Program-made: the position numbers and the translations under genes | Notes under the pieces: model-generated | Seen by the model: the letters and a program-made list of their open reading frames with translations, nothing else | Database searches by the model: none | What the model was told of the DNA's origin: nothing | Part shown: piece after piece, positions 1 to 64,000 of the stretch | How positions within the stretch are numbered: the stretch's first letter is position 1 | Layout: every line of letters begins with the position of its first letter | Assembly: GCA_964357175.1 (NCBI GenBank) | Contig: CAYHJU010000001.1 | Location: 32,871 to 96,870, forward strand | Origin: an uncultured Candidatus Saccharibacteria bacterium | GTDB lineage: Bacteria; Patescibacteriota; Minisyncoccia; GWC2-36-17; CAYHJU01 | Length of the DNA stretch: 64,000 nt | Direction of reading: 5' to 3'

Positions 1-2
1 AT

Positions 3-1334
3 GAATTGTCGTATTTAATCAACAATTTTTCAAACAAAAGCCTTTTCGGTCAAAACAGGGGCAATCCTAGATCTAACTTAATGTGTTTTAATGTCAACAA
101 CATTTCACCCAAACACGATGATCTGAGCCGGCTTTTTGTTACCAAGCCATATTTTTCCGGTTCTGGCGGTCAGGAATCGCAAGCCGATCTTTCTGACGGA
201 TTGAAGGTCGTTGAAAAAACACTAAAGCCCGGAGACTCTATTGGCGTGGGTCTGGTTGTCGGAGACATTTCAGTTGTTGGTACCGGCACCGCTTCGTTTG
301 TTGATGGCAAGACCGTGTGGGCTTTTGGCCATTCAATATTTCAGTTTGGAGAAATTAATTTTCCCATGCTTGCCGCTGAAACTTGGGGCGCAATGTTAGG
401 GCAACCCAAACCTTGGAAAAACACTACCACCGGGGCGGTTATCGGCACATTTACCCAAGACCGCTTGACTGGTGTATATGGCCATCTTGGTCAAATGCCC
501 GATATGATTCCAATGACAGTAAATCTTGAAAGAAATGGCAAGAAACAAACTTTGCATTTCTATATTGTCAGGCAAAAAATGCTGACGCCCGTCCTGGTGG
601 AAAACATCATCGATAATTTACTCACAGAATTTAGCGACACTCAGGAGCTCACCGTCTTTTCTAGAGGCAAGATTTACATCAAGGGTGTTTCGGATAAATC
701 ATTTTATTTTTCAGAGCACGGTGAAGGTTTGGCGAGCGAGATGGGGAATTATTGTGCTAGAGAAATCAGGTTAGCCACTATTCCCAAAGATGATCTCTTT
801 GAGAAAAACGAACCTGCCGAACCTCTAAGGATCGAAGGCATTAACATTGATCTGTCAGTTTCGGAAGGCAACAAGACCTTTAGTGTTGAGGAAATCAAAA
901 ATGGTTCAGATGATGCCATTTTCAACTTAAACTTAAACTATGATCTCGATATCATTCTGAAAAATGGACAAGAACAAAAGACAGTGAGTTTTTCTTTGGC
1001 TATTCCGTATGGATTTAACGGTGAAATCGTAGTTTTGGCGGGTGATGCGGAAGCGATGACAACTTCTTTCGATAAAGAAAATTATCGCCAAAATACAAAA
1101 AGTTCTGAGCGGCAAGATGATTTTAGCACCTTGATTAGGGAATCGTTTAGTGGAGGAAGTTTGTATATTAAGATTTTTTATATTAGCAAAACTTCCGGGT
1201 CGGCATCTTCTGTGATGTTGCGTCCGACAATTCGAATGGAAATTTACGAGGTTTTTCTAGACAATATCGTGGTGGAGGGACAAAGGCATGCCCTCATCAA
1301 TGTAAGTAACACGAATGTAGGTAACACGAAATAA
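3..1334 (+). CDS. hypothetical protein, 5'-partial (reading frame is open to the window start)
   Basis: Long ORF in frame from nt 3 with no upstream stop inside the window; no family recognised by eye. Confidence 0.45.
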   Translation, partial: ELSYLINNFSNKSLFGQNRGNPRSNLMCFNVNNISPKHDDLSRLFVTKPYFSGSGGQESQADLSDGLKVVEKTLKPGDSIGVGLVVGDISVVGTGTASFVDGKTVWAFGHSIFQFGEINFPMLAAETWGAMLGQPKPWKNTTTGAVIGTFTQDRLTGVYGHLGQMPDMIPMTVNLERNGKKQTLHFYIVRQKMLTPVLVENIIDNLLTEFSDTQELTVFSRGKIYIKGVSDKSFYFSEHGEGLASEMGNYCAREIRLATIPKDDLFEKNEPAEPLRIEGINIDLSVSEGNKTFSVEEIKNGSDDAIFNLNLNYDLDIILKNGQEQKTVSFSLAIPYGFNGEIVVLAGDAEAMTTSFDKENYRQNTKSSERQDDFSTLIRESFSGGSLYIKIFYISKTSGSASSVMLRPTIRMEIYEVFLDNIVVEGQRHALINVSNTNVGNTK

Positions 1335-1342
1335 TTTTTTAT

Positions 1343-1380
1343 AACCCCCCACCTTAAAGGTGGGGGGTTCTTTTATTTTT
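1343..1380. terminator. bidirectional rho-independent terminator between convergent genes
   Basis: aaCCCCCCACCttaaaGGTGGGGGGtt hairpin flanked by T/A runs, sitting between the + ORF ending at 1334 and the - gene ending at 1458. Confidence 0.6.
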
Positions 1381-1457
1381 AGATGGGTCCAGAACAAAAG
1401 GGCAGACCTGTCTGCCGGCCCGCTTCGCCGAAGCCTCAGTGGGGTGAGTGGGCAGGG

Positions 1458-2192
1458 TTAATTTGCCAAAACTGCCGCTATGATTTTTCCGGCGCCGCCA
1501 ATTTTGAGCGCCTTGGCGCATGCGTCAAGCGTTGCGCCTGTTGTTAAGATGTCATCTATTAGCAAAATATTTTTATTTTTCAAGTCAGAGCCGGAGCTTA
1601 CTTGGAATGCGCCTTCCATATTTTTTAATCTCTCGTCTTTATTTTTTATTTGAGCTTGAGGAGAGGTATTTTTTATTCTTTTTAAAGATGTGACGTCCAA
1701 AAAAATATTAAAATATTCAGAAACTATTTTGGCTATAAGAAAAGATTGATTGAATCCACGCGACCTTTCTTTTTTAGGATGTAGCGGCACAGGCACCATG
1801 ACCCAAGAATTTTTTTCTTCTGGGGAAATTGTGTGCACGAAATTTTCCAATGATCCAATTATTAAAGAACTTAAAAGCTGGTTAAGTTCGTGGATGTTTT
1901 TATATTTGTATTCTTGAATCGTTTCTTTTAAAACGGGATCGCTGTAATTCGCGGCCACAAAGACACACCGAATTCTGTTTTTAGGATGGCACAAAAAATT
2001 GTTTTGGCTAAAATTTTCTACAGGCAGCCTTTTTCTGCAGGAAAAACAAATCGGCGCGTTAAATACTTGAATTTTCTCGCTACATTTTTCACACAGAGCC
2101 GCGCCTTCTTTTTGGCAACCGATACATTTTACCGGAATTAAAAAATCAAGCAAAAATTTTTTTAATTGAACGATAGATTTTTTATCTTCCAT
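1458..2192 (-). CDS. comFC: ComF family protein (ComFC-like phosphoribosyltransferase)
   Basis: N-terminal CxxC...CxxC zinc finger (CIGCQ..CEKCS, CFSCRK) plus C-terminal PRTase motif LLIDDILTTGATL; lies next to the type IV pilus genes. Confidence 0.75.
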   Translation of the reverse strand: MEDKKSIVQLKKFLLDFLIPVKCIGCQKEGAALCEKCSEKIQVFNAPICFSCRKRLPVENFSQNNFLCHPKNRIRCVFVAANYSDPVLKETIQEYKYKNIHELNQLLSSLIIGSLENFVHTISPEEKNSWVMVPVPLHPKKERSRGFNQSFLIAKIVSEYFNIFLDVTSLKRIKNTSPQAQIKNKDERLKNMEGAFQVSSGSDLKNKNILLIDDILTTGATLDACAKALKIGGAGKIIAAVLAN

Positions 2193-2268
2193 AACAATAT
2201 GTATATTTTACGTATTTTGTGATATAATAAACCTTGAAAGTCTAATTATCAAGAAAAAATCTTATTTT

Positions 2269-3363
2269 ATGGTTTGGTCTTTATTTGGATTTAGTAAAGA
2301 AAATTATTTGGGCGTAGATTTTGGCGAAAGCTCTATAAAGATAGTTGAATTGGAAGATAGCAAGGGCGCGCCATTTCTTAAAAACTATGCCGTGGCATCT
2401 TTAATTGATGTGCCTGAAAATTTAAATGGCGCACCTTCTCATAAGCCATTTTTCTCTGAAAATCAGTATGCCAAAACCGTGGGATCAATTTTAGATAAAT
2501 TGAACATTAAAGCCAAAAAGGCGTTTTTTTCTTTGCCCATATATCCCAGCTTTTCAACCACCATAGAGATACCGCTAATGTCAGAAAAAGAAATGGATCA
2601 GGCGGTTCCGCTGGAGGCGCGCAAGTATGTGCCGATTCCTCTGAATGAAGTGGTTTTGGATTGGAATTTTTTAGGAAAGACACGAAGTGATTCTACAGAG
2701 AAGATGCGTATTTTTATAGTTGCCGTTCCTAACAACATAGTGCAAAGCTATATAAGTATAGCTCATCAAAACAAATTGAAGGTTGAGGCCATGGAGCTTG
2801 AAACGTTTAGTTCTGCCAGAGCAGTATTAGGCCCTAACGAAGAACGTCCAGTAATGATAGTGGATATTGGAGCAAATTCTACCGATGTGGCCATAAGCTA
2901 TAAGGGGCAGGTGGAAATGAGTCACAATTTTGAGATTTCAGGATTTAACTTTACTTATGCTATAGCTAAAAGTTTAAACATAGATATTAATCGCGCGGAA
3001 CAGCTAAAAAGAAGCGCGGGACTCCTGGGAGGCGGGGGAGAACAAGAGCTTTCTTCCATAATGTTTCCCTTGCTGGATGCCGTCATAGAAGAAATAAGGC
3101 GCGCCGCGGCAAATTATGAACAAAAATATGGCCGCCCCATTAAAAAGGTTATCCTTGCAGGAGGATCTGCCAATCTCAAGGGTTTAATAAATTATTTTGT
3201 GAAACAATTAAATATAGAGGTGGGGTTGGCCAATCCGTTTTTATCAATAAAGTATCAGCCAGCGCTTGAAAAGACGCTTCGAGAACTTGGCCCAGAACTT
3301 GCGGTGGCTTGCGGACTGGCGCTTAAGGGGTTTGCGGCTAAGCGTCAAAAGCAAGAGAAGTGA
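2269..3363 (+). CDS. pilM: type IV pilus assembly protein PilM (actin-like ATPase fold)
   Basis: LGVDFGESSIKIVEL N-terminus and overall PilM/FtsA-like architecture; first gene of a pilMNO-pilB cluster. Confidence 0.8.
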   Translation: MVWSLFGFSKENYLGVDFGESSIKIVELEDSKGAPFLKNYAVASLIDVPENLNGAPSHKPFFSENQYAKTVGSILDKLNIKAKKAFFSLPIYPSFSTTIEIPLMSEKEMDQAVPLEARKYVPIPLNEVVLDWNFLGKTRSDSTEKMRIFIVAVPNNIVQSYISIAHQNKLKVEAMELETFSSARAVLGPNEERPVMIVDIGANSTDVAISYKGQVEMSHNFEISGFNFTYAIAKSLNIDINRAEQLKRSAGLLGGGGEQELSSIMFPLLDAVIEEIRRAAANYEQKYGRPIKKVILAGGSANLKGLINYFVKQLNIEVGLANPFLSIKYQPALEKTLRELGPELAVACGLALKGFAAKRQKQEK

Positions 3364-3465
3364 TCTTGACGCCTTACTGTTTTAATCTTAATTGTGTTAT
3401 AATTAGTATAGATATTAATGGCTAAATATAAGTACTAGATTCTAACTCCTAAATTCTAAATTATT

Positions 3466-3996
3466 ATGATTGACGTTTCACTTATACCTAAAGAGGCACC
3501 AAAATCATTTCCTATAAATAAGCTGTTTTCTTGGATTTCTCTTTTAGTTTTAATTATATCTGTCGTTGCGGGCGGGCTTATTGTCTTTATGCTCATATCT
3601 TCTAAGAATAATTTGGTCCAGCTCAATCAACAACTCCAGGAATTAGATAAAAATATAAATTCTCAACAAGAAACTATTCAGTTTGCCCAATCGGTTTTAG
3701 TAGCCGATCAAATTATTAGTAGCCACAAATACCCCAGCAGACTCATGGATTTTCTGGAGAAAAACACGAATATGTTTATACAGTGGACAAGCTTGAATGT
3801 TGATCTTTCCAACAAAACCGTTGATTTAAATGGTAGGGCACACGACCTTCTGGCTGTGGCTCAACAGATAAAACGCCTGGAAAACTCTAAGGTTGTTTCT
3901 GGTATTAAATTGGGAAGCGTGGCATCAGAAAACAATGGCGTCTCTTTTAAATTGAACTTTTCTTTAGACGGCAGCATTTTGTCTGTTAGGTATTAA
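3466..3996 (+). CDS. pilN: PilN-like bitopic pilus assembly protein
   Basis: Short cytoplasmic N-terminus, single TM segment, coiled-coil periplasmic part; positioned after pilM. Confidence 0.55.
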   Translation: MIDVSLIPKEAPKSFPINKLFSWISLLVLIISVVAGGLIVFMLISSKNNLVQLNQQLQELDKNINSQQETIQFAQSVLVADQIISSHKYPSRLMDFLEKNTNMFIQWTSLNVDLSNKTVDLNGRAHDLLAVAQQIKRLENSKVVSGIKLGSVASENNGVSFKLNFSLDGSILSVRY

Positions 3997-4021
3997 AATA
4001 AATTTTCAATAATTTCAAATT

Positions 4022-4552
4022 ATGCAAAAAATAACAACAGCTATCACAACCCTTGGTCTTGCCGTGATCGTCATTTTTGGGGTTTTGTGGCCAGCATATA
4101 AAATACTGAATAATTTAAAAGGAGAAATAAGTAATATTAATGATGCTATAGCGCAAAAAAATCAAGAGATGGAATCTCTGAAGTTTTTTTCGCAAAGGAT
4201 GAAAGAAATGGATCCGGCTCAAGTGAATCGTATCAATGCGCTGGCTCCTGCGCAAAGCCAGCCAGATCTTATTGCTGAAGTGAACGGCATGGCTTTGGCG
4301 AGCGGCCTGTCCATAAACACATTTAGTGAAACGCCCTTGGAGACTCAGACAGGAGGACCACTAAAGCAGTCGAGAGTAGAGATTTCTTTTAAAAGCGATT
4401 ACGCTAATTTAAAAAGATTTTTAAGTAATATGGAATTGAGCGCTCGGCTCTTTGAGTTGTCTGGCCTGTCTTTGAAAGCCGCGGGCGTTGAATTAGGGAA
4501 GGGCCAGTTGCCTCTTGATGTAAAAACTAATTTTGATATTTATTACAAATAA
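4022..4552 (+). CDS. pilO: PilO-like pilus assembly protein
   Basis: N-terminal TM segment then coiled coil; sits between pilN and pilB. Confidence 0.5.
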   Translation: MQKITTAITTLGLAVIVIFGVLWPAYKILNNLKGEISNINDAIAQKNQEMESLKFFSQRMKEMDPAQVNRINALAPAQSQPDLIAEVNGMALASGLSINTFSETPLETQTGGPLKQSRVEISFKSDYANLKRFLSNMELSARLFELSGLSLKAAGVELGKGQLPLDVKTNFDIYYK

Positions 4553-4565
4553 TTCGAATTTATTT

Positions 4566-4865
4566 ATGCCAAATTCAGAAATTTATAATATTAAAGGTAA
4601 TAGTGTATCGAATTTATTAATAATCCTCGTGATTGCCATAAGTGTGGTAGCGGCAGGAATATTTTTTCTGCCCCAATTAGTAGAATCTTATTTTTCTTAT
4701 GACCCGTCTTTGGTGGTTATAAGCCCAACCCTTTTGTTGCCAAAAAGTGGTGATAAAATTGTATCTAATGAGAGACAGCTAAATGATTTCCAATTGCCAC
4801 AAGGCATACCCCTCAATATAACGGAAAGTATTTTTGGACGAGCCAATCCCTTTGCTCCTTTATAG
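4566..4865 (+). CDS. small membrane protein (PilP-like position)
   Basis: ORF with one TM segment. Start moved to the internal ATG at 4566 to avoid overlapping pilO. Confidence 0.35.
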   Translation: MPNSEIYNIKGNSVSNLLIILVIAISVVAAGIFFLPQLVESYFSYDPSLVVISPTLLLPKSGDKIVSNERQLNDFQLPQGIPLNITESIFGRANPFAPL

Positions 4866-4874
4866 GTATAGTTT

Positions 4875-6617
4875 ATGACTAAAGAAAATAACTTTTTAAA
4901 TTATTTAACAAGCCAGGACAAATTAAGCGAGGCCAATTTAAAATCGGCCAGCGAAGAGGCGTCAAAAAACAGCCAGAATATAGAAGATGTTTTAATAGAA
5001 AAAAAATATTTGTCCGAACAGGAGCTTTATCAGCTTAAGGCTGATTTTTTAAATCTTGAATTAAGGTTTTTTTCAGAAACAGACACCATACCTTTTGACA
5101 TTTTGGCTTTAGTCTCACAAGAAGCGGCGGTCCAATACAAATTTATTCCACTCAATCGCACAGACGAGTATTTGCAGGCGGGAATGGTCCGCCCGGAAGA
5201 TTTTAAATCACAAGAAGCCCTGCACTTTATTGCGGCGCGGCTTGGCTTAAAAACAAAAGTGTTTTTAATAACGCCGCAGAGTTTCAATAACGCGCTGAAG
5301 CAATATCAAAGCTTGACGGGAGAAGTTAGCACTGCATTGGAAAAAATGACAGCCGAGCTTAAAGACGAAGAGATTGCGGATTTTCAGGAAAGTGGAAAAC
5401 AAAAAGACATTTCTTTGGTGCTTGAGGAGGCGCCCATCACAAAGGTTGTGGGGGTTGTGTTAAAGCACGCTGTTGAAGGTAGGGCCTCGGATATTCATAT
5501 TGAGCCGTTTCAGGACAGGATTCGTGTAAGATTTAGAGTAGACGGTGTTTTGTCCACCAGCCTTTTTTTACCCAAGGACGTGCTTTTGCAAATTGTGTCC
5601 CGTATAAAAATATTATCCGGACTGCAAATAGATGAAACTCGCAAGCCACAAGATGGAAGATTTCAAACTAAAATTAATGGCCGCGAGATAGATTTTCGTG
5701 TGTCTGTATTTCCCACTTCAAAAGGAGAAAAGGTGGCCATTCGCGTTTTGGATTCTTTAGTTGGAATTTCCACTTTTCTTGAGCTGGGTCTACAAGGCAG
5801 GAACGCCAAAAAAGTTCTTGAAGGCCTACAAAAACCTTTCGGATTGATAGTTAACACAGGTCCGACTGGTTCGGGCAAGTCTACCACTTTGTATGCCATG
5901 ATGCTCAAGCTCAACCAAGAGGGCGTTAATATAGTCAGCTTGGAAGATCCAGTAGAATATTTGCTTGAGGGCGTAAATCAATCCCAAGTAAGGCCAGAGC
6001 TGGGGTATGATTTTGCTTCAGGCCTTCGAAGTATTTTGCGCCAAGATCCGGACATTATAATGCTCGGAGAGGTGAGGGATAGAGAAACCGCGGGACTGGT
6101 CGTGCACGCCGCTTTGACGGGCCATATCGTTTTATCAACTCTTCACACCAACAATGCCATTGGCGCTATCCCGCGCCTTATAGACATGGGAGTGGAACCG
6201 TTTCTTATCCCGTCTTCGTTAACTATGGTGCTCGCTCAACGTTTAGTTAAAAAGCTGTGTGATTATTGTAAAGCTCCCATAAAGCCAATAGGCGAACTAA
6301 AGGATTTAGTAGAAGAGGCTATGTCGTCTTTTTCCGCGGAAGAATTAAAGGAGTTTGGTGTTGATGCTAAACAGATTTTTGAATCCAAGGGTTGCAAAAA
6401 ATGCGCAGGCAAAGGCACCAGGGGGCGCGTGGCGATTTATGAAATTTTAATGATGACGCCCCAGCTGGAAGAGATAATTTTGACAGAACCTTCCTCAGGT
6501 AAAATTGAGACAGAAGCTAAACGCCAGGGCATGGTTTCTATGAAGCACGATGGTATAATTAAGGCTCTGCAGGGGTTAGTTAGTTTGGAAGAAGTAATGA
6601 GGGTGGTTGAAGAATAA
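4875..6617 (+). CDS. pilB: type IV pilus assembly ATPase PilB (GspE family)
   Basis: Walker A GPTGSGKSTT, Asp box, His box, and a C-terminal tetracysteine motif CDYC...CKKC. Confidence 0.85.
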   Translation: MTKENNFLNYLTSQDKLSEANLKSASEEASKNSQNIEDVLIEKKYLSEQELYQLKADFLNLELRFFSETDTIPFDILALVSQEAAVQYKFIPLNRTDEYLQAGMVRPEDFKSQEALHFIAARLGLKTKVFLITPQSFNNALKQYQSLTGEVSTALEKMTAELKDEEIADFQESGKQKDISLVLEEAPITKVVGVVLKHAVEGRASDIHIEPFQDRIRVRFRVDGVLSTSLFLPKDVLLQIVSRIKILSGLQIDETRKPQDGRFQTKINGREIDFRVSVFPTSKGEKVAIRVLDSLVGISTFLELGLQGRNAKKVLEGLQKPFGLIVNTGPTGSGKSTTLYAMMLKLNQEGVNIVSLEDPVEYLLEGVNQSQVRPELGYDFASGLRSILRQDPDIIMLGEVRDRETAGLVVHAALTGHIVLSTLHTNNAIGAIPRLIDMGVEPFLIPSSLTMVLAQRLVKKLCDYCKAPIKPIGELKDLVEEAMSSFSAEELKEFGVDAKQIFESKGCKKCAGKGTRGRVAIYEILMMTPQLEEIILTEPSSGKIETEAKRQGMVSMKHDGIIKALQGLVSLEEVMRVVEE

Positions 6618-6638
6618 GATCTAATATTTAATTTTTGA

Positions 6639-6658
6639 CCTGCCTGCCGGCAGGCAGG
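6639..6658. repeat. perfect 20-nt palindrome CCTGCCTGCCGGCAGGCAGG, member of a dispersed family
   Basis: Exact palindrome 19 nt upstream of the receiver gene ATG; an identical copy at 18480-18499 and near-identical copies at 46740 and 48575. Confidence 0.7.
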
Positions 6659-6676
6659 GATTTAAACTTGAAATCT

Positions 6677-7060
6677 ATGGCAAAAGAAAAACAACACATT
6701 CTCTTGGTAGAGGACGATCCATTTTTGTCCGATATTTATTCTACGAAATTGGAAAGCGCCGGGTTTGGCTTGTCTGTGGCCTATGATGGGGAAGAGGTTT
6801 TTAAAAAAATTGAAGAAAAGACTCCTGAATTGATACTTTTGGATATAGTGTTGCCGAAAATGGACGGCTTTGAAGTTTTAAAAAAATTAAAATCTGACTT
6901 GAGGTTCAACAAAATTCCCGTGATCTTACTCACCAATTTGGGCCAGAAGGAAGATATAGATAAGGGCATGAGCTTGGGCGCGCAGGATTATTTAATAAAA
7001 GCCAATTTTATTCCATCGGAGATAGTAGAAAAAATTAAATGTTTTTTAAAAAGTAACTAA
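6677..7060 (+). CDS. single-domain response regulator (CheY-like receiver, PilH/PilG-like)
   Basis: ILLVEDD...D...K receiver-domain pattern. Start set at the internal ATG (MAKEK); located between pilB and pilT. Confidence 0.8.
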   Translation: MAKEKQHILLVEDDPFLSDIYSTKLESAGFGLSVAYDGEEVFKKIEEKTPELILLDIVLPKMDGFEVLKKLKSDLRFNKIPVILLTNLGQKEDIDKGMSLGAQDYLIKANFIPSEIVEKIKCFLKSN

Positions 7061-7068
7061 AAATATTT

Positions 7069-8139
7069 ATGAGCACCACAGAAGAAGAATTAAACGATTT
7101 GCTTTTTACAACGCTTAAGGAAAATGCGTCTGATTTACATTTGTCAGTCGGGCGTTATCCGACTTTGCGCGTTGATGGGTCTTTGTTGCCACTTACGCAA
7201 AAACCTATTTTAAATGGTGAAATGATAGAAAAAATAGCCACGGCCTTTATTACATCGGAACAAAAAGAGATGCTTTTTAGGGAAAGAGAGCTGGACTTGG
7301 CATATGACTTTAAGGGCAAGGCGCGTTTTCGTGTGAATATGTATTTTAATCAAGGCGCCATCGCGATTGCCTTACGCTTAATCACAGCCAAGGTACGCAC
7401 CATTGATGAGCTTGGTCTGCCCTCGATTTTACACAGATTTACCGATCTCAAGCAGGGATTTTTCCTCGTGGTGGGACCTTCGGGAAATGGCAAATCTACC
7501 ACTTTGGCGGCCATGGTGGACGAAATTAATCACAAAAGAGCGGAGCACATTATAACCATAGAAGATCCCGTGGAGTATATTTTTGAACAGGATTTATCGA
7601 TAATCAATCAAAGAGAGGTTGGGCGGGACACGATAAGTTTTCACGGCGCGCTAAGAGCTTCTTTGCGAGAAGATCCCAATGTCATCATGGTGGGTGAAAT
7701 GCGCGACGCGGAAACGATGTCTACTGCCATTACAGCGGCAGAAACCGGACATTTGGTGCTTTCTACGCTCCACACAAACAACGCTTCTCAAACCATAGAC
7801 CGTATCATAGACAGCTTTCCGGCCGAACAACAGGACCAGGTGAGAGCGCAACTTGCCGCCACTTTGGTGGGTGCAATATCGGAAAGATTGTTGCCGCGTA
7901 TTCGCGGGGGCAGGATTCCTGCCTATGAGATTATGGTGGCAAATTCTGCGGTAAAATCATTGATTCGTGAAAATAAGGTTCATCAACTGGATTTAGTCAT
8001 TGAAACCGGCGCCGAAGAAGGGATGATTTCTTTAAATAGGTCTTTAGCAAATTTAGTAAAAAGTGGAGAGGTGACTCTTTCTGCCGCAGAGCTTTATTCT
8101 TTAAATAGAAAAGAATTTCTTGCGCTCGTAGGAAAATAA
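7069..8139 (+). CDS. pilT: twitching motility ATPase PilT
   Basis: GPSGNGKSTTLAAM Walker A; PilT-type His box and length (~356 aa). Confidence 0.85.
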   Translation: MSTTEEELNDLLFTTLKENASDLHLSVGRYPTLRVDGSLLPLTQKPILNGEMIEKIATAFITSEQKEMLFRERELDLAYDFKGKARFRVNMYFNQGAIAIALRLITAKVRTIDELGLPSILHRFTDLKQGFFLVVGPSGNGKSTTLAAMVDEINHKRAEHIITIEDPVEYIFEQDLSIINQREVGRDTISFHGALRASLREDPNVIMVGEMRDAETMSTAITAAETGHLVLSTLHTNNASQTIDRIIDSFPAEQQDQVRAQLAATLVGAISERLLPRIRGGRIPAYEIMVANSAVKSLIRENKVHQLDLVIETGAEEGMISLNRSLANLVKSGEVTLSAAELYSLNRKEFLALVGK

Positions 8140-8141
8140 TT

Positions 8142-8283
8142 CACCCTGTTAAATAATTGAAAATTTTATATAAAATTTGAAATTAAAATTTGTCACTCAA
8201 ACATTTTTAAAACATTTAAGAAAATAACTAAAAATATAAAATACTACCCAGTTTAGATAGAAGCAAATTTTATTTAACAGGGT
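8142..8283. promoter_or_regulatory. inverted-repeat element CACCCTGTTAAATAA ... TTATTTAACAGGG flanking a ~110 nt AT-rich spacer upstream of pilC
   Basis: Arms at 8142-8156 and 8269-8283. The right arm plus AAGCAAATT is repeated at 10151-10174 upstream of the second pilin gene. Confidence 0.4.
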
Positions 8284-8291
8284 AAAAATCT

Positions 8292-9497
8292 ATGAGATTT
8301 GCATACGAAGCTAAAACTCAAGAAGGGCAGTCACAAAAAGGCGCTATCGACGCCGGGAGCGTTGAGGCGGCAGTAGATATTTTACAGCAAAGAAGACTCA
8401 TAGTGATAAAAGTTTCCGCTACTTCGGAGACGCCCTTTAATTTGTCATTGAAAGATGTTATAGGCAGAGTTAGCAAAAAAGACATAGCAATTTTTTCTCG
8501 TCAGGTGGCAACACTATTTGAAGCAAAAGTTCCCATTGTGGAATCATTAAAAACTTTATCTGAACAAGAAGACAAAAAGAAATTAAGAGACGTGATCGAT
8601 AGTTTGGCCTATGAGGTGGAAAGCGGCACACCGCTTTCGAAGGCTCTGTTGAAACATCCAGATGTTTTTTCCAATTTTTTCATTCAAGTGGTTCGTTCTG
8701 GTGAGGCCTCAGGAAAGCTGGGCGATGTGTTCAAATATTTGGCGGATTATTTAGAAAGAGATGTAGCGGTGCGCCAGAAAATCAAGGGCGCTCTTATTTA
8801 TCCCGCTTTCATATTAGTTGCGATGGCGGTGGTAATGGTTATTCTAATGACTTATGTTGTGCCTCAAATCAGCGCTATTTTAAAGGATCTGGGACAGACC
8901 CTGCCTTTAATAACGCTGGTGGTTGTGAGTATTAGTAATTTCGTCGCGTCTTTTTGGTGGCTAATTGCCATAATCTTTGGGACTCTTTTGATTTTTGGGT
9001 GGCGCTATATCCACACCAAAGATGGTAAGGCGGTCTGGGATAAATTAATTCTGGATTTTCCTATTATCGGAAATTTATTGCAGAAGACTTATATGATGCG
9101 TTTTGCCGAAACCCTGTCTTTGCTATTGGAAGGCGGCTTGCCTCTGCCGCAGTCATTGGAAATAACTTCAGATATGATAGACAATGAAGTTTATAGAGCT
9201 GTTTTAAATGATTCCGTAAAAGCCGTTCGTGAGGGATCGCAAATGAGCACTGTTTTGCGCCAAAGCGCGTATGTGCCGAAACTCGTTTCGCAAATGGTGA
9301 TGGTCGGAGAAAACACTGGTCGCATAGAGGATATGTTGCGCCATGTCTCCAAATTTTTTGCGAGTGAGGTAGATTCGGCAATTTCAGGATTGACCGCCAC
9401 CATAGAACCGATCTTGATAGTTGTCATAGGCGCTGGAGTGGGCGTTATAGTCGTTAGTATCATTATGCCTATTTATAATATTGCCGGATCGTTTTAA
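8292..9497 (+). CDS. pilC: type IV pilus platform protein PilC (GspF family)
   Basis: Two GspF repeats and three TM segments; ~400 aa. Confidence 0.85.
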   Translation: MRFAYEAKTQEGQSQKGAIDAGSVEAAVDILQQRRLIVIKVSATSETPFNLSLKDVIGRVSKKDIAIFSRQVATLFEAKVPIVESLKTLSEQEDKKKLRDVIDSLAYEVESGTPLSKALLKHPDVFSNFFIQVVRSGEASGKLGDVFKYLADYLERDVAVRQKIKGALIYPAFILVAMAVVMVILMTYVVPQISAILKDLGQTLPLITLVVVSISNFVASFWWLIAIIFGTLLIFGWRYIHTKDGKAVWDKLILDFPIIGNLLQKTYMMRFAETLSLLLEGGLPLPQSLEITSDMIDNEVYRAVLNDSVKAVREGSQMSTVLRQSAYVPKLVSQMVMVGENTGRIEDMLRHVSKFFASEVDSAISGLTATIEPILIVVIGAGVGVIVVSIIMPIYNIAGSF

Positions 9498-9531
9498 ATT
9501 AAAAATTTAAAGTGAAAAACTAAAAATATTT

Positions 9532-10044
9532 ATGATGAACAAAAAAAATAAAGGCTTTACCCTGCTCGAGCTTTTGGTGGTTATCGTTATCATTGGGCTT
9601 GTCTCTACGATAACCCTCACCTTTATTTATATGTCTAAAAATCGCGCTAAAAAATCGCGCATTGTATCCAATTTAGACCAAGTCAGAAAAACGGCCGAAC
9701 TTTTTTATAACGGTAATAATTATAGCTATATGGGCTTGAGTGATGCGCCGGACATATTGATTCTTAGGGAGGATGTGGTTAAGCAGGGTGGTCAGCTAAA
9801 TATTTATCCTAGCGTTGATTCCTATGTGGCTTATAGCGCGTATCCAGGCGCGGAAAACAACCATTATTGGTGTACAGATAGTCAAGGAAACTCAAAGGAT
9901 GTGACGGGCTATCCTTCGGGTAGCTGTAATAGTACGGGGGCCTGCCCTCCGGGCCAGACGAATCCATATGGGCAGTATCGATTTAGATCCGGCTGTGTGC
10001 GCGTTTCAGGATGTGGCACCAGCACATGCTCTTTGCCTTACTAA
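9532..10044 (+). CDS. type IV pilin-like protein (prepilin, class III signal peptide)
   Basis: MMNKKNKG|FTLLELLVVIVIIGL prepilin cleavage/methylation motif; Cys-rich C-terminus. Confidence 0.75.
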   Translation: MMNKKNKGFTLLELLVVIVIIGLVSTITLTFIYMSKNRAKKSRIVSNLDQVRKTAELFYNGNNYSYMGLSDAPDILILREDVVKQGGQLNIYPSVDSYVAYSAYPGAENNHYWCTDSQGNSKDVTGYPSGSCNSTGACPPGQTNPYGQYRFRSGCVRVSGCGTSTCSLPY

Positions 10045-10056
10045 ATGAAATGTATT

Positions 10057-10084
10057 TTGATGATTTTATAAACTGGTGTATAAT
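10057..10084 (+). promoter_or_regulatory. sigma70-like promoter (TTGATG-16-TATAAT) for the second pilin gene
   Basis: TTGATG at 10057-62 and TATAAT at 10079-84 with TG immediately upstream. It leaves a ~190 nt leader containing the inverted repeat at 10119-10174. Confidence 0.4.
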
Positions 10085-10118
10085 TAGAGCAAGGAAATAA
10101 TTTACGATTTTTAATTTT

Positions 10119-10174
10119 TACCCTGTTAAATAGAACATAGTTCTAATTTGCGAAGCAAATTATTTAACAGGGTG
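10119..10174. promoter_or_regulatory. inverted-repeat/hairpin element TACCCTGTTAAATA ... TATTTAACAGGGTG in the pilin leader
   Basis: Outer arms at 10119-10132 and 10161-10174, with inner palindromes (AGAACATAGTTCT, AATTTGCGAAGCAAATT). Same motif as at 8142-8283. Confidence 0.4.
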
Positions 10175-10272
10175 GAAATCCAATAAATCCTAAAAGGTCG
10201 GTCGCTTATTCGCTTTAAAAACGAATAAGAAGAAATGAAAATTATTTATAACTCTAATTTAAACTAAACAAT

Positions 10273-10680
10273 ATGAAAAAAAATAAAGGTTTTACTTTAA
10301 TCGAGCTTTTAGTCGTTATCGCCATTATCGGTTTATTATCAACGATTGTTTTGGTTTCTTTAAACAGCGCCAGAAACAAAGCCAAAGATGTCAGAATTAA
10401 AGCCGATTTAGCTCAGGTTCGTTCACTTGCTGAATTGAATGCTGACACAAGCAATACATATGTTTTGGCAGTACCTTCTTCTTACTCCACTCAATATGCA
10501 ACTTTAACAGCTGATATCGATGCGCAGGTTCCTCAAACAGTAGTTTACAATGCCACTGCGACCGCATATGGTGCTTCAGCCCAATTAACAGGAACTGGCG
10601 CTTTCTGGTGCGTTGATAGCACAGGCGTTTCTAAGGCCGAGGGCGCAACTTTGGGTGTAGGGGTCACAGTTTGTCCGTAA
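10273..10680 (+). CDS. pilA: type IV pilin (probable major pilin)
   Basis: MKKNKG|FTLIELLVVIAIIGLL prepilin motif; 135 aa; followed by a strong terminator. Confidence 0.8.
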   Translation: MKKNKGFTLIELLVVIAIIGLLSTIVLVSLNSARNKAKDVRIKADLAQVRSLAELNADTSNTYVLAVPSSYSTQYATLTADIDAQVPQTVVYNATATAYGASAQLTGTGAFWCVDSTGVSKAEGATLGVGVTVCP

Positions 10681-10704
10681 TCATTTCTTGATGATGTTTG
10701 TATT

Positions 10705-10748
10705 AATTCGGCGCCCCGCAAAGCGGGGCGCCGAATTGTTTTATTTCA
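10705..10748 (+). terminator. rho-independent terminator
   Basis: ATTCGGCGCCCCGCaaaGCGGGGCGCCGAAT 14-bp GC-rich stem followed by TTGTTTTATTT. Confidence 0.75.
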
Positions 10749-10926
10749 TCACCACACCCAAAAATCATCCAACCTATTTTTAAGATTTTTTATTCTACTT
10801 TATTTTTAACGACCGTCAGTAAAAAGGTAGAATAAATTCATTCTGTAAAATACGAACGATCGTCAGCAAAATACAGAATAAAATAAGGCGTTCGAGTTTT
10901 TGTTAATTTTATCCTATAATTAAACT

Positions 10927-11733
10927 ATGCTTATCATAGAATCAATTTTAATATTTTTATTCGGACTTTGTATCGGCAGTTTCTTAAATGTCGTTATTTT
11001 TCGTGTATTGTCAGGAGAAAGCCTGCGTGGTCGCTCGCACTGCCAAAAGTGTCTCAAGACCTTAAGATGGTATGAGCTTTTTCCGCTTGCAAGTTTTGTC
11101 TGGCAAAAAGGCAGATGCCGTTCGTGTCAAGAAAAAATTTCCTGGCAATATCCTTTGGCAGAATTGATTACAGCAGTATTATTTTTGTTAATCTTCCAAC
11201 ATTTTTATGGCAACTGGGCCGAGATGATTTTATGGATTGTGGTCGCATCAGCTTTTGTGGTTTTATTTTTCACGGATTTGAAAGAATATATTTTGCCGGA
11301 TGTTATTGTGATTCCTCTGATTGCCGTTTTATTTTTATACCGCACATTTCAATCTTTTTATCTGGGGAGTTTTGATTTTTTTGCAAATTTTGTCATCGCG
11401 TCCTTTCTAATCGCCTTGCCATTTTTTCTTTTTTATGCGATATCAGGCGGGAGAATGATTCGGACAGGAATATTTAAAATAGAATGGATGGGCATGGGGG
11501 ATTCAAAGCTAATATTTTTGGCAGGTCTTCTTTTGGGTTGGCCCAAAATTTTGATAGCGGTAATGTTCGCGGTGTTTTTAGGGTCTTTGTGGGGAATTTT
11601 GTTGATGTTTTTAAAAAAGTTTACGCTCAAAAGCGCCATGCCTTTTGGACCTTTTATAATTTTAGGCGCGTTTCTTTCTCTGTATTTTGGTGATATAATT
11701 TACGAGTGGTATATCAATTGGCTATTTTTTTAA
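10927..11733 (+). CDS. pilD: prepilin peptidase PilD (A24 family)
   Basis: N-terminal CxxC...CxxC zinc motif, 8 TM segments, conserved GMGDSKL Asp box. Confidence 0.85.
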   Translation: MLIIESILIFLFGLCIGSFLNVVIFRVLSGESLRGRSHCQKCLKTLRWYELFPLASFVWQKGRCRSCQEKISWQYPLAELITAVLFLLIFQHFYGNWAEMILWIVVASAFVVLFFTDLKEYILPDVIVIPLIAVLFLYRTFQSFYLGSFDFFANFVIASFLIALPFFLFYAISGGRMIRTGIFKIEWMGMGDSKLIFLAGLLLGWPKILIAVMFAVFLGSLWGILLMFLKKFTLKSAMPFGPFIILGAFLSLYFGDIIYEWYINWLFF

Positions 11734-11740
11734 ATTTTTA

Positions 11741-12268
11741 ATGGAAAATCCTTTAGATAAAAAGAATATAATGGGGTTCACGCTTGTTGAGCTTGCGGTT
11801 TCTATGCTGATAATTGGTCTTATATCAACTATCGTTTTGACTAATTATAACGCAGGCAGAAAACAGGAAGCCCTAAATCGTTCGGTCCAAAGATTGGCTG
11901 TGGCAATAAGACAGGCGCAAAATTACGCTCTTTTTTCCCGGGTTGGCACAAAATGCAGTACTCCCGCGGGGGGATACGGAATTTATGTGTCTTCTGCCTC
12001 ACAATATGTGATTTTTGGCGACTGTAGTGGAAATCGTTTGTATGATCTTGCCAGTGATGATTTAATCAGCACTATAAAGGTTGAATCCGACGTGCAAATA
12101 TCAAGCGCGTCACTTATATCTATGACGTTTGAGCCGCCAATAGGAAAGTTTTATTACAATGGTTTGGTGCCAACTGTATCCAATACGATTATTTTACAAA
12201 ATTCTTCTGATGTTACTAAACAGAAAATTACAAATATTTCCGCAAATGGGAGCGTGAGCGTGCAGTAA
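11741..12268 (+). CDS. minor pilin / pseudopilin
   Basis: MG|FTLVELAVSMLIIGL prepilin motif. Confidence 0.65.
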   Translation: MENPLDKKNIMGFTLVELAVSMLIIGLISTIVLTNYNAGRKQEALNRSVQRLAVAIRQAQNYALFSRVGTKCSTPAGGYGIYVSSASQYVIFGDCSGNRLYDLASDDLISTIKVESDVQISSASLISMTFEPPIGKFYYNGLVPTVSNTIILQNSSDVTKQKITNISANGSVSVQ

Positions 12269-12289
12269 TTTCAAATTTTAAAAAATAAC

Positions 12290-12868
12290 ATGATTAATTT
12301 TTTTAAAGGACAAAAAAACGGATTTACTCTCTTGGAAACGCTCGTAACCATAGTGGTTATCTCGGTGGGTGTTTTGGGTTCAATAAATTTAATAAATAAC
12401 AGTTTTGGCTTGGCGACCATCGCTAAAAATAAACTTATCGCCGCCGATTTGGCGCAAGAGGGGTTTGAGCTTGTGAGAAACATAAGGGATGTTAACTATT
12501 TAAATAACAATAACTGGCTACAAGGGCTTGATAGTTGTTTAACTTCCAGCGGATGCTTGATTGATCCCGTTTCGGGCGGTCAGGTTGTGACTGTGCCAGC
12601 TCCTTCTTCTATTGATGATGTTAAGATGTGCTATGGCACCAACGGATATTATTCTACTACGACAAATTGTGGCGCGTCTCAGGCCGTGAATTTTCAAAGA
12701 GTTATTAAAATTTCCCTAATTGGCGCAGGAGATGGGGGAATTAAAATAATTTCCAGAGTTCGTTGGCAAGAAAAGGGAATCTGGAAAGATTTTGGAACAG
12801 ATGGAGGCAATTTTGAATATCATCTTTGTGATTGGAAAAATCCAAATCCTAGTATTTCGTGTTATTAA
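12290..12868 (+). CDS. minor pilin (PilV-like)
   Basis: NG|FTLLETLVTIVVISVG prepilin motif. Confidence 0.65.
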   Translation: MINFFKGQKNGFTLLETLVTIVVISVGVLGSINLINNSFGLATIAKNKLIAADLAQEGFELVRNIRDVNYLNNNNWLQGLDSCLTSSGCLIDPVSGGQVVTVPAPSSIDDVKMCYGTNGYYSTTTNCGASQAVNFQRVIKISLIGAGDGGIKIISRVRWQEKGIWKDFGTDGGNFEYHLCDWKNPNPSISCY

Positions 12869-12887
12869 AAAAAGACTTTAATTCATC

Positions 12888-13520
12888 ATGCTTAATCTAA
12901 AAAATAATAATCACAAAACGGGGCCTGCCCCCACATCTTACTGTTTTGATGGTGGGACAATTGATCAATTGGCCGATGGTGCTTATTTAGCTTTGAAACA
13001 TAAAAAAAACAACAAGGTGTGGGGGTTTTCACTAATAGAATTAGTCGTTGCCTTGGGTGTGTTTTCCGTTATCAGTATGGCGCTGGTGGGGCTTTTTGTT
13101 TCATCGTTGCGTGGTGAAAGAAAGGCGTTGAATATGCAACTTGCGCAAGACAACGCGAGATTGGTTATGGAAATAATGGTAAGAGAATTGAGAGATGGAT
13201 CTAATGTGGCTTTTGGTAGCGATCAAAATGTGTCATTTAACGACAAAAACAACACGCCGATTACTTATTCTGTGAGCGCCTGTAGCCCTCCCAATGTGAC
13301 CAATAATTGTATTAAACGCGCGGCCAGTGGAAGTACGATAGATCTGGGGAGTGAAAATGTGAGCACAACTAATCTCAAATTTTTTGGCGTGAGTTCAAGC
13401 GCGTCTTTAAATCAGCCTAGAGTTACGATTTTTTTCACTATGGAAAGCGGAATGGCGCCATATAGCTCTAATATAAATCTACAAACGACCGTTTCTTTAA
13501 GAAATATAAAGTTACAATAA
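12888..13520 (+). CDS. minor pilin (PilW-like). True start is probably the downstream TTG at 12993
   Basis: Prepilin motif KVWG|FSLIELVVALGVF lies ~40 aa into the ORF. The in-frame TTG at 12993 would give a normal short leader. Confidence 0.55.
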   Translation: MLNLKNNNHKTGPAPTSYCFDGGTIDQLADGAYLALKHKKNNKVWGFSLIELVVALGVFSVISMALVGLFVSSLRGERKALNMQLAQDNARLVMEIMVRELRDGSNVAFGSDQNVSFNDKNNTPITYSVSACSPPNVTNNCIKRAASGSTIDLGSENVSTTNLKFFGVSSSASLNQPRVTIFFTMESGMAPYSSNINLQTTVSLRNIKLQ

Positions 13521-13521
13521 G

Positions 13522-13950
13522 ATGCGTGATATGATTTTAGAAAAATTTAAAAATCAGAGAGGGGTTAGCTTGTATCTGGGGATTATTATGCTCTCTTTGA
13601 TTTTTGCTATCGCCCTTATAATTTCCAATTTATTTTTAATTCGTCTGCAATTGTCGCGAGACATTTTAAATTCAGTACCATCTTTTTATGGAGCTGATTC
13701 TGCTTTGGAGTGCGCTCAATTGGAAATAACAAAACGAACCATAATAGACCCGGAGATTACTTGTTTGAGTTTGAAAGACTATATAATGGGCCCAACAAAT
13801 GGGGCGTGCAAACAAATCCCTATGAGCAATATGGTGAGTCCTGATTCTGCGGGCATAATTGATGCAACGTGCAGTGGCAATACTCTTGGCTCTTTGAGAT
13901 CAGCTGGATCTTTTAAAGGCACAAAACGTTCCACGGAAGTGAGTTTTTAA
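13522..13950 (+). CDS. PilX-like membrane protein (pilus-associated, hypothetical)
   Basis: N-terminal hydrophobic helix GVSLYLGIIMLSLIFAIALIISNLFL; last ORF of the pilin cluster. Confidence 0.35.
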   Translation: MRDMILEKFKNQRGVSLYLGIIMLSLIFAIALIISNLFLIRLQLSRDILNSVPSFYGADSALECAQLEITKRTIIDPEITCLSLKDYIMGPTNGACKQIPMSNMVSPDSAGIIDATCSGNTLGSLRSAGSFKGTKRSTEVSF

Positions 13951-16334
<2,384 letters not shown>

Positions 16335-16346
16335 CCGGCAATTTAT

Positions 16347-17789
16347 ATGTTAGATGAAAAATATACAATTGAAGATTTGCACGAAGGTTTTAAATCCAAA
16401 AAATTCAGCGCCGCTATGGTGGTGGAAAATTTTTTGAAAAGGATTGAAGAAAAAGACAAAGATATTTTTTCTTATCTTTTGGTGGATAAGGAGGGGGCTT
16501 TGGCGCAGGCAAGAGAGACAGACAAGCGCTTGTCTCAAAACTTAGATCTCCGCGAGCTTGAAGGCGTGCCAATGGCCATTAAAGACAATATTTTAGTTAA
16601 AGGTTTAAGATGTACGGCAGGATCTAAAATTTTGGAAAACTTTATCGCCCCATATGACGCAACGGTTATCAGAAAATTAAAAGATGCAGGGGCAATTATT
16701 TTAGGTAAAACAAATTTAGATGAGTTTGCTATGGGTTCGTCCACGGAGAATTCGGCTTTTGGGATAACGCATAATCCTTACGATTTTGATAGAGTGCCGG
16801 GCGGTTCATCTGGCGGCTCAGCCGCCGCCACGGCCAGTTTTCAGTGTATGGGCGCTTTGGGGTCCGACACGGGCGGTTCTATACGTCAGCCAGCGTCCTT
16901 TTGCGGCGTAGTGGGGTTGCGTTCTACCTATGGCAGGGTTTCACGATTTGGCGCTATTGCCATGGCATCTTCTTTGGATCAAATAGGCCCTTTTGCAAAT
17001 AGCGTTTCTGACGTAAGGAAAATTTTTAATGTTTTGTCTGGCCAGGATGAGCTGGACTCCACTACCGCGCCTAAAAATATTAAACCAGAGATACGCAAAA
17101 AAGATAAAGGTGGTACACTAAAGATTGGCCTCCCTAAAGAATATTTTTCTGACAGCCTTAATTCTCAAATGCGACAAAAAATGAATGAGGCCATAGAAGT
17201 TTTTACTAAAATGGGAGCAGAAATGAAAGAAATTAGCTTGCCCACTACGGATGTATCTCTGGCGACATATTATGTTTTAGTTCCGGCTGAAGTCAGCGCG
17301 AATTTGGCTCGCTACGACGGGGTGAAATATGGCTACTCAAAAGAGGCTGAGAATTTAATCGAAAATTATTTAAAGACTCGAAGGGATGGTTTTGGCAAAG
17401 AGGTAAGGCGCCGTATTTTTTTGGGGACATATGTTTTATCGGCGGGATATTATGATGCGTATTATCTCAAGGCCCAGAAAGTTCGAACAAAGATTATTGA
17501 AGATTTTAAGCGCGCGTTTCTTGATGTGGATTTTTTGCTTACGCCCACCACTCCTACGCCTGCTTTTAAAATAGGGGAAATGACCAAAGATCCATTGTCT
17601 ATGTATTTGGCGGACATCTTTACAGTACCGACAAGCGTCGCCGGACTTCCGGCCATATCTGTACCATTTGGGAAAGTTGACTATGAAAATAAAAATTTGC
17701 CTTTTGGTGTGCAAATAATATCTAGATGGTTTGATGAAGATAATCTTTTAGATATAGCCGAAAAATTTGAACAATTTTCTAAAATTTAA
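16347..17789 (+). CDS. gatA: Asp/Glu-tRNA amidotransferase subunit A (amidase)
   Basis: Amidase signature GGSSGGSAAA and Ser-cisSer-Lys triad context; 480 aa. Confidence 0.9.
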   Translation: MLDEKYTIEDLHEGFKSKKFSAAMVVENFLKRIEEKDKDIFSYLLVDKEGALAQARETDKRLSQNLDLRELEGVPMAIKDNILVKGLRCTAGSKILENFIAPYDATVIRKLKDAGAIILGKTNLDEFAMGSSTENSAFGITHNPYDFDRVPGGSSGGSAAATASFQCMGALGSDTGGSIRQPASFCGVVGLRSTYGRVSRFGAIAMASSLDQIGPFANSVSDVRKIFNVLSGQDELDSTTAPKNIKPEIRKKDKGGTLKIGLPKEYFSDSLNSQMRQKMNEAIEVFTKMGAEMKEISLPTTDVSLATYYVLVPAEVSANLARYDGVKYGYSKEAENLIENYLKTRRDGFGKEVRRRIFLGTYVLSAGYYDAYYLKAQKVRTKIIEDFKRAFLDVDFLLTPTTPTPAFKIGEMTKDPLSMYLADIFTVPTSVAGLPAISVPFGKVDYENKNLPFGVQIISRWFDEDNLLDIAEKFEQFSKI

Positions 17790-17794
17790 AAAAC

Positions 17795-18334
17795 ATGCAG
17801 ATTTTTTTTGATATATATTACTTTTTTTATGACTTCTTCACTTCGAGCTCCTGGCAAAGCATTTATTTTTGGCTGCAAGTTTTTGCGGCTTTAGTGTCTA
17901 TCGCGTTAATTTTTGGCATAGTGGTTCTAACAAGAAAATTAAATACTGTGAAGGTGAAACTGAAAGAAGTAGAAACATTAATTGAAGGGGTTCCTCAATA
18001 TGAAAATCCAGTACTGCATGATTTTACAGACGAGTGGAAAGCGATAAATAAAAAGTTTGAATCAGGCCAACAGTCAGATTGGAAATTAGCTATAATGGAA
18101 GCGGATAATTTACTGGATAGTATTTTTCAACAAATGCGCGTATATGGTGAAGATATGGGTGAGAGATTAAAATCCTTGTCTAAAGAACAGCTAAGCAACA
18201 TAGACGATGTGTGGAAAGCGCACAAATTGCGCAATGAATTGGCGCATAGTTTTTCAAGCGAAGTGAGAGAAAAAGAGGTTAAGGCGGCACTTGACGCTTA
18301 CGAGCAAGCAATGAAATATTTAGGAGTCTTATAA
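17795..18334 (+). CDS. hypothetical membrane protein
   Basis: N-terminal TM segment; no recognisable family. Confidence 0.4.
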   Translation: MQIFFDIYYFFYDFFTSSSWQSIYFWLQVFAALVSIALIFGIVVLTRKLNTVKVKLKEVETLIEGVPQYENPVLHDFTDEWKAINKKFESGQQSDWKLAIMEADNLLDSIFQQMRVYGEDMGERLKSLSKEQLSNIDDVWKAHKLRNELAHSFSSEVREKEVKAALDAYEQAMKYLGVL

Positions 18335-18459
18335 CATAAAAGAATATAGAATCTAGGAGTTAGAATTTAGCAATAGCACAAACGGATTAGAAATCAGAGC
18401 TTGTAAATTTTTTGAAAACTGATAAAATTTTTAGCGTGTAATGCGTGGCATAAAAATAT

Positions 18460-18516
18460 GCGCCCGTAGCTCAGTGGTACCTGCCTGCCGGCAGGCAGGG
18501 AGCAGCTCCCTTTTAT
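18460..18516 (+). pseudogene. truncated 5' copy of tRNA-Lys (positions ~1-37) with a 20-nt palindrome inserted in the D-loop
   Basis: GCGCCCGTAGCTCAGTGGTA[CCTGCCTGCCGGCAGGCAGG]GAGCAGCTCCCTTTTA matches the intact tRNA-Lys at 18779 up to the anticodon loop and then diverges. Even the 2 nt upstream (AT) are shared. Confidence 0.6.
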
Positions 18517-18522
18517 ATAATT

Positions 18523-18768
18523 ATGATTCAATATTACATTTATGCTATAAAGAGTTACAAAGACGGAAGATTATATGTAGGAATAAGTAGAAATCCGGAG
18601 AGTAGATTAATCGAGCACAATTCTGGAATGACAAAATCTACAAAACCTTTCCGACCGTGGAAAATTGTGTTTAAAAGATTTATTGGTGACAGGAAGTCAG
18701 CTAGGATTGAGGAAAAGAAATTAAAGTCAGGATATGGTAAAGAGTTCTTAAAAAAATTGACTAGATAA
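18523..18768 (+). CDS. stand-alone GIY-YIG nuclease domain protein (81 aa)
   Basis: YYIYAIKS...GRLYVGIS...R...EHN motif layout of the GIY-YIG fold. Stop is 10 nt before the intact tRNA-Lys. Confidence 0.75.
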   Translation: MIQYYIYAIKSYKDGRLYVGISRNPESRLIEHNSGMTKSTKPFRPWKIVFKRFIGDRKSARIEEKKLKSGYGKEFLKKLTR

Positions 18769-18778
18769 AAACAAACAT

Positions 18779-18854
18779 GCGCCCGTAGCTCAGTTGGTAG
18801 AGCAGCTCCCTTTTAAGGAGATTGTCGTAGGTTCGATTCCTACCGGGCGCACCA
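18779..18854 (+). tRNA. tRNA-Lys (anticodon UUU), CCA encoded
   Basis: Cloverleaf folded by hand: acceptor GCGCCCG/CGGGCGC, D-arm GCTCAGTTGGTAGAGC, anticodon loop CTTTTAA, T-arm GTAGGTTCGATTCCTAC, ACCA. Confidence 0.85.
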
Positions 18855-18945
18855 ATTAGTGAGACCGACCGAGAGGCTTAAAATCAACCTTTTTGATCAA
18901 GTTTTAAGATAAACCGGTAATGTATGCATGCGCTACCTTCAAAGC

Positions 18946-18974
18946 TTGACTTTTTTAAAAAATAGGTATATAAT
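18946..18974 (+). promoter_or_regulatory. consensus sigma70 promoter TTGACT-N17-TATAAT
   Basis: TTGACT at 18946-51 and TATAAT at 18969-74 with an exact 17-nt spacer; it points into the GC-rich cassette. Confidence 0.55.
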
Positions 18975-19028
18975 GTGTCTACACTTAAATCAGGTTCTTT
19001 AATAATATAAAACTTTCAATTTTCAGCG

Positions 19029-19085
19029 CATGAGGCGAGCGTTTAGCAGATTAAATATTTTATTCTCTTAAACGCTCGTCTCATG
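19029..19085 (+). promoter_or_regulatory. 17-bp inverted repeat (leader hairpin) at the boundary of the GC-rich segment
   Basis: CATGAGGCGAGCGTTTA ... TAAACGCTCGTCTCATG with one mismatch. A second hairpin CCCGAGCGTCTCGGG+TATTTT at ~19125-19145 looks like a terminator/attenuator. Confidence 0.45.
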
Positions 19086-19165
19086 TGAGGCTGAGTCCCA
19101 CCTGTCGGTAGGCAGGCGCCAGCCCGAGCGTCTCGGGTATTTTCAAACTGTACAGGAGGTGTGCG

Positions 19166-19945
19166 ATGAGTAAAGACGTTGTAAGCCGTAGCCTGTCGGT
19201 GCATAAAGAGCACGAAGTGCTCCTGAAGCTCGAGGCCGCAGGTCTCACCGACGAACTCGCCCAGAAAGTCATCGGCTCCAAGGACAACGATCTTGCCACG
19301 AAGGTGGTGAGGTTGATTCAGAACGGTGGCTTTGAGGCCACCTCCTCCCAGAAGCGTGCCCGTGAGATCATGGGCAATAATTTCTTCGGCGTCGAAGAGA
19401 ATTTTAAACACTTCGGCATATACTACGCTATGGGTCCAGATGCCCGAAAGGCTCTTTCCGAAGTTCCCTTCACCGAAGAAGTTCTACAGGCGCACAAGGA
19501 CACTCACGTCCTCGTCGCAACCTTCCCACTTTCCATTCTCGACATTCGTAGCAAAGCTCCACGTAGCCTCTTCTACCGTCACGAAGACGCCTGGTGCAAC
19601 AGCCAGCGCTTTGCCAAGGACAAGGGAGAAGTCGCCTGGCATCTGGTCAGAAAAACCCCAGTTCAGAACTCCACCAACAGAACCTGGTCGGATCAGCAGT
19701 CTCTCCTTTCCCAGGATGAAGAAACTCCCACGGCCCGTGTCCTGACCTACACCATCATCGGTCACTTCCTGGCAACTGGAGAACGCCTGTTCGAACACAT
19801 CTATGTCCGTACATCGTCGGTGGTTTCGGACGACGACGGGGGCAGCGTTGGCTACTTCGGCTCCGGTGGTCTGCGCGTCGACAGCCGCTGGGATGACGGT
19901 CGCAGCGGCGATCTGGGTGTCTCGTCCTCCCGGAAGTCCAACTGA
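19166..19945 (+). CDS. hypothetical protein encoded in an anomalously GC-rich (~55 % by eye) segment
   Basis: 259-aa ORF preceded by a strong SD (ACAGGAGG, 7 nt before ATG); GC-rich third codon positions; no family recognised. Confidence 0.5.
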   Translation: MSKDVVSRSLSVHKEHEVLLKLEAAGLTDELAQKVIGSKDNDLATKVVRLIQNGGFEATSSQKRAREIMGNNFFGVEENFKHFGIYYAMGPDARKALSEVPFTEEVLQAHKDTHVLVATFPLSILDIRSKAPRSLFYRHEDAWCNSQRFAKDKGEVAWHLVRKTPVQNSTNRTWSDQQSLLSQDEETPTARVLTYTIIGHFLATGERLFEHIYVRTSSVVSDDDGGSVGYFGSGGLRVDSRWDDGRSGDLGVSSSRKSN

Positions 19946-19996
19946 ACATTGATCCGCCAGCTGGCGGATTGAAAATTTGATTCTTTTGAATCATTG

Positions 19997-20035
19997 AGCC
20001 CTCGGCGTAAAAACGCCGAGGGCTTTTCTTTTTAT
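19997..20035 (+). terminator. strong rho-independent terminator
   Basis: AGCCCTCGGCGtaaaaaCGCCGAGGGCT perfect 11-bp GC stem followed by TTTCTTTTTAT. Confidence 0.75.
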
Positions 20036-20381
20036 AAATATAGTAGGTATAATTTATACATCCCGCTAATGCAGGCGCGACTACGGTTTCGTCTCGCGGG
20101 ATATATAATTTTGCCGCATTATCGCTTATTACGCACAAAAACTAAACAGCGCATATTTAAAAAATTTAAAAATCGTGTGGGAGAATATAAGTCAGGTAAA
20201 ATTAGCAGGGATAAACTTGAACAATCGTTACAGTCCTATCTGGGCACTCTGTCTCACGCTGATGCTTATGACCTAAGCGAAGATTTGAAAAATCAGGTTT
20301 GGTTTTCAGGTTAAACGATTTTAATCTGTTTGGTCGCCATCGTGATTTTACTTTTGAGACAAGCCAGCTCATGTTGGAAAA

Positions 20382-20410
20382 TTGACACCTTTGTTGATTC
20401 GCGATAAAAT
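20382..20410 (+). promoter_or_regulatory. sigma70-like promoter of the thr operon (TTGACA-N17-TAAAAT)
   Basis: TTGACA at 20382-87 and TAAAAT at 20405-10; the leader-peptide ORF starts 10 nt downstream. Confidence 0.5.
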
Positions 20411-20419
20411 GATATTAAT

Positions 20420-20482
20420 ATGACAAATAAACAAATTTTTACCACCACTACTACAACGACTACAACCACTTTTAGTGGCTGA
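20420..20482 (+). CDS. thrL: thr operon leader peptide (Thr-codon rich), MTNKQIFTTTTTTTTTTFSG
   Basis: 20-codon ORF containing 11 Thr codons, 10 consecutive (ACC ACC ACT ACT ACA ACG ACT ACA ACC ACT). It sits between the promoter and a terminator hairpin, immediately upstream of the aspartokinase-homoserine dehydrogenase gene. Confidence 0.75.
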   Translation: MTNKQIFTTTTTTTTTTFSG

Positions 20483-20521
20483 GGTTTGTTGTTGAGATAT
20501 TTAAATATTATAAACACAACA

Positions 20522-20548
20522 GACCTTAGCCAAGAGGTCAATTTTTTT
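20522..20548 (+). terminator. attenuator terminator of the thr leader
   Basis: GACCTTagccAAGAGGTC hairpin followed by AATTTTTTT. The upstream GGTTTGTTG...CAACAGACC pairing can act as the alternative antiterminator and overlaps the terminator stem. Confidence 0.6.
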
Positions 20549-20561
20549 ACTTATTAAAATT

Positions 20562-23054
20562 ATGAAAATTCTAAAATTCGGCGGCTCATCTGTCGCTAAT
20601 GCGGAAAATATCAATAAAGTTATTCAAATTGTAATGCAATCACCCAAAAGGCGAAACGATATCGTCGTTGTGTCGGCTCTTGGCGGTGTTACGGACGATC
20701 TTATAAGGCTTGCCACTCTTGCCTCAAAAGGAGAAAGCGATTACGGATTACTATTTAAAAATCTTTGCAAGAAACACAACGAGGTCATAAAAAAATTAAT
20801 TAAGACTAAGAATCAAAAACAGGCGCTTGAAGAAGCGAAGAAAAAATATGACGAATTAGAAAAAATATTACAAGGTATTTTTCTTATAAAAGAACTTTCA
20901 TTGCGTTCACTGGATACGGTCATGAGTTTTGGTGAGCAATTATCAGCGCAGATCATTGGCGAAGCGATAAATAGCCGAGGTGTTGCGTGTAAATTTGTAG
21001 ATGCCCGAAATCTTATCAAAACGGATGACAATTTTGGTTCGGCGAATGTAGATGCCTTAAAAACACATAAGCTCATTTCAAATTATTTTAAGAAAAGCTC
21101 CATGCTTTCCATAATGGGCGGATTTATCGCCTCAAATAGCTCGGGAATAGTTACCACGCTTGGTCGGGGCGGTTCTGACTACAGCGCGTCTTTGATAGGG
21201 GCGGCGCTCAACGCCGCTGTGATCGAAATTTGGACTGATGTTGATGGTGTAATGACAGCAGATCCCCGTAAGGTAGAAAAGGCGTTTCCTCTTGCAGAAA
21301 TATCCTATGAGGAAGCAGGAGAGCTTGCGCATTTTGGCGCAAAAGTCATACATCCAAAAACTATGAAGCCGGCGCGATTAAAAAACATTCCTATTCTTAT
21401 TAAAAACACATTCAATCCGCAGGCTATAGGCACTAAAATAGGCAAGGGGAAGATCGGGCAGGCCTTCGCCTCGCCGATCCGCATCACGCCGAAGGTTTCG
21501 GTAGGGCGAGAGTGGCTTCGGCCATGCGAGCAGGATTTTCTCATCAAAGGAATATCTTCATTGAGCAATGTTTCTTTATTGCGTCTGCAATCTAATAATG
21601 GCAAAAACATAGGTGAAATTACGGCACAATTATTTGACGCATTGTGTAGATTTGATATTGAGGTTTTGCTCACTACCCAGTCATCGCACGAACAAGCACT
21701 TTCCATAGCGTTAAGCAGTAAGGAGGCTCAAAGGGCAAAAAATATTATTGAGCGGGCGTTTGAATTGGAGTTGCAAACACGACAAATGCTGCCTGTTTCT
21801 ATAAAAGAAAATCTTTCAATAGTCGCCATTGTGGGTAAACAAATGAAGGGTGTGCCAGGCATTTCGGGAAGACTATTTAACACTTTGGGAAATAATAAAA
21901 TTAATATAGTTGCTATCGCTCAAGGGTCGTCTGAATTAAACGTGTCGGCTGTAATTGGCGCAGAAGATGAAACAAGAGCGCTTCAAGTGATTCACGAGGC
22001 ATTTTTTGGCGCGGCTGATGAGACTGTCAGTCTTTTTCTTGTGGGGACAGGATTGATTGGATCAACATTGCTTACGCAAATAAAAAAACAAGAATCACAA
22101 ATTCGTCTGCGTGGTTTGGCAAACAGCCGATTTATGTTATTTGATGGGCAGGGCATTTCATTAGAAAGTTGGGAAAAACTTTTGCCGCAAGGAAAATCAA
22201 TGAACGTACAGAATTTTGTTGCCCAAATGACTGAATTGAATTTACCAAGAAGCGTGTTTGTGGATTGTACTGCCAGCGATGACATTGCTTCCTTGTATGA
22301 AAAAATTATCAGTGCCGGTATTGCCATTGTTACTCCAAACAAAAAGGCAAACTCCGGACCGTTTATGAGGTATCAAAGATTAAGAAATTTAACTAAAAAA
22401 AATCACACACCATTTCTTTATCAAACAAATGTAGGCGCTGGACTCCCGATTATTCACAGCATACAAAATCTTATTTCAAGTGGAGACGAAATACTCAAAA
22501 TAGAAGGCGTGCTTTCCGGAACATTGAGTTACATATTCAATACATTTTCAAAGAGCGATAAATTATTTAGTCAAATTGTTTCTGATGCGCAAAACAAGGG
22601 ATATACCGAGCCAGATCCTCGAGATGATTTGGGCGGCATGGATGTTGCTCGTAAAATTCTTATTCTGGCACGAGAAATTGGCCTAAAAATGGAAATGGGG
22701 CAAGTGCGCATTGAACAATTGCTGTCAAAGGAGTGTCTAGGGGCTAATTCAGTTGATAAATTTTTTACTGCGCTTAAAAAACTCGATAGTAGTTTTGAAA
22801 AAAGAAAAAGACAAGCGCAAAAAAATAACAAAACATTACGCTACATAGCATCACTACAAAAAGGCGGGGCGAGAATTTCTTTGCAAGAAATTGGTCAAGA
22901 TCATCCATTTTTCCATCTTGAGGGCAATGACAACATTGTTTCCATAACAACAAAACGATATAGCGCAACTCCGCTAGTTATTAAAGGGCCTGGAGCCGGA
23001 GCCGAAGTAACTGCCGGTGGCGTATTAGCTGGCGTTCTTAGTATATTTAACTAA
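20562..23054 (+). CDS. thrA: bifunctional aspartokinase / homoserine dehydrogenase
   Basis: N-terminal amino-acid kinase domain (KFGGSSV), ACT domains, C-terminal homoserine dehydrogenase; 830 aa. Confidence 0.9.
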   Translation: MKILKFGGSSVANAENINKVIQIVMQSPKRRNDIVVVSALGGVTDDLIRLATLASKGESDYGLLFKNLCKKHNEVIKKLIKTKNQKQALEEAKKKYDELEKILQGIFLIKELSLRSLDTVMSFGEQLSAQIIGEAINSRGVACKFVDARNLIKTDDNFGSANVDALKTHKLISNYFKKSSMLSIMGGFIASNSSGIVTTLGRGGSDYSASLIGAALNAAVIEIWTDVDGVMTADPRKVEKAFPLAEISYEEAGELAHFGAKVIHPKTMKPARLKNIPILIKNTFNPQAIGTKIGKGKIGQAFASPIRITPKVSVGREWLRPCEQDFLIKGISSLSNVSLLRLQSNNGKNIGEITAQLFDALCRFDIEVLLTTQSSHEQALSIALSSKEAQRAKNIIERAFELELQTRQMLPVSIKENLSIVAIVGKQMKGVPGISGRLFNTLGNNKINIVAIAQGSSELNVSAVIGAEDETRALQVIHEAFFGAADETVSLFLVGTGLIGSTLLTQIKKQESQIRLRGLANSRFMLFDGQGISLESWEKLLPQGKSMNVQNFVAQMTELNLPRSVFVDCTASDDIASLYEKIISAGIAIVTPNKKANSGPFMRYQRLRNLTKKNHTPFLYQTNVGAGLPIIHSIQNLISSGDEILKIEGVLSGTLSYIFNTFSKSDKLFSQIVSDAQNKGYTEPDPRDDLGGMDVARKILILAREIGLKMEMGQVRIEQLLSKECLGANSVDKFFTALKKLDSSFEKRKRQAQKNNKTLRYIASLQKGGARISLQEIGQDHPFFHLEGNDNIVSITTKRYSATPLVIKGPGAGAEVTAGGVLAGVLSIFN

Positions 23055-23060
23055 TTTTTT

Positions 23061-24152
23061 ATGGCAAAAATAAGCAATAAAATTCCAGTCGGCATACTTG
23101 GCGCAACCGGTATGGTTGGACAGCGTTTTATTTCGTTGCTGAAAAATCATCCCTACTTTGAAGTGGCGTGTCTTGCCGCTTCAGAGAGATCAGCGGGTAA
23201 AATATATAAAGAAGCAGTTTTGGGGCGATGGGCGCAAAAAGAATCTATACCACGCAACGTGAGCATGATGATGGTATATTCTATTGAAAATGATATAGAC
23301 ACCATTGCGCAAAAAGCCCGTTTTGTATTTTCAGCAATAGACGCAGAAAAAGAATTTATTAAAAAAATAGAAGAGGCATATGCCTCACGCGGTCTCCCTG
23401 TCGTTTCTAACAACTCGGCTCACAGATGGACAGAAGATGTGCCGATGATTATGCCTGAAATAAATCCCCAGCATCTCAATATCATTAACGCGCAAAGAAA
23501 AAAACGTGGCTGGACGACAGGATTTATTATCACCAAACCAAATTGTTCAATTCAATCTTATGTCCCACTACTTCATGCGTGGAAAAACTTCAAGCCCCAG
23601 AAAGTAATCGTCTCCACGTATCAGGCAATTTCTGGTGCGGGCAAAACATTTAAAACTTGGCCGGAAATGATTGACAATGTTATTCCATATATTGGTGGGG
23701 AAGAAGAAAAGTCAGAAAAAGAACCATCAAAAATTTGGGCAAATATTAAAGAGGGTAAATTTGAAATGGCAAACACGCCACAAATTTCAGCAAATTGCAT
23801 ACGGGTTCCCGTTTCGGACGGACACATGGCGGCAATCAATATACAATTTGCGAAAAAGGCAGACAAGAAACAACTCATTGAAGCGCTAAAAAAATTTAAA
23901 AATCCTTTGGACGTCTTAAATTTACCTTCTGCTCCGAAACCGTTTTTAACTTATTTTGAGGAAAACAATCGGCCACAAACACGTCTTGATAGAGATTTAC
24001 ACGGTGGTATGGGAATCAGTGTTGGCCGTTTAAGAGAGGATTCCGTTTTGAGCTGGAAGTGTGTTGCTCTATCACATAACACTCTACGGGGCGCCGCAGG
24101 TGGTAGCGTGCTCAATGCAGAACTGTTGGTAAAGCTGGGTTATATAAAGTAG
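23061..24152 (+). CDS. asd: aspartate-semialdehyde dehydrogenase
   Basis: GILGATGMVGQR Rossmann motif, active-site Cys context (NCS), C-terminal dimerisation domain. Confidence 0.9.
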   Translation: MAKISNKIPVGILGATGMVGQRFISLLKNHPYFEVACLAASERSAGKIYKEAVLGRWAQKESIPRNVSMMMVYSIENDIDTIAQKARFVFSAIDAEKEFIKKIEEAYASRGLPVVSNNSAHRWTEDVPMIMPEINPQHLNIINAQRKKRGWTTGFIITKPNCSIQSYVPLLHAWKNFKPQKVIVSTYQAISGAGKTFKTWPEMIDNVIPYIGGEEEKSEKEPSKIWANIKEGKFEMANTPQISANCIRVPVSDGHMAAINIQFAKKADKKQLIEALKKFKNPLDVLNLPSAPKPFLTYFEENNRPQTRLDRDLHGGMGISVGRLREDSVLSWKCVALSHNTLRGAAGGSVLNAELLVKLGYIK

Positions 24153-24157
24153 GGAAT

Positions 24158-24829
24158 ATGAAATTATCACAAAAACAATTTGATCAATTGTTGCAAAAAA
24201 ATAAATTGGTACTGAGCTTAATCGGCATGTCTAATATCGGCAAAACCCATTGGTCAAAAAAACTTACCAAGATTAATTTTAAGCACATCAATTGTGATGA
24301 TCTTGTTGAAGCAAAACTTGCCCTTGAGCTTAAAGCGTGCGGGCATTCTGGCATTAAGGACGTGTCTTTGTGGATGGGCCAGCCTTACGACAAAAGATTC
24401 CTCGTTTGCCAACAAAAATATTTGAAATTTGAAAAAGAGGTAATGAAACAAATATTTATGCAGATTGAGAGTAAAAAAGGACAAAATATTGTTATTGATA
24501 CGACCGGTAGTTTTGTGCACGCTGGCACTAGCGCGTGTTCTCAATTAAAAAAACATACGCTGGTGATCTATATTGAGGCGAGGGATTCTGTGAAGGAGAA
24601 AATGTTTGAACGATATATCAAAAAACCAAAGCCCGTTGTATTTGGAGATGTTTTTGCTCCAAAAAAGGGAGAAACAAATAAGCGGGCTCTTAAAAGATGT
24701 TATTTGAAATTGCTTGATCTGCGCAGTAATCTATATGATCAATGCGCGGATATTAGTATCTCTTGTGAAATTATCAGCCAAGATATGGACGCCAAACAAT
24801 TTATTTCACTAATAAGAAAATCTTTATGA
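24158..24829 (+). CDS. P-loop kinase of the shikimate-kinase/NMP-kinase-like fold (function unknown; occupies the thrB position)
   Basis: Walker A GMSNIGKT followed by a CDDLVE Asp motif, ~220 aa. Stop overlaps the thrC start (ATGA), so it is translationally coupled within thrA-asd-X-thrC. Confidence 0.55.
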   Translation: MKLSQKQFDQLLQKNKLVLSLIGMSNIGKTHWSKKLTKINFKHINCDDLVEAKLALELKACGHSGIKDVSLWMGQPYDKRFLVCQQKYLKFEKEVMKQIFMQIESKKGQNIVIDTTGSFVHAGTSACSQLKKHTLVIYIEARDSVKEKMFERYIKKPKPVVFGDVFAPKKGETNKRALKRCYLKLLDLRSNLYDQCADISISCEIISQDMDAKQFISLIRKSL

Positions 24830-26124
24830 AATTTTATAGCACGAAACACAGTGGCCCAGAAGTTGAGCTGAAAGAGGCTGTAATGAGCGGCCTTGCTCCG
24901 GATGGGGGCCTATATATGCCGAGCGCTATACCAAAGCTTGAGAGTGATTTTTTTGAGCAGGCAGACAAAATGTCTTTTATGGACATCGCTTTTGAGGTGG
25001 GCGAGCGTTTTTTTGCTCCGGATGTGCCGGAGGGCATTCTGCGCCCTATCATCAATGAGTCGTTTAATTTCGAAGTGCCTCTTGTGGAATTGGATAAAAA
25101 TCTTCACGTGCTGGAATTATTTCATGGCCCTACACTTGCGTTTAAAGATTTTGGCGCTCGTTTTATGGCGCGCTTGCTCGGTTATTTTGCGCGACAATCC
25201 CAAAAGAAAATAACGATACTTGTTGCGACATCAGGAGATACAGGAGGCGCGGTCGCGCATGGATTTTTTAATGTAGACGGCATTCAGGTGGTTATTTTGT
25301 ATCCCAGTAAAAAAGTTAGCGCTTTACAAGAAAAACAATTAACAACTATGGGCGGAAACATCAGGGCGCTTGAAGTTCAGGGAAATTTTGATGATTGTCA
25401 ACAAATGGCGAAACAGGCCTTTCTTGACGAAGATCTAAAACAAGCCATGATGCTGGTCTCGGCAAACTCTATTAACATCGCGCGCTTGTTGCCTCAATCA
25501 TTCTATTTTGTTTATCTTTGCGCAAAATTAAACAAACTGGGCAAACCAATCGTAGCTTCTGTTCCTAGTGGCAATTTTGGCAATCTGAGCGCCGGACTTA
25601 TTGCCAAAAAGATGGGCGCGCCGATTCATAAATTTGTCGCCTCAACAAATCGAAATGACATAGTGCCACAATATTTAAAAACAGGCCATTTTGAGGCCAG
25701 ATCGTCTGTTTCCACCATTTCTAATGCCATGGATGTCGGTAATCCAAGCAATTTTGCAAGGATGCTGGAATTATACGACTCTAATGTTGAGAAAATGAAG
25801 CATGACGTATACGGTGTAAGTTTTTCGGACACACAGACAAAAGAAGCGATGGCAGAAGTGTTCAAGAAGTATAATTATATAATGGATCCTCACGGGGCAG
25901 TCGCGTATTTGGGCCTTTGCGATTATCTAAAAAGCTCCGATGAATCTTCGGGAGTGTTTTTGGAAACCGCTCATCCCGCAAAATTTTCTGATATTGTAGA
26001 GCAAGCCATTGGCGTGGCACCACCCATGCTAGACAGGCTCAAGGCATATCTTAGTCGTGAAAAACAATCAACTTTGATAGAGAATAAATTTTCTGACCTA
26101 AAAGAATTTCTTCTGAATCAATAA
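24826..26124 (+). CDS. thrC: threonine synthase
   Basis: PLP-lysine motif HGPTLAFKDFG; fold-type II PLP enzyme; 432 aa. Confidence 0.9.
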   Translation: MKFYSTKHSGPEVELKEAVMSGLAPDGGLYMPSAIPKLESDFFEQADKMSFMDIAFEVGERFFAPDVPEGILRPIINESFNFEVPLVELDKNLHVLELFHGPTLAFKDFGARFMARLLGYFARQSQKKITILVATSGDTGGAVAHGFFNVDGIQVVILYPSKKVSALQEKQLTTMGGNIRALEVQGNFDDCQQMAKQAFLDEDLKQAMMLVSANSINIARLLPQSFYFVYLCAKLNKLGKPIVASVPSGNFGNLSAGLIAKKMGAPIHKFVASTNRNDIVPQYLKTGHFEARSSVSTISNAMDVGNPSNFARMLELYDSNVEKMKHDVYGVSFSDTQTKEAMAEVFKKYNYIMDPHGAVAYLGLCDYLKSSDESSGVFLETAHPAKFSDIVEQAIGVAPPMLDRLKAYLSREKQSTLIENKFSDLKEFLLNQ

Positions 26125-26304
26125 ATACGATGCGAGAAAATATGATCGGCTGGTTTTGTGCATAATTTTTTGTTAAAATATGTTTGAATGTGATTGTAAG
26201 GTCGCATTAAATTCTGACAGACCATTTGCAACATTTTTAAAAATCTAATAATATAGGAGCAGACGACAGCTCCTTAAAATTTAAAAATCAAGCGGAGAAA
26301 AACC

Positions 26305-27027
26305 ATGACAAACGAAAAACCAAGCGTAAAAATAGTCGTAATGTTTATGGGAAAACCGGGGGCCGGAAAAGGCACCCAGGCAGATTCTTTGGTTGAAAAA
26401 TATGGACTTGTACATTTTAATACCGGTGATGAAATTCGTCACAGAGTTTACAGCCCTCAAAACGAAGAAGATGAAAAAGAGCGTGATCTTTACAATTCTG
26501 GTCAATTAAACAGTTTTCCGTGGGTAGCAAAACTGGTAACGGAAAATTCTCACAAATATTTTGAAGAAGGTGGGGGGTTGGTTTTTTCTGGATCTCCTAG
26601 GTCTTTGTATGAAGCTGAAATATTGATTCCTCAACTAATTAGTGATTATGGAAAAGAAAGCGTTGTGGTTATTCTGCTTGACGTAGATGATGAGGACTCG
26701 GTAATCAGAAATTCTAAGCGCATTACTTGTGACAAGTGCGGGTTTACCATGGGACTAACTCAAGCCATGGAAGATGGGATTGAGCCGACACCAACACAGT
26801 GTCCAAAATGCGGCGGCATGCTAATCAAAAGAGTTTTAGACAGCGAGGAAAAAATTCGCAACGAACGTTTGCCTGCCTACAAAAAAAACACCGAGCCGGT
26901 GCTGGACTATATGCGTCAGCAGGGAATTTTGCGAGAAGTAGATGGTCGTCCATCTCAAGAAACCGTTTATCTCAAGGTTTTGGAAATCGTTTCTCCCATG
27001 GCAGAAAAGTTCGAGCTTAAGGATTAA
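26305..27027 (+). CDS. adk: adenylate kinase (zinc-lid type)
   Basis: GKPGAGKGTQ P-loop and lid CDKCG...CPKCGG. Confidence 0.9.
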   Translation: MTNEKPSVKIVVMFMGKPGAGKGTQADSLVEKYGLVHFNTGDEIRHRVYSPQNEEDEKERDLYNSGQLNSFPWVAKLVTENSHKYFEEGGGLVFSGSPRSLYEAEILIPQLISDYGKESVVVILLDVDDEDSVIRNSKRITCDKCGFTMGLTQAMEDGIEPTPTQCPKCGGMLIKRVLDSEEKIRNERLPAYKKNTEPVLDYMRQQGILREVDGRPSQETVYLKVLEIVSPMAEKFELKD

Positions 27028-27088
27028 TTTGCCAATTTTGTTAAGAAAAACTATAATAAAACCACTCTTTATGGGGTGGTTTTTTCAT

Positions 27089-27856
27089 ATGGCATATTCT
27101 ATTAAATCGTCAAAAGATATAGAAATTTTAAAAGAGGGAGGAAAAATTCTGGCCCATGTTTTGGATATTTTAGAAAAAGCATCAGAACCAGGAATGACCA
27201 CCATGGAATTAAATATGCTTACAGAAAAAGAAATTAAAATTTGCGGTGGCAAGCCGTCATTTTTAAATTATCGCGCTCCCGGAGCGGAGGGCCGTAGATT
27301 TCCCGCGGCGCTGTGCACCTCTTTAAATTCAGAGGTCGTGCATGGGGTGCCTTCCGGCTATGTTTTAAAAGAAGGCGATCTTTTAAAAATTGACTGCGGA
27401 TTGTGGTTTAAAAATTTATGTACTGATTCGGCTCGCACAGTTTTTATTGGGCAAAATCCCGACCCAAAATCACAAAAACTTATTAACGTCACCCGCGAAT
27501 CTTTAATGCTGGGAATTCAAGGGGCGCTGGAAGGCAACAGGATGGGGGATATCGGCTGGGCGATTGAAAGCCATCTTCAAAAAAACGGATTTTCTGTTAT
27601 TAAAGAGTTGGTGGGACATGGGGTCGGATATAGCGTGCACGAAGATCCTAATGTTCCAAATTACGGCTCAAAAGGCAAGGGTCTTTTATTAAAAGAGGGC
27701 ATGGTTTTAGCGATAGAGCCAATGGCGAGCGAGGGCGGATCTTCTATACGACTGGGAGGCCCTTTTGAATTTGTGACAGCAGACAATTCTCGCGCGGCGC
27801 ACTTTGAGCATACAATAGCCATCACTAAAAAGGGTCCTGTGATACTAACACAATAA
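27089..27856 (+). CDS. map: methionine aminopeptidase type I
   Basis: Metal-binding D, D, H, E, E pattern (pita-bread fold). Start set at the internal ATG (MAYSIKSS) to avoid overlapping adk. Confidence 0.85.
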   Translation: MAYSIKSSKDIEILKEGGKILAHVLDILEKASEPGMTTMELNMLTEKEIKICGGKPSFLNYRAPGAEGRRFPAALCTSLNSEVVHGVPSGYVLKEGDLLKIDCGLWFKNLCTDSARTVFIGQNPDPKSQKLINVTRESLMLGIQGALEGNRMGDIGWAIESHLQKNGFSVIKELVGHGVGYSVHEDPNVPNYGSKGKGLLLKEGMVLAIEPMASEGGSSIRLGGPFEFVTADNSRAAHFEHTIAITKKGPVILTQ

Positions 27857-27859
27857 AAT

Positions 27860-28249
27860 ATGGTAGAAAAATTAAAAAAATATTTAGGTATTGATTTTGG
27901 CTCAAAAAGAATTGGCCTGGCCTTGGCAGATGAAAAAAATCGAATAGCAACGCCATTTGAAGTTTATGAAAATGGCGATGATGTCATCGGAAAAATAATA
28001 GATCTCTGCTTAGAGGAAAATATTGTAAAAATTATAGTAGGCATACCGCTCAATTTTAAAATGAAAAAAACCCAGCAGTCGTTTGAAGTTGAAAAGTTCA
28101 TCCAAGAACTTCAAGGGGCCGTTTCTTGTCCTATAGAAACGGAAAATGAAATATTTACTTCAAAAATTTCAGAAAGAGGCAAAAACAAGAAAATAGACTC
28201 TTCCTCTGCCGCGCTAATACTTCAGAGTTGGCTGGATAAAAAAAGATAA
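27860..28249 (+). CDS. ruvX: Holliday-junction resolvase-like RuvX/YqgF
   Basis: LGIDFGSKRIGLALAD N-terminal motif; ~130 aa. Confidence 0.85.
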   Translation: MVEKLKKYLGIDFGSKRIGLALADEKNRIATPFEVYENGDDVIGKIIDLCLEENIVKIIVGIPLNFKMKKTQQSFEVEKFIQELQGAVSCPIETENEIFTSKISERGKNKKIDSSSAALILQSWLDKKR

Positions 28250-28310
28250 AATCGGCGCTTATTTATGTTATAATTTCTATATAATAAATATCAAAATAGC
28301 ACTATTAAAT

Positions 28311-29060
28311 ATGGATGGAAAAATATTTTTATCAATAATCATTCCCGCCTACAAAGAAAGTAAGCGTATTGGGTCAACTTTGTCAGAGATAAAAAACTAT
28401 GTGGATTCCAAAGACTATGTATCGGAGGTTTTGGTGGTGGTTGACGGTTCTCCTGACGACACCGCCGAAGTGGCAAAAAGTTATGCTGATAAAATTAAAA
28501 ACTTCAGGGTGTTTAATAATCCGCAAAACCACGGTAAGGGCTATGTGGTCAGACAGGGCCTTCTTGAGGCAAAAGGAGAGGCGCGCTTGTTTTTAGATGC
28601 GGACGGATCAACCTCAATATCTCATTTAGATCCGTTTTTAGAAGAAATGAAGAAGGGCTGCGACGTTATCATTGGCTCTAGAAAAATTAAGGATGCCTAT
28701 ATTCAGATTCACCAACCATTTTTTCGAGAAGTCATGGGTAGCGCGGGGAATTGGCTCATAAGAATAGTTTTGGGACTTTGGAATTATCCTGACACCCAAT
28801 GTGGATTTAAATTACTTAGCGGCAGGGCGGCTGAGGCAATAGCTGGTCGTATGGTGGTGGATCGTTTTGGATTTGATTTTGAACTTTTGGTTTTGGCTAA
28901 AAAATTAGGATTTAAAATAAAACAGATGCCTATTCGGTGGCTCAACGAAGAGGGCTCCACCGTGGGGCTCACAGGACCCAACGGATTTATTCAGGTTTTA
29001 GTAGATCTTTTTAAAACCAGGGCGCGGCTTTGTCTTGGCAAATACCACTTGAATAAATAA
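28311..29060 (+). CDS. family 2 glycosyltransferase (polyprenyl-phosphate glycosyltransferase-like)
   Basis: SIIIPAYKE N-terminus and DxD (LDADG) motif; GT-A fold. Confidence 0.8.
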   Translation: MDGKIFLSIIIPAYKESKRIGSTLSEIKNYVDSKDYVSEVLVVVDGSPDDTAEVAKSYADKIKNFRVFNNPQNHGKGYVVRQGLLEAKGEARLFLDADGSTSISHLDPFLEEMKKGCDVIIGSRKIKDAYIQIHQPFFREVMGSAGNWLIRIVLGLWNYPDTQCGFKLLSGRAAEAIAGRMVVDRFGFDFELLVLAKKLGFKIKQMPIRWLNEEGSTVGLTGPNGFIQVLVDLFKTRARLCLGKYHLNK

Positions 29061-29078
29061 TAGGCAGATTCCATTTAA

Positions 29079-30110
29079 ATGAAAAAACTTGATATAAAAA
29101 ACAGTTTGGGACAAATTTCTGAGTTAAGAAAAGACCTAGTATCGGGAAGCTGGGTTATTATTGCCCCCAAAAGAACACAACGCCCATTCAATTTTAAGGG
29201 GGTGCCTGTATTTAAACGATTAAAAAATTCTATCAAAAATTGTCCGTTTGAAGATCCACAGCTTTCCGGACACGAAGCGCCATCCTTGATTTTAAAAAGC
29301 GATAAAAATAAAAATCAATGGGCAATTCAGGTAGTAAAAAATAAATATCCGGCATTAGATGGTGGCACACAAAAGATAAAACACGATGGACCCTATGAAT
29401 TTAAAGACGGTATCGGGGTTCATGAAATCGTCATTTTAAAAGATCATAATAAAAATTTATACCAGCTTTCCGTCGGTCAGGTGGGTGAGCTTGTCAGGGC
29501 TTATGTCTTGCGTTATCAGGAGCTGTCTCTTCTTCCTTATATCTCCTACATTTCCATTTTTCACAACAGCGGTCCGAGTGCGGGCGCCTCAATTGAACAT
29601 CCGCACTCGCAAATTATGGCGCTACCTATCATTCCTCCTGATGTAGGGCGTAGTATCCGCGGTTCTTTAAATTTTCACCGCAAAACGAGAAAATGCGTGC
29701 ATTGCGTTATGATTGATTTTGAAAAAAAATCAAAAAAGCGCGTAGTTTTTGAAAATAAAAAGTTTATAGCATTCGCGCCTTTTGCTTCAAATCAATCATT
29801 TGAAGTGAGGATTTTCCCTAAAAAACACTCTCCGCAGTTTGAATTTATGAGCGCGGAAGATATTAAATATTTTTCCGATATTTTAAGCGCGGTGCTTAAA
29901 AAAATCAGCAAAGCCCTAGGTGGTCCGGATTACAATTTTTTTATTCACACCGCACCTGTTGCCGCGTTTTATTACACGCATTATCATTGGCATTTGGAGA
30001 TTTTACCTAAAAGGGGGACCTATGCCGGACTGGAGCTTAGTACGGATGTTATTATTGTCTCTATCTCGCCCGAGGATGCCGCTAAAATTTTAAAAAATAC
30101 CAAAATATGA
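29079..30110 (+). CDS. galT: galactose-1-phosphate uridylyltransferase-like (HIT superfamily)
   Basis: CPFE/CxxC zinc motif and HPHSQ active-site His-x-His-x-Gln. Confidence 0.7.
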   Translation: MKKLDIKNSLGQISELRKDLVSGSWVIIAPKRTQRPFNFKGVPVFKRLKNSIKNCPFEDPQLSGHEAPSLILKSDKNKNQWAIQVVKNKYPALDGGTQKIKHDGPYEFKDGIGVHEIVILKDHNKNLYQLSVGQVGELVRAYVLRYQELSLLPYISYISIFHNSGPSAGASIEHPHSQIMALPIIPPDVGRSIRGSLNFHRKTRKCVHCVMIDFEKKSKKRVVFENKKFIAFAPFASNQSFEVRIFPKKHSPQFEFMSAEDIKYFSDILSAVLKKISKALGGPDYNFFIHTAPVAAFYYTHYHWHLEILPKRGTYAGLELSTDVIIVSISPEDAAKILKNTKI

Positions 30111-30742
30111 TCAGTCAAATCGTAGGGTCAATAAGCAGTTTTGCTTTATATGTTATAGATTCGATGGGATATTTTGGGGTGTTTTTATTGATGGCGCTGG
30201 AAAGTTTTAATATTCCGATACCCTCGGAAGTCATTATGCCGTTTGCTGGTTTTTTAGCCGCCAAGGGCTCGATGTCTTTTTGGTGGGTGGTGGCCTTGGG
30301 AGTCGTTGGTAATTTGGTGGGTTCAATATTCAATTATTATCTGGGATATTTTGGCGGCAGATCTTTTTTGATAAAATTTGGTAAATATTTTTTTGTTCAT
30401 GAAAAAGACTTAGTGTTGGCCGACAAGTGGTTTGCCAGGTTTGGTTTGCGCGCAGTATTTTTTAGCCGCATGTTGCCTGTTATCAGAACTTTTATATCCT
30501 TGCCAGCCGGCATAACAAAAGTTCCATTTATCAAATTTGCTACCTATACTTTTTTGGGCGTTATACCTTGGAGCATAGCCTTGACCTATGTGGGATTTTA
30601 TTTAGGAGAGCGTTGGGATGTCTTGCATGTTTGGTTTCAAAAACTGGACTGGCTGATTGTAGTCGCGATAATATTGGCAATTTTGTGGTGGATTTTTAAG
30701 CATAGAAAATTTATTCATAATGTTGAAAAAAATGAAAAATAA
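30107..30742 (+). CDS. DedA/SNARE-associated family membrane protein
   Basis: Multi-TM ~210 aa with the DedA-like G..G..F.. pattern. Confidence 0.7.
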   Translation: MISQIVGSISSFALYVIDSMGYFGVFLLMALESFNIPIPSEVIMPFAGFLAAKGSMSFWWVVALGVVGNLVGSIFNYYLGYFGGRSFLIKFGKYFFVHEKDLVLADKWFARFGLRAVFFSRMLPVIRTFISLPAGITKVPFIKFATYTFLGVIPWSIALTYVGFYLGERWDVLHVWFQKLDWLIVVAIILAILWWIFKHRKFIHNVEKNEK

Positions 30743-31490
30743 AAAAATTATAGTAGCAAACTGGAAAATGAATCCGACATCTTTTCAGGAGGCTCAAAAA
30801 ATTTTAAAAAACACCATTAAATCGGTGAAGCCGTCTAAAAAATCCGAAGTGGTTTTTTGTGTGCCGTTTGTATGGTTAGAGAAGATTGGGCGTTTATTAA
30901 AAAATAAGCAAGGATACTCTTTGGGAGCTCAAAATGCCTTTTGGGAAAGCGAATCGGGAGCTTTTACAGGAGAAATTTCCCCAATTATGCTAAAAAATCT
31001 GGGCGTTCAGTATGTCATTTTGGGGCATTCAGAAAGAAGAAGATGGCTCAAAGAAAATAATGAAGTGGTAAATAAAAAAGTTAAAAGCGCGCTGGAAGCA
31101 GGGCTCAAGGTTATTTTGTGTGTAGGGGAGTGGGACAGGCAAGATGCAAACTATGTGGATTTTGTTATTGAACAATTAAAATCAGCGACGGCTGGGTTGT
31201 CTGTCCGAGATCTGAATAGTCTAATAGTGGCGTACGAGCCGGTGTGGGCGATTGGAAGCGGACTGTCGGACACCCCAGATAATGCGATGTCTATGGCCAT
31301 TTTGATTAAAAAAACTATCAGCAATCAATTTTCAAAAAAACGCTCAATTAAAGTCAAGGTTTTATATGGGGGGTCGGTAAATTCTGAAAATGCAGGCAAA
31401 TTTTTAAAACAAGAATCCATTGACGGAGCGCTTGTGGGCAGGGCGAGCCTAGATTCCAAAAACTTTGCAGAGATAGTGAGGTCATTTTAA
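30720..31490 (+). CDS. tpiA: triosephosphate isomerase
   Basis: VANWKMN, catalytic AYEPVWAIGSG, GGS loop. Confidence 0.9.
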   Translation: MLKKMKNKKIIVANWKMNPTSFQEAQKILKNTIKSVKPSKKSEVVFCVPFVWLEKIGRLLKNKQGYSLGAQNAFWESESGAFTGEISPIMLKNLGVQYVILGHSERRRWLKENNEVVNKKVKSALEAGLKVILCVGEWDRQDANYVDFVIEQLKSATAGLSVRDLNSLIVAYEPVWAIGSGLSDTPDNAMSMAILIKKTISNQFSKKRSIKVKVLYGGSVNSENAGKFLKQESIDGALVGRASLDSKNFAEIVRSF

Positions 31491-31580
31491 GTTGACTTTT
31501 GAAGCTAAATGCGTTAAAAATATAGGTAATAGCTTTTGGCTACTATTTACTACTTTCTATTTTCTAAATTCTGTTTTCGT

Positions 31581-31654
31581 CGCGGGGTAGAGCAGCCCGG
31601 TAGCTCGCCTGGCCCATAACCAGGAGGTCGTTGGTTCAAATCCAACCCCCGCAA
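31581..31654 (+). tRNA. initiator tRNA-fMet (CAU)
   Basis: Near-identical to bacterial tRNAfMet: CGCGGGG acceptor with C1xA72 mismatch, CCTGG/CCAGG anticodon stem, loop CCCATAA, T-arm GGTTCAAATCC. Confidence 0.85.
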
Positions 31655-31662
31655 CAATTTTA

Positions 31663-31710
31663 AAACAACACCTCGCCATAGCGAGGTGTTGTTTTAAATC
31701 CTTTTTTTTG
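31663..31710 (+). terminator. rho-independent terminator after tRNA-fMet
   Basis: AACAACACCTCGCcataGCGAGGTGTTGTT followed by a T9 run. Confidence 0.65.
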
Positions 31711-31738
31711 GTATTTTATTAGAGGTGGAGCCTTAAAC

Positions 31739-31811
31739 GGCTGGGTAGCTCAGTGGTTAGAGCGGAGCCCTCATAAAGCTTAGGTCGTGGGTTCGACTCC
31801 CACCCCAGCCA
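31739..31811 (+). tRNA. tRNA-Met (CAU; elongator Met, or Ile2 if lysidinylated)
   Basis: Acceptor GGCTGGG/CCCAGCC, D-arm GCTCAGTGGTTAGAGC, anticodon loop CTCATAA, T-arm GTGGGTTCGACTCCCAC. Confidence 0.75.
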
Positions 31812-31826
31812 CTTAACATTATATTT

Positions 31827-33353
31827 ATGCAAAACAATCTTTGCGACTTAGAGATTTTAAAGAAAAAACACGAGCATTTGCTGGAAAAAATACCGCAGGA
31901 ATTTTGGTACAGTTTAGTTTTTGACAATGCGCTTTTGGTGCCGGGGAAATCTTTGCCATCGCGCGATCCTCAAAGGGGCGGAGCTGATATTTCCGGTAAA
32001 TTTTCAAGGCACATTGATCTTAAGGTGCCACTAATCAGCTCTAACATGAATAGTGTCACAGAGGCGCGTATGGCGATAGCTATGGCGCGTCTTGGTGGAA
32101 TAGGGGTTTTGCATAGATTTTGCAGTATTGAGGACGAGGCAAAGATGGTGGCGGATGTAAAAAGGGCCGAGGGATTTAAGATAGATGATCCCTATAAAGT
32201 TCACTTTAAGGCAACCTTGGGTGAGGCCCAGGAATTAATGTCAGACAAAAACACCTCGGGACTTTTGGTGGTGGACAATAGAGATAAATTGGTGGGTATT
32301 TTCACTAGGCGCGATATGCCTATTAGGGGAGAAAAGAGTATTTTAATAAAAAATTTGATGACACCTCGAAACAAATTGGTGGTGGCGCCAGAAGATGTAA
32401 ATATTGAAAAAATAATTAAAATTTTTGATAAAACTAAAAAAGAAAAATTGCCACTCGTGGATAAAAAAGACAGGGTCGTGGGGCTTGTTACTAAAAAAGA
32501 TATAGAAAAATTGTTATTTTATAAAAATTCTACCAAAGACAAAAATAGCCGTTTGCAAGTTGCCGCGGCTATCGGTGTGACGGAAGATGAAAAAGAACGG
32601 GCGAAAGAGCTGGTGAAAATTGGAGCGGACGCTTTAGTGGTTGATATAGCCAACGGCCATTCAGACAGTTTGATAAAAATGCTTGCATTTTTAAAGAAAA
32701 AATTTCCCGAAGTTGATGTAGTGGCGGGAAATGTAGCCACATATCAGGCCGCTAAAGATTTGATAGAAGCCGGAGCAGATGCCATAAAAGTGGGAATTGG
32801 TTCAGGAGCAGCCTGCAAGACAAGAGAGCAGACTGGTTTTGGTGTTTCGCAAATTTCAGCTATCTTGCAAGCATCGGCTTTGGACAGCGGTGTGCCATTG
32901 ATTGCCGACGGCGGGGTTCGCAAACCGGCCGACTTTGTGAAAGCTTTGGCCGCGGGCGCTTCCAGCGTTATGATGGGTGGTATTTTTGCCAGTACCGATG
33001 AATCGCCCGGAATAATCGTAGACAAGGGATCGCGGGGCAAGTTTAAAATATACCAAGGGATGGCTTCATATAAGGCTGTCTTGGACAGAATTGTGCGTTC
33101 GGGAGAGGGGATCAAGATGGAAAAAATACGCGCCTTGGAGGATGTTTCAGAAAACGTAGACGAGGGCGTTTCGGGCGAGGTGCGTTATAGCGGATCAGTG
33201 GCGCAAATATTTAAAGAATATGCCGGTGGAGCGCGTTCGGCTTTTAGCTATGGATCTTCGCAAAACCTTAAAGAATTTCAAAAATCAGTCCAGTTTGTCT
33301 ATCAAACAGAAAGCGGTGCCCGCGAAAGCGCCCCGCACGATATGATTTATTGA
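31827..33353 (+). CDS. guaB: IMP dehydrogenase
   Basis: Catalytic loop GIGSGAACKTREQTGFG with active-site Cys, tandem CBS domains, TIM barrel; 508 aa. Confidence 0.9.
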   Translation: MQNNLCDLEILKKKHEHLLEKIPQEFWYSLVFDNALLVPGKSLPSRDPQRGGADISGKFSRHIDLKVPLISSNMNSVTEARMAIAMARLGGIGVLHRFCSIEDEAKMVADVKRAEGFKIDDPYKVHFKATLGEAQELMSDKNTSGLLVVDNRDKLVGIFTRRDMPIRGEKSILIKNLMTPRNKLVVAPEDVNIEKIIKIFDKTKKEKLPLVDKKDRVVGLVTKKDIEKLLFYKNSTKDKNSRLQVAAAIGVTEDEKERAKELVKIGADALVVDIANGHSDSLIKMLAFLKKKFPEVDVVAGNVATYQAAKDLIEAGADAIKVGIGSGAACKTREQTGFGVSQISAILQASALDSGVPLIADGGVRKPADFVKALAAGASSVMMGGIFASTDESPGIIVDKGSRGKFKIYQGMASYKAVLDRIVRSGEGIKMEKIRALEDVSENVDEGVSGEVRYSGSVAQIFKEYAGGARSAFSYGSSQNLKEFQKSVQFVYQTESGARESAPHDMIY

Positions 33354-33366
33354 TTATATTTATGTT

Positions 33367-33401
33367 TAAAAAACTCCTCTCTGCTGAGAGGAGTTTTTTA
33401 A
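33367..33401. terminator. bidirectional terminator between guaB and the R-M operon
   Basis: AAAAAACTCCTCTCTGCTGAGAGGAGTTTTTT: symmetric hairpin with an A-run 5' and a T-run 3'. Confidence 0.7.
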
Positions 33402-33422
33402 ATAACTTATTTTTTAATGAAT

Positions 33423-34124
33423 TTATTTATTTTTTAATTTTTTTATTTCCATCTCAATCTCTTTTAAAACTTCTTTATTTCCAATCTCTCCATCTAAACT
33501 AAAAATAATAAATACTCCTCCTTTATATTTTTTTTCAAAATCAGCAAAATTCGCCTCCATTCTTTCTGATATGGAATAATTGCCGAAATTTGCTTTTGCT
33601 GTTATTGGTTTGATTTGTATTCCAAAGGCATGTTTACCAACAAGCCCCAAATAATCTATGTCGCCGGCATGATCTAAATCGGTTTCGCTTTCAACAAATT
33701 TTACTTCCGGAAAATGTTTTGCTAGCCCATCATTTACTACGGATTTTTCACGAATAAAGCCATCATAAGTACGATTTACCGTCAGATTGTAGATATAGTC
33801 CATGCAATCTTGCAGGGACAGTTCATTAAATGCTGCTTGCCACTCAGGAATTACAACTTCGGTAATTTTCTCATATAAACGTTCGCCTAATTCTTTTAAA
33901 ATTTTCGGCGTTATTTTTATGGGACTTTTGTTTTCGGTATATGCTTTTTCAAAATACCACTTTTTCCATTCCCCAATTGTTTTGGGCTGGCATTCTCTTA
34001 TCAACGCCATTACTGCGCCAACTTTATTTGGTCGAGATAATTGATAAGTTTGGCAGGCATAATTTAAAACCTTTTCCTTTTTACCGAAATCCATTGAAAA
34101 TTTTCCCGATATTTTATTTGCCAT
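33423..34124 (-). CDS. candidate type II restriction endonuclease (partner of the adjacent methyltransferase)
   Basis: 233-aa ORF overlapping the 3' end of the MTase gene (operon). Possible PD-(D/E)xK-like D...DIDYLG...IQIK segment; no firm family assignment. Confidence 0.4.
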   Translation of the reverse strand: MANKISGKFSMDFGKKEKVLNYACQTYQLSRPNKVGAVMALIRECQPKTIGEWKKWYFEKAYTENKSPIKITPKILKELGERLYEKITEVVIPEWQAAFNELSLQDCMDYIYNLTVNRTYDGFIREKSVVNDGLAKHFPEVKFVESETDLDHAGDIDYLGLVGKHAFGIQIKPITAKANFGNYSISERMEANFADFEKKYKGGVFIIFSLDGEIGNKEVLKEIEMEIKKLKNK

Positions 34125-35409
34125 AACTATACTTTAATAAATTACTAAATTTGTCTTTATATTTATATTCCATCTCGGTGTCAGGTAAGGCTAGTCCATT
34201 TTTTATTAAATGAGCGTTGATAAAAGTTTTATTCTGTAAATAAAGATAAGCTAATAAATTATTTTTATCATCATATTTTTGAGAATCAAATTTCATAAAC
34301 ACCCTTTGCCCCTTTGTTTTTTTGGACAAATAATCTATGGCCTTGCCATTAATTTTGAGATCTTGTTTTATGCCAATTAGTCTAATAATTAAACCATTGC
34401 TCAACCTAATGATTTCAGGGCTAATTATTTCTTTTACTGAGAATAGACTCTCTTTTTTTGATTGGTTATTATCAATTTTTGATCCGAACTGTAATTTTTT
34501 AGGATCTATTTTTTTATCCAATTTATGTGGATCTTTAAATATGTATGGCAATCGACTTAAGTTTTCATTAAAATCGGCATTTTTTCTACTCTTAATGAAT
34601 TCAAAAGAATTATTATTAAAATTAAATGAATCAACGACACCAATTTTAGTTTTGATGATTGGTAAAAACTCAGAATTAATTTCGTACCCGACCGAATTTC
34701 TATCAAGATTTTTTGCAGCTAAGGATGTAGTTCCGCTTCCTAAAAATGGATCCAACACAGTATCGTCAACAAATGAAAACATTTTTATTAGCCTCCGCGG
34801 TAATTCTTCCGGAAACATTGCAATATGGCCATCTTGTCTGGCTCCGCCAAAATTCCAATGACCCTGAAAATATTGATTCCACTCCTCTTTGCTTAATTTA
34901 GATTTTTCCTTTATCTCTTTATCAATTTTGGGCGCATCGCCTTGTTTTTTAAATATTAAAATAAATTCATAATCTAATTTTATAATTCCGTTTCTTGGAT
35001 ATGGAAAGCTGCCCATTATGGTTGCTCCGCCAGTAGTGTTCATAGTGGTGGATTTTTGCCAAATAATTGCTCCCATATAATCAAGTCCGATCGTTTCGCA
35101 AAATTTAATAACCTCTGTTCTTATGGGGATTACCTTGTAACGACCATAATAAACAGAGCGAGCAAATTGATCGCCGATATTTATACAAAGACGACAGCCA
35201 TTTTTTAAAACTCGATTACATTCGCTCCAAACCAAATTCAAATGATTGATGTATTTTTCATAACTATCATTAAAACCAATCTGATTATCTGAACCGTAAT
35301 CCTTTAATTGCCAATATGGTGGCGATGTAATAATTAAATGTACGCTCTCGTTTGGCAATTCTTTCATTGCCCGCGAATCGCCACTAATTATTTTATGACT
35401 TGTTTTCAT
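34114..35409 (-). CDS. beta-class N4-cytosine/N6-adenine DNA methyltransferase with a C-terminal SNase-like (thermonuclease-fold) extension
   Basis: Motif IV SPPY (IITSPPYW) precedes motif I (DPFLGSGTT), i.e. beta-class order. The C-terminal ~130 aa align to staphylococcal nuclease (IRLIGI..., DKNNLLAYLYL, INAHLIKNGLA) but lack the DTPE catalytic motif. Confidence 0.75.
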   Translation of the reverse strand: MKTSHKIISGDSRAMKELPNESVHLIITSPPYWQLKDYGSDNQIGFNDSYEKYINHLNLVWSECNRVLKNGCRLCINIGDQFARSVYYGRYKVIPIRTEVIKFCETIGLDYMGAIIWQKSTTMNTTGGATIMGSFPYPRNGIIKLDYEFILIFKKQGDAPKIDKEIKEKSKLSKEEWNQYFQGHWNFGGARQDGHIAMFPEELPRRLIKMFSFVDDTVLDPFLGSGTTSLAAKNLDRNSVGYEINSEFLPIIKTKIGVVDSFNFNNNSFEFIKSRKNADFNENLSRLPYIFKDPHKLDKKIDPKKLQFGSKIDNNQSKKESLFSVKEIISPEIIRLSNGLIIRLIGIKQDLKINGKAIDYLSKKTKGQRVFMKFDSQKYDDKNNLLAYLYLQNKTFINAHLIKNGLALPDTEMEYKYKDKFSNLLKYSYGK

Positions 35410-35503
35410 AACAACTATAATTTTAGCAAAATCAAGCGATTTTGTGAAATTCTACAAAAAATCAACACCCACTTAAAATGTTTATTTTGTTTTTATATAA
35501 ACC

Positions 35504-35851
35504 TTATCTAAGGTAAGGATTCTTTGCTCGAAGAGAATCTACGTCATCTTTTAGCCCAGACTGTTTAATGTCCAATTTTAACTGGTCTTCTTTTGTCGTG
35601 TGAATCTGTTCGAGCAGGTTGTCGTTTCGCTCTCGATCGCTTTTATTTGACAGTAACACTTGCACCGCTACGGTTACAACAATTAAAATCGTGGCAATAA
35701 CTACAGCTATAATGATGTTAAAATTTCTCAACTCTTGTTTATCGGCCAACTGCTCTATTTTTACTAGACGTTTAGAAAGCTCATCGAGTGTTTCAGATTG
35801 TGCCTTAACAACATCGAATATCTTGGTTTTTGAAGGTGTCTGATCTATCAT
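35504..35851 (-). CDS. hypothetical bitopic membrane protein with coiled coil
   Basis: Central TM helix IIIAVVIATILIVVTVAV flanked by charged coiled-coil segments. Confidence 0.35.
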   Translation of the reverse strand: MIDQTPSKTKIFDVVKAQSETLDELSKRLVKIEQLADKQELRNFNIIIAVVIATILIVVTVAVQVLLSNKSDRERNDNLLEQIHTTKEDQLKLDIKQSGLKDDVDSLRAKNPYLR

Positions 35852-35853
35852 GT

Positions 35854-36087
35854 TTACTTATAAAAACCAACTATTTTTAGGTGATTATCCGGTTGTTTCA
35901 CTACTGCTACATCTAAATATTTATACAAATGAAAATCAACGCCCCCAAAAGCGACGCCTCTTTGAAAAATTACACCTGGTCCAAAAAAAACCCCATTTAT
36001 TTCTACCTGAACTTTAGGAGACAGTGAGCCGTCCAGTAATTCTTGGAAGACATCTAAAAATTTATAGCGCCTTGGTTGTTCGTCCAT
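35854..36087 (-). CDS. hypothetical small protein
   Basis: 77-aa ORF abutting the downstream ORF (2-nt gap), probably co-transcribed. Confidence 0.3.
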   Translation of the reverse strand: MDEQPRRYKFLDVFQELLDGSLSPKVQVEINGVFFGPGVIFQRGVAFGGVDFHLYKYLDVAVVKQPDNHLKIVGFYK

Positions 36088-36162
36088 ATGTTCATTCTAT
36101 CTCATTCAAAACAATATAACAAAAATTATTATTTTATTTCAGTTACAACTTAGTAATTTGTG

Positions 36163-36237
36163 CGGACCGTAGGGGATTTGAACCCCTGGTCTCCTCCGTG
36201 ACAGGGAGGCGTGTTAACCGGGCTACACCAACGGTCC
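36163..36237 (-). tRNA. tRNA-Asp (GUC)
   Basis: Minus strand: acceptor GGACCGT/ACGGTCC, anticodon stem CCTCC/GGAGG, loop CTGTCAC, T-arm AGGGGTTCAAATCCCCT, discriminator G. Confidence 0.8.
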
Positions 36238-36238
36238 A

Positions 36239-36487
36239 TTAATTAATATGTAATTTTTTAAACAAAATCTCCTTTTGCTGACTGTGTGTTTTTAATTCTA
36301 TTTCGCGTTTTAATGCGTCCACTTTCATTAGGTAAGCTTCATAATAGAGTAATGTAAATGGTGCGTATGACTTGGTCGACTTAACCTTTTTAGCATTATG
36401 CTCTTCAAATCTTCTTTTGAGATCTGATGTGGATCCTATATATATCCATTTCTTTATACCACTTTTTATTACATAAACATAATGCAT
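36239..36487 (-). CDS. stand-alone GIY-YIG nuclease domain protein (82 aa)
   Basis: MHYVYVIKS...KWIYIGST...R..EHN motif layout, paralogous to the ORF at 18523. Stop is 2 nt from the tRNA-Asp 5' end. Start set at the internal ATG (the ORF track extends into the pseudo-tRNA). Confidence 0.75.
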   Translation of the reverse strand: MHYVYVIKSGIKKWIYIGSTSDLKRRFEEHNAKKVKSTKSYAPFTLLYYEAYLMKVDALKREIELKTHSQQKEILFKKLHIN

Positions 36488-36499
36488 GTTCAAGTTATT

Positions 36500-36560
36500 A
36501 TTAAGCGAACCCTGGCTATCACCCTGCGGGTGACCACCCGTAGGGTGGCACCAACGGTCC
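36500..36560 (-). pseudogene. truncated 5' copy of tRNA-Asp with two palindromic hairpins inserted in the D-arm
   Basis: Minus strand reads GGACCGTTGGTG[CCACCCTACGGGTGG][TCACCCGCAGGGTGA]TAGCCAGGGTT..., matching tRNA-Asp positions 1-12 and ~13-22 around the inserted hairpins. Confidence 0.5.
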
Positions 36561-36699
36561 ATCTAATACAAAAATTTTATCATAAAAATTAGTAAAAGCA
36601 AATTAGCTTTGCCACGTTTGACGTGGCTTTGCTTTAAATGTTTAAATTCATTATACTGATTTAAGTCAGGAAACAAGCGTGAGTTTATAATACAAAAAC

Positions 36700-37293
36700 A
36701 TGGAAGTAAAACATCTTCAATTTGAATTGAATAAGAGTTATTTGAGAGGCAAAACTTTTATATATCCCACGGACACTTGCTATGGTCTGGGGTGTTTGCT
36801 ATCTGACGAGGAGGCAATCAAAAAAATTTATCAAATTAAAAAAAGAGACGTCGGCAAACCATTCAGTATCATGGTTTTAGACAAGTTGATGTTTAAAAGA
36901 TACGGCCAGGTTGATAAAAATGTAGAAATTTTAATAGACAAATATTTGCCCGGAGCGCTTACCATAGTCGTTTCCAAGGGCAGAAAAATACCCAATTTTT
37001 TTAACGAGGGATTTGATAGCGTGGGCATTCGTATACCAAACAATAAATTTTGTTTGAAATTGATCAAAATCGCCAAAGAGCCGATTATTACCACGAGCGC
37101 CAATATTTCCGGAGAGAATAGCTTATATAGGCCCGCGGATATTTTAAACGAATTTTCGGGAAAAAGTTTTAGTGAGAGACCGGACATATTCTTTAATGGC
37201 GGCACGCTATGCGAAGTGAAGCCCTCTACCATCGTGAAAGTGGGTGGTGATAATCTGGAGGTCTTGCGTCAAGGAGAACTTAAAATATCTTAA
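36700..37293 (+). CDS. tsaC: L-threonylcarbamoyladenylate synthase (YrdC/Sua5 family)
   Basis: YPTDTCYGLGC motif and YrdC fold length (~197 aa). Confidence 0.8.
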   Translation: MEVKHLQFELNKSYLRGKTFIYPTDTCYGLGCLLSDEEAIKKIYQIKKRDVGKPFSIMVLDKLMFKRYGQVDKNVEILIDKYLPGALTIVVSKGRKIPNFFNEGFDSVGIRIPNNKFCLKLIKIAKEPIITTSANISGENSLYRPADILNEFSGKSFSERPDIFFNGGTLCEVKPSTIVKVGGDNLEVLRQGELKIS

Positions 37294-37335
37294 ATTGTTT
37301 GGCGAGCCATAATTTTTATTGTATAATTTGATTAT

Positions 37336-37803
37336 ATGAGAATAAATAAATTATTGGTAATTTCAGCTGTTATTTTAGTGGGCGCTTTTTTGTTCGCCGC
37401 ATTTGTGTTGCCAGTATTTGCCCAAAGCGGTAATCCCGAAAATCCTCTGAAGTTTGGCAGTGTGGGAGAGCTAATCAATCAAATTGCTGATTTTATAATT
37501 ATCGTGGCCTTGCCTATCGCTACCATTATGATAATTTACGCGGCGTTTTTGTTTATCACAGCGGGAGGCAGTGAAGAAAGAGTAAAAAAGGCCAGACAGG
37601 TCATCATTTTGGCCGTGGTGGGCATAGCTATACTTTTGATAGCCAAAGGGGCGGCGATAGTAATTAAAGATGTTTTGGGAGTGAATCCGTCTCCGACAAA
37701 TTCTCCATCTTCAATAAATTCACCAGCCTCAACAAATTCACTAAACTCCACAATCTCCCCGTCCCCAACAGCTTCAACTGGGCCTTTAACTATTATATTC
37801 TAG
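37336..37803 (+). CDS. TrbC/VirB2-like pilin-type membrane protein with Pro/Ser-rich tail (hypothetical)
   Basis: Signal peptide (..VFA|QSG), then two hydrophobic helices separated by a short charged loop (TAGGSEERVKKARQ), then a low-complexity S/P/N-rich C-terminus. Confidence 0.35.
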   Translation: MRINKLLVISAVILVGAFLFAAFVLPVFAQSGNPENPLKFGSVGELINQIADFIIIVALPIATIMIIYAAFLFITAGGSEERVKKARQVIILAVVGIAILLIAKGAAIVIKDVLGVNPSPTNSPSSINSPASTNSLNSTISPSPTASTGPLTIIF

Positions 37804-37810
37804 TGAATAT

Positions 37811-38698
37811 TTGCCAAATGGTGAAGCGACAAAGGATTATCCTCCGCAAACTATGCAGGTTTCGGGGGGAGCGCCAGCCTACGCTTGGAGCGTTTCGGGC
37901 GGATCTTTGCCGCCTGGCATAAGCATGAATAGCTCAGGGGCTGTTTTCGGAATACCTACTAAAAGCGGTAGTTATAATTTTGCAATAAAAACAATAGATA
38001 GTCTTAAGAATTCTGTCAGTAAAAATTTTCAATTAACCGTCAATTCGCCTCCAGACGCTTCCAAGTGTGTTACGATAGACGGGAGCGGTTCCATTGGCAT
38101 AGAGCTTATTGCTCGCGATACAGGTTTTATGGACATAGGTCAGAGTTGTGGTGCCAGGTGGAGTCTACAATCTTTTTTGGCTGGTGACGAAAGAAAAAAG
38201 TGGGTGGCTTTTGCCGATAGTTTGAAACCGGTTTTACACAATTTTAAACCAATCACTGCCGCCAGATGGACTCTTTATAGATCCGACGATTTTGGCGCTT
38301 CTGCCTGTCAAAATGTTTCTGAAAAAGTTTATGTGGTTCCCTGCGACTATGGGTTTAGAGCCAATGCCTTTATGGGCGGACATGAAGTTCGCCTGGCTCT
38401 TTCTGATGATTATACAGTGCTTGCTCATGAAATAGGTCATTCTTTTGCTAATTTGTACGATGAATATTCAGAAGCCGGTCGCGAGCCCCTAGAGGGTGGT
38501 GCTGGAAATTGTATCAAACTTCAAAACATAAAAGATTGTCCATGGTCTACCGGTTGTTTTGATGGTTGTAACTATCAGAGCGCTGGAAAGGGTTGGTATA
38601 GAGACGCCCAACAAGACCTTATGGCTAGTGGTCAGATAAACGATGATCAATATGGTCCGATTGATATGAAAATTATTAGAGCGCTTCTTTCAAAATAA
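37811..38698 (+). CDS. zinc metallopeptidase, M64 (IgA-peptidase)-like, with N-terminal putative Ig-like domain
   Basis: HEIGHSFANLYDEY (HExxH...DEY) signature. N-terminal 'putative Ig' motif (..GSLPPGISMNSSGAVFGIPT..). ORF track starts at a TTG; first ATG is at 37853. Confidence 0.55.
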   Translation: MPNGEATKDYPPQTMQVSGGAPAYAWSVSGGSLPPGISMNSSGAVFGIPTKSGSYNFAIKTIDSLKNSVSKNFQLTVNSPPDASKCVTIDGSGSIGIELIARDTGFMDIGQSCGARWSLQSFLAGDERKKWVAFADSLKPVLHNFKPITAARWTLYRSDDFGASACQNVSEKVYVVPCDYGFRANAFMGGHEVRLALSDDYTVLAHEIGHSFANLYDEYSEAGREPLEGGAGNCIKLQNIKDCPWSTGCFDGCNYQSAGKGWYRDAQQDLMASGQINDDQYGPIDMKIIRALLSK

Positions 38699-38700
38699 AT

Positions 38701-39375
38701 ATGAAATATTTAAAATCGCACCAATCATTTATAAATCTTTTTATCGCGCTAATTATTTTTATTTGGGCGGTACCAGTTATTGTTAACGCGGAAGTTTTAA
38801 GATTGAATCTGTATTATGATGGCGGAACTATTCGCTGGGACAAAATGGCTTCAGAGAGCATTCAATATTTTCAAGATCTAAATTTTATAAAATCTGAAAC
38901 AGGAGATTATCGGGGAAATATTATTTCTTTTCGGGGCGCAGTTTTGGATGATTTTAAGTTAAATTTAGTTCCTGTAATTTGTTCTGACGGTGTGACTAAA
39001 GACGGTAAAATGACAGGTGGTTGCGCACCCATTTCCAAAGGAACCATGGCTATTAATATTCCTTACTATAACAATGGAAATCTATTTAAAATTTTTGATA
39101 AAACTGGCAAAATGATTTTGGTTGTGGACCTAACATCCTTTGCTTCTTGCAATGAAAATAAGATTTGTGAAGCCAATCTTAAAGAAAATCAAGACAACTG
39201 TTCATCTGACTGCCCTCCTTCGCTGGGTTCCGTTGCCACACCGACCCCTTCGCCAACTTCTGGCGGCGGAGCGGGCAGTTTGATTTTGTGGACAGCTATT
39301 ATTCTTGGCGCATTAATTTTAGGAGTGATCACATATTTTATTATTAAAAAATATCGTCAAAATTCACTACAATAA
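38701..39375 (+). CDS. secreted Cys-rich protein with C-terminal TM anchor (hypothetical)
   Basis: N-terminal signal/TM, several Cys, TPTPSPTSGGG linker, C-terminal hydrophobic helix plus KKYRQ stop-transfer. Confidence 0.4.
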   Translation: MKYLKSHQSFINLFIALIIFIWAVPVIVNAEVLRLNLYYDGGTIRWDKMASESIQYFQDLNFIKSETGDYRGNIISFRGAVLDDFKLNLVPVICSDGVTKDGKMTGGCAPISKGTMAINIPYYNNGNLFKIFDKTGKMILVVDLTSFASCNENKICEANLKENQDNCSSDCPPSLGSVATPTPSPTSGGGAGSLILWTAIILGALILGVITYFIIKKYRQNSLQ

Positions 39376-39499
39376 ACTTAACACAAAAACCTCGACTAAA
39401 CGGGGTTTTTGCTTATTTTGGCATAGTTATCAAACATATTGCTTCTTCGCGCTTTAAATCAGATGGCAAATAGATTATAATAAAATTGAATTAAACAGT

Positions 39500-40582
39500 A
39501 TGAACGCATTTGAAATAACAATTTTAATAATTTTTCTGGGGGCGTTAGCTTTGTTTTGGTATTCAAAAAGATCTTCAAAATCGGTCTCAGATCAGGAATC
39601 TTCTTTGGAAAAAATAAACTCTGTTTTTGACAATAAGTTTGGACTATTTGCCCAGCAACTAAATGATATCAATCAACGAATTGATTCTCGTCTGGCTGAA
39701 GTGGGTACGCGTCTGGATTCGCGCTTGAGAGAAAATAAAGATTCTTTAGACAAAAGCTCACAGGCGGCCGGTTCGGGCATTTTGAGTGTGAGTAAAGAAA
39801 TAGTGCGTCTTACCCAATCTTTAGAATCTATAGATAAAAAGGTGCAAGAAGTATCTTCTTTTCAGGAAATGTTTCGCGCTCCAAAGCTTCGTGGCAGATG
39901 GGGAGAACTGCATCTTGAGCATATTTTAGGGCAATACTATCCTAAAGATATGTTTGAAATGCAACATTATTTTAAAAGCAAAGAGGCGGTGGATGCTGTG
40001 CTCAAGCTTCCCAATGGGCGGCTTTTGCCTATAGATGAAAAATTTCCACGCGAAGATTTTGAAAGAATGATCAATGAAGAAGATGAGATTAAGAAAGCCG
40101 AATTTAGAAAAAGTTTTGTGGATGCCATAAAAAGAGAGATTTCAGATATTGCCAGTAAATATATACTACCAGCAGAAAGCACGACGGACGTGGCGCTCCT
40201 GTTTTTACCGGCCGAAACTATTTTTTATGAGCTCATAAATAATGTCCGCGATTCTGATCTGGCAGAGTTTGCTATGAAAAAAAGAGTTATTTTAACATCG
40301 CCCAACACTTTTTATCTAACAGTGCAAAGCATATCTCACTGGGCTAAGGATGTTCGCATTAGTGAAGAAACCAAAAATGTTTTGAAAAGATTACAGAGGA
40401 TAAAAACGGACGCGGATAAATTGGTAGATGAATTTAATAAGCTTGGCAAACATCTGCAAAACGCCACATCTTCCTTTGATGATTCTCAAAAAAGAGTCGA
40501 GCTTTTAGGCGACAGGGTAGGGAATTTGCTGGAAAAAGATGAATTGAAAGAGGTCGCGGAAATTAAGACGATAGGGGAATAG
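39500..40582 (+). CDS. rmuC: DNA recombination protein RmuC
   Basis: N-terminal TM, long coiled coil, C-terminal RmuC nuclease-like region (LPNGRLLPIDEKFP...). Confidence 0.7.
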   Translation: MNAFEITILIIFLGALALFWYSKRSSKSVSDQESSLEKINSVFDNKFGLFAQQLNDINQRIDSRLAEVGTRLDSRLRENKDSLDKSSQAAGSGILSVSKEIVRLTQSLESIDKKVQEVSSFQEMFRAPKLRGRWGELHLEHILGQYYPKDMFEMQHYFKSKEAVDAVLKLPNGRLLPIDEKFPREDFERMINEEDEIKKAEFRKSFVDAIKREISDIASKYILPAESTTDVALLFLPAETIFYELINNVRDSDLAEFAMKKRVILTSPNTFYLTVQSISHWAKDVRISEETKNVLKRLQRIKTDADKLVDEFNKLGKHLQNATSSFDDSQKRVELLGDRVGNLLEKDELKEVAEIKTIGE

Positions 40583-40625
40583 AGGGCATTGACACTCACA
40601 TTTTATCTGCTAAACTTTATTTTGT

Positions 40626-40934
40626 ATGATTGCTGTAATAGAAACAGGGGGAAAACAATATTTGGTTTCTCCTAAGAAAAAAATTAGAATAGAAAAAATT
40701 GAAGCCGAAGAAAATAAGTCGGTTGATTTTGATAAAGTCTTGCTTGTGGTAGACGGTGAGAATGTGAAATTGGGTAAGCCCTATGTTGAGGGCGCAAAGG
40801 TGTCGGCCAAAGTTTTAAAGCAAGGCAAGCTCAAAAAAGTTATAGTTTTCAAATATCACGCTAAGAAGAGGTACCATAAGAAAAAAGGCCACCGCCAACC
40901 ATATACAGAAGTAGAAATAGTATCTATAAAATAA
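40626..40934 (+). CDS. rplU: 50S ribosomal protein L21
   Basis: [12 protein letters not shown]... canonical bL21 N-terminus; 102 aa. Confidence 0.9.
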
Positions 40935-40968
40935 TCCCGCCCTTTTGGCGGGATTATTGCTTTTTTTA
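40933..40968 (+). terminator. rho-independent terminator after rplU
   Basis: AATCCCGCCcttttGGCGGGATT followed by ATTGCTTTTTTT. Confidence 0.7.
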
Positions 40969-41024
40969 AACATAATTTATACTTTTATCAGGTCTTTAAA
41001 AATCTCAAAGAGAGGGAGGAGAAG

Positions 41025-41471
41025 ATGACACTTACATCACTTGCAATCCTTTGTTTCTTGGCGGTGTGCTGGGTGACGATTTCTGAGAGCATTAAATTTG
41101 CGCGCAGGCTAAAGAATAATCACTCTATTTCAGAGATTAGCTGGCGCAATTTATTCGATGCCGGTTTTTGGCTGGGTCAATTAGTCAATATTGTTTTGAG
41201 TTTTATGGCGTGGCTCCTTTGTGTTGAATGGGGTATTTCTTGGGCGCTTGCTTTTATTGCTTTGGTTCAAATTATTCTGTGCGCAATTTTTTGGAGTACA
41301 ATGCATTGGCCGCGTCTTTTTATGTGGAATCTTGGTATTGTTGTTTTTGGATTGGGCGCATGGATTATGTGGAGCGATAGTTTTGTTTCGATAGCTATTG
41401 TTTATATGGCAGCCTCTTTGATTATTGTAAATATTGCAGGTAGACTCATTTGTCTATTTTCTAAGAAGTAA
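41025..41471 (+). CDS. hypothetical polytopic membrane protein
   Basis: 4 predicted TM helices; followed by terminator AAAAATCCCGCTcaaaAGCGGGATTTT (41474-41508). Confidence 0.4.
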   Translation: MTLTSLAILCFLAVCWVTISESIKFARRLKNNHSISEISWRNLFDAGFWLGQLVNIVLSFMAWLLCVEWGISWALAFIALVQIILCAIFWSTMHWPRLFMWNLGIVVFGLGAWIMWSDSFVSIAIVYMAASLIIVNIAGRLICLFSKK

Positions 41472-41698
41472 CAAAAAAATCCCGCTCAAAAGCGGGATTT
41501 TACTTTATATATATTTTATTTACGAACATTTGAAACGCGAAATTATAATTTGTTGGCAAGCCCGAATGCTGTGATGATAAACAGAACTTAATTAAAAGTT
41601 TAAAGTGAAAAATTAAAAGTTGAAGTGCAAAGTTTAAAATTTTTAACTTATAACTTTAATTTTTCATTTTTAATTTTCCACTTTCTACTTACTATTTG

Positions 41699-42298
41699 CT
41701 ACTTTCTATTTTCCATGGCGCTCAACATTGTTTCTTCGTCTGTGTATTCTATTGCGCCTCCCGATGGCAGTCCTCGGCCGATGCGCGTTATTTTCACTGG
41801 ATATTTTTCCAGTGATTTTTTTAAATAAAGCGAGGTAGCTTCTCCGTCTGTTGTTTGGTCAAAGGCTAAAATTATTTCGGATTTTGGATTTAGCGAAGCG
41901 ACTCTTTCTAAAAATTCTTTTATATGCAAAGACGCCGCTTCTTTTTTTGAGGATATCGTTCCGCCTAAAATATGATAAATTCCTTTAAATCTCCCAGTGG
42001 CTTCTATCGCCAGGGCGTCTTGTTCTTTGGCGACCACGGCTACAATTTTTTGGTCGCGGTCTGAATTTTCACAAAAAATACACTTATTAAAACTCGCCTC
42101 AAAATGCATAAAACACTTTGGGCACACTTTGATAAAAGTTCGAGCTTCATTTAGAGCCTGGACGAGCTGTTCCTGAGACGTCTTGGATTGGCTTAAAAAC
42201 CAAAACGCGATGCGAGCCGCTTGATGCGGCCCGGCTCCGGGGAATTTTTGGAAGATTTGAATAAGTTTTTGTAATTTTTCAGGAAGCATTTCTATCAA
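41699..42298 (-). CDS. recR: recombination protein RecR
   Basis: HhH, C4 zinc finger (CPKC...CIFC), Toprim domain; 199 aa; 4-nt overlap with dnaB. Confidence 0.9.
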   Translation of the reverse strand: MIEMLPEKLQKLIQIFQKFPGAGPHQAARIAFWFLSQSKTSQEQLVQALNEARTFIKVCPKCFMHFEASFNKCIFCENSDRDQKIVAVVAKEQDALAIEATGRFKGIYHILGGTISSKKEAASLHIKEFLERVASLNPKSEIILAFDQTTDGEATSLYLKKSLEKYPVKITRIGRGLPSGGAIEYTDEETMLSAMENRK

Positions 42299-43683
42299 GC
42301 GCTATATTGTTCCGTGGGTTCTACCGGATTTTCGTGTTCCATATCCGGATTTTTAAAAGTGGCGTACTTTTCTTCAAAGTTAAGTATGCACCTGCCAGTG
42401 GGGCCATTTCTGTGTTTAGAAATCAAGATTTCGGAGTCTCTGTTTAAACTGTTGTCTTCTCCGCGCTCTCTATGTATAAAAATTACCAAGTCGGCATCCT
42501 GTTCAATGGATCCAGATTCTCTTAGGTCGGATAATTTGGGCCTGCCACCTCGCTGTTCTATGGCTCGAGAAAGCTGAGAAAGAGCAAGTATTGGTATGTT
42601 TAATTCCTTAGCTAAGCCTTTTAGGGATCTTGAGATTTCTGTTATTTGTTGGACCATATTGTCAGATTTTGTGCGTGCCTGCATAAGCTGAAGATAATCC
42701 ACTATGATAAGCCCCAGATCTTTGTGTTCAGCCTGTAGACGGCGCGCCATAGCGCGCATTTCCATAATATTTGTAGCCGAAGAATCGTTTATGTAGATGG
42801 GCGCTCCTGACAGGCTTGCCAGCGCCTTATTTATTCGTTCAAAATCACCCTCATCTTTTTTAAGCTGTCCGGTGTGCAGTCTCCAAAGATCAACATATGA
42901 TTCTGCTGATATAAATCTATCTACCAATTGCTCTTTGGACATTTCCAAACTGAATATGCCTACAGGAATTTTTTCTTTGACGGCAGCATGCCTTGCTATA
43001 TCAAGAGCGAGAGATGTTTTTCCCAAGCTTGGGCGCGCCGCAAGCACTATCAAGTCGGACTTTTGTAGTCCGGAAAGAATTTTGTCTAAATAATCAAATC
43101 CTGTAGGCACGCCCCTGACCATTCCGCCCTTTTGAAGTTTTTCTATTCTAGAAAAGGCGCCTTCGATTTCATCGTTTATGTGCGAAAAGCTTTTTTGTAG
43201 AGATTTTTGTGAAATTTGAAATATTTTTTGTTCGGCTTTATCAAGCAATTCTTCCACATCCTCTTCTTCCCGAAAGCCCAGTTCGGATATTTCGTATGAT
43301 GCCTGTATCATGTCGCGCATTATTTTTTTGCGCCTTATCATGCGGGCATAACTATCTAAATGTGATGGAGCCACTACAGTGTTTGCTAAAGATGTTAAAT
43401 AGTCAGCTCCTCCCACTTCGTCCAGCTGTCTTTTTTCCGCAAGGCGAGAAGTGATGCTTAAGTGATCTATGGGTTCTTGTTTCTCATAAAGATCAAGCGC
43501 CGCTTGATAGATAAGTTTATTGACCCTGCTATAAAAATCTTCGGGAGTTATGATATTTGCTACTCTGTCCAGGGCTTCTTTGTGCATCATGAGCATTCCC
43601 AAAACGGCCTGTTCAGCTTGTACATTTTGCGGAGGAAGCTGGTTGGCCTTTATAGAGTTTTTTGTAAATTCAAGATTGCTCAT
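42295..43683 (-). CDS. dnaB: replicative DNA helicase DnaB
   Basis: N-terminal DnaB domain; RecA-like core with Walker A ARPSLGKTS and Walker B IVDYLQL; 462 aa. Confidence 0.9.
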   Translation of the reverse strand: MSNLEFTKNSIKANQLPPQNVQAEQAVLGMLMMHKEALDRVANIITPEDFYSRVNKLIYQAALDLYEKQEPIDHLSITSRLAEKRQLDEVGGADYLTSLANTVVAPSHLDSYARMIRRKKIMRDMIQASYEISELGFREEEDVEELLDKAEQKIFQISQKSLQKSFSHINDEIEGAFSRIEKLQKGGMVRGVPTGFDYLDKILSGLQKSDLIVLAARPSLGKTSLALDIARHAAVKEKIPVGIFSLEMSKEQLVDRFISAESYVDLWRLHTGQLKKDEGDFERINKALASLSGAPIYINDSSATNIMEMRAMARRLQAEHKDLGLIIVDYLQLMQARTKSDNMVQQITEISRSLKGLAKELNIPILALSQLSRAIEQRGGRPKLSDLRESGSIEQDADLVIFIHRERGEDNSLNRDSEILISKHRNGPTGRCILNFEEKYATFKNPDMEHENPVEPTEQYSA

Positions 43684-43733
43684 AAGTATTTATGTCTACA
43701 GGTAATATATATCAATTAAACTTGATCAGCAAG

Positions 43734-44648
43734 TTACAACCATTTTTTATACCTAAAGATAGCGAAGGATATAAATACGCTTAAAGGAGTCAAGATTATA
43801 ATCACTAATGCTTCCAATGGGACGCTCCAATATGATCTATGAAAAACAAAATTATTTGAGAAAATGCTTATCATCAAAGCCGGGGGCATTAAGGCTACCG
43901 ATAGTATAGTTAAAGTTTTTACTATTTTATTGGTGCGGTCAGAGATTAAGGAATTATTGGTATTTTGTAGTGACTCTAGGGTGTCTTTGTAGCTTTCGAG
44001 CAGATTCCACACCTTCATATAATCTCCCAATAAATCTGTAAAAAAAGGCTTTTCTTTCTCATCAAACCACGCGTCACTTCTAGCTTCTAGCGACTCCAGC
44101 GTTCCGCGTTCTGGCTTTACAGTTCTATAAAAATTCAGAACATCACGATGTACAATTGATATTTCTCGCACCATCTCTTCTTCCTGTCCAGAAAAGATGG
44201 CGTTTTCTATGCTCTCGATATTTTTTCCAATGTGATCTAATTCTCGCATAGAGAAAACTAGAAGATTGTGTATGATGTGATAAATTAATTGGCCTGAGTT
44301 TTTACCAAAACAGATTGATCGGTAGCTTTCATCTTTTTCGCACTTATTCCAAATATCTCCCAGCGGCTCTATTTCATTGTAATGAACAGTAATGACCATG
44401 CCCTGAAAAATTATAAAATCAACTTCAGCAGACTGGCTGGCTCTTTTTTCTGGGTTAAAAACAGGGAAATGCATAATCATGTAGAAATAGTTTGGATATT
44501 GTTCAACCGTTGGGCGCATACTTGGCCGACGAAGTTGTTCTAAAACTACCGCGTGTACTCCATGCTCTTTTTTTAAAAATTCTATATCAGAATCAGTCGG
44601 ATTTTGGATATTTATCCAAGTCACGTCTTTTGTTTCAATTTTTTGCAT
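43734..44648 (-). CDS. CorA-like divalent cation transporter with non-canonical SNN in place of GMN
   Basis: Cytoplasmic N-domain plus two C-terminal TM helices with the ...MPPALMISIFSNNF... loop aligned to CorA's ...YGMNF... signature. Confidence 0.5.
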   Translation of the reverse strand: MQKIETKDVTWINIQNPTDSDIEFLKKEHGVHAVVLEQLRRPSMRPTVEQYPNYFYMIMHFPVFNPEKRASQSAEVDFIIFQGMVITVHYNEIEPLGDIWNKCEKDESYRSICFGKNSGQLIYHIIHNLLVFSMRELDHIGKNIESIENAIFSGQEEEMVREISIVHRDVLNFYRTVKPERGTLESLEARSDAWFDEKEKPFFTDLLGDYMKVWNLLESYKDTLESLQNTNNSLISDRTNKIVKTLTILSVALMPPALMISIFSNNFVFHRSYWSVPLEALVIIILTPLSVFISFAIFRYKKWL

Positions 44649-44658
44649 AATTTATTTT

Positions 44659-44792
44659 ACCCCCACACCTAATTGGTGCGCGAAGCATTAAAATTTAGTT
44701 GATAATTTTTTAAAGTGATAATTATATTAATGGGTTATTAAATAATCTATCTCGGCTTCGCGAAAAATTTTGCACCAATTAGGTGTGGGGGT
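44659..44792 (-). promoter_or_regulatory. 21-bp perfect inverted repeat (ACCCCCACACCTAATTGGTGC / GCACCAATTAGGTGTGGGGGT) with ~90-nt loop. It would sequester the SD-like GGGGGT 11 nt upstream of the CorA-like start, and also terminates the upstream gene
   Basis: Arms at 44659-44679 and 44772-44792, with an inner IR CGCGAAGC/GCTTCGCG. Begins 1 nt after the stop of the upstream GT gene and ends 10 nt before the CorA-like ATG. Confidence 0.45.
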
Positions 44793-46625
44793 CTATTTTA
44801 ATTTATAAATAAAAATAGATTGACCGGCTCGGGCAAATGGTTTTTCTTGCAAGAGCCACGAATACTCATCGGGGACCTGTCTTTTAAATCCTTTGGTGAG
44901 TTCCCCCGAAACATTTTGTAAAAATGTGGTTGATATCGCAAACCATTTTCCATCATATTTTGGCAAGGACGAATTCCACGCCTCCACCTTCGGTCCCAGC
45001 TCAAAGCGTGGATTTCCTCCGCCAAAATAATCTACTCCTATTTTATCAATAAAATTGCGATCTACAAAGTCTCTTAGCCGATACAAATCCTGCCCCCAAT
45101 CATAATTTGAGTCTACCACATATTTGTATCCGTTAGTTGGCCCTCCAGCTATCTCATTAAAATATGATAAAAACATCGGAGCGCTCAAAAGCGAGCTTAC
45201 AATGTACCAGGCAAGAAGAACCAAGACAATCGAAAATTTTCCGGCATAAGAAAAAGCATGTTTTATTCTTAGCCACATAGCCGTTAAAATATTTTGTGGA
45301 ATATATTCAAGCGTTGTGCGCATCCAGTCAGATAATTTAACGCTTACCAAAATATACATCATCGGGATCAGGGGCATTAAGTGTCTTGCCCCTATATTCA
45401 GATTTGACTTCATGGAGTAGGCCATGTAAAAAATCACGAAGCACAGCAGGGCAAAAATTTCAAAATTTTCTCTTGACCAATTCAGCGTTTTTGTGACGGC
45501 TTGACTGAAGTTTTGCGGCCGTCTTTCCCAGATTAAATAAAGCGAGTAACAAAGTGCCGTAAGCACCATTATTAAAAACGCCAAGGGCTCTTTAAGGACA
45601 TATACCACGGGGAAGTAGTACCACCATCCGGCGTTCGTTACGTCGCCCAAAAAGTAAGCCGTGTTTCCTCCGACGGCTCTTTGCGTAACCATTAAAATGC
45701 CCAAAAAGAATTGCCCCAAGGGGCGCAAGATAGGATTTTTTATCAGCCAAAAATCTAAATCAGCTAAAGGTTTACTGGAAAAAGATTGGAGTATGGACTG
45801 TGCGTCAGAGAGCTGTTTTTCTTGTGGATAATTCCACACATGCGGCATATACCACAAGTTAATAACAACCGCTCCCAATATGCCGATAAGAATTACCCCA
45901 CCGATGATTTTGAAAAATGAGACCCAGCTTTTTTGGTGGGCCATATACCACCAAAGCGTTAAAAAGAAAAAGAATGGTACAAGTAAAAATACAGAAAATT
46001 TGGTGAGCTGTGCCAGGCCGAAAATAATTCCTGCCAATAATAAATTTTGCCAGGAATTTTCCTTCAAATATTTTATAAAAAAATAAGTGGCAATAATTAT
46101 TCCCGCGGCGGCTCCTACATCTGTTGTTACCAAGTGTCCATGCGCTAGTATGGTGGGGGAGAAAGCGTAAAGTGCCAAGGCCAGCGAGGCGGCCCAATTT
46201 CCAGCGATTTTTCTTGTCCAAAAAAATACAAAAAATCCTAAAAGTAGCGTTATTAAAATCGGTCCGATACGAGCCCAAAAAACTATCTGATGCCCGTTGT
46301 TTCCCGACCCCCACAAAAAATCGTGCCCTAATGCCCATTGATCGTTTACATTTTTTTGCCAGGCATCAGTTTGTGTGGGGAAGTTTAAATTTAAAAACTG
46401 AAGCGGCAGTCCTGCTAAATCTTTTATTAAGGGAGGGTGCTCGGGGTTTAAGCGCGCGTCAAAAAATTTTAAATATGAATATCCGGCGGTGATATGAGGC
46501 GACTCGTCGACTATCGCCGCGTCATCTTTAGCGGCTTGAATTAAAAGAATCGCCATCACGCTCAAAAGTAATATCGGAACAACCCAAATTAAATTTTGTT
46601 TAAGTTTAGTTATGTTCATATACAT
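44793..46625 (-). CDS. polytopic membrane glycosyltransferase (GT39/ArnT-like, 4-amino-arabinose/dolichyl-phosphate-mannose transferase family)
   Basis: ~12 TM helices with large extracytoplasmic loops. Start set at MYMNITKLK (46625) rather than the ORF-track start at 46805; GGGGGT SD-like sits 4 nt upstream. Confidence 0.55.
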   Translation of the reverse strand: MYMNITKLKQNLIWVVPILLLSVMAILLIQAAKDDAAIVDESPHITAGYSYLKFFDARLNPEHPPLIKDLAGLPLQFLNLNFPTQTDAWQKNVNDQWALGHDFLWGSGNNGHQIVFWARIGPILITLLLGFFVFFWTRKIAGNWAASLALALYAFSPTILAHGHLVTTDVGAAAGIIIATYFFIKYLKENSWQNLLLAGIIFGLAQLTKFSVFLLVPFFFFLTLWWYMAHQKSWVSFFKIIGGVILIGILGAVVINLWYMPHVWNYPQEKQLSDAQSILQSFSSKPLADLDFWLIKNPILRPLGQFFLGILMVTQRAVGGNTAYFLGDVTNAGWWYYFPVVYVLKEPLAFLIMVLTALCYSLYLIWERRPQNFSQAVTKTLNWSRENFEIFALLCFVIFYMAYSMKSNLNIGARHLMPLIPMMYILVSVKLSDWMRTTLEYIPQNILTAMWLRIKHAFSYAGKFSIVLVLLAWYIVSSLLSAPMFLSYFNEIAGGPTNGYKYVVDSNYDWGQDLYRLRDFVDRNFIDKIGVDYFGGGNPRFELGPKVEAWNSSLPKYDGKWFAISTTFLQNVSGELTKGFKRQVPDEYSWLLQEKPFARAGQSIFIYKLK

Positions 46626-46739
46626 ACATTTTACCCCCACATCCACCTTAGCGCAAAGAGATAAAATCGGTGTTGATTCATAGACTGATATTTTGAAATT
46701 AGAGATATTAATATGTGTTGTGGGTGTGGGGCCTGCCTG

Positions 46740-46759
46740 CCGGTAGGCAGGGTTTACTC
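46740..46759. repeat. CCTGCCTGCCGGTAGGCAGG, one-mismatch copy of the dispersed 20-nt palindrome
   Basis: Intergenic, ~115 nt upstream of the GT gene start. Confidence 0.65.
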
Positions 46760-46832
46760 CCACCGTCGCTTTGGAGCAATTCAACAAAAAACCCGCCCCA
46801 TTCATTTAAAATGAATGGGGCGGGTTTAGTAA

Positions 46833-47177
46833 TTATTTGACGGAGCTTAATATCTTTTCAAAAACCTTCGGTTCTTTGTTGGCGAGTTCGGCGAGAATTT
46901 TTCTGTCCAATTTCACATTATTTTTCTTGAGCTGGCTTATGAATTTACTATAGCTCAATCCTTGTATGTGGCTTGCGGCATTGATCTGTATATTCCATTT
47001 GGCGCGCGCGACACCTTTCTTTTTGCGGCGATCGCGGAAAGCATAGCTCCAGGCGTGCAGAAGCGCTTCTTTGGCGGCGCTTTCTTTGGTGCTTCGTCTC
47101 AATAAAAATCCCTTAGTGTATTTTAAGGTTTTGCGGCGTCTTTTGATGGCGATATTGCCTCTTTTTACTCTTGTCAT
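46833..47177 (-). CDS. rplT: 50S ribosomal protein L20
   Basis: MTRVKRGNIAIKRRRK... canonical bL20. Confidence 0.9.
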   Translation of the reverse strand: MTRVKRGNIAIKRRRKTLKYTKGFLLRRSTKESAAKEALLHAWSYAFRDRRKKKGVARAKWNIQINAASHIQGLSYSKFISQLKKNNVKLDRKILAELANKEPKVFEKILSSVK

Positions 47178-47233
47178 ATTGTATTAGAATCTTCCGCCCG
47201 AGGCGGACCAGCCTTGGGCTGGAGAATTTAAAT

Positions 47234-47428
47234 TTATGTCGTTAACGATCTCAATATTCTGGAATTGGTTTTTCCTACGCTGTATTCTTTGCTTTTTCTT
47301 TGTTGGACAATCGAGCTTTTTTTTGCGCGAAAATGATCCACTCCCATTTTGCGGCGCATCATTTTGCCTGTGCCTGTGACTTTAATTCTTTTTGTAACTG
47401 CTTTTTTGGTTTTTAGTTTTCCGTTCAT
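47234..47428 (-). CDS. rpmI: 50S ribosomal protein L35
   Basis: KLKTKKAVTKRIKVTGTGK... canonical bL35; 64 aa. Confidence 0.85.
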   Translation of the reverse strand: MNGKLKTKKAVTKRIKVTGTGKMMRRKMGVDHFRAKKSSIVQQRKSKEYSVGKTNSRILRSLTT

Positions 47429-47433
47429 ATTAT

Positions 47434-48009
47434 TTATTTAGTGGCGGATATTATCATCGATAAGATTCTGCCTTGCTTGATTAATCCTTGTTCAACTTTA
47501 GTCTTTAGTATAAACATTGATAGCAAATCGTCAAATTTTTTACGCGCTATATCCTGGTGAGCGTTTTCTCGCCCATGAAGCATCAGATCGATTTTTACTT
47601 TGTGCCCTTCTTTCAAAAATTTTTCTGCTTGTCTGACGCGGGTCTCCATGTCGTGCGGTGAAGAAGAAAATCCGATACGAATAATCTTTACTTCTGACTG
47701 CTTGGAATGTTTTTGATTTCCTTTTTCTCTCTTGCTAATCTCATAGAGGAATTTTCCATAGTCTGTAATTTTTGCCACAGGAGGATTGGCGGTAGGAGAT
47801 ATTTCCACCAGATCCAGGCCTTTGCTCTGGGCAACTTTTAACGCCTCATAAAGAGGCATTACTCCCAACGCTTGGTTTTTTTCATCCATCACACGAAGCT
47901 CGAGAGCCCTTATTTGCTGATTTTTTCTATAAAATTTTGCTATATCTATTGTTTTTTTAAATTGTAACGAGGTGTCCGCCCAAGGCGAGACACTCAATTT
48001 TTCAGCCAA
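47434..48009 (-). CDS. infC: translation initiation factor IF-3 (non-ATG start codon)
   Basis: IF3 N- and C-domain sequences within the conserved infC-rpmI-rplT operon. ORF begins with TTG immediately after an in-frame stop, consistent with IF3 autoregulation via atypical start codons. Confidence 0.85.
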   Translation of the reverse strand: MAEKLSVSPWADTSLQFKKTIDIAKFYRKNQQIRALELRVMDEKNQALGVMPLYEALKVAQSKGLDLVEISPTANPPVAKITDYGKFLYEISKREKGNQKHSKQSEVKIIRIGFSSSPHDMETRVRQAEKFLKEGHKVKIDLMLHGRENAHQDIARKKFDDLLSMFILKTKVEQGLIKQGRILSMIISATK

Positions 48010-48033
48010 TCACTAAAGCTCTTGGGAAAAATT

Positions 48034-48052
48034 GGTGGAGATGGAGGGAATT
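48034..48052. repeat. 19-nt direct repeat of the tmRNA 3' end (GGTGGAGATGGAGGGAATT), att-site-like
   Basis: Identical 19-mer at 48187-48205, which is the T-arm/acceptor/CCA end of ssrA on the minus strand. The two copies flank 134 nt. Confidence 0.6.
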
Positions 48053-48186
48053 CTCCTCACCCGATATTTTGCACGTTCGTTCCAAACAGGCAAAATATCT
48101 CCTTCGGAGCCGGGGTTTTTTAAAAATCAAAGCAGTTTGATTTTTAAAAATACCCTTCAATTCCCTCAAGTTGTTAAGGGAATTTC

Positions 48187-48565
48187 GGTGGAGATGGAGG
48201 GAATTGAACCCTCGTCCAAAAATGATGGACAACCGATTTTAGAAGCTTGTTCCCATTAGTTTTGTACATTGCGTCTTTAAATAGGAAAAAATGTGCGCAA
48301 CGCTTGCCTTTGTTTGTTTAGAGCCAACAATTAAGGCAAATGATTGGCTCGAACCTGTTAATATAACACCGCTTGAACTTAACAGGTATGGGTTAAAGCG
48401 ATGGCTTTCACGCTAAATTAGGCAAAAGCAAGCACGGGAGTAGCAAAAGCTACGCGCGCTTTTGAGAATAAGTTTGCACTTATTGGTGATCAACTTTTTA
48501 CGAAGTGGTTGATCGGCTTCGGCTTCAACGATTGCTTGCTATTTCTGTCGAATCAAAACATCCCC
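48187..48565 (-). ncRNA. ssrA: tmRNA (SsrA); predicted tag peptide (A)NLFSKARVAFATPVLAFA
   Basis: Minus strand 5' GGGGAUGUUUUGAUUCGACAG... (tmRNA consensus GGGG..G.UUCGAC). 3' end ...GAGGGUUCAAUUCCCUCCAUCUCCACC gives a tRNA-Ala-like T-arm plus acceptor with G3.U. Internal ORF GCA AAC UUA ... GCU UUU GCC UAA begins with the GCA resume codon. smpB is adjacent. Confidence 0.7.
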
Positions 48566-48574
48566 ATATTTACC

Positions 48575-48594
48575 CCTGCCTACCGGTAGGTAGG
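48575..48594. repeat. CCTGCCTACCGGTAGGTAGG variant of the dispersed palindrome, in the tmRNA promoter region
   Basis: Lies 10 nt upstream of the tmRNA 5' end, between smpB and ssrA. Confidence 0.55.
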
Positions 48595-48627
48595 CCCACA
48601 CCTACTTGTGGGTGGTGGCTGGTTTAC

Positions 48628-49071
48628 TTAAAAGAACCTGCCTGATGTAATTTCTCTTTGCGCCTCGCGTTTTTTGATAACCTCTCTTTTGTCGGACATT
48701 TTTTTATGGCGCGCAAGAGCTATTTCAACTTTAATCAAACCTTTCGTAGTATACACTTTGGTTGGCAAAAGTGTCAAGCCGCTCTCCTTGGTTTTTCCCA
48801 TTAAGTAGTCAACTTCCTTTCTTTTTAAAAGAAGTCGGCGCGCTCGTTCCTGGTCATATCCCTTGGGCGCATTTTTCACTTGGTAGGGCGGAACGCTTGT
48901 ACCGATAAGCCAAGCCTCACCGCCACGCACAATAATATAAGACCCCGCTAAACTGATGTGTCCGGTTTTTATTGATTTTACCTCCTGTCCATTCAATTCT
49001 ATTCCTGCTTCAAATTTTTCCAGGAATTGATAATCAAATCCTGCTTTTTTGTTGAAAAATTCCAATTGCAT
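48628..49071 (-). CDS. smpB: SsrA-binding protein SmpB
   Basis: Canonical SmpB sequence (GIELNGQEVKS..., C-terminal basic tail); 147 aa. Confidence 0.9.
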   Translation of the reverse strand: MQLEFFNKKAGFDYQFLEKFEAGIELNGQEVKSIKTGHISLAGSYIIVRGGEAWLIGTSVPPYQVKNAPKGYDQERARRLLLKRKEVDYLMGKTKESGLTLLPTKVYTTKGLIKVEIALARHKKMSDKREVIKKREAQREITSGRFF

Positions 49072-49384
49072 ATTTTTATTGTACAGTTTTTTGTCTGGCG
49101 GTCAAAGAAAATTTAAATCCTTATTGATTTTATTAAGAAAAGTTATTTTTATTCCCTAAACGATTTTTATCGAACATTTGCGCAGCGAAGACATAATTTA
49201 ATGATAAGTTTGAGCGGTCCGCCCAAGGCGGATAAGTCCGCCCTGGGCGGATTGGTTCAAGTTGTTTGAAGCCAGCCCCTTTGGATTATCCAAAGGGGCT
49301 GGCTGAGTTTTGAATCAAAGCGAAAAAGAATCTTAAATTATCTGAGCAAGCATCTGAGAGATAAAAAGCGTTTAAAGAAATTAG

Positions 49385-50458
49385 TTATATTTTCCAATTC
49401 GCGTCCACTTTAATTTTTTTCCAAGATGTTGCTTTATTTTTTAAATAGTAAGAAGCGACAGCGATCATCTGGGCGTTGTCGGTGCAAAGAGATTTTTTGG
49501 GGCAGTAAAATGATGCGCCTATTTTTTTTGATGCTTTTTTCATTTCGCTCACCAATTTTTCATTGGCCGCTACTCCACCGCCTAAAATGATAGATTTAAC
49601 TTTATATTTTTCTGCGGCACGCATAGTTTTAGTGACCAAGACATCTACAATCGCTTTCTGTATGGAGGCGCACAAATCATCTTTTTGTTTTTCACTAAGT
49701 TTTCCTAAAGATTTCACCAGATATAAAACAGCCGTTTTTAATCCTGAAAAGCTAAAATCCCAGCCCGAGGCTGGTCCGCCTCTGGCGGAGAAATTTACCT
49801 TTGCATTGAGCATTGGGCGCGGCAAATTAAATGCGACAGGATTTCCCACTTCAGCTCTTTTGGCGACGGCTGGCCCTCCTGGATACCCAATCTCCAAAAT
49901 TCTCGCCGCTTTATCAAATGTCTCGCCCGCGGCGTCGTCTCTGGTTTTTCCGATAGTTTTAAAATCCAGATGTTTTTTCATTAAGACAAGCTGGGTGTGA
50001 CCTCCGGAAACTATTAGGGCCAAGGCCGGAAATTTAATTTTATTATTTTCTAAAAAATTTGCGTAAATGTGTGCAATCAAATGGTTTGTTGGCACAATTT
50101 TTTTCTTCCAAGAAAAAGCGAGGGTCTTAGCGGCGCTTACGCCCATTAAAAGAGAGGGAGAAAGGCCTGGCCCAGAGGTGACGGCTATAAAATCAATTTT
50201 TTTAATAAGAGTCTTGATGTCAATTTTTAATTTTTCTTTTGCTTTGGTGAGGGTGCTATAAATGACAGGCGGCAAATTTTCTTCATGCGCCCTGCATGCC
50301 AAATTTGGCACAATTCCTCCAAAGGGGGAATGAATTTCATCCTGTGAAGATGTGGTGTTTGCGAGTATTTCAAAAGACGGGTTTTTGACAGGTCCGCTTA
50401 CTTTTAAAATTGCCGCTCCCGTATCATCGCAACTTGTTTCAATAGATAGAATTAACAT
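49385..50458 (-). CDS. tsaD: tRNA N6-adenosine threonylcarbamoyltransferase TsaD
   Basis: MLILSIETSCDDT N-terminus, HxxH metal site context, ASKH fold; 357 aa. Confidence 0.9.
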   Translation of the reverse strand: MLILSIETSCDDTGAAILKVSGPVKNPSFEILANTTSSQDEIHSPFGGIVPNLACRAHEENLPPVIYSTLTKAKEKLKIDIKTLIKKIDFIAVTSGPGLSPSLLMGVSAAKTLAFSWKKKIVPTNHLIAHIYANFLENNKIKFPALALIVSGGHTQLVLMKKHLDFKTIGKTRDDAAGETFDKAARILEIGYPGGPAVAKRAEVGNPVAFNLPRPMLNAKVNFSARGGPASGWDFSFSGLKTAVLYLVKSLGKLSEKQKDDLCASIQKAIVDVLVTKTMRAAEKYKVKSIILGGGVAANEKLVSEMKKASKKIGASFYCPKKSLCTDNAQMIAVASYYLKNKATSWKKIKVDANWKI

Positions 50459-50460
50459 TT

Positions 50461-51576
50461 TTATTCAACATCTGTGTTAAACTTTTTAAAGTGTTTAAAA
50501 AAATCATCTTCGGCAATTTGTCTTAAACCTGCCCTACCATAAGCATCTTTAATTAATCTAGCAATTTCTAAAAAGTGACCAGTAAAATATGCTCGAGCAA
50601 ATTTATCAAAAATCTCTTCTTCTGATTTAAATTTATCAGGATGTTTTTCAAGAATACCATTTATTATTTTCCAAAATCTATTTCGAGCTTCGGAGTAGGT
50701 ATAACTACAAAAGAACCCCTCCTTATCAATGAATGCAATGGGGGGCAATTCATCCCCCGAATTCTCTTGTTGAAAAATTGGTTGAAAAGCTTTTACTGCT
50801 TTAGATTTCCCTTCAAATTCTCTTTGTAATGTTGGGATTTTAGGAAAATATTTTTTCTCAAATCTTATAGCTAACTCTTCGGTCAAGGCTTCATTAAAAT
50901 CCATAAAATAAACACTTTTGTTTTTAGGGCTCCTCATTTCAAGACCGCATCTCCTTGTGTCTGCTTCCAATTTTTCTGGACCAATTTTTTTTATTGTGAC
51001 TGATTGAAAGGAATTAAAGTGCAGCATTTCATGAACTATTGTTAAAGCTTTTTTTAAGGGGATGTTTATTTGTGGACTAGACCCTAGTAAAATAGATTGT
51101 CTATCTGTAGAGTGTATTGCTAGAGCTTCTGTGCCGCCAAACCCACCAAATCCCAGTTGATCAAATACAGACTTATCAACTTTGGACGGATTTAGAAAAT
51201 GAATGTTCTTTTCAGGCACATCAATGGGTTGTCCGCCATATTCTGAAACGAATTTTGCCATATTTAAATTAATTTGTTCTATGGTTTCTGTCTCTTCAGG
51301 AGTTTTTGATCTTTCTATATCTTTTAGTTCTTTTATAGACGAAAAAAATTTAAGGACATTTTTGACGATTGGTTCGTGAGAAATAGGCTGTTCCTCAAAA
51401 AGAAGTTGATAATATTTTTTAACCCTATCTTCTTCGGGGGTTGTTAAGGTACCAACAATCTTAAGAAGGCCGGAAGTTCTTTCCTGTGTTGGAATATTAG
51501 GATTTTTTGGGCTTGACGGTTCATCGGATTGTTCGTCCTTCTGTTTTTCTGGATGTTTAAATAATTCAAACATACA
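50461..51576 (-). CDS. hypothetical HExxH zincin-like protein
   Basis: VHEMLHF motif in a ~370-aa ORF. Start set at the internal Met (MFELFK...). No family assignable. Confidence 0.45.
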   Translation of the reverse strand, partial: CMFELFKHPEKQKDEQSDEPSSPKNPNIPTQERTSGLLKIVGTLTTPEEDRVKKYYQLLFEEQPISHEPIVKNVLKFFSSIKELKDIERSKTPEETETIEQINLNMAKFVSEYGGQPIDVPEKNIHFLNPSKVDKSVFDQLGFGGFGGTEALAIHSTDRQSILLGSSPQINIPLKKALTIVHEMLHFNSFQSVTIKKIGPEKLEADTRRCGLEMRSPKNKSVYFMDFNEALTEELAIRFEKKYFPKIPTLQREFEGKSKAVKAFQPIFQQENSGDELPPIAFIDKEGFFCSYTYSEARNRFWKIINGILEKHPDKFKSEEEIFDKFARAYFTGHFLEIARLIKDAYGRAGLRQIAEDDFFKHFKKFNTDVE

Positions 51577-51707
51577 ATTATTATCTATCATTAAAAAGAT
51601 GACTAAATTAATCTTGCCACGTCTCTTGTTTTTAATCAACCTTGATATATAATACTAAAAAAATTATACTATTAATAAAGCTTTATCGAGACATGCTTGC
51701 CACCACG

Positions 51708-51772
51708 AAGCCTTGGCGAAGTGTGGCTTGCCTCGACGTAGCTTTAGCGAAGTCGGGGCCTCGTCGTCTAGC
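51708..51772 (+). repeat. imperfect tandem duplication (~30 nt x2) of the tRNA-Glu 5' end and its upstream 15 nt
   Basis: Unit 1 GCCTTGGCGAAGTGTGGCTTGCCTCGACGTA (51710-40) vs unit 2 GCTTTAGCGAAGTCGGGGCCTCGTCGTCTA (51741-70). Unit 2 runs into the tRNA. Confidence 0.4.
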
Positions 51773-51830
51773 CCGGTCAGGACGCCAGGTTTTCATCCTG
51801 GTAACACGGGTTCGAATCCCGTCGAGGCTA
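51757..51830 (+). tRNA. tRNA-Glu (UUC)
   Basis: Aligns to bacterial tRNA-Glu: acceptor GGCCTCG/CGAGGCT (G1.U72), D-arm GTCTAGCCCGGTCAGGAC, anticodon loop TTTTCAT, T-arm ACGGGTTCGAATCCCGT. Confidence 0.8.
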
Positions 51831-51845
51831 CTTAATAAAATTAAA

Positions 51846-51878
51846 TCCTCCCACAAGGAGGCTTTTAATTTTATTAAT
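51846..51878 (+). terminator. terminator after tRNA-Glu
   Basis: CCTCCcacaaGGAGG hairpin followed by CTTTTAATTTTATT. Confidence 0.5.
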
Positions 51879-52129
51879 TTTCGGCGGGATTCGAACAGTA
51901 AAGGGAAAGGGGTCGGGAAAACGGGAGTTTTCCCGTTGCGGAAATATTAAAACCGCTGGGTTTTAAAATCGCGAAGCGATTGTTCGATTTTCCGTCGAGA
52001 CTACTGATTATTTTAATAAAAACAGCCCATTTGCATTGCAATATTCTTCTGCGGTTTTATTTTGCTTTACATATTCTGCTGAACCGTACTAAACTAAAAG
52101 TAGGTTAAAAACAAATCCAATATTAAAAC

Positions 52130-52936
52130 ATGAAATTTTTTAGAGGTTTTTTAGAAGCAAAATCTGAAGGACAAAGACAAGAAATTAAAGGACAAGAAAT
52201 TAAAGAACAAGAGGCACAAAACGCAGAAGTCCCGAGACCCGAATTAACAGAAGAACAAATCAGAGAAAAGCTGTCTAAATTAGGGGATATTGAAGAATTG
52301 GCAAAAAGCGTTAGGGATCCTTTTAAGCCGAGCTCGATAAAAGCTCTGGCTCGTTTGGTCATTAAAATAGAATCTGACCTGCCTTCCTATGATACGGTTT
52401 TAAGCGACGAAGCCAGCGGACGCCTTCCCAGTCTATTTTTGAGCAAAATAATTAATAATGCCAGATTAAAAAATGGACAAGACTCGCTTCAAACATATTT
52501 CATTACTGCCGGACGTTATCAGGATCCTGAAAAAGCAAAAGCGGTGAAAGATTTTCTGGCTAGTAAAAAAGACAAAATCGGCAAAGCTTTGGTGGTGACA
52601 GAATATATTTGTACGGGTGCTGTAATTCAGGGGCTTGTAGAGGCGATGAAAAGACTCGGAATTAATTTTGATGTGGCCGCTGTTTCAATAAATGAAGAAA
52701 ATGATATTATTAAAAACAACCACATTCGTTATGGAACGATTCAAAGTGAAGGCTCGCTTGGGACGTCAGGTGGATTAGGGTTTTATCGTCATTTTGCTAG
52801 CGGAGTGATCAAAGATAACACTGATCCATCCCCTCACCTTGAGGCGAGATATCCATACGATAGGGGCGACATTAACCGAGCCAGAAAAGACATAGATTTC
52901 TTAGCTAAGGAGTTTATTGATAAATTGTTAAGCTGA
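52130..52936 (+). CDS. hypothetical protein (degenerate PRTase-like segment)
   Basis: 268-aa ORF with a KALVVTEYICTGAV stretch reminiscent of the type I PRTase PRPP loop but lacking the DD; followed by terminator CAAGGATGCGTGTCCTTG+T8 (52982-53012). Confidence 0.35.
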   Translation: MKFFRGFLEAKSEGQRQEIKGQEIKEQEAQNAEVPRPELTEEQIREKLSKLGDIEELAKSVRDPFKPSSIKALARLVIKIESDLPSYDTVLSDEASGRLPSLFLSKIINNARLKNGQDSLQTYFITAGRYQDPEKAKAVKDFLASKKDKIGKALVVTEYICTGAVIQGLVEAMKRLGINFDVAAVSINEENDIIKNNHIRYGTIQSEGSLGTSGGLGFYRHFASGVIKDNTDPSPHLEARYPYDRGDINRARKDIDFLAKEFIDKLLS

Positions 52937-53087
52937 TTTACCTGATAAATTTTCTCTTGCCAGGTATACTTCAAAAAAACAAGGATGCGTGTCCTTGTTT
53001 TTTATTTTGATTTTTTAAATCTTTACAAAAAACAAAAATAAACATATACTCTCTTTAGATTTTGGTTCTTTAAAAAGGAGGGTCAAG

Positions 53088-54959
53088 GTGACGAGTAAAA
53101 AGAAATCACAAGCGCCGGAAAAAAATACTGGAGCTGAGAATTTTAGATGGGATCTCAAGTGCATGTACAGGGGCGTTGACGATCCGCAGATTGATTTAGA
53201 TATCGCGGCATTGGTTGAGATGATTAAAAATTTTTACGCAGCCCATAAAGGTAGGCTTGGAGAAACGCTCAGTCAAGCGATCACGGACTACGCCAATATC
53301 AGCATGCTTGAAAGTAAGGTTTTTGTGTATTTGTTTCTTAAACAAAGCACGAATGTTGGCGATGCTGTGGTTAAATCTAAAATTGCCGATGCAAAAATAA
53401 AACTGAGCAGGGCGTCGGGAGAATATCTAACTTTCTTTGATATCGAGTTGGTTGCTTTGAGCGAAGAGATGCTTGCGAAACTATATAAAAATTATCCAGT
53501 TGTTGCCAAGTATCGTCCCTGGATAGAACATACCCGTATTTTCAAGCCACACCTATTGAGTGAGTCAGTAGAGTCTGCTCTTACCAAGCGCAGTCCATTT
53601 GGCTCAGGCTCCTGGAGCGAGTTTTTTGATGAATTGGAATCGGATTTGAAATTTAAGTTTCAGGGTAAAAATAAAACATTGACAGAAATGCTTGATCTGC
53701 TGACGGAATCAAAAGACGCCAAAGAAAGAGCTCGGCTGCTGAAAATTATTAATTTGGGATTGGGCGGGATGTTTGCTAAATATTCTGCGCAAAATCTCTA
53801 CATGGTAGTCGGTTCTAAGGTGGTGGAAATTCGGGAGCGCTCTTATAAACATCCGATGGAATCACGCAATAAGTCCAATCAGATTCCTGACGCGGTAGTG
53901 GATGCCCTGCACAGGGCCGTCGAAGATGTGGCTGGCCCGCTTGCCAGACGCTACTATCGCCTTAAGGCTGCGCATCTTGGTTTGAAAAAGTTGAGATGGA
54001 GTGATCGTAACGCGCCGATGCCATTTTCTGACACAACCATTGTGCCATTTAAGGAGGCGCTCAAGATTGTTGTCGATGCCTATCAAAGTTTTAGTCCAAC
54101 GCTCGCCAAGCTCATTCGTAAATCTATTAAAAATAAACGCATTGATGCTCCAGCTGGAAAAGGCAGGCGGGACGGAGCCTATAACTGTTCTATTGTCTTG
54201 CCTGGTAATATTCCCACATCATTTACCTTTTTGAACTACTTGGGCTCTGGCGGAGATGTGATGACTTTGGCTCATGAATTGGGTCATGGTGTGCATGGAC
54301 TACTTGCGGGTCAGGCCCAAGGGCCTCTGATGTGTCACGCCCCAACTGCTTATGCTGAGACAGCGTCGGTTTTTGGCGAAATGACCACCTATAACTTTTT
54401 GAAGAAACGGCTCACTGCAGAGAAAAACAATGAGGCTCTGCTCGCGCTGATTATGAGTAAAATTGATGATATTCTTAACACGATGGTTCGACAAATTGGA
54501 TTTTCCAATTTTGAACGCCGGCTTCACGGCATGGATCCATCTTATCGCGAGTGGAAAGAGGTTAAAAAGCTTTCGGTTGAAGAACTCGATGCTCTTTGGC
54601 TAGAAACGCTGAAATGTCTCTATGGTGAAGATGGGGAAGTTTTTACTTATGAAAACGCACAGCACCTTTGGAGCTACATCCCTCATTTTCACAGGCCGTT
54701 CTATGTTTACGGATATTCTTTTGGAGAGCTTCTGACCCAAAGCATTTACGCTCAGCAAGAGAAAATGGGCAAGCGTTTTGAACCTTTATATCTGGACATG
54801 TTGAGATCGGGCTCTACTAAGAATGTGGTGGAGTTACTCAAGCCATTTGGCCTTGATCCAACCAACGAGCATTTCTGGATTGATGGCATTACAGCTGGTT
54901 TGGGCGCTATGATTGAAGAGGCGGAAGAGTTGTCGCGCAAAATGGGAATTTCTGTTTAA
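53088..54959 (+). CDS. pepF: oligoendopeptidase F (M3B family)
   Basis: HELGHGVH zinc motif with downstream Glu, ~620 aa M3 layout; GTG start 7 nt after AAGGAGG. Confidence 0.8.
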   Translation: MTSKKKSQAPEKNTGAENFRWDLKCMYRGVDDPQIDLDIAALVEMIKNFYAAHKGRLGETLSQAITDYANISMLESKVFVYLFLKQSTNVGDAVVKSKIADAKIKLSRASGEYLTFFDIELVALSEEMLAKLYKNYPVVAKYRPWIEHTRIFKPHLLSESVESALTKRSPFGSGSWSEFFDELESDLKFKFQGKNKTLTEMLDLLTESKDAKERARLLKIINLGLGGMFAKYSAQNLYMVVGSKVVEIRERSYKHPMESRNKSNQIPDAVVDALHRAVEDVAGPLARRYYRLKAAHLGLKKLRWSDRNAPMPFSDTTIVPFKEALKIVVDAYQSFSPTLAKLIRKSIKNKRIDAPAGKGRRDGAYNCSIVLPGNIPTSFTFLNYLGSGGDVMTLAHELGHGVHGLLAGQAQGPLMCHAPTAYAETASVFGEMTTYNFLKKRLTAEKNNEALLALIMSKIDDILNTMVRQIGFSNFERRLHGMDPSYREWKEVKKLSVEELDALWLETLKCLYGEDGEVFTYENAQHLWSYIPHFHRPFYVYGYSFGELLTQSIYAQQEKMGKRFEPLYLDMLRSGSTKNVVELLKPFGLDPTNEHFWIDGITAGLGAMIEEAEELSRKMGISV

Positions 54960-55050
54960 TGAAATTGGATTAAAAAATAAAGCGTCCCGCAAGATGGGGC
55001 GCTTTTTACTTTTAAATGGCGCGAGGACGTTAAAAATATTTACGCGATGC

Positions 55051-55079
55051 TTGACAAAGCTTTTGAATTGGTGTAGCGT
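55051..55079 (+). promoter_or_regulatory. sigma70-like promoter TTGACA-N17-TAGCGT
   Basis: TTGACA at 55051-56 and TGTAGCGT at 55072-79; followed by GAGGAGGGTCAAG 8 nt before the ATG at 55106. Confidence 0.4.
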
Positions 55080-55105
55080 GGACATTAAGAGAGGAGGGTC
55101 AAGTT

Positions 55106-55483
55106 ATGTGGCGTCCAGAAGCTTCTAAAGGTTGGCCAACAGAACGGGAAGTAATGCCGGAAGAGGTTTTGGAGCAGGGCAAGAGTCTCGTGGGCCAGAT
55201 GGTCAATCTTGGCTCAATTCTGAGCCCTCATTATGTCGCCATTATGAACTTCATTCCCAAAAGCGGTGAAGCGGTGAGAGGTTCTGACGGTTCAATTCAG
55301 TTCCTTGAAAAACCCAAGTTCGCGGTGGTCTCTGCCAAGACCGGATGTGGACATCCGGTAGATCCAGAGGACATCAAGCTTCTCACCGATATGCGTCATG
55401 ATTTGAATCATGTTGACGATTTCCGTAGGGCTGCGCGTCTCATGCTGTACAATCCGCCGAACACAGGCCTTAACGGATGCTAA
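55106..55483 (+). CDS. hypothetical protein (125 aa) in GC-elevated DNA
   Basis: ORF with strong SD, own promoter, and terminator hairpin GGTCCCGAtttaCTCGGGAC+T-run at 55489-55520. Confidence 0.45.
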   Translation: MWRPEASKGWPTEREVMPEEVLEQGKSLVGQMVNLGSILSPHYVAIMNFIPKSGEAVRGSDGSIQFLEKPKFAVVSAKTGCGHPVDPEDIKLLTDMRHDLNHVDDFRRAARLMLYNPPNTGLNGC

Positions 55484-55555
55484 AATCTTTGGTCCCGATT
55501 TACTCGGGACTTTTTCTTTTTAAAAACCAAAATAAAAAACCCGCACAATGCGGGT

Positions 55556-56230
55556 TTATGTCGTTGAATGGTAATATTTGAACATTAAAAATTTAGCAAA
55601 CCCACTCATTTCATGTTGATATATTTTTAATCTAGAGTCGTGCCCGATTTTTTCTTCAAGGGTAAACATTGAGGTTAGTTTAAAGTCATCCTGCATCCAT
55701 CCCATGCCGCCATTAAATAGTCTGAAATCTGCGTCAGAAAACGTCAAAATTTTTAATCTTACTATTTTTGCGATATGGGACTTATTTTTGTAAAACTCTT
55801 CAAGTAGTCTGTTTAGTTTAATTTCAAGTAATTTAGTTTCGGCGCGCCATTTTTTGTGTTTTTTAGTTTCTGGATTAATGGAATATTTTTCTTGGGCTAT
55901 ATCAATTACTGTGCAAAATAAATCTATGTTGGTTTTTCTAACATCCTCTATTTCTTGTTTGATTCCCAATTTTCTGGCCGTTTGGTTTATGATATAATTT
56001 TGTTTAACAAATTTTTCGTCAGGACGATTGGGGGCCGCAATATCCACCCAAGGCGCGCCCATCGAGTGATCTGTGTGCCCCTCGCACGATTGATATGTGA
56101 TAAACCCATTTAGAATGAGGGCCACAACAAGCGATTTTATATTCTTATCAATAGGCATTCCTAGTCTGTCTGTCCGGCCAGTAATTTCTTTTAAGGTTTG
56201 TTTGTGTCGAGCCCTTTTGGTGTCGCGCAC
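55556..56230 (-). CDS. hypothetical protein (224 aa)
   Basis: Clean ORF bounded by bidirectional terminator AAAAAACCCGCACAATGCGGGTTT (55538-55562); no family recognised. Confidence 0.4.
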   Translation of the reverse strand: MRDTKRARHKQTLKEITGRTDRLGMPIDKNIKSLVVALILNGFITYQSCEGHTDHSMGAPWVDIAAPNRPDEKFVKQNYIINQTARKLGIKQEIEDVRKTNIDLFCTVIDIAQEKYSINPETKKHKKWRAETKLLEIKLNRLLEEFYKNKSHIAKIVRLKILTFSDADFRLFNGGMGWMQDDFKLTSMFTLEEKIGHDSRLKIYQHEMSGFAKFLMFKYYHSTT

Positions 56231-56468
56231 AATTTCCTCCGAGCTTATTAAAGAGCTACTTATGCCTTACTCTAATTTAAATTATATGTAAGTCAAGCTG
56301 AAAGATTAGAAAAATTTGAGGGATGTGGATCTAAATGGTGTTGTCGCAAAAAAGGATATATGTTTAAATTTTTGGTTTTGATATTAGTTGTTTTGTTTGT
56401 TTTTGTTTTCTTTTCATAAATTTTAAAAATATGGTAAAATAATCGTATAGAACATAGCAATTATAAAT

Positions 56469-56747
56469 ATGTCAAAAAAAGCAATTTATCTATCAATCGC
56501 GGTCGTTTCGTTGGTTGTTTTGATAACTCTGGGGTATTTTGGTTGGGTAAAATGGAAGGAATATAGATTATCGCCAGAAGATAAACTTTTAAATAGTGCT
56601 GGGGAGTCCGCAGACAAAATAACTGAAAGCGCGTCCAAAGGTGTATTGCCGCCAATTCAAGTAAATCCATTGGACAGCAAGCCAGACATTAATCCTGCCG
56701 ACAAGGCCAACCCGTTTAAAGATATAAAAACTAATCCCTTCGACTAG
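56469..56747 (+). CDS. small bitopic membrane protein
   Basis: N-terminal TM helix AIYLSIAVVSLVVLITLGYFGW; preceded by extended -10 TGGTAAAAT (56428-36). Confidence 0.4.
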   Translation: MSKKAIYLSIAVVSLVVLITLGYFGWVKWKEYRLSPEDKLLNSAGESADKITESASKGVLPPIQVNPLDSKPDINPADKANPFKDIKTNPFD

Positions 56748-56868
56748 CTCAGGATTTGTTCTGAGTATAATCGAAGAAATAGCCCATTCGAATAATAATT
56801 ATTCACCCCGTTAGATACTTACCAAAAAATTATTTTGAGTAAATGTTAACGAGGATGAAACAAAAAAT

Positions 56869-58545
56869 ATGAAAATGTATAAGCAAAACTTATCTAACGG
56901 GGTAAAAACTAAACATCTTATTGTTGGTTCCGTTATTATAAGTTCTCTGATAATCGGCTCGGCTGTTTTGATCGGTAAGGTTTTTGCTCAAGAGGCGGGC
57001 GGAGTTGCCAGTATCCAATATCCGGTCAAAGAATTGGGCGGTTGTAAAGATGAGGCGGCTTGCAGGTCTTATTGTGATAAGACCGAGAACACGAGCGCCT
57101 GTTTAAATTTTGCTGAAAAAAACAATTTAATGCCCAAAGAAGAAATCGAGAGGGCAAAAAAATTTGTGGCATCTGGGAGCAAGGGTCCGGGTAATTGTCG
57201 CGGTAAAAATGAGTGCGAGACTTATTGTAACGACATAACCCGCATTGATGAATGCGTCGCCTTCGCCGAAAAAAATAATTTGATGACTGCGAATGATTTG
57301 GTAGAGGCCAAAAAAGTTCAAGCCGCTATCAAAAGAGGCGTGAAGCCTCCGGCCTGTGGAAATAAAGACCAGTGCGACGCTTATTGTAGCGAAGCCGGTC
57401 ATATGGAAGAATGTATTTCTTTTGCTTCGGAGGCCGGTTTTATTCAGGGCAAAGAACTTGAAGATGCCCAGAAAATGTTGGTAGCCATTAAAAAAGGAGT
57501 GAAGCCGTTACCATGTCGTGGCAAGGATGCTTGCGATGCCTATTGTAGTAGCCCCGATAATATGGAGGCGTGTATAAGCTTTGCTTCGGAGGCCGGTTTT
57601 ATGAGCGATCAGGAAAAAGCTGATTCCCAAAAAATGTTGCAGGCTTTGAAAAAGGGAATCAAACCACCGGCCTGCAAGGGCAAGGAGGAGTGTGATAATT
57701 ATTGTTCACAAGATGCGCACTTTGAAGAATGTCTTAAATTTTCCGAAGCGGCTGGATTTATGAATGCGGAGGAAGCCGCTATGGCTCGGAAAACTGGAGG
57801 CAAGGGTCCAGGAGGCTGTAAGAGTAAAGATGAGTGTGAGGCCCTTTGTAATAATCCAGACAATCAAGAAATGTGCTTTAATTTTGGAAAAGAAAACGGC
57901 ATGATTCCACCGGAAGATTTAAAGAGAATGGAAGAAGGAAAGCAAAAATTTCAAGAAACATTAAACCAGGCGCCATCATCTGTGCTTGAATGTCTTGATT
58001 CTCAGATTGGAGCGGAGATGATGGCAAAATTCAAAAGTGGCACGACTATGCCACCTAAAGAAATTGGAGGTCAGATGAAAAATTGTTTTGAAAAAATGAT
58101 GGGTCCGGGTGAACCAGGTGCAGGTGGCGCGATGGCGCCTGGCGGACAGTCCGCGCCGGGCGGATCTTCGGGTTTTGGTAGTGGCGGACAATTTGCACCA
58201 GGCACCAGCGACCCAAATATTCAACCCGGACAATTTCCACCAGCAGGACCGGGTGCTTGCCAAAATCCTGAAGAATGTCAAGGACAACAGCAAATGCCAA
58301 ATAATATGATGGCACCTCCGCAACCATGCCAAGGAGAAAATTGTGGTCCAACAGAGCCTATGGGTCAACCTGGAGAATATCAATCAGCGCCACCCGGATC
58401 TTTCTTGCCGCCGATAAATCAGCAATCACCATTAAACCAACAGCCACTGATAAATAATATTGTGCCGCCTCCAAGTGGCGCCATTACTCCAGAGTCACTG
58501 CCGGGTTTCTTTTTAAATGTATTTTTATTGATGTTTGGTCTTTAA
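56869..58545 (+). CDS. secreted protein with six tandem ~50-aa four-cysteine repeats and a Pro/Gly/Gln-rich C-terminal region
   Basis: N-terminal TM/signal, then repeats of the form C.GK.EC..YC....... .EC..FA...G(F/L)M....L..A.K, then low-complexity PGQ-rich tail and terminal hydrophobic segment. Confidence 0.6.
   Translation: MKMYKQNLSNGVKTKHLIVGSVIISSLIIGSAVLIGKVFAQEAGGVASIQYPVKELGGCKDEAACRSYCDKTENTSACLNFAEKNNLMPKEEIERAKKFVASGSKGPGNCRGKNECETYCNDITRIDECVAFAEKNNLMTANDLVEAKKVQAAIKRGVKPPACGNKDQCDAYCSEAGHMEECISFASEAGFIQGKELEDAQKMLVAIKKGVKPLPCRGKDACDAYCSSPDNMEACISFASEAGFMSDQEKADSQKMLQALKKGIKPPACKGKEECDNYCSQDAHFEECLKFSEAAGFMNAEEAAMARKTGGKGPGGCKSKDECEALCNNPDNQEMCFNFGKENGMIPPEDLKRMEEGKQKFQETLNQAPSSVLECLDSQIGAEMMAKFKSGTTMPPKEIGGQMKNCFEKMMGPGEPGAGGAMAPGGQSAPGGSSGFGSGGQFAPGTSDPNIQPGQFPPAGPGACQNPEECQGQQQMPNNMMAPPQPCQGENCGPTEPMGQPGEYQSAPPGSFLPPINQQSPLNQQPLINNIVPPPSGAITPESLPGFFLNVFLLMFGL
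57013..57900 (+). repeat. in-frame tandem coding repeats (~150 nt x6) inside the Cys-rich protein gene
   Basis: Recurrent segments encoding ...C(D/E)AYCS...M(E/D)(E/A)CISFASEAGF... at 57361, 57517, 57670. Confidence 0.5.
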
Positions 58546-58673
58546 TCTAAACTAATCAAAAATGAGCCCAATTATAGAGGAACTAAAAAATGAACATAAA
58601 CAAATTCTTGCCATTCTTGGTAAAATAGAAACAACTCAAGATCTCAATGATAAAAAATATATTTAAATAAAAA

Positions 58674-60626
58674 ATGCCAAATCAAGATCGATCAGAAAAT
58701 ATAAAAAATACGCGTTATGGTGAGGGCAAATATAGGGCACTTTTTATGGCGTCTCGTGACGCCGTTATGACTCTTGAGGCGCCGTCCTGGAAGTTTACAT
58801 CTGGAAATCCGGCCACAGTAGAAATGTTTAAGGCAAAGGATGAGGCAGAATTTTTATCTTATGAGCCGTGGAAATTATCTCCCAAGCTTCAACCGGATGG
58901 TCGCGCTTCTGACAAAAAAGCTAAAGAAATGATTGAAAAAGCGATGCGCGAGGGATCTAATTTTTTTGAGTGGACGCACAAGCGTTTAAATGGCGAGAAT
59001 TTTTTCGCAGAAGTTTTATTATCAAGAGTTGAGTATGACGGAGAAGCGTTTCTTCATGCTGTGGTCAGGGATGTTACTGAGCAAAAAAAAATGGCAGAAA
59101 AGTTAAAAGAACAGGAAGAAGAAAAATTTAGGACCGTTTTTGATGGCGCAAGTGACGGAATGCTTTTGATGGATATATCGATCAAAAAATTTTACCTTTA
59201 CAATAAGGCAATTTGCCGAATGTTGGGATATGGTCCCGAAGAGATAAAAAATTTAAGCGCCACAGATATTTGTTCAAAAAACGATTCGGCTTATGTTTTG
59301 AAGCAATTCGATAGATTGACAGCAGGAGAAATTGAATCAATTGATGGTGTTGCAATAAAAAGAAAAGACAGCAGTGTTTTTTATGCTGATATTACCGGTT
59401 CTAAAATAATAATAAGCGGTAAAATGTATTGTTTGGGCATTTTCAGAGATGTAACTGAACATAAAAAAATGGAGGAAGAGCTCAAGAACAAATATGAAGA
59501 GATAGAAAAAGAAAAAGAAGAAACTAGGTTGTTGGCTCAAAATTTGGAGAAATTTAAGCTTGCTGTGGAAAGCGCCTCTGATCATATAGTGATTACTGAC
59601 GCAGAAGGCATTATTTTATATGCGAATAAAGCAACAGAACATATCACGGGGTATCCAATAAGGGAAATTATTGGAGCGAAGGCAGGAAAACCCTGGGGTG
59701 GACTAATGGACAAAGATTTTTATGTAAAAATGTGGAAAGTGATTAAACAAGACAAGAAAACTTTTAAAGGAGAAATTAAAAATAAACGTAAAAATGGGCA
59801 AATTTATGATGCTGAAACGAGCATTTCTCCCATATTTAATAAAAATGGCGAGGTGGAATTTTTTGTTAGTATAGAACGCGACATAACAACAGTAAAAGAA
59901 ATTGATCGGGCAAAAAGTGAGTTTGTTTCTCTGGCGTCGCACCAGCTTCGTACTCCGCTTACAGCAATCAGTTGGTATTTAGAAGAGGTGTTTGATGAAA
60001 AAACTGGAAAGCTTAATAAACAACAAAAAGAATATTTAAACGAGGTACAAAATAGTAGCCGCAGAATGATCGATCTAATAAACAACCTTTTGAATCTTTC
60101 CAGAATTGAGCTTGGCACATTTGCTATTATGCCAAGATCCACCGATTTGGTTGAATTGGCTGAAGACGCGATAAAAGACGTTGTCCTACAGGCGAGATTA
60201 AAAAAAATCAAAATAGAAAAAGATTACGAAGAGGGCTTATCAAAAATTAATCTCGATCCAAAGTTAACTGCGATGGTTTTTCAAAATCTTGTTTCTAATG
60301 CAATAAAATATACTCCAGAGAACGGGGAAATAAACATAAAAATAAAAAAAGAAGGCGAAAATGCGCTTATCGTGGTAAAAGATACCGGCTACGGAATACC
60401 CAAAGACGCACAATCTAAAATTTTTACTAAATTTTATCGTGCCGACAATGTTCGCACACAGGATCCCAACGGTAACGGATTGGGGCTTTATATTGTAAAA
60501 GCGATAGTAGAAAAATCCAAGGGAAAAATCTGGTTTGAGTCTGAAGAGGACAAGAGCCTGCCTGCCGGTAGGCATGGCACGACATTCTTTGTTTCTTTAC
60601 CTTTGGGAAAAGCCGAAAGTAAATAA
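58674..60626 (+). CDS. cytoplasmic sensor histidine kinase with three PAS domains
   Basis: No TM segments; PAS/PAC repeats; HisKA H-box SHQLRTPLTAISWY; HATPase_c N/G boxes (NAIKYT, GNGLGL). Confidence 0.8.
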   Translation: MPNQDRSENIKNTRYGEGKYRALFMASRDAVMTLEAPSWKFTSGNPATVEMFKAKDEAEFLSYEPWKLSPKLQPDGRASDKKAKEMIEKAMREGSNFFEWTHKRLNGENFFAEVLLSRVEYDGEAFLHAVVRDVTEQKKMAEKLKEQEEEKFRTVFDGASDGMLLMDISIKKFYLYNKAICRMLGYGPEEIKNLSATDICSKNDSAYVLKQFDRLTAGEIESIDGVAIKRKDSSVFYADITGSKIIISGKMYCLGIFRDVTEHKKMEEELKNKYEEIEKEKEETRLLAQNLEKFKLAVESASDHIVITDAEGIILYANKATEHITGYPIREIIGAKAGKPWGGLMDKDFYVKMWKVIKQDKKTFKGEIKNKRKNGQIYDAETSISPIFNKNGEVEFFVSIERDITTVKEIDRAKSEFVSLASHQLRTPLTAISWYLEEVFDEKTGKLNKQQKEYLNEVQNSSRRMIDLINNLLNLSRIELGTFAIMPRSTDLVELAEDAIKDVVLQARLKKIKIEKDYEEGLSKINLDPKLTAMVFQNLVSNAIKYTPENGEINIKIKKEGENALIVVKDTGYGIPKDAQSKIFTKFYRADNVRTQDPNGNGLGLYIVKAIVEKSKGKIWFESEEDKSLPAGRHGTTFFVSLPLGKAESK

Positions 60627-60654
60627 TCTATCAAAGACATTTTTATATAAATAC

Positions 60655-61839
60655 ATGCCAATCCAATCATCTATTCTCAACGCCATCTTTGACACCACAC
60701 TGGCATTGTATAGGGTTGCAGATAAGATTTTTGACGACAATTTTTTTAAAAAGAAATTGCGCAGATGTGGCCTAGAGATTCTAATCTTGGTTCAAGCTGT
60801 TTTTTCTGGTGATAATTTTGATCAAAACGCCCACTTTGCTTTGGAGAAAAAAATAGATGACATTTTATTATTATTAAAATTTGGGAAGTCTTATTACCAT
60901 TTAGTTAATCCCCTTAATTTTTCTATACTAATAAATTCTTATGAATCACTACAACCGGAAATCTATCAAAGTTTGGCTTCAGTAGAAAAGGCGACAAAAG
61001 CTCGTTTTGTTAAAAATACGGAGAACGAGTCCGATCAACCAACCAAGGATTTTATGGAAAAAGATGAATTTGTATATTTAGCCTCTCACCAATTGCGAAC
61101 CCCGTTGTCTGCGATTAGTTGGTATGCTGAGATGCTTTTGTCCGAAGATGCTGGCAATATCAATCAACAACAGAAAAAGTATTTGGAAGAAGTTTATAAT
61201 AACAGTCAAAAAATGTCGCAGCTAATAAATACTCTCTTAAACATTTCTCGAATTGAATCGGGATGTTTCGCTGTGGAAATAAAACCACTCAATTTTTCTG
61301 TGATTTTAGATGATGTATTGCTGGAGCTTGATCATGAAATTTCTAATAAAAAAATTACTATTGAAAAAATTTATAACCCTACGCCAACAGTAAAAGCCGA
61401 TTATCATTTGGCATATGTTATTTTTCAAAACTTAATATCTAATTCCATCAAATATACTCCTGAGGGAGGGGAGATAAAAATTGAAGTTAATTTTTTAAAA
61501 AACGAAAAAGAGATTAATCTTAAAATAAAAGAATGCGTTTTGATTAAAATTTCAGATAATGGTTATGGTATTCCAAAAAATCAGCAAGAAAAAGTTTTTA
61601 CTAAGTTATTTCGGGGAGACAACATTAAAAACAAGGATTCCGCAGGATTTGGCATCGGTTTGTACACGGTAAAATTAATGTCAGATCGCTGTGGGTTTAA
61701 AATATGGTTTGAGTCTGAAGAGGACAGTGGTCTGTCTGCCAGTAGGCATGGCACGACCTTTTATATCGCTATTCCCTTGGAGGGAATGAAAGAAAAAGAG
61801 GGTTCGGAAGATAAAAAAAATGAGCATAGTTTAAGTTAA
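60655..61839 (+). CDS. histidine kinase (no PAS; N-terminal domain of unknown function)
   Basis: H-box SHQLRTPLSAISWY, N-box NSIKYT, G-box GFGIGL. Start set at the ATG at 60655 to avoid overlapping the preceding kinase. Confidence 0.75.
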   Translation: MPIQSSILNAIFDTTLALYRVADKIFDDNFFKKKLRRCGLEILILVQAVFSGDNFDQNAHFALEKKIDDILLLLKFGKSYYHLVNPLNFSILINSYESLQPEIYQSLASVEKATKARFVKNTENESDQPTKDFMEKDEFVYLASHQLRTPLSAISWYAEMLLSEDAGNINQQQKKYLEEVYNNSQKMSQLINTLLNISRIESGCFAVEIKPLNFSVILDDVLLELDHEISNKKITIEKIYNPTPTVKADYHLAYVIFQNLISNSIKYTPEGGEIKIEVNFLKNEKEINLKIKECVLIKISDNGYGIPKNQQEKVFTKLFRGDNIKNKDSAGFGIGLYTVKLMSDRCGFKIWFESEEDSGLSASRHGTTFYIAIPLEGMKEKEGSEDKKNEHSLS

Positions 61840-61876
61840 CTTAATCATAAAAACATGCTAAAATAAAGGCAAGATG

Positions 61877-62287
61877 ATGAATCAACCCAAAACAATTTTA
61901 ATTGTGGAGGACGAGCAAAATTTGTTAGATGTGCTTGCTGATAAGCTTGGTGCCAGCGGCTTTTCTGTGCTTAAAGCCGAAAATGGCGAAAAAGGTTTAG
62001 ATTTAGCGTTAAAATATCATCCAGATTTAATTTTATTAGACATTCTTATGCCCAAAATGGACGGTTTAACAATGGTGCGCAGACTAAGAGAAGATGTGTG
62101 GGGTAGTACCGCATCGGTTATCATTTTGACCAATTTGGTGGATAATGAAAAAGTGATGGAAGCTGTGAAAAATAAAGTCAGTGACTATTTAATCAAAACT
62201 GATTGTAAATTGAAAGACTTGGTTGAAATGATTAAAAAGAAATTAGGCTTAAATCGGACGTTTCAATCGTCCGTCTACTATTATTGA
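61877..62287 (+). CDS. single-domain response regulator (receiver only)
   Basis: ILIVEDE...DLILLDILMPKMDG...K receiver signature; no output domain. Confidence 0.8.
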   Translation: MNQPKTILIVEDEQNLLDVLADKLGASGFSVLKAENGEKGLDLALKYHPDLILLDILMPKMDGLTMVRRLREDVWGSTASVIILTNLVDNEKVMEAVKNKVSDYLIKTDCKLKDLVEMIKKKLGLNRTFQSSVYYY

Positions 62288-62323
62288 TTTTAGAATTTTA
62301 AAATATAAATCTAAAATCAATAC

Positions 62324-64000
62324 ATGAAAAAATTTTTAAAATTTAGTTTGATATTAGCCTTGTTGATCACTATGGGTGGCTATGCGCCCGCTGTTTTTGC
62401 GACAGCTACAGTTACACCGGCCACGGGTGGATCGGCCATATCGGCTGATACCACCGGAGGATCTTATGCCGCGCTAGCCGGACCAATAATTTTAGAAGGG
62501 GCCACCGCTGATATTGGAACAGGGACAATTATACTGAATGCTCCATCTGGATTTAATTTTAATACTGTCGCAAGTAGCGTTACTGCCACACGAACTGATG
62601 TCGCGGGAACTGGGTGTAATCCTTCTAGAAGACTATTGATAAATGCCGGAGCTTCACAAATAGTCACTCCCACCGCGACAACGATTACTATAAATATAAC
62701 ACGAATAACTTCTAGCGGATGCCGTAACATTATAACTTGGACAGGCATTCAGGTTCGTCCGACAGCGGGCACTCCTTTGGCCTCTGGCAATATTGTCAAA
62801 ACCGGGACTTCATCAATCGTTGGTGTTACCAATAGCGTTACTAATTTTGGCGCATTGACCGAAGTCGCTGGCGCTAAAAATAAACTTGCTTTTACAACCG
62901 AACCTTCATCTGCGGCTACTATTGGAGTCGATTTTGCAACCAAACCGGTTGTGACAGTTCAAGATCAATTTGGAAATACCAGAATTTCTGACAGCGCAAG
63001 CACCATTAGTCGTGGCGCGGTTTTGTCTACTCAGGCTTGCGGTGGTACTGCAGGATCTGGCGTTTTGACATCGATCCCTGCAAATGGCGCCACTGTGGCT
63101 TCTGGTGTGATGAATTATACCGCCATGCAATATTCGTCTGCAGAGAGTATTAAAATTTGTGCCAGCTCTACTGGTGTAACTTCTGCCTTAAGCAACGCAA
63201 TTGTTGTTAGTAAGGTGAATACAACAACTGTAGTTGTGTCCTCTGGCAATCCTTCAGTTTATGGTCAACCAGTAACTTTTACCGCTACGGTAACTCCGGC
63301 GAATGGTGGTCCGCCAAGTGGAACCGTTACATTTAAAGATGGGCCCACTACTATTGGTACAGGAATTTTAAATGGCGCTAATCCTGGAGTTGCTGTTTTT
63401 TCCATCAGCAATCTTTCTGTTTTGGGATCACCGCACTCTATTACAGCTGTGTACGGAGGTGATAGTAATTTTAATGGAAGTACATCCAGCACCATTTCTC
63501 AAACAATTACCGGCAAATCTTTAACCGTCTCCGGAATCACGGCCAGTGACAAATTATATGATGGCAATACGACGGCGACGCTCATAGGAGCTCCCGGTAC
63601 ATTAGTTGGCGTAATGTTAGGAGATGATGTTTCTTTGGCGGGAACCGCCATTGGTACTTTTGACACTCCAGATGTTGGCGCTGGCAAGACTGTAACTATA
63701 AGCGGGCAATTTTTAGCTGGAGTAGACGCCCCAAATTACACTTTGATAGAGCCGACAACTGTTGCCAGCATTACTAATAATATTCCGACAATCACCTCGA
63801 TCAATCCGACCTTCATCAATACCAATGATCCAGGATTCACACTAACAGTTAATGGTTCTAATTTTGTTGCTGGCTCAACGGTGAATTTTAATGGTTTTGC
63901 CCGCGTTACAACATATGTTTCCAGCACTCAATTAACTGTTGCAATTTTAAATTCTGATTTAATCACAGCAGGAACATTCCCGATTACTGTCACCAATCCA
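62324..64000 (+). CDS. large surface protein with bacterial Ig-like repeat domains, 3'-partial (runs off the window)
   Basis: Signal peptide MKKFLKFSLILALLITMGGYAPAVFA; T/S/G/V-rich beta-rich repeats with YDGNTTAT- and NYTLIEPTT-type motifs. The minus-strand ORFs listed here are antisense artefacts. Confidence 0.6.
   Translation, partial: MKKFLKFSLILALLITMGGYAPAVFATATVTPATGGSAISADTTGGSYAALAGPIILEGATADIGTGTIILNAPSGFNFNTVASSVTATRTDVAGTGCNPSRRLLINAGASQIVTPTATTITINITRITSSGCRNIITWTGIQVRPTAGTPLASGNIVKTGTSSIVGVTNSVTNFGALTEVAGAKNKLAFTTEPSSAATIGVDFATKPVVTVQDQFGNTRISDSASTISRGAVLSTQACGGTAGSGVLTSIPANGATVASGVMNYTAMQYSSAESIKICASSTGVTSALSNAIVVSKVNTTTVVVSSGNPSVYGQPVTFTATVTPANGGPPSGTVTFKDGPTTIGTGILNGANPGVAVFSISNLSVLGSPHSITAVYGGDSNFNGSTSSTISQTITGKSLTVSGITASDKLYDGNTTATLIGAPGTLVGVMLGDDVSLAGTAIGTFDTPDVGAGKTVTISGQFLAGVDAPNYTLIEPTTVASITNNIPTITSINPTFINTNDPGFTLTVNGSNFVAGSTVNFNGFARVTTYVSSTQLTVAILNSDLITAGTFPITVTNP

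What the first reader, a model, noticed from the sequence alone, without database searches (positions are those of the whole stretch)
24158..24829. A shikimate-kinase-like P-loop kinase occupies the thrB slot of the thr operon: candidate non-orthologous homoserine kinase
The operon is thrL-thrA-asd-X-thrC with 3-6 nt gaps, and X's stop overlaps the thrC start. X has a Walker A (GMSNIGKT) and a CDDLVE Asp motif typical of small-molecule P-loop kinases (shikimate/gluconate kinase fold). No GHMP-type ThrB is visible. Known homoserine kinases are GHMP (ThrB), HAD (ThrH) or PGM-like (ThrB2); a P-loop version has not, to my knowledge, been described. Operon context under Thr attenuation makes a role in the homoserine-to-O-phosphohomoserine step the most economical hypothesis.
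Basis: inference. Interest (0 to 1): 0.8.

Follow-up and report, generated by a model that had tools for sequence, protein, structure and literature searches.

The report
Shikimate-kinase-fold homoserine kinase candidate
A small ATP-binding kinase that looks like shikimate kinase sits where homoserine kinase should be in a threonine operon of a groundwater Patescibacteria genome. It almost certainly does that job, but a shikimate-kinase-like homoserine kinase was already shown in Desulfovibrio in 2018, so this is a new, unannotated branch of a known idea.

Summary

The functional reading, ATP-dependent homoserine kinase replacing ThrB, is strongly supported:
- 41 of 78 usable loci (79 fetched from species-representative genomes) have thrC directly next to an X homologue, in both gene orders.
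- ThrA and X are fused in both orders (ThrA-X and X-ThrA).
- X keeps the acceptor-hydroxyl Asp and one carboxylate-binding Arg of shikimate kinase, but has lost Arg58 and the GGG loop.

The novelty claim is wrong. DvMF_0971, a shikimate-kinase relative, complemented E. coli thrB- (PMC5764234), and NCBIfam has a model for it (NF040667). That model is the best hit for all 74 family members tested, but far below its cutoff (38 vs 197 bits for X).

X therefore belongs to a distinct, longer family of about 421 clusters at 50% identity. Sources name its members 'shikimate kinase' or 'hypothetical'. It occurs in Patescibacteria, Peregrinibacteria, Hyphomonadaceae, and a red alga and a glaucophyte.

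Not tested: activity, and whether a second thrB exists elsewhere in the genome.

The parts
20382..20410 (+). sigma-70-like promoter candidate (TTGACA-17-TAAAAT) upstream of the leader
   Evidence: Best-scoring site of the region, 11 of 12 matches. This is a consensus match only.
20420..20482 (+). thrL leader peptide ORF, MTNKQIF-TTTTTTTTTT-FSG*
   Evidence: Read from the sequence. Thr-run leader ORFs also lie upstream of thrA in L013, L014, L016, L046, L057 and L077.
20476..20532 (+). predicted antiterminator hairpin; it overlaps the leader stop codon and the 5' arm of the terminator
   Evidence: Centroid structure of 20415-20561, MFE -29.6 kcal/mol, z = -4.82. The attenuation logic is inferred.
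20522..20548 (+). intrinsic-terminator-like hairpin (GACCTTAGCCAAGAGGTC) followed by AATTTTTTTA, just before thrA
   Evidence: Terminator scan.
20562..23054 (+). thrA, bifunctional aspartate kinase / homoserine dehydrogenase (830 aa)
   Evidence: NF006959 954.5 bits, cutoff 726. Pfam AA_kinase, ACT and Homoserine_dh.
23061..24152 (+). asd, aspartate-semialdehyde dehydrogenase (363 aa)
   Evidence: NF006416 470 bits (cutoff 232) and TIGR00978 354 bits (cutoff 301.2).
24158..24829 (+). X: 223-aa P-loop kinase with a shikimate-kinase fold, candidate ATP:L-homoserine O-phosphotransferase
24826..26124 (+). thrC, threonine synthase (432 aa); its start overlaps the X stop codon (ATGA)
   Evidence: TIGR00260 297.7 bits, cutoff 167.1. 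Sequence read.

Best explanation
X is an ATP-dependent L-homoserine kinase (EC 2.7.1.39) built on the shikimate-kinase / NMP-kinase P-loop fold. It makes O-phospho-L-homoserine for the threonine synthase encoded immediately downstream, and so replaces the GHMP-type ThrB.

The operon then encodes all five steps from aspartate to threonine: AK and HDH in ThrA, then Asd, X and ThrC. It is switched by a Thr-codon leader/attenuator.

Proposed mechanism (inferred from alignment to solved shikimate kinases):
- The Walker A residues Lys29/Thr30 hold the ATP phosphates and Mg2+.
- Invariant Asp47 (equivalent to shikimate kinase Asp34) positions and activates the acceptor hydroxyl.
- Lys158 in the lid (PKP motif) replaces lid Arg117.
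- Invariant Arg189 (equivalent to Arg136) binds the substrate carboxylate.
- The shikimate-specific Arg58 and the GGG loop are replaced (Leu89; Asp114-Thr-Thr-Gly-Ser). A family-specific insertion carrying Trp72, Gly74 and Pro76 remodels the pocket for a small amino acid. Asp114 is a candidate partner for the alpha-amino group.

Shown here: the gene, operon, fold, conserved residues, gene neighbourhood and fusions. Inferred: the substrate, the residue roles and the attenuation mechanism.
For: 1. Pathway logic. The operon has thrL-thrA-asd-X-thrC with 5-6 nt gaps and an ATGA overlap. Homoserine kinase is the only missing step and X is the only unassigned gene.

2. Neighbourhood. 79 loci were fetched from species-representative genomes. 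41 of the 78 in which the X homologue was located among the gene calls have a thrC-like gene directly adjacent, 22 downstream and 19 upstream. 46 of the 79 have a thr-pathway gene within 300 bp. All 10 tested neighbours pass the thrC equivalog cutoff. The linkage holds in several deep clades of the family tree and in cultured Hyphomonadaceae, where thrC and X are 3 nt apart.

3. Fusions in both orders. ThrA(AK-ACT-HDH)-X: L029 4190..7300, 1036 aa, and P0123, 1031 aa. X-ThrA: P0193, 1055 aa.

5. Closest curated family. NF040667, the Desulfovibrio homoserine kinase, was hit by 74 of 74 family members (best E 1.3e-15). At most 33 hit any one shikimate-kinase model. The match covers model positions 3-45 and 52-159 of 163. 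That clade's function was shown by thrB- complementation (PMC5764234).

6. Active site. Asp47, Arg189, Glu92 and the Walker A residues are invariant. The position of shikimate-binding Arg58 is not conserved, and the GGG loop is replaced by TGS.

7. Regulation. Thr-rich leader ORFs precede thrA in six other X-containing loci.
Against: - No activity was measured.
- The rest of the genome was not available, so a second thrB (GHMP, APH-type, ThrH or PGM-like) cannot be excluded.
- X scores only 38 bits on NF040667 (cutoff 197), so function cannot be transferred by family membership.
- A 62%-identical homologue (L012) lies inside a dapB-dapA-aminotransferase-X-dapF operon rather than next to thrC.
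- A few close homologues (L015, L021, L028) have no thr gene within the fetched flanks.
- One clade (Proteobacteria and Bdellovibrionota MAGs) is never thr-linked and sits between rnhA and a GT9 glycosyltransferase.
- Residue roles come from a sequence alignment to shikimate kinases, not from a docked or solved complex.
Confidence: 0.8

Rival explanations
1. X is a true shikimate kinase (AroK/AroL type), as several pipelines name its homologues, and its place in the thr operon is incidental.
For: The shikimate-kinase fold is the best structural match. There is a weak Pfam SKI hit, E 7e-4. JGI, NCBI and UniRef name homologues 'shikimate kinase'.
Against: The SKI score is below Pfam's gathering threshold (20.2 vs 22.1). 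The shikimate-carboxylate Arg58 position is not conserved and the GGG loop is replaced by TGS. No aro gene appears among the recurrent neighbours of 78 loci, whereas thrC is adjacent in 41. Fusions are to ThrA, not to AroB or other aro enzymes. All 74 members score better on the homoserine-kinase model than on shikimate-kinase models.
Confidence: 0.03
2. X is a kinase of the aspartate-family network with a different substrate or role. Examples: it phosphorylates another small hydroxy or amino acid such as threonine or serine, it regulates ThrA or ThrC, or it acts more broadly on the aspartate-semialdehyde branch point.
For: A close homologue sits inside a dap (lysine/diaminopimelate) operon (L012). 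One clade has no thr linkage. Substrate identity is inferred only.
Against: The only enzymatic gap between the HDH domain and ThrC is homoserine kinase. Adjacency is specifically to thrC, in both orders. Fusions to AK-HDH place X right after homoserine formation. The same 14 residues are invariant across all clades, including the unlinked one, which argues for one shared activity. The nearest characterised relative is a homoserine kinase.
Confidence: 0.12
3. X phosphorylates homoserine but uses a phosphoryl donor other than ATP, or needs a partner such as ThrA to be active. In that case it might not complement on its own.
For: The ThrA-X fusions suggest physical coupling. The lid Arg is replaced by Lys, and the Mg-site Asp32 equivalent is variable (Asn45 in X).
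Against: The canonical Walker A and the NMP-kinase core are intact. Most family members are stand-alone genes. DvMF_0971 works alone in E. coli.
Confidence: 0.05

Closest known systems
DvMF_0971, the shikimate-kinase-related homoserine kinase of Desulfovibrio vulgaris Miyazaki F (Price et al. 2018, PMC5764234; NCBIfam NF040667 'hom_kin_desulfo')
   Same: P-loop shikimate-kinase-like fold used for the homoserine kinase step. It is the best-scoring curated family for X and for all 74 relatives tested. The similarity spans nearly the whole 163-position model.
   Different: X scores 38 bits against a cutoff of 197. X is 223 aa against a 163-position model: it has an N-terminal helix, an insertion of about 25 residues (roughly residues 60-85, with Trp72/Gly74/Pro76) and a longer lid. 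The taxa differ (Patescibacteria and others rather than Desulfovibrio). X's function is not experimentally shown. I could not obtain a DvMF_0971 sequence, so no direct alignment or tree was made.
Shikimate kinase AroK/AroL (PF01202; e.g. PDB 2iyq, 1kag)
   Different: Only 13-23% identity. Arg58 is lost, the GGG loop becomes TGS preceded by invariant Asp114, and lid Arg117 becomes Lys158. X has two insertions, a thr rather than aro genomic context, and scores below Pfam's threshold.
GHMP-type homoserine kinase ThrB in the E. coli thrLABC operon
   Same: Same slot between the homoserine-forming enzyme and thrC. Same kind of Thr-codon leader/attenuator control. Presumed same reaction.
   Different: Unrelated fold. 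X has no GHMP motif or Pfam GHMP hit. The operon here also includes asd.
ThrB2 / BT2402 (TIGR02535, phosphoglycerate-mutase-like candidate homoserine kinase of Bacteroidetes and Firmicutes; PMC7311316, PMC9026213)
   Same: A non-orthologous replacement predicted from thr-operon context and from complementary occurrence with thrB.
   Different: Different fold and probably a different phosphoryl chemistry. BT2402 did not complement E. coli thrB- (PMC7311316).

Membership tests
Desulfovibrio-type shikimate-kinase-like homoserine kinase (NCBIfam NF040667) | Whole-protein score at or above the curated cutoff (197 bits) | tested here: not met
   X scores 38 bits, E 1.4e-9. The best of 74 relatives has E 1.3e-15, and the highest score among those scanned singly was 49.9 bits.
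Desulfovibrio-type shikimate-kinase-like homoserine kinase (NCBIfam NF040667) | Closer to this model than to shikimate-kinase models | tested here: met
   It is the top NCBIfam hit for X and was matched by 74 of 74 relatives. At most 33 of 74 match any one shikimate-kinase model. Margins are modest, for example 21 vs 18 bits on the C-terminal half.
Desulfovibrio-type shikimate-kinase-like homoserine kinase (NCBIfam NF040667) | Homoserine kinase activity shown by thrB- complementation or a threonine-rescued mutant phenotype | not testable with these tools
   Shown for DvMF_0971 only (PMC5764234).
Shikimate kinase (Pfam PF01202; NCBIfam AroK/AroL equivalogs) | Profile score above the gathering or curated cutoff | tested here: not met
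   PF01202 20.2 bits against 22.1. PRK13947 23 bits against 204. AroK 19 bits against 195.
Shikimate kinase (Pfam PF01202; NCBIfam AroK/AroL equivalogs) | Shikimate-binding residues Arg58 and the Gly79-Gly80-Gly81 loop (M. tuberculosis numbering; residue roles from my own knowledge of SK structures) | tested here: not met
   In the profile alignment to 1kag and 3trf, Arg58 aligns to a non-conserved position (Leu89 in X) and GGG aligns to Thr116-Gly117-Ser118 (conservation).
Shikimate kinase (Pfam PF01202; NCBIfam AroK/AroL equivalogs) | NMP-kinase-like fold with Walker A, catalytic Asp34 and Arg136 | tested here: met
GHMP-type homoserine kinase ThrB | GHMP kinase domain and the PxGSGLGSSA-type motif | tested here: not met
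   X has only P-loop kinase Pfam hits. No such motif occurs in the six-frame translation of the window. In the 79 related loci there was a single poor match, 8 kb away in L057.
Thr-leader transcription attenuator (E. coli thrL type) | Short leader ORF rich in Thr codons, followed by alternative hairpins and an intrinsic terminator, upstream of thrA | tested here: met
   A leader with 10 Thr codons, a hairpin with z = -4.8 that overlaps the terminator arm, a terminator plus T-run, and leader ORFs conserved in 6 relatives. There is no Rfam Thr_leader hit. Function is not shown.

The most novel reading that the evidence does not exclude
The X family is a separate, widespread and so far unrecognised class of homoserine kinase, not just an outlying Desulfovibrio-type enzyme. 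On this reading it arose by an independent, or very ancient, remodelling of the shikimate-kinase substrate domain (loss of Arg58 and GGG, gain of Asp114 and the Trp72/Gly74/Pro76 insertion). It would fill the 'missing ThrB' gap in Patescibacteria, Peregrinibacteria and Hyphomonadaceae, and possibly in the plastids of red algae and glaucophytes. It would also mean that many 'shikimate kinase' annotations and threonine-auxotrophy predictions for these groups are wrong.
Probability: 0.35. Interest if true: 0.65.

Novelty: new variant of a known kind. Interest (0 to 1): 0.5.

Why it matters
Homoserine kinase is one of the most frequently 'missing' steps in automated amino-acid pathway reconstruction. 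GapMind scored it low-confidence in 20% of 148 prototrophs (PMC7311316).

Patescibacteria are routinely described as amino-acid auxotrophs. This window instead shows a complete, attenuator-controlled aspartate-to-threonine operon, provided X is the kinase.

Recognising this family would have three practical effects:
- It would correct 'shikimate kinase', 'AAA ATPase' and 'hypothetical' annotations in about 421 sequence clusters at 50% identity.
- It would remove false threonine gaps and false hints of a shikimate pathway.
- It would give a second, structurally distinct example of how the shikimate-kinase fold is retuned for a small amino acid.

Cultured carriers (Litorimonas haliclonae, Algimonas arctica) make the hypothesis directly testable.

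Tried and rejected
- I could not obtain a DvMF_0971-type sequence. So there is no direct alignment or tree against the Desulfovibrio clade, only NCBIfam scores.
- Fold search against afdb50 was unavailable.
It was run with A1 instead.
A possible APH-type thrB in that genome stays unchecked.
- The GHMP motif regex on the window and on all loci is only a crude test.
- Literature searches for a description of this family in Patescibacteria or the Candidate Phyla Radiation found nothing. A hit on 'alternative homoserine kinase' (PMC9765024) concerns BT2402, not this family.
- Rfam found no Thr_leader or other family in the leader region.
- I considered whether the thr-unlinked clade and the dap-operon copy point to another function. 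I judged this less likely because the same catalytic and pocket residues are invariant across all clades.

Full report
**What is there**

Window 24158..24829 (+) is a 223-aa ORF, called X here. It lies in a compact, same-strand gene row:
- thrA, 20562..23054. It is a bifunctional aspartate kinase/homoserine dehydrogenase (NF006959, 954 bits, cutoff 726).
- asd, 23061..24152, after a 6-nt gap (NF006416, 470 bits, and TIGR00978, 354 bits; both above cutoff).
- X, after a 5-nt gap.
- thrC, 24826..26124. Its ATG overlaps the X stop codon as ATGA (TIGR00260, 297.7 bits, cutoff 167.1).

Upstream lies a classic attenuator layout:
- The best promoter-like site of the region, TTGACA-17-TAAAAT, at 20382..20410.
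- A 20-codon leader ORF at 20420..20482 encoding MTNKQIF-T10-FSG.
- A stable hairpin (z = -4.8) that overlaps both the leader stop codon and the 5' arm of the terminator.
- A terminator-like stem at 20522..20539 followed by a T-run, 13 nt before thrA.

Thr- or Thr/Ile-rich leader ORFs precede thrA in six other loci that carry an X homologue.

The window comes from a Hainich groundwater (well H41) metagenome and belongs to a Patescibacteria genome.

**X is a real, conserved P-loop kinase with a shikimate-kinase fold**

- 129 homologues were found at E <= 1e-3, mostly 223 aa long.
- An exhaustive profile search found 421 clusters (50% identity) at E <= 1e-30 and 1302 at E <= 1e-3.
- The AlphaFold model is confident (pLDDT 92.5, pTM 0.89).

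By sequence, X is below threshold for every curated family. Pfam SKI scores 20.2 against 22.1.

**Genomic context points to the step between homoserine dehydrogenase and threonine synthase**

I fetched 79 loci from one-genome-per-species GTDB representatives.
- In 41 of the 78 loci where the X homologue could be placed among the gene calls, a thrC-like gene is the immediate neighbour. It lies downstream in 22 cases and upstream in 19, and is sometimes divergently transcribed.
- 46 of the 79 have a thr-pathway gene within 300 bp, and 48 have one within 10 kb.
- Ten of ten tested neighbours pass the thrC equivalog cutoff.
- No aro gene is among the recurrent neighbours.

The linkage holds in several deep branches of a neighbour-joining tree. 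It also holds across taxa:
- many Patescibacteria classes;
- Peregrinibacteria/Peribacteria and Gracilibacteria;
- a Nitromaritima MAG;
- archaeon-labelled MAGs;
- Hyphomonadaceae, including the cultured Litorimonas haliclonae, where thrC and X are 3 nt apart.

X is also fused to ThrA in both orders. AK-ACT-HDH-X occurs in L029 (4190..7300, 1036 aa) and P0123 (1031 aa). X-AK-ACT-HDH occurs in P0193 (1055 aa).

With thrA, asd and thrC assigned, homoserine kinase is the only missing step of the aspartate-to-threonine route, and X is the only unassigned gene.

**Active-site reading (inferred)**

A profile of 74 family members was aligned to solved shikimate kinases, and conservation was taken. 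Residue roles in shikimate kinase come from my own knowledge of the M. tuberculosis and E. coli structures.

| X residue or motif | Shikimate kinase equivalent | Status in the X family |
|---|---|---|
| G23-x4-G28-K29-T30 | Walker A | G28 and K29 invariant; G23 conserved |
| Asp47 | Asp34, binds the hydroxyl that is phosphorylated | invariant |
| Glu92 | Glu61 | invariant |
| Lys158 in the P-K-P motif | lid Arg117 | nearly invariant |
| Arg189 and Tyr193 | Arg136 region, binds the carboxylate | invariant |
| Leu89 | Arg58 | not conserved |
| Thr116-Gly117-Ser118, preceded by Asp114 | Gly79-Gly80-Gly81 loop | Asp114, Gly117, Ser118 invariant |
| insertion at about residues 60-85 with Trp72, Gly74, Pro76 | none | Gly74, Pro76 invariant; Trp72 nearly invariant |

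So X keeps the phosphotransfer machinery and one carboxylate anchor, while the rest of the acceptor pocket is rebuilt. That fits a small hydroxy-amino acid such as homoserine. Asp114 is a plausible partner for the alpha-amino group.

**Comparison with what is known**

- Price et al. 2018 (PMC5764234) found that DvMF_0971 of Desulfovibrio vulgaris Miyazaki F is required for growth without threonine and rescues an E. coli thrB- strain. It had been annotated as shikimate kinase and is 27% identical to E. coli shikimate kinase II.
- NCBIfam holds a model for that clade, NF040667 ('homoserine kinase'). It is the top NCBIfam hit of X (E 1.4e-9) and was matched by 74 of 74 family members (best E 1.3e-15). 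At most 33 match any one shikimate-kinase model.
- The similarity covers model positions 3-45 and 52-159 of 163.

However, all scores tested (X 38 bits; highest seen 49.9 bits) are far below the curated cutoff of 197. X is also about 60 residues longer than the model. X is therefore not a member of that curated family. It belongs to a distinct family that is probably related.

No source names any member 'homoserine kinase'. The names given are 'shikimate kinase', 'AAA family ATPase' and 'hypothetical protein'. I found no paper in the searchable library that describes this family.

**Caveats**

- No activity data exist for this family.
- Only 64 kb of the genome was visible. It holds no GHMP motif, and ten mid-sized proteins were unrelated to any ThrB type. 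A thrB elsewhere cannot be excluded.
- A 62%-identical homologue lies inside a dapB-dapA-aminotransferase-X-dapF operon (L012). This is still aspartate-family metabolism, but it is not the threonine branch.
- A few close homologues have no thr gene within the flanks fetched.
- One clade, from Proteobacteria and Bdellovibrionota MAGs, is never thr-linked. It shows rnhA / X / GT9-glycosyltransferase synteny. The same 14 residues are invariant in that clade, so I think one shared activity is more likely than a different one.

**Verdict**

The functional hypothesis, a non-orthologous homoserine kinase, is well supported by independent lines of genomic evidence (confidence about 0.8).

The claimed categorical novelty is not supported, because the idea was demonstrated for Desulfovibrio in 2018. 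What is new is a separate, widespread and mis- or un-annotated family with a remodelled substrate domain. It completes an attenuator-controlled threonine operon in Patescibacteria.

I rate it a new variant of a known kind, with interest 0.5.

Noticed in passing
P0181, P0250, P0198, P0221, P0243, P0230 (proteins): The X family has eukaryotic members: Galdieria sulphuraria Gasu_38570 (a red alga; UniRef name 'Shikimate kinase') and Cyanophora paradoxa (a glaucophyte). Both carry N-terminal extensions of roughly 65-90 residues that look like targeting peptides. The other listed proteins carry similar extensions (up to about 125 residues) but come from unnamed metagenome sources. The family may serve in algal plastids.
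   Followed up: partly
L029 4190..7300; L022 (ORF runs off the contig start to 2775); P0123; P0193: Trifunctional fusion proteins. AK-ACT-HDH-X is about 1030 aa (L029, labelled Peribacteria, and P0123; L022 is a truncated copy). The reverse order, X-AK-ACT-HDH, is 1055 aa (P0193).
   Followed up: yes
L012 7091..11474: In a Patescibacteria MAG from the same aquifer (H43-bin168_1), the 62%-identical X homologue sits inside dapB-dapA-aminotransferase-X-dapF, a diaminopimelate/lysine operon. No thr gene lies within 10 kb.
   Followed up: partly
L042, L048, L051-L056, L059, L072, L073, L010: A clade of shorter (about 200-240 aa) X homologues in alphaproteobacterial and Bdellovibrionales MAGs (plus L010, an unnamed metagenome contig) has conserved synteny: RNase H (opposite strand), X, then a GT9 heptosyltransferase-family gene. 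It has no thr genes nearby. The catalytic residues are the same as in the thr-linked clades.
   Followed up: partly
window 19000..20050: A GC-rich island (50-59% GC against about 37% around it) lies shortly downstream of a tRNA (18779..18851) and a small ORF (18523..18768). It contains a 259-aa ORF (19166..19945) with no Pfam hit and many overlapping ORFs on both strands. It may be foreign DNA inserted next to the tRNA, just upstream of the thr operon.
   Followed up: partly
L013, L014, L016, L046, L057, L077 (upstream of thrA): Thr-run or Thr/Ile-run leader peptide ORFs are conserved upstream of thrA in several Patescibacteria-type thr operons. This suggests ribosome-mediated attenuation is common in these reduced genomes. 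Rfam's Thr_leader model does not detect the leader in this window; the other loci were not scanned.
   Followed up: partly
L026 4400..5065: The X homologue of Patescibacteria MAG H52-bin091_1 has one in-frame TGA, at a position where relatives have Lys, Arg or Glu. It could be a sequencing error, a pseudogene or recoding.
   Followed up: no
L001 8904..9995 compared with window 23061..24152: In one public assembly of the same population (ERZ1292633), asd is called as two genes of 153 and 161 aa. In the window and in two other assemblies it is intact (363 aa). This is probably an assembly frameshift.
   Followed up: no
L005 20647..20672 (GCA_016187125.1): An APH-family (PF01636) gene of 331 aa lies about 10 kb from the X homologue in this Saccharibacteria-labelled MAG. 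The APH family includes the alternative, protein-kinase-like ThrB, so it should be checked. The sequence could not be fetched.
   Followed up: no
window 48186..48565 (-); 2269..11733 (+): A tmRNA gene (136 bits), and a type IV pilus gene cluster (PilM, a T2SSE-family ATPase, a T2SSF-family PilC-like protein, and prepilin peptidase). Both are ordinary for Patescibacteria.
   Followed up: no

Follow-up and report, generated by a model that had tools for sequence, protein, structure and literature searches.

Upstream of a tRNA-Asp gene, the 64-kb window (the whole stretch of DNA analyzed here) carries a partial copy of the 5' end of that tRNA, a pair of hairpins and a minimal GIY-YIG nuclease gene; a diverged version of the same layout precedes a tRNA-Lys gene. 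We judge it probable, without regarding the matter as settled, that the tRNA-Asp locus is a small selfish cassette living in tRNA genes and composed of a minimal GIY-YIG nuclease, its cognate hairpin or hairpins, and tRNA homology arms. The layout recurs at numerous tRNA genes across many bacteria and has the look of selfish DNA of an undescribed kind; a literature search for a bacterial architecture of GIY-YIG genes and tRNA fragments found no description.

Anatomy of the two tRNA loci

The initial annotation had described a tRNA-Asp 5' fragment with two hairpins, an 82-aa GIY-YIG ORF and an intact tRNA-Asp, and every part was found where it had been placed (Table 1). The gap between the stop codon and the tRNA required correction, from 2 nt to 1 nt (position 36238). 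The ORF length given there was also correct, as homologues begin at MHYVYV; the gene callers used for public assemblies give a 106-107-aa ORF that starts inside the tRNA fragment. The 12-mer GGACCGTTGGTG occurs exactly twice in 64 kb against an expectation of 0.08, which excludes a chance origin of the copy. Base 3 of the fragment is the same as base 3 of the adjoining tRNA, both in the window (A) and in the related locus L024 (G). The origin of the second part of the fragment is less certain than that of the first, and it could alternatively include bases derived from the T-arm (GACCAGGGGTTC).

Table 1. Coordinates of the tRNA-associated GIY-YIG loci and of the dispersed paired hairpins in the window.
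Feature	Position	Strand	Remarks
Putative native tRNA-Asp promoter and leader, TTTGCTTTTACTAATTTTTATGATAAAATTTTTGTATTAGAT	36561..36602	-	extended -10-like TGATAAAAT; stands before the fragment
tRNA-Asp 5' fragment part 1, GGACCGTTGGTG	36549..36560	-	exact copy of tRNA-Asp bases 1-12
Hairpin 1, CCACCCTACGGGTGG	36548-36534	-	15 nt, CCACCC-TAC-GGGTGG
Hairpin 2, TCACCCGCAGGGTGA	36533-36519	-	15 nt, TCACCC-GCA-GGGTGA
Paired GC hairpins	36519..36548	-	6-bp stems; loop types TNC then GNA
tRNA-Asp 5' fragment part 2, TAGCCAGGGTT	36508..36518	-	~bases 13-22, one mismatch and one extra base
Spacer, fragment part 2 to ATG		-	20 nt
AspG, 82-aa single-domain GIY-YIG ORF	36239..36487	-	including stop; ATG at 36487, stop 36241-36239
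Single base between AspG stop and tRNA-Asp	36238	-	
Intact tRNA-Asp(GTC)	36162..36237	-	ARAGORN; Rfam RF00005, 66.2 bits
tRNA-Lys 5' fragment, bases 1-21 and 22-37	18460..18515	+	split by CCTGCCTGCCGGCAGGCAGG palindrome
CCTGCCTGCCGGCAGGCAGG palindrome	18480-18499	+	20 nt
LysG, 81-aa GIY-YIG ORF	18523..18768	+	34% identical to AspG
Intact tRNA-Lys(TTT)	18779..18854	+	10 nt past LysG stop
Dispersed paired hairpin, TCCGCC-CGA-GGCGGA + CCAGCC-TTG-GGCTGG	47193..47222	.	between rplT and rpmI
Dispersed paired hairpin, two TCCGCC hairpins, 4-nt spacer	49218..49251	.	between smpB and tsaD
Dispersed paired hairpin in tsaD	49760..49789	.	in-frame insertion, adds SARGGPASGW

The element upstream of the fragment is homologous to the DNA directly 5' of the plain tRNA-Asp genes of two relatives without the cassette (L030 and L033), and it is conserved in L024. 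We infer that it is the native promoter of the tRNA, an inference resting only on this conservation with relatives. A simple sigma-70 promoter scan made no call at the element, because its -35 is weak. A 2.8-kb restriction-modification island adjoins the 3' end of tRNA-Asp in the window. L024 was rejected as a case of a different genomic context; it is syntenic with the window and merely lacks this island. A Sua5 gene is present in five independent assemblies of the tRNA-Asp locus, and in four of these the 107-aa GIY-YIG call adjoins it, the fifth assembly stopping short of that position. As independent assemblies agree, the locus is not an assembly artefact.

AspG and LysG are the only GIY-YIG ORFs in the window, matching PF01541 with 58.3 and 53.2 bits, respectively (cut-off 22.6). 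Absence of similarity between them would have refuted the tRNA-associated family that had been proposed, and their alignment (34% identity, E = 2e-9) disposes of this objection. At the tRNA-Lys locus the tRNA leader is partly duplicated 5' of the fragment, and the combination of tRNA-Lys fragment, hairpin and ORF is also found in L071 (93% amino acid identity) and L073 (70%). An identity as a group I intron of a tRNA, carrying a homing endonuclease gene, was considered and rejected: no intron family was among the Rfam gathering-threshold matches in the window, and nothing interrupts the tRNA.

Recurrence and presence or absence among relatives

From two loci with different tRNAs, one layout and diverged GIY-YIG paralogues, a tRNA-associated family had been proposed, and the pattern recurs well beyond the window. 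In genome and metagenome collections, 57 of 58 homologous loci were tRNA-linked, with the ORF abutting a same-strand tRNA and its stop codon mostly ≤25 nt from that tRNA or overlapping it; absence of the pattern elsewhere, which would have refuted the family, can thus be set aside. These loci were found with a 13-sequence subset, because the 29-sequence alignment of the family was too diverse. An upstream tRNA fragment, called when its score exceeded the 99th percentile of shuffled controls, was present in 27 of the 43 loci where the ORF precedes the tRNA. About a third of loci have no recognizable fragment, which counts against the cassette reading. A mirror configuration (tRNA, ORF, hairpins, 3' fragment) also exists. 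The layout seen in the window is also that of the Lys-type paralogue family, at tRNA-Lys, at tRNA-Asn and, in a genome of Flagellimonas (Bacteroidota), at tRNA-Leu. In the window, L013, L005/L049 and L076/77, duplication of the tRNA start extends to the leader. Protein clades match both tRNA identity and configuration; old vertical inheritance could alternatively cause proteins to cluster by tRNA type. Searches of phage and plasmid collections with both proteins gave no match, a result that counts against a mobile cassette.

The recurrence of an identical layout in dozens of unrelated genomes bears on whether the tRNA-Asp locus is the remnant of an integrase-type island bounded by att repeats, or whether an ORF was caught up in a chance tandem duplication. 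Integration at tRNA genes is classical, and the restriction-modification island at the tRNA-Asp 3' end would suit the first of these. There is, however, no integrase, and only the 82-aa ORF lies between the repeats. What is repeated is the 5' portion of the tRNA, the 3' end being single-copy in the window, and the duplicated unit spans only ~320 bp. With the layout recurring and neither an integrase nor a 3' repeat present, we consider this explanation effectively refuted.

Comparison with close relatives showed that the cassette is present or absent as a whole. L030 and L033 have the IMPDH gene, tRNA-Asp, the homologous promoter region and Sua5 (86% and 81% identical to that of the window, respectively), and their syntenic tRNA-Asp has no ORF, no fragment and no hairpins. 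Relative to L024, the ORF block is 93-95% identical at the nucleotide level, compared with 83% for the adjoining IMPDH gene. Two features of this comparison count against a cassette. The entire tRNA-Asp unit has one orientation in the window and L024 and the opposite one in L030 and L033, an inversion that simple integration does not predict. In addition, the intact tRNA-Asp of the window is nearly identical to that of the cassette-free relatives, differing at base pair 3:70 and base 47; no immunity change is consistent across the cassette-bearing loci, and how the tRNA would escape cleavage remains unexplained.

Several fragments come from another tRNA allele than the neighboring intact gene. 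In L009, the tRNA-Tyr fragment has a compensatory D-stem change. The 3' fragments of L051, L054 and L056 differ from the adjoining tRNA in both T-stem and acceptor stem, and in L045 the ORF and an intact tRNA-Glu lie between pieces of a different tRNA-Glu allele. The acceptor stem of the L071 fragment is GCGCCCG and that of its intact tRNA-Lys GCCTCGA, beside an ORF that is 93% identical to the one in the window.

The GIY-YIG protein and comparable systems

AspG is a prokaryotic Slx1/UPF0213-like minimal GIY-YIG protein by its nearest relatives. Its 82 aa form one domain, with no second or auxiliary domain and no conserved C-terminal Asn. In a 29-sequence alignment, Y16, G18, R26, H30 and E62 are invariant and Y5 nearly so, and no invariant Asn follows E62. 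The AlphaFold model (pLDDT 95.2) best matched UPF0213 BH0048 (1zg2) and Slx1 nuclease domains (TMq 0.62-0.70) in Foldseek, and it also matched the catalytic domains of I-TevI and UvrC. A profile search of the PDB gave 1zg2 (E = 6e-13) and 1ywl (E = 2e-10), followed by SLX1. The sole NCBIfam match, to a group I intron endonuclease model, was sub-threshold and covered residues 3-40. An exact-sequence look-up of the 82-aa protein among public proteins found no match, the public gene calls being of the 106-107-aa form.

Relative to L024, AspG has nine synonymous and three non-synonymous codon changes, and is under purifying selection. Purifying selection and the intact catalytic residues would also be expected of a domesticated host gene, an Slx1/UPF0213- or Ssn-like nuclease serving the cell (e.g., by repairing DNA, restricting incoming ssDNA or controlling recombination), constitutively expressed from tRNA promoters and accompanied by fragments that are by-products of local duplication. 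The family of minimal GIY-YIG proteins is very large (28,300 clusters at 50% identity, E ≤ 1e-3), a repair role was earlier predicted for prokaryotic Slx1-like proteins, and Ssn modulates transformation in Neisseria, all of which would suit such a role. This explanation nevertheless has to face presence or absence at one locus among close relatives, fragments of foreign alleles and replaced tRNAs, tandem arrays and pseudogenised copies (e.g., L045, with an internal stop, and L061), and the occurrence within 64 kb of two paralogues, both accompanied by a separate broken copy of a tRNA. We therefore regard a host function as improbable.

Several known systems resemble the proposed cassette in part, and two of them, SegB and Ssn, count in its favor as precedents. 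The phage T4 endonuclease SegB is a protein of ~220 aa with a separate DNA-binding region; AspG has no such Seg-like domain, Seg-like proteins totaling ~200-250 aa. SegB is a free-standing homing endonuclease, described as a homologue of other GIY-YIG homing endonucleases, encoded in a phage tRNA gene cluster; it recognizes the tRNA T-loop motif GGTTCRANTCC and drives the inheritance of its own gene and neighboring tRNA genes, and close relatives lack it (PMC2330249). The two systems are thus alike in placing a GIY-YIG gene among tRNA genes and in its absence from close relatives, here L030 and L033. They differ in that phage SegB has neither a partial tRNA duplicate nor associated hairpins, and in that AspG is chromosomal, 82 aa long, single-domain and of the Slx1/UPF0213-like lineage.

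The Ssn proteins (cd10448) are single-domain, site-specific GIY-YIG nucleases of ssDNA whose genes are flanked by the NTS/SRM hairpin repeats that they bind (Chenal et al. 2025, PMC11893778). We infer, without enzymatic data, that the cassette nuclease is functionally nearest to these hairpin-directed enzymes. Like AspG, they are small single-domain proteins (<150 aa), with comparable catalytic spacing (Y6/Y17/E64 in SsnA, Y5/Y16/E62 in AspG). Both systems have GC-rich hairpin repeats (20-50 nt) beside the gene, of a type that co-varies with the nuclease. Ssn repeats are also scattered through the genome, and three further paired hairpins, with stems unlike those beside either ORF, lie in the 64-kb window. 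The window hairpins differ in standing on one side of the gene only, and the SRM consensus HGTCWY..RNCYNB had no match in the window (shuffled mean 0.1), a point against the cassette; the Ssn paper, moreover, is silent on tRNA genes and tRNA fragments (PMC11893778). The prokaryotic Slx1-like/UPF0213 minimal GIY-YIG proteins, including BH0048 (1zg2) and EF2693 (1ywl), are the best sequence and fold matches of AspG and likewise lack an auxiliary domain or a conserved C-terminal Asn; in contrast, they have been treated as vertically inherited repair proteins, with no link to tRNA genes or hairpins described (Dunin-Horkawicz et al. 2006, PMC1564403).

Other parallels concern the architecture. Integrative elements of tRNA genes carry part of the tRNA, restore the gene and are flanked by direct repeats, and in integron cassettes (attC) a folded palindrome is likewise a possible recombination site; unlike either, the cassette has no tyrosine or serine recombinase and measures only ~0.35-0.45 kb. 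It also differs from integrative elements in that most cassette loci, tRNA-Asp included, have a 5' arm; the mirror lineage has a 3' arm. In the mitochondrial atp6 gene of the fungus Allomyces, a mobile endonuclease ORF carries a replacement piece of its target gene, and the displaced native part persists as a pseudo-fragment. This parallel combines an endonuclease ORF, a partial target copy and a pseudo-fragment as here, differing in its organellar setting, protein-coding targets and larger endonucleases. In fungal mitochondria, short GC-rich double hairpins or GC clusters are scattered through the genome, some of them in coding regions. Such mitochondrial double-hairpin elements (DHEs) are cited in PMC2800124, among other papers.

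Proposed route of spread and the associated hairpins

We suggest that the mobile unit would consist of the hairpin, a short tRNA arm, the ORF, and the leader with a long tRNA arm. It would enter a cognate tRNA gene through recombination across the tRNA homology, an event probably stimulated by a nuclease cut in or near the tRNA or hairpin; the donor might be either a linear fragment or a small circular molecule. An intact tRNA would be restored downstream by crossover within the long arm, and the hairpin would remain upstream with the displaced native 5' fragment. Use of the 3' arm would instead yield the mirror lineage, with tRNA, ORF, hairpins and 3' fragment in that order. The native tRNA promoter would drive a transcript of fragment, ORF and tRNA, from which RNase P would free the tRNA. 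The activity of the nuclease, the target that it cuts, the recombination route and integration chemistry, the co-transcription and the use of the hairpin as a recognition site are inferences. The order at L009, where tRNA bases [1-34], hairpins, bases [35-41], the ORF and the intact tRNA are followed by [29-34], the same hairpins and [35-85], is the product expected of integration at a hairpin plus tRNA-arm site. Two considerations count against the cassette. AspG lacks a separate DNA-binding domain, and there are no enzymatic data; and because GIY-YIG enzymes are hydrolytic, rejoining must fall to host recombination.

A fuller version of this proposal, a real possibility rather than our expectation, would recognize a class of overlooked minimal mobile elements of ~0.35-0.45 kb, each with an 80-aa GIY-YIG nuclease, a strand-symmetric palindrome as recognition or attachment site, and tRNA arms. 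Hairpin-directed cleavage and host recombination would regenerate or replace the tRNA, the elements would have spread from Patescibacteria to Bacteroidota, and their hairpins would seed other sites, including in-frame sites in essential genes. If true, this would assign a concrete genomic behavior to a very large "hypothetical" family of minimal GIY-YIG proteins, connect tRNA-gene targeting with Ssn, a recently described group of hairpin-directed nucleases, and account for two recurrent features of Patescibacteria annotations, the pseudo-tRNA fragments and the ORF calls that are too long (106-107 aa). It would further point to a route of horizontal tRNA-gene replacement in reduced genomes whose tRNAs are single-copy. 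The pairs of nuclease and hairpin are candidates for programmable ssDNA tools, and Flagellimonas offers a cultivable system for testing the mechanism.

The hairpins are closely associated with the ORFs. Among related loci, 40 paired hairpins fell in the 27.6 kb adjoining ORFs and one in 143.6 kb of farther flank, a ~200-fold enrichment. They lie ≤200 nt upstream in 22 loci by strict matching (~30 with one mismatch allowed), always at a distance of 3-17 nt from where the fragment ends on the ORF side. In L009, L045 and L061 they stand on both sides of the ORF, and in the window on the upstream side only. The 31 distinct paired copies share one design in which stems vary and loops are conserved; because copies were chosen for being hairpins, stem covariation is partly circular and shows only varying stems with constant loops and geometry. 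Hairpin type follows nuclease clade, the paired 15-mers accompanying Asp-type proteins and the CCTGCCTGCCGGCAGGCAGG palindrome Lys-type proteins, and tracks the protein family even across phyla. The 30-mer pair of the window also occurs upstream of the ORF at tRNA-Tyr in L009.

The position of the hairpins raised the question of an RNA-level function, in which the tRNA-like leader would fold with the hairpins into a structured 5' UTR governing either how the ORF is translated (e.g., by hiding a GGGTGA/GGAGG-like ribosome-binding site) or how the tRNA precursor is processed. The hairpin ends 9-10 nt from the ATG in six loci representing three clades, its 3' arm is Shine-Dalgarno-like, and phage homing endonuclease genes have ribosome-binding sites hidden in hairpins. 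The spacing ranges from 9 to 38 nt, however, and no Shine-Dalgarno lies near the ATG of the window copy. The mirror type has the same hairpins downstream of the ORF, and they also occur at unrelated places, including inside tsaD. As the hairpin pair is identical on both strands, it fits DNA rather than RNA recognition, and we consider an RNA-level function very unlikely.

The initial annotation had held that the hairpins are not simply one REP copy. This is true, although they nevertheless belong to a dispersed repeat family with conserved structure. A REP/RAYT or IS200/IS605 identity was rejected, as the hairpin-associated protein is a GIY-YIG and not an HUH (Y1) transposase. Their dispersal suits a view in which the hairpins alone are mobile, as 30-nt palindromic mini-elements that insert into tsaD and into structured DNA such as tRNA genes. 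The GIY-YIG protein would then be a resident, largely vertical, trans-acting nuclease (cf. RAYT/REP and Ssn/NTS), and the tRNA fragments dead duplicates hit by hairpins. Some paired hairpins are remote from every GIY-YIG gene, including the in-frame copy of tsaD; several have gathered in the pseudo-tRNAs of L006, L045 and L071; the nuclease family is matched by hairpin type, and Ssn provides a precedent. Mobility of the hairpins alone does not account for an ORF wedged against the tRNA in nearly every locus, for the joint absence of ORF, fragment and hairpins in syntenic relatives, or for the 93%-identical ORF beside tRNA-Lys genes with different acceptor stems, and we find it unlikely compared with the selfish cassette.

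The hairpin design is not private to the tRNA-Asp locus, as three more paired hairpins lie elsewhere in the 64-kb window (Table 1). Their stems (TCCGCC, CCAGCC) differ from those beside either ORF, which speaks against the cassette. At the site of the copy in tsaD, alignment to the solved TsaD (6nak) gives an 11-residue gap in the reference exactly there.

Anatomy of the tRNA-Asp and tRNA-Lys loci

Every part of the minus-strand layout that the initial annotation had listed at tRNA-Asp was found in its place, although the distance from the stop codon to the intact tRNA, given there as 2 nt, measured 1 nt. The tRNA-Asp 12-mer occurs in exactly two copies in the window, against 0.08 expected. 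The tRNA-Lys locus is built alike: the palindrome CCTGCCTGCCGGCAGGCAGG separates tRNA-Lys bases 1-21 from bases 22-37, and then come an 81-aa ORF (LysG) and tRNA-Lys. LysG and AspG, the 82-aa ORF at tRNA-Asp, are the sole GIY-YIG ORFs in the 64 kb window, and the paralogy proposed for them holds: both are true GIY-YIG domains, 34% identical.

Coordinates of the tRNA-Asp cassette, LysG and the dispersed paired hairpins of the window
Feature	Position	Strand	Remark
tRNA-Asp bases 1-12, GGACCGTTGGTG	36560-36549	minus	
First hairpin, CCACCCTACGGGTGG	36548-36534	minus	
Second hairpin, TCACCCGCAGGGTGA	36533-36519	minus	
TAGCCAGGGTT, resembling tRNA-Asp bases 13-22	36518-36508	minus	one mismatch, one extra base
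Spacer	36507-36488	minus	20 nt
82-aa ORF (AspG)	36487-36239	minus	including stop
Single base between ORF stop and tRNA-Asp	36238	minus	
Intact tRNA-Asp(GTC)	36237-36162	minus	ARAGORN and Rfam
81-aa ORF (LysG)	18523-18768	plus	
Paired hairpin, rplT/rpmI intergenic	47193-47222		far from any GIY-YIG gene
Paired hairpin, smpB/tsaD intergenic	49218-49251		far from any GIY-YIG gene
30-nt paired GC hairpin, in frame in essential tsaD (49385-50458, minus)	49760-49789		far from any GIY-YIG gene

Public gene calls make AspG 106-107 aa long and place its start codon within the tRNA fragment; alignment of homologous sequences supports a predicted length of 82 aa. In that alignment Y16, G18, R26, H30 and E62 are invariant and Y5 nearly so. 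The AlphaFold model of AspG is confident (pLDDT 95). Among solved structures, the Slx1 nuclease domain and two UPF0213 proteins, BH0048 and EF2693, come closest by both sequence and fold, with I-TevI and UvrC as remoter matches; AspG belongs to the 'minimal, stand-alone, no C-terminal Asn' prokaryotic Slx1-like group of Dunin-Horkawicz et al. The family is a very large one, comprising 28,300 clusters at 50% identity (E <= 1e-3). Codon differences between AspG and its 96%-identical copy in L024, a close cassette-bearing relative, are synonymous in 9 cases and non-synonymous in 3, which indicates purifying selection on the gene.

Automatic annotation often adds ~25 codons to such ORFs (P0001, L025-L029 and database matches of 105-112 aa), giving 106-112 aa rather than ~82. 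ORFs over-extended in this way run through the hairpins and the tRNA fragment, so that the fragment is hidden in a 'coding' region.

Recurrence beside tRNA genes and pairing with hairpins

The suggestion that one layout at different tRNAs marks an element family is supported by its recurrence far outside the window. Of the loci surveyed, 23 came from species-representative genomes and 35 from metagenomes. At 40 of them the ORF stop overlaps a same-strand tRNA or lies no more than 25 nt ahead of its start; at 8 the tRNA is farther downstream, with extra fragments, tandem copies or masked runs in between; at 3 the contig ends inside or just ahead of the expected tRNA; and at 6 the tRNA is directly upstream of the ORF instead. 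Only L062 had no tRNA in view. Ser(GGA) was the commonest partner, followed by Asp, Glu, Ser(TGA), Ser(CGA), Tyr, Arg and Trp, and tandem arrays occur at L061 and L022. A neighbour-joining protein tree grouped the nucleases by abutting tRNA and configuration, with one Ser-to-Tyr switch.

Among 'ORF then tRNA' loci whose upstream sequence could be used, 27/43 carry an upstream copy of the 5' part of the tRNA (score above the 99th percentile of shuffled controls), and several copies are exact over 25-58 nt. A recognisable fragment is missing in about a third of the 'ORF then tRNA' loci, which counts against the cassette model. The Lys-type nucleases, named like the Asp-type after the corresponding locus of the window, show the same design at tRNA-Lys (L071, L073), tRNA-Asn (L074) and tRNA-Leu(TAA), the last in Flagellimonas (Bacteroidota; L076, L077 1330-1880), where a 28-nt leader is duplicated and the 5' tRNA fragment is split by a hairpin. 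The architecture therefore extends beyond Patescibacteria, and as this genus is cultivable, an experimental host is available.

The Asp-type insert consists of two adjacent 15-mers with 6-bp stems and loops TNC then GNA, an order that makes the 30-mer read identically on either strand. Stems differ (CACCC, CAGCC, CCCCC, CGCCC, CCGCC); geometry and loops are constant. The stem-pairing statistic is partly circular, because copies were picked as hairpins. The 27.6 kb next to the ORFs hold 40 paired hairpins and the 143.6 kb of flank farther out only 1, an enrichment of ~200-fold. Their sites in the fragment are the D-arm, anticodon loop or T-loop, always 3-17 nt from the ORF-side end. The Lys-type palindrome, CCTGCC(TGCC)GGYAGGCAGG, is found regardless of tRNA or phylum; hairpin type thus tracks nuclease clade.

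The stems of the dispersed hairpins of the window are unlike those at either ORF (TCCGCC and CCAGCC in the intergenic two), a mismatch that weighs against the cassette model; for the intergenic pair it may point to a third nuclease encoded in another part of the genome. The hairpin in tsaD encodes ~10 extra residues (SARGGPASGW) just ahead of the FSFSGLK motif, and solved TsaD structures have a gap exactly at this position.

Pseudo-tRNA 'graveyards' were seen at homologous loci in other genomes or metagenomes: a pseudo-tRNA-Ser of almost full length into which four hairpins are inserted (L006 2262-2400), a set of tRNA-Glu fragments that all carry a hairpin pair, together with an ORF interrupted by an internal stop (L045 66-560), and a pseudo-tRNA-Lys with two hairpins downstream of the intact tRNA-Lys (L071 405-520).

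Cassette-free relatives, divergent fragments and a proposed recombination model

The cassette-free relatives L030 and L033, whose Sua5 is 86% and 81% identical to that of the window, share its neighbourhood of TIM, two tRNA-Met, IMPDH, tRNA-Asp and Sua5, and their IMPDH-Sua5 interval (~180 nt) holds no ORF, tRNA fragment or hairpins. The sequence ahead of the fragment in the window and L024 is homologous to the tRNA-Asp promoter and leader of these two relatives; CATATTAATTAAT, the last bases ahead of the window's intact tRNA-Asp, also resembles their leader. Leader-like sequence ahead of both fragment and intact gene implies that the duplicated segment was the leader plus tRNA bases 1 to ~22.

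Mobility of the cassette is suggested by these empty sites, by the tandem arrays and the protein tree, by uneven divergence, and by fragments that stem from foreign tRNA alleles. Identity to L024 is 93-95% across the cassette block and 83% in the adjacent IMPDH gene. L071 shares its fragment, hairpin and ORF with the window (ORF 93% identical in aa), but its intact tRNA-Lys has a different acceptor stem. The tRNA-Tyr fragment of L009 shows a compensatory D-stem change relative to the resident gene; at L051, L054 and L056 the 3' fragments have T-stems and acceptor stems unlike the adjacent tRNA; and at L045, L050 and L065 the ORF and an intact tRNA-Glu lie between pieces of a single, different tRNA-Glu allele.

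Six loci have a mirror form, the reverse of the window's order: the ATG of the ORF lies only a few bases after the intact tRNA, and the ORF is followed by '..GTTC', the paired hairpins and 'GAATC..acceptor 3' strand'. L009 reads [leader + 1-34][hairpins][35-41], ORF, [leader + intact tRNA-Tyr + trailer], [29-34][same hairpins][35-85 + trailer]. We propose that a unit of hairpin, short tRNA arm, ORF and long tRNA arm may recombine with a tRNA gene. Crossover in the long arm would restore the tRNA, and the hairpin would remain with the displaced piece. The donor could be a small circle or a linear fragment, the latter acting through natural transformation or through gene conversion once a cut has been made; the sequence fits either. 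Judged by their arrangement alone, L009 and the mirror loci would be the expected products, and such recombination would explain the duplicated leaders, the hairpin's constant place near the fragment's inner end, and the mirror type. It does not account for one difference from L030 (4825-4960) and L033: in the window and L024 the entire tRNA-Asp unit (36162-36602), from promoter through tRNA to terminator side, is inverted with respect to IMPDH and Sua5. A selfish nuclease and hairpin cassette resident in tRNA genes is the likeliest explanation, which we favour with moderate confidence; enzymatic data are lacking and nuclease activity is inferred.

Known systems and neighbouring features

T4 SegB, a GIY-YIG homing endonuclease in a tRNA cluster, recognises a T-loop motif and carries neighbouring tRNA genes along (PMC2330249). 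It leaves no tRNA duplicate, whereas the cassette does. SegB is also larger than AspG and has several domains. Ssn nucleases are single-domain GIY-YIG proteins whose genes are flanked by the GC-rich hairpin repeats that they bind, and they cut ssDNA close by (PMC11893778); by analogy, they offer the best functional counterpart to the nuclease-hairpin pairing. The published Ssn repeat consensus has no match in the window, and the Ssn paper does not mention tRNA. In fungal mitochondria, endonuclease ORFs bring a replacement piece of atp6, and double-hairpin elements also occur in mitochondria; together they may be regarded as a close conceptual parallel. The literature searched contained no description of a tRNA-fragment, hairpin and GIY-YIG architecture in bacteria, and a recent survey of Patescibacteria tRNA introns makes no mention of it. 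We regard the cassette as a variant on known kinds rather than a proven new class.

Three other features of the window lie near tRNA genes. The tRNA-Glu (51757-51831) is flanked by a degenerate 5'-like piece, GCCTCGACGTAGC (51730-51742), and a 3'-like piece, GTTCGATTTTCCGTCGAGACTAC (51967-52004), the latter with an AATCGC-GAA-GCGATT hairpin just ahead; these flanks (51730-52004) contain no ORF, and the pieces may be what remains of a cassette since lost. A ~2.8 kb block (33354-36161) that separates IMPDH from the 3' end of tRNA-Asp, and that L024, L030 and L033 lack, is probably a restriction-modification island. Besides a 233-aa ORF and two small ORFs, it encodes a protein in which an N4/N6 DNA methylase is joined to an SNase-like domain. 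Downstream of tRNA-Lys, a GC-rich stretch (19040-19945) with a 259-aa ORF of atypical composition may be foreign DNA; hairpin-like sequences downstream of this tRNA are CCCACCTGTCGGTAGGCAGG at 19097-19116 and CCCGAGCGTCTCGGG at 19123-19137.

Follow-up and report, generated by a model that had tools for sequence, protein, structure and literature searches.

Two copies of the tmRNA gene 3' end beside a short strain-specific block between ssrA and infC in a groundwater Parcubacterium: a probable remnant of integration

The tmRNA gene (ssrA) of a groundwater Parcubacterium, a member of the candidate phyla radiation (CPR), is full length and intact and is followed downstream, in the same orientation, by a direct repeat of its 3' fragment. 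The two 19-nt copies are probably the cores that remained after mobile DNA had integrated site-specifically at the ssrA 3' end, and on balance we read the 228-nt block next to the gene as the decayed remnant, trimmed by deletion, of one integrative element or two. A tmRNA gene with a displaced or duplicated 3' fragment is a textbook signature, found here in a little-studied phylum. The analysis was carried out on a window of 64 kb, by which we mean the whole stretch of DNA analysed. The SmpB protein encoded in it is 90% identical to SmpB of Parcubacteria GW2011_GWA2_39_18, and loci identical to the window are present in contigs from the Hainich aquifer, well H41.

The genes of interest are arranged on the minus strand in the order smpB (49071-48628), ssrA (48565-48187), infC, rpmI and rplT, which is conserved across Parcubacteria (the window and 66 related loci). 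The features that we refer to below are these:

48628 to 49071, minus strand: smpB (SsrA-binding protein), the upstream neighbour of ssrA, from PF01668 on identical products in L001-L005 and the 90% identity given above.
48187 to 48565, minus strand: ssrA (tmRNA gene), intact, with tag peptide ANLFSKARVAFATPVLAFA; ARAGORN and Rfam RF00023 (136.2 bits, model positions 1-374).
48187 to 48205, minus strand: proximal 19-nt repeat, attL-like, then G; repeat search and Rfam alignment.
48053 to 48186, minus strand: 134-nt non-coding spacer between the repeats, with three strong hairpins (MFE -51.8 kcal/mol, z = -7.0).
48156 to 48167, minus strand: 12-nt inverted copy GAGGGAAUUGAA (RNA strand) of the T-loop/T-stem segment UUCAAUUCCCUC; repeat search.
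48034 to 48052, minus strand: distal 19-nt repeat, attR-like or an internal att copy, then A, which gives a complete ...CCACCA.
47957 to 48033, minus strand: 77 nt past the distal repeat, non-ancestral, with two hairpins, now the infC 5' leader; BLAST and fold.
47957 to 48184, minus strand: the whole strain-specific block of 228 nt, which replaces a 70-nt ancestral ssrA-infC spacer; comparison with L228, L229, L012 and L018.
47434 to 47943, minus strand: infC (IF3), with a probable AUA start at 47943-47941; PF05198 and PF00707, start from nucleotide alignment with L012 and L018.
47234 to 47428, minus strand: rpmI; PF01632 on the product.
46833 to 47177, minus strand: rplT; PF00453 on the product.

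The 19-mer GGTGGAGATGGAGGGAATT, which reads AAUUCCCUCCAUCUCCACC on the gene strand, occurs exactly twice in the 64-kb window, at 48034-48052 and 48187-48205, and a search of the same 64 kb allowing up to 3 mismatches gave no third match. The chance expectation is 0.01 and none of 100 shuffles yielded two matches. A preliminary description of this DNA had reported the two occurrences, one of them as the genuine ssrA 3' end, with 134 bp in between. Exact matching together with ARAGORN and Rfam bears this out and the measured distance is 134 nt, or 153 nt from start to start. Since both genes lie on the minus strand, the second copy is downstream of ssrA. The proximal copy consists of AAUU of the T loop followed by CCCUC, CAUCUCC and ACC. 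It starts at base 4 of the 7-nt T loop, takes in the last 4 bases of that loop, the T-stem 3' strand, the acceptor 3' strand and the discriminator with CC, and stops at ACC. With the next base the window ssrA ends ...CCACCG and the distal copy reads ...CCACCA. The two-copy arrangement is identical in seven independently assembled contigs from different samples, L001-L007 (five ENA and two Logan assemblies).

We surveyed related loci, comprising 80 metagenomic loci found via SmpB alignment and further loci found by exact protein look-up. The order smpB-ssrA-infC is present in 66 of the related loci (L012, L018, L022 and the range L143-L221). Among these 66 syntenic loci a duplicate of the tmRNA end of at least 12 nt and at most 10 kb downstream was found in the window and the L018 lineage only; the second copy is absent in 63 and present in the window and two L018-lineage contigs. 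The exact window IF3 protein is also encoded on two short contigs, L228 (well H32) and L229 (well H52). Compared with the window, L228 shows 99.1% identity in the final 229 nt of the ssrA alignment, and across infC-rpmI the two contigs show 98.7-98.8%. BLAST identity between window and L228 ends at 48185 and restarts at 47956: L228 has a single tmRNA end and then a 70-nt ancestral spacer where the window has 228 nt (48184-47957). L229 starts within the ancestral spacer. This spacer reads GAGTCAAACTCGGCC... in both contigs and is also the one found in L012 and L018. L228 and L229 have the form expected of an empty attB, a single copy with the 70-nt ancestral spacer.

Because these ~99% identical contigs have the 70-nt spacer instead, the non-coding block at 47957-48184 is a recent strain-level gain and not a conserved regulatory feature. 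The duplicate is accordingly no part of a conserved infC leader, an origin that the preliminary description had named as the one that would speak against an att site: both the 63 of 66 related loci and the 99%-identical L228 and L229 are without the second copy. The comparison of ssrA-infC spacing that it had proposed gives 299 nt in the window against a median of 80 nt in the relatives, and the sister contigs show the empty site. Past the distal copy the window reads AATTTTTCCC... and the ancestral sequence GAGTCAAAC..., and the two are different. Within the 77-nt flank, weak similarity to the ancestral spacer (p ~0.01) is confined to the distal half, which consists of a hairpin and an A-rich tract.

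Two mismatches separate the window from L228 in the 229 nt of ssrA. One is at 48203, the third base of the repeat on the gene strand, with T in the window, C in L228 and L012, and a native T in L018. This single base hints that the proximal copy may itself be of the foreign type. We do not take it as proof, as it is one of two mismatches and L018 has T natively.

A second insertion, at the same position, was found in L018, L019, L020 and L143. Here an insert of 78 nt with complementary ends lies between two 17-nt copies of the same gene segment, AATTCCCTCCATCTCCACT and cATTCCCTCCATCTCCACC, which are 95 nt apart. By Rfam the tmRNA gene ends with the first of them. Past the distal copy L018 continues with GAGTCAAACTCGGCTTTGCCGAG..., which in L012 is the spacer behind the single copy. 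L018 has the classical attL/attR layout of a rebuilt gene, foreign DNA, and the displaced native end with its native flank. Alignment of the L018 insert with the window insert gave no significant similarity and the two have no common fold. A single ancestral insertion for both was considered and rejected on the dissimilarity of the inserts, and the lack of significant similarity makes the window and L018 inserts independent events. The tmRNA gene of L018 (2801-3202) is not called by ARAGORN, yet it scores 124 bits with Rfam; it ends ...CCACT, so that CCA is not encoded.

The 134-nt spacer of the window is predicted to fold far more strongly than shuffled sequence (-51.8 kcal/mol, z = -7.0). 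Three strong hairpins are predicted, at 48184-48159, 48155-48113 and 48099-48063, instead of the two described earlier. The 3' arm of the first hairpin is GAGGGAAUUGAA, a perfect 12-nt complement of the T-loop/T-stem segment, and the second has a stem of 19 pairs, most of them A/U, with four G-C pairs to close it. One of the hairpins had been regarded as the likely ssrA terminator, which our terminator scan does not support: no canonical terminator hairpin with U tract is found on the minus strand, the gene strand, within the spacer. Past the distal copy two further hairpins are predicted (48033-47996 and 47995-47969), so each copy of the tmRNA 3' end is directly followed by a hairpin, as in the phage contig L261 described below. 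The repeat search detected no other copy of the 134-nt spacer or its flank in the window or in loci L001-L221, and no terminal inverted repeats on the spacer. No Rfam family other than tmRNA reaches threshold at gathering or permissive settings, and blastn of the region against GenBank phages gave no match. Neither the 228-nt block nor the 50 window ORFs of at least 130 aa contain an integrase or recombinase domain. Today the block is non-autonomous, and in one strain both the DNA immediately past ssrA and all of the infC leader come from it.

For infC the gene callers' start is either TTG 48009, at which the listed infC ORF begins, or the internal ATG 47889. The TTG sits in sequence that the relatives do not have, and in L012 an in-frame TAA lies just upstream of AUA 47943-47941, the one start candidate that the window shares with L012 and L018. 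Translation of infC probably begins at this non-canonical AUA, as judged from the alignment; infC is known to use non-AUG starts, and AUA fits. The distal copy, given as 25 nt upstream of infC in the preliminary description, is then about 91 nt away, because the AUA shared with L012 and L018 and not the unconserved TTG 48009 is the likely start. In the related loci ssrA and infC nearly abut. Taking as reference the codon that aligns with the first Met of the 151-residue IF3 call, the median distance from the tmRNA end is 80 nt, and therefore about 25 nt to the likely true infC start. The 299 nt of the window, measured to the same Met, is the fourth-largest distance. Because the two genes nearly abut, their spacing suggests that they may be co-transcribed, in which case tmRNA 3' processing would create the 5' end of the infC mRNA.

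The same junction carries larger mobile DNA in other loci. Large serine recombinase regions were found at:

L160 1839-3847, strand opposite ssrA.
L222 10001-11554, strand opposite ssrA.
L224 1579-11602, strand opposite ssrA.
L226 1910-11611, strand opposite ssrA.

The recombinases are of 515-540 aa with Resolvase, Recombinase and Zn ribbon domains; all four sit right at the ssrA 3' end, with ORFs that extend into the tmRNA gene. The large serine recombinase of L160 has 518 residues (Resolvase, Recombinase, Zn_ribbon_recom) and is accompanied at the tmRNA end by a 148-residue resolvase-domain protein; identity with the sister locus L154 breaks exactly at ...CCAC. Those of L222, L224 and L226 are homologues of the L160 enzyme. 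An element of ~10 kb fills the ssrA-infC gap in L224 and L226; the L222 stretch is without infC. The cargo of the L224 element includes a primase-polymerase, a BglII-type restriction-modification pair and an ImmA/HTH pair. In L181 (1095-5962) a 4-kb island between ssrA and infC is flanked by 203-nt inverted repeats, 96% complementary, and carries a TaqI-type endonuclease, a LexA/S24-N6_N4 methylase fusion, a ThsB-like TIR protein and an 8xMP membrane protein. Judged by these loci, the ssrA-infC junction is a hot spot for mobile DNA. Tightly packed and conserved as it is, it is yet a recurrent landing site, as seen in the two repeat-flanked remnants, the defence island of L181 and the four elements with serine recombinases.

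We considered the serine-recombinase elements as a source of the 19-nt repeat but cannot name them as such, there being no tmRNA-end repeat at the far sides of the L222, L224 and L226 elements even with 5 mismatches in 22 (the L160 contig ends earlier). The smpB-infC interval is unusually long in L173 (3572-4457), L175 (5502-6387) and L208 (10420-11623), at 885 and 1203 nt; the repeat of the tmRNA end was not detected in these three, and they may hold other insertions or enlarged tmRNA genes.

An attP-type junction for the 19-nt core would read GGGTGAGGAG plus the 19-mer plus GAAATTCCC, or GGGTGAGGAGAATTCCCTCCATCTCCACCGAAATTCCC, with GAAATTCCCTTAACAACTTGAGGGAATTG and CCACCAATTTTTCCCAAGAGC as the arm sequences. 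A scan of IMG/VR with the 19-mer yielded no attP; its only matches were on two phage contigs whose tmRNA genes are permuted. With the 16-mer TTCCCTCCATCTCCAC, 71 of 112 matches lie in tmRNA genes of viral contigs and the rest are mostly chance. Viral-contig tmRNA genes (IMG/VR L010, L011 and L231-L339) have a near-identical T arm and acceptor end, GGACGAGGGTTCGATTCCCTCCATCTCCACCA. In a scan of the genome collection with the 17-nt core, 19 of 119 stretches among the matches listed are in tmRNA genes, most matches being chance or unrelated tmRNA genes, and none of these 19 tmRNA-gene stretches has a second core copy among the matches listed. One IMG/VR phage contig, L261 (343-1528), encodes a tyrosine integrase (PF00589 and an arm-binding domain) and has TTCCCTCCATCTCCACCA with a terminator hairpin 76 nt past the integrase stop. 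We regard it as a candidate attP carrying the tmRNA 3' end, with arms unlike those of the window. Because L261 has TTCCCTCCATCTCCACCA near a tyrosine integrase, elements carrying this tmRNA 3' end do exist; an intact element with the 19-nt core and the window arms was not found in the IMG/VR scans.

The window layout could have arisen as follows. Recombination within the shared segment would rebuild an intact ssrA, giving the proximal copy and then element DNA that starts with a hairpin, and the former ssrA 3' end would be pushed downstream to become the distal copy. Deletions would then remove integrase and cargo and leave the 134-nt hairpin-rich remnant. An extra event would be needed because the DNA past the distal copy is not the local ancestral spacer. 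One option is that integration and decay would have taken place in a divergent relative and the allele would have been imported by homologous recombination via ssrA and infC, so that the relative's own spacer would follow the distal copy. The other is that two elements would have integrated in tandem, the newest beside ssrA, and that a deletion would have taken the older one along with the native copy and spacer. We infer the recombinase origin of the duplication, the class of the recombinase and this order of events from the layout.

The reading of the repeat as an att-site footprint, made in the preliminary description, is upheld by the span of the repeat, the empty site and the independent L018 event. 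It is weakened in that no integrase gene was found in the block or the window ORFs, and no intact element or attP with this core and these arms in the IMG/VR scans. The repeat had also been described as the scar of an excised island, which we do not retain because clean excision would leave one copy and two remain. The picture of a genuine end plus a displaced native end fits L018, where the distal fragment has its native flank; in the window both sides of the distal copy are non-ancestral. A further point against integration is that only 4 of the 7 T-loop bases are common to both copies. A tandem duplication model was discarded on the grounds that the DNA after copy 1 is unrelated to the DNA after copy 2.

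The combination of an intact target gene with a downstream direct repeat of its 3' fragment from the T-loop/T-stem region is shared with the integrative islands of tRNA and tmRNA genes. L261 would be a phage example, with a candidate attP of this 3' end beside a tyrosine integrase. Islands and prophages of the tyrosine-integrase type in tRNA and tmRNA genes were reportedly treated by Williams in 2002 and 2003. Such islands carry a fragment of the target gene in attP (Islander, PMC4383910), and the span from mid T loop to 3' end is the one described for integrative elements in these genes (PMC4383910). The tmRNA gene is the most enriched island target, a site in the T-stem region is used by 1836 of the 3919 islands, and tandem arrays number 125 (PMC4383910). 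The window differs in having 134 nt between the repeats (228 nt of foreign DNA in total) with no integrase and no cargo, in a distal fragment without the local native flank and in its CPR host. Among the papers listed by one full-text literature search, none dealt with such islands in Patescibacteria.

The Dehalococcoides ssrA islands have a 20-bp repeat of similar span (PMC3146451), which runs from mid T loop to the 3' end as in the window. They occur in tandem with copies of the repeat between them, some are without integration modules, and a 540-residue serine recombinase lies beside attL (PMC3146451). Serine integrases are stated not to be known to target tRNA genes (Islander, PMC4383910). 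L160 resembles the Dehalococcoides islands by arrangement, with its 518-aa recombinase and smaller resolvase-domain protein on the reverse strand at the ssrA 3' end, and by this analogy the DsiB system of Dehalococcoides would be the closest precedent for the Parcubacterial serine recombinases at ssrA. The window differs from it in being without a recombinase, and L222, L224 and L226 in being without a far-side tmRNA-end repeat. A DsiB-like large serine recombinase with a small DsiA beside attL is absent from the window, and tblastn with a serine recombinase against the 64 kb gave nothing.

Among other small or decayed elements, CIMEs are alike in being flanked by att copies with their own integrase absent, but they comprise kilobases and genes, whereas the window has 134 nt of hairpins and putative mobility. 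MITEs and small IS derivatives are also short structured non-coding inserts within a direct repeat. The duplication of 17-19 nt of one specific gene end, twice independently, is however unlike a transposase target duplication, and the window insert has neither terminal inverted repeats nor other copies. A conserved infC or L20-type leader RNA differs in that the block has no conservation in relatives and no curated-family match at threshold.

Instead of a decayed remnant the window could hold a miniature element that is still mobilisable, a 153-bp unit of one repeat and the 134-nt spacer excised or exchanged in trans, in the manner of a cis-mobilisable element, by a recombinase encoded elsewhere in the genome or on a co-resident element. 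The repeats are identical in 19 of 19 positions and would make two perfect att cores, the strong fold (z = -7.0) and the inverted T-arm copy could provide a putative protein-binding site, and the insert is polymorphic within one aquifer population. Integrase-less att-flanked Dehalococcoides ssrA islands have moreover been discussed as cis-mobilisable (PMC3146451). We nevertheless think such an element unlikely: all seven window-type contigs have two copies and none was seen in which one copy is joined to the AATTTTTCCC flank, the 134 nt do not recur in the window or loci L001-L221, no recombinase gene was found in the 64 kb, and arm-dependent integrases typically have an attP of ~250 bp, much more than 134 nt (PMC4383910).

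The duplication could also have arisen with no recombinase at all, by replication slippage, hairpin template switching or illegitimate repair recombination that copied 19 nt and added unrelated DNA. Repair pathways are few in CPR genomes, a hairpin-rich region favours template switching, and an integrase was found neither in the block nor in the window ORFs. Yet the DNA between and after the copies is unlike local sequence, only 19 nt being locally copied, and two independent inserts have the same repeat boundaries at a canonical integrase site. What the repeat covers is, moreover, precisely the stretch of ssrA that integration would oblige an element to restore, and we consider an origin of this kind improbable.

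A functional RNA is a further alternative, in which the distal copy and the hairpins upstream of it would act in cis on an ssrA-infC co-transcript. One possible role is to imitate the tmRNA 3' end so that an RNase or SmpB binds; another is to control infC expression by pairing with GAGGGAAUUGAA. The near-abutment of ssrA and infC in most Parcubacteria (median 80 nt) makes co-transcription plausible, the block is highly structured with a 12-nt segment complementary to the T arm of both copies, and a weak T-arm-like hairpin precedes the distal copy. Against this, the feature is absent in the 99%-identical sisters and in 63 of the 66 related loci, the L018 insert has no common sequence or fold, any 5' acceptor partner would compete with a stronger hairpin, and no Rfam family is at threshold. 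We hold such a role to be quite unlikely. It is also a rather far-fetched thought that the block is a functional exchangeable CPR cassette at the ssrA end, with recombinases like those of the serine class at this junction moving it in trans. That it is an ultra-small att-flanked unit which brings its own tmRNA 3' end, 3' flank and new infC leader seems just as speculative. If true, mobile DNA would rewire the expression of an essential translation factor whose gene is normally almost fused to ssrA.

The distal copy is very unlikely to be the last surviving 19 nt of a second tmRNA gene, be it a duplicated ssrA or a phage-borne one. Phage tmRNA genes with this 3' end are common (the 71 of 112 IMG/VR matches to the 16-nt core), and GGNNGAGG just upstream of the distal copy is faintly like the T-stem 5' strand. 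But apart from these bases nothing tmRNA-like precedes the distal copy, Rfam at gathering score gives one tmRNA gene in the window, a permissive scan of 47900-48200 finds only the proximal copy at the cut edge, and the boundary is exactly mid T loop in two independent events. An assembly artefact has practically no chance of being the explanation, for although short repeats can mislead assemblers the arrangement is the same in seven contigs and 19 nt is less than typical assembly k-mers.

If the repeats are the cores of an integration, as we favour, then mobile DNA does integrate at the ssrA 3' end in Parcubacteria, and the remnants that stay behind are very small. Our current understanding of integrative elements is unchanged by this; what is added is a CPR example and a filled/empty pair at the population level. 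Filled and empty alleles segregate among wells of one aquifer and could serve as a strain marker. The pair may also offer a natural experiment on how replacement of the whole infC leader affects expression.

Elsewhere in the window a restriction-modification pair at 33423-35409 on the minus strand lies beside tRNA-Asp (36162-36237) and is perhaps another small island. It consists of a MjaI-type endonuclease and an N6_N4 methylase fused to a staphylococcal-nuclease domain. A type IV pilus cluster on the plus strand (2269-13520) encodes PilM, PilO, two T2SSE ATPases, T2SSF, a prepilin peptidase and several N-methyl pilins; such a cluster is usual in CPR genomes and is unrelated to the repeat.
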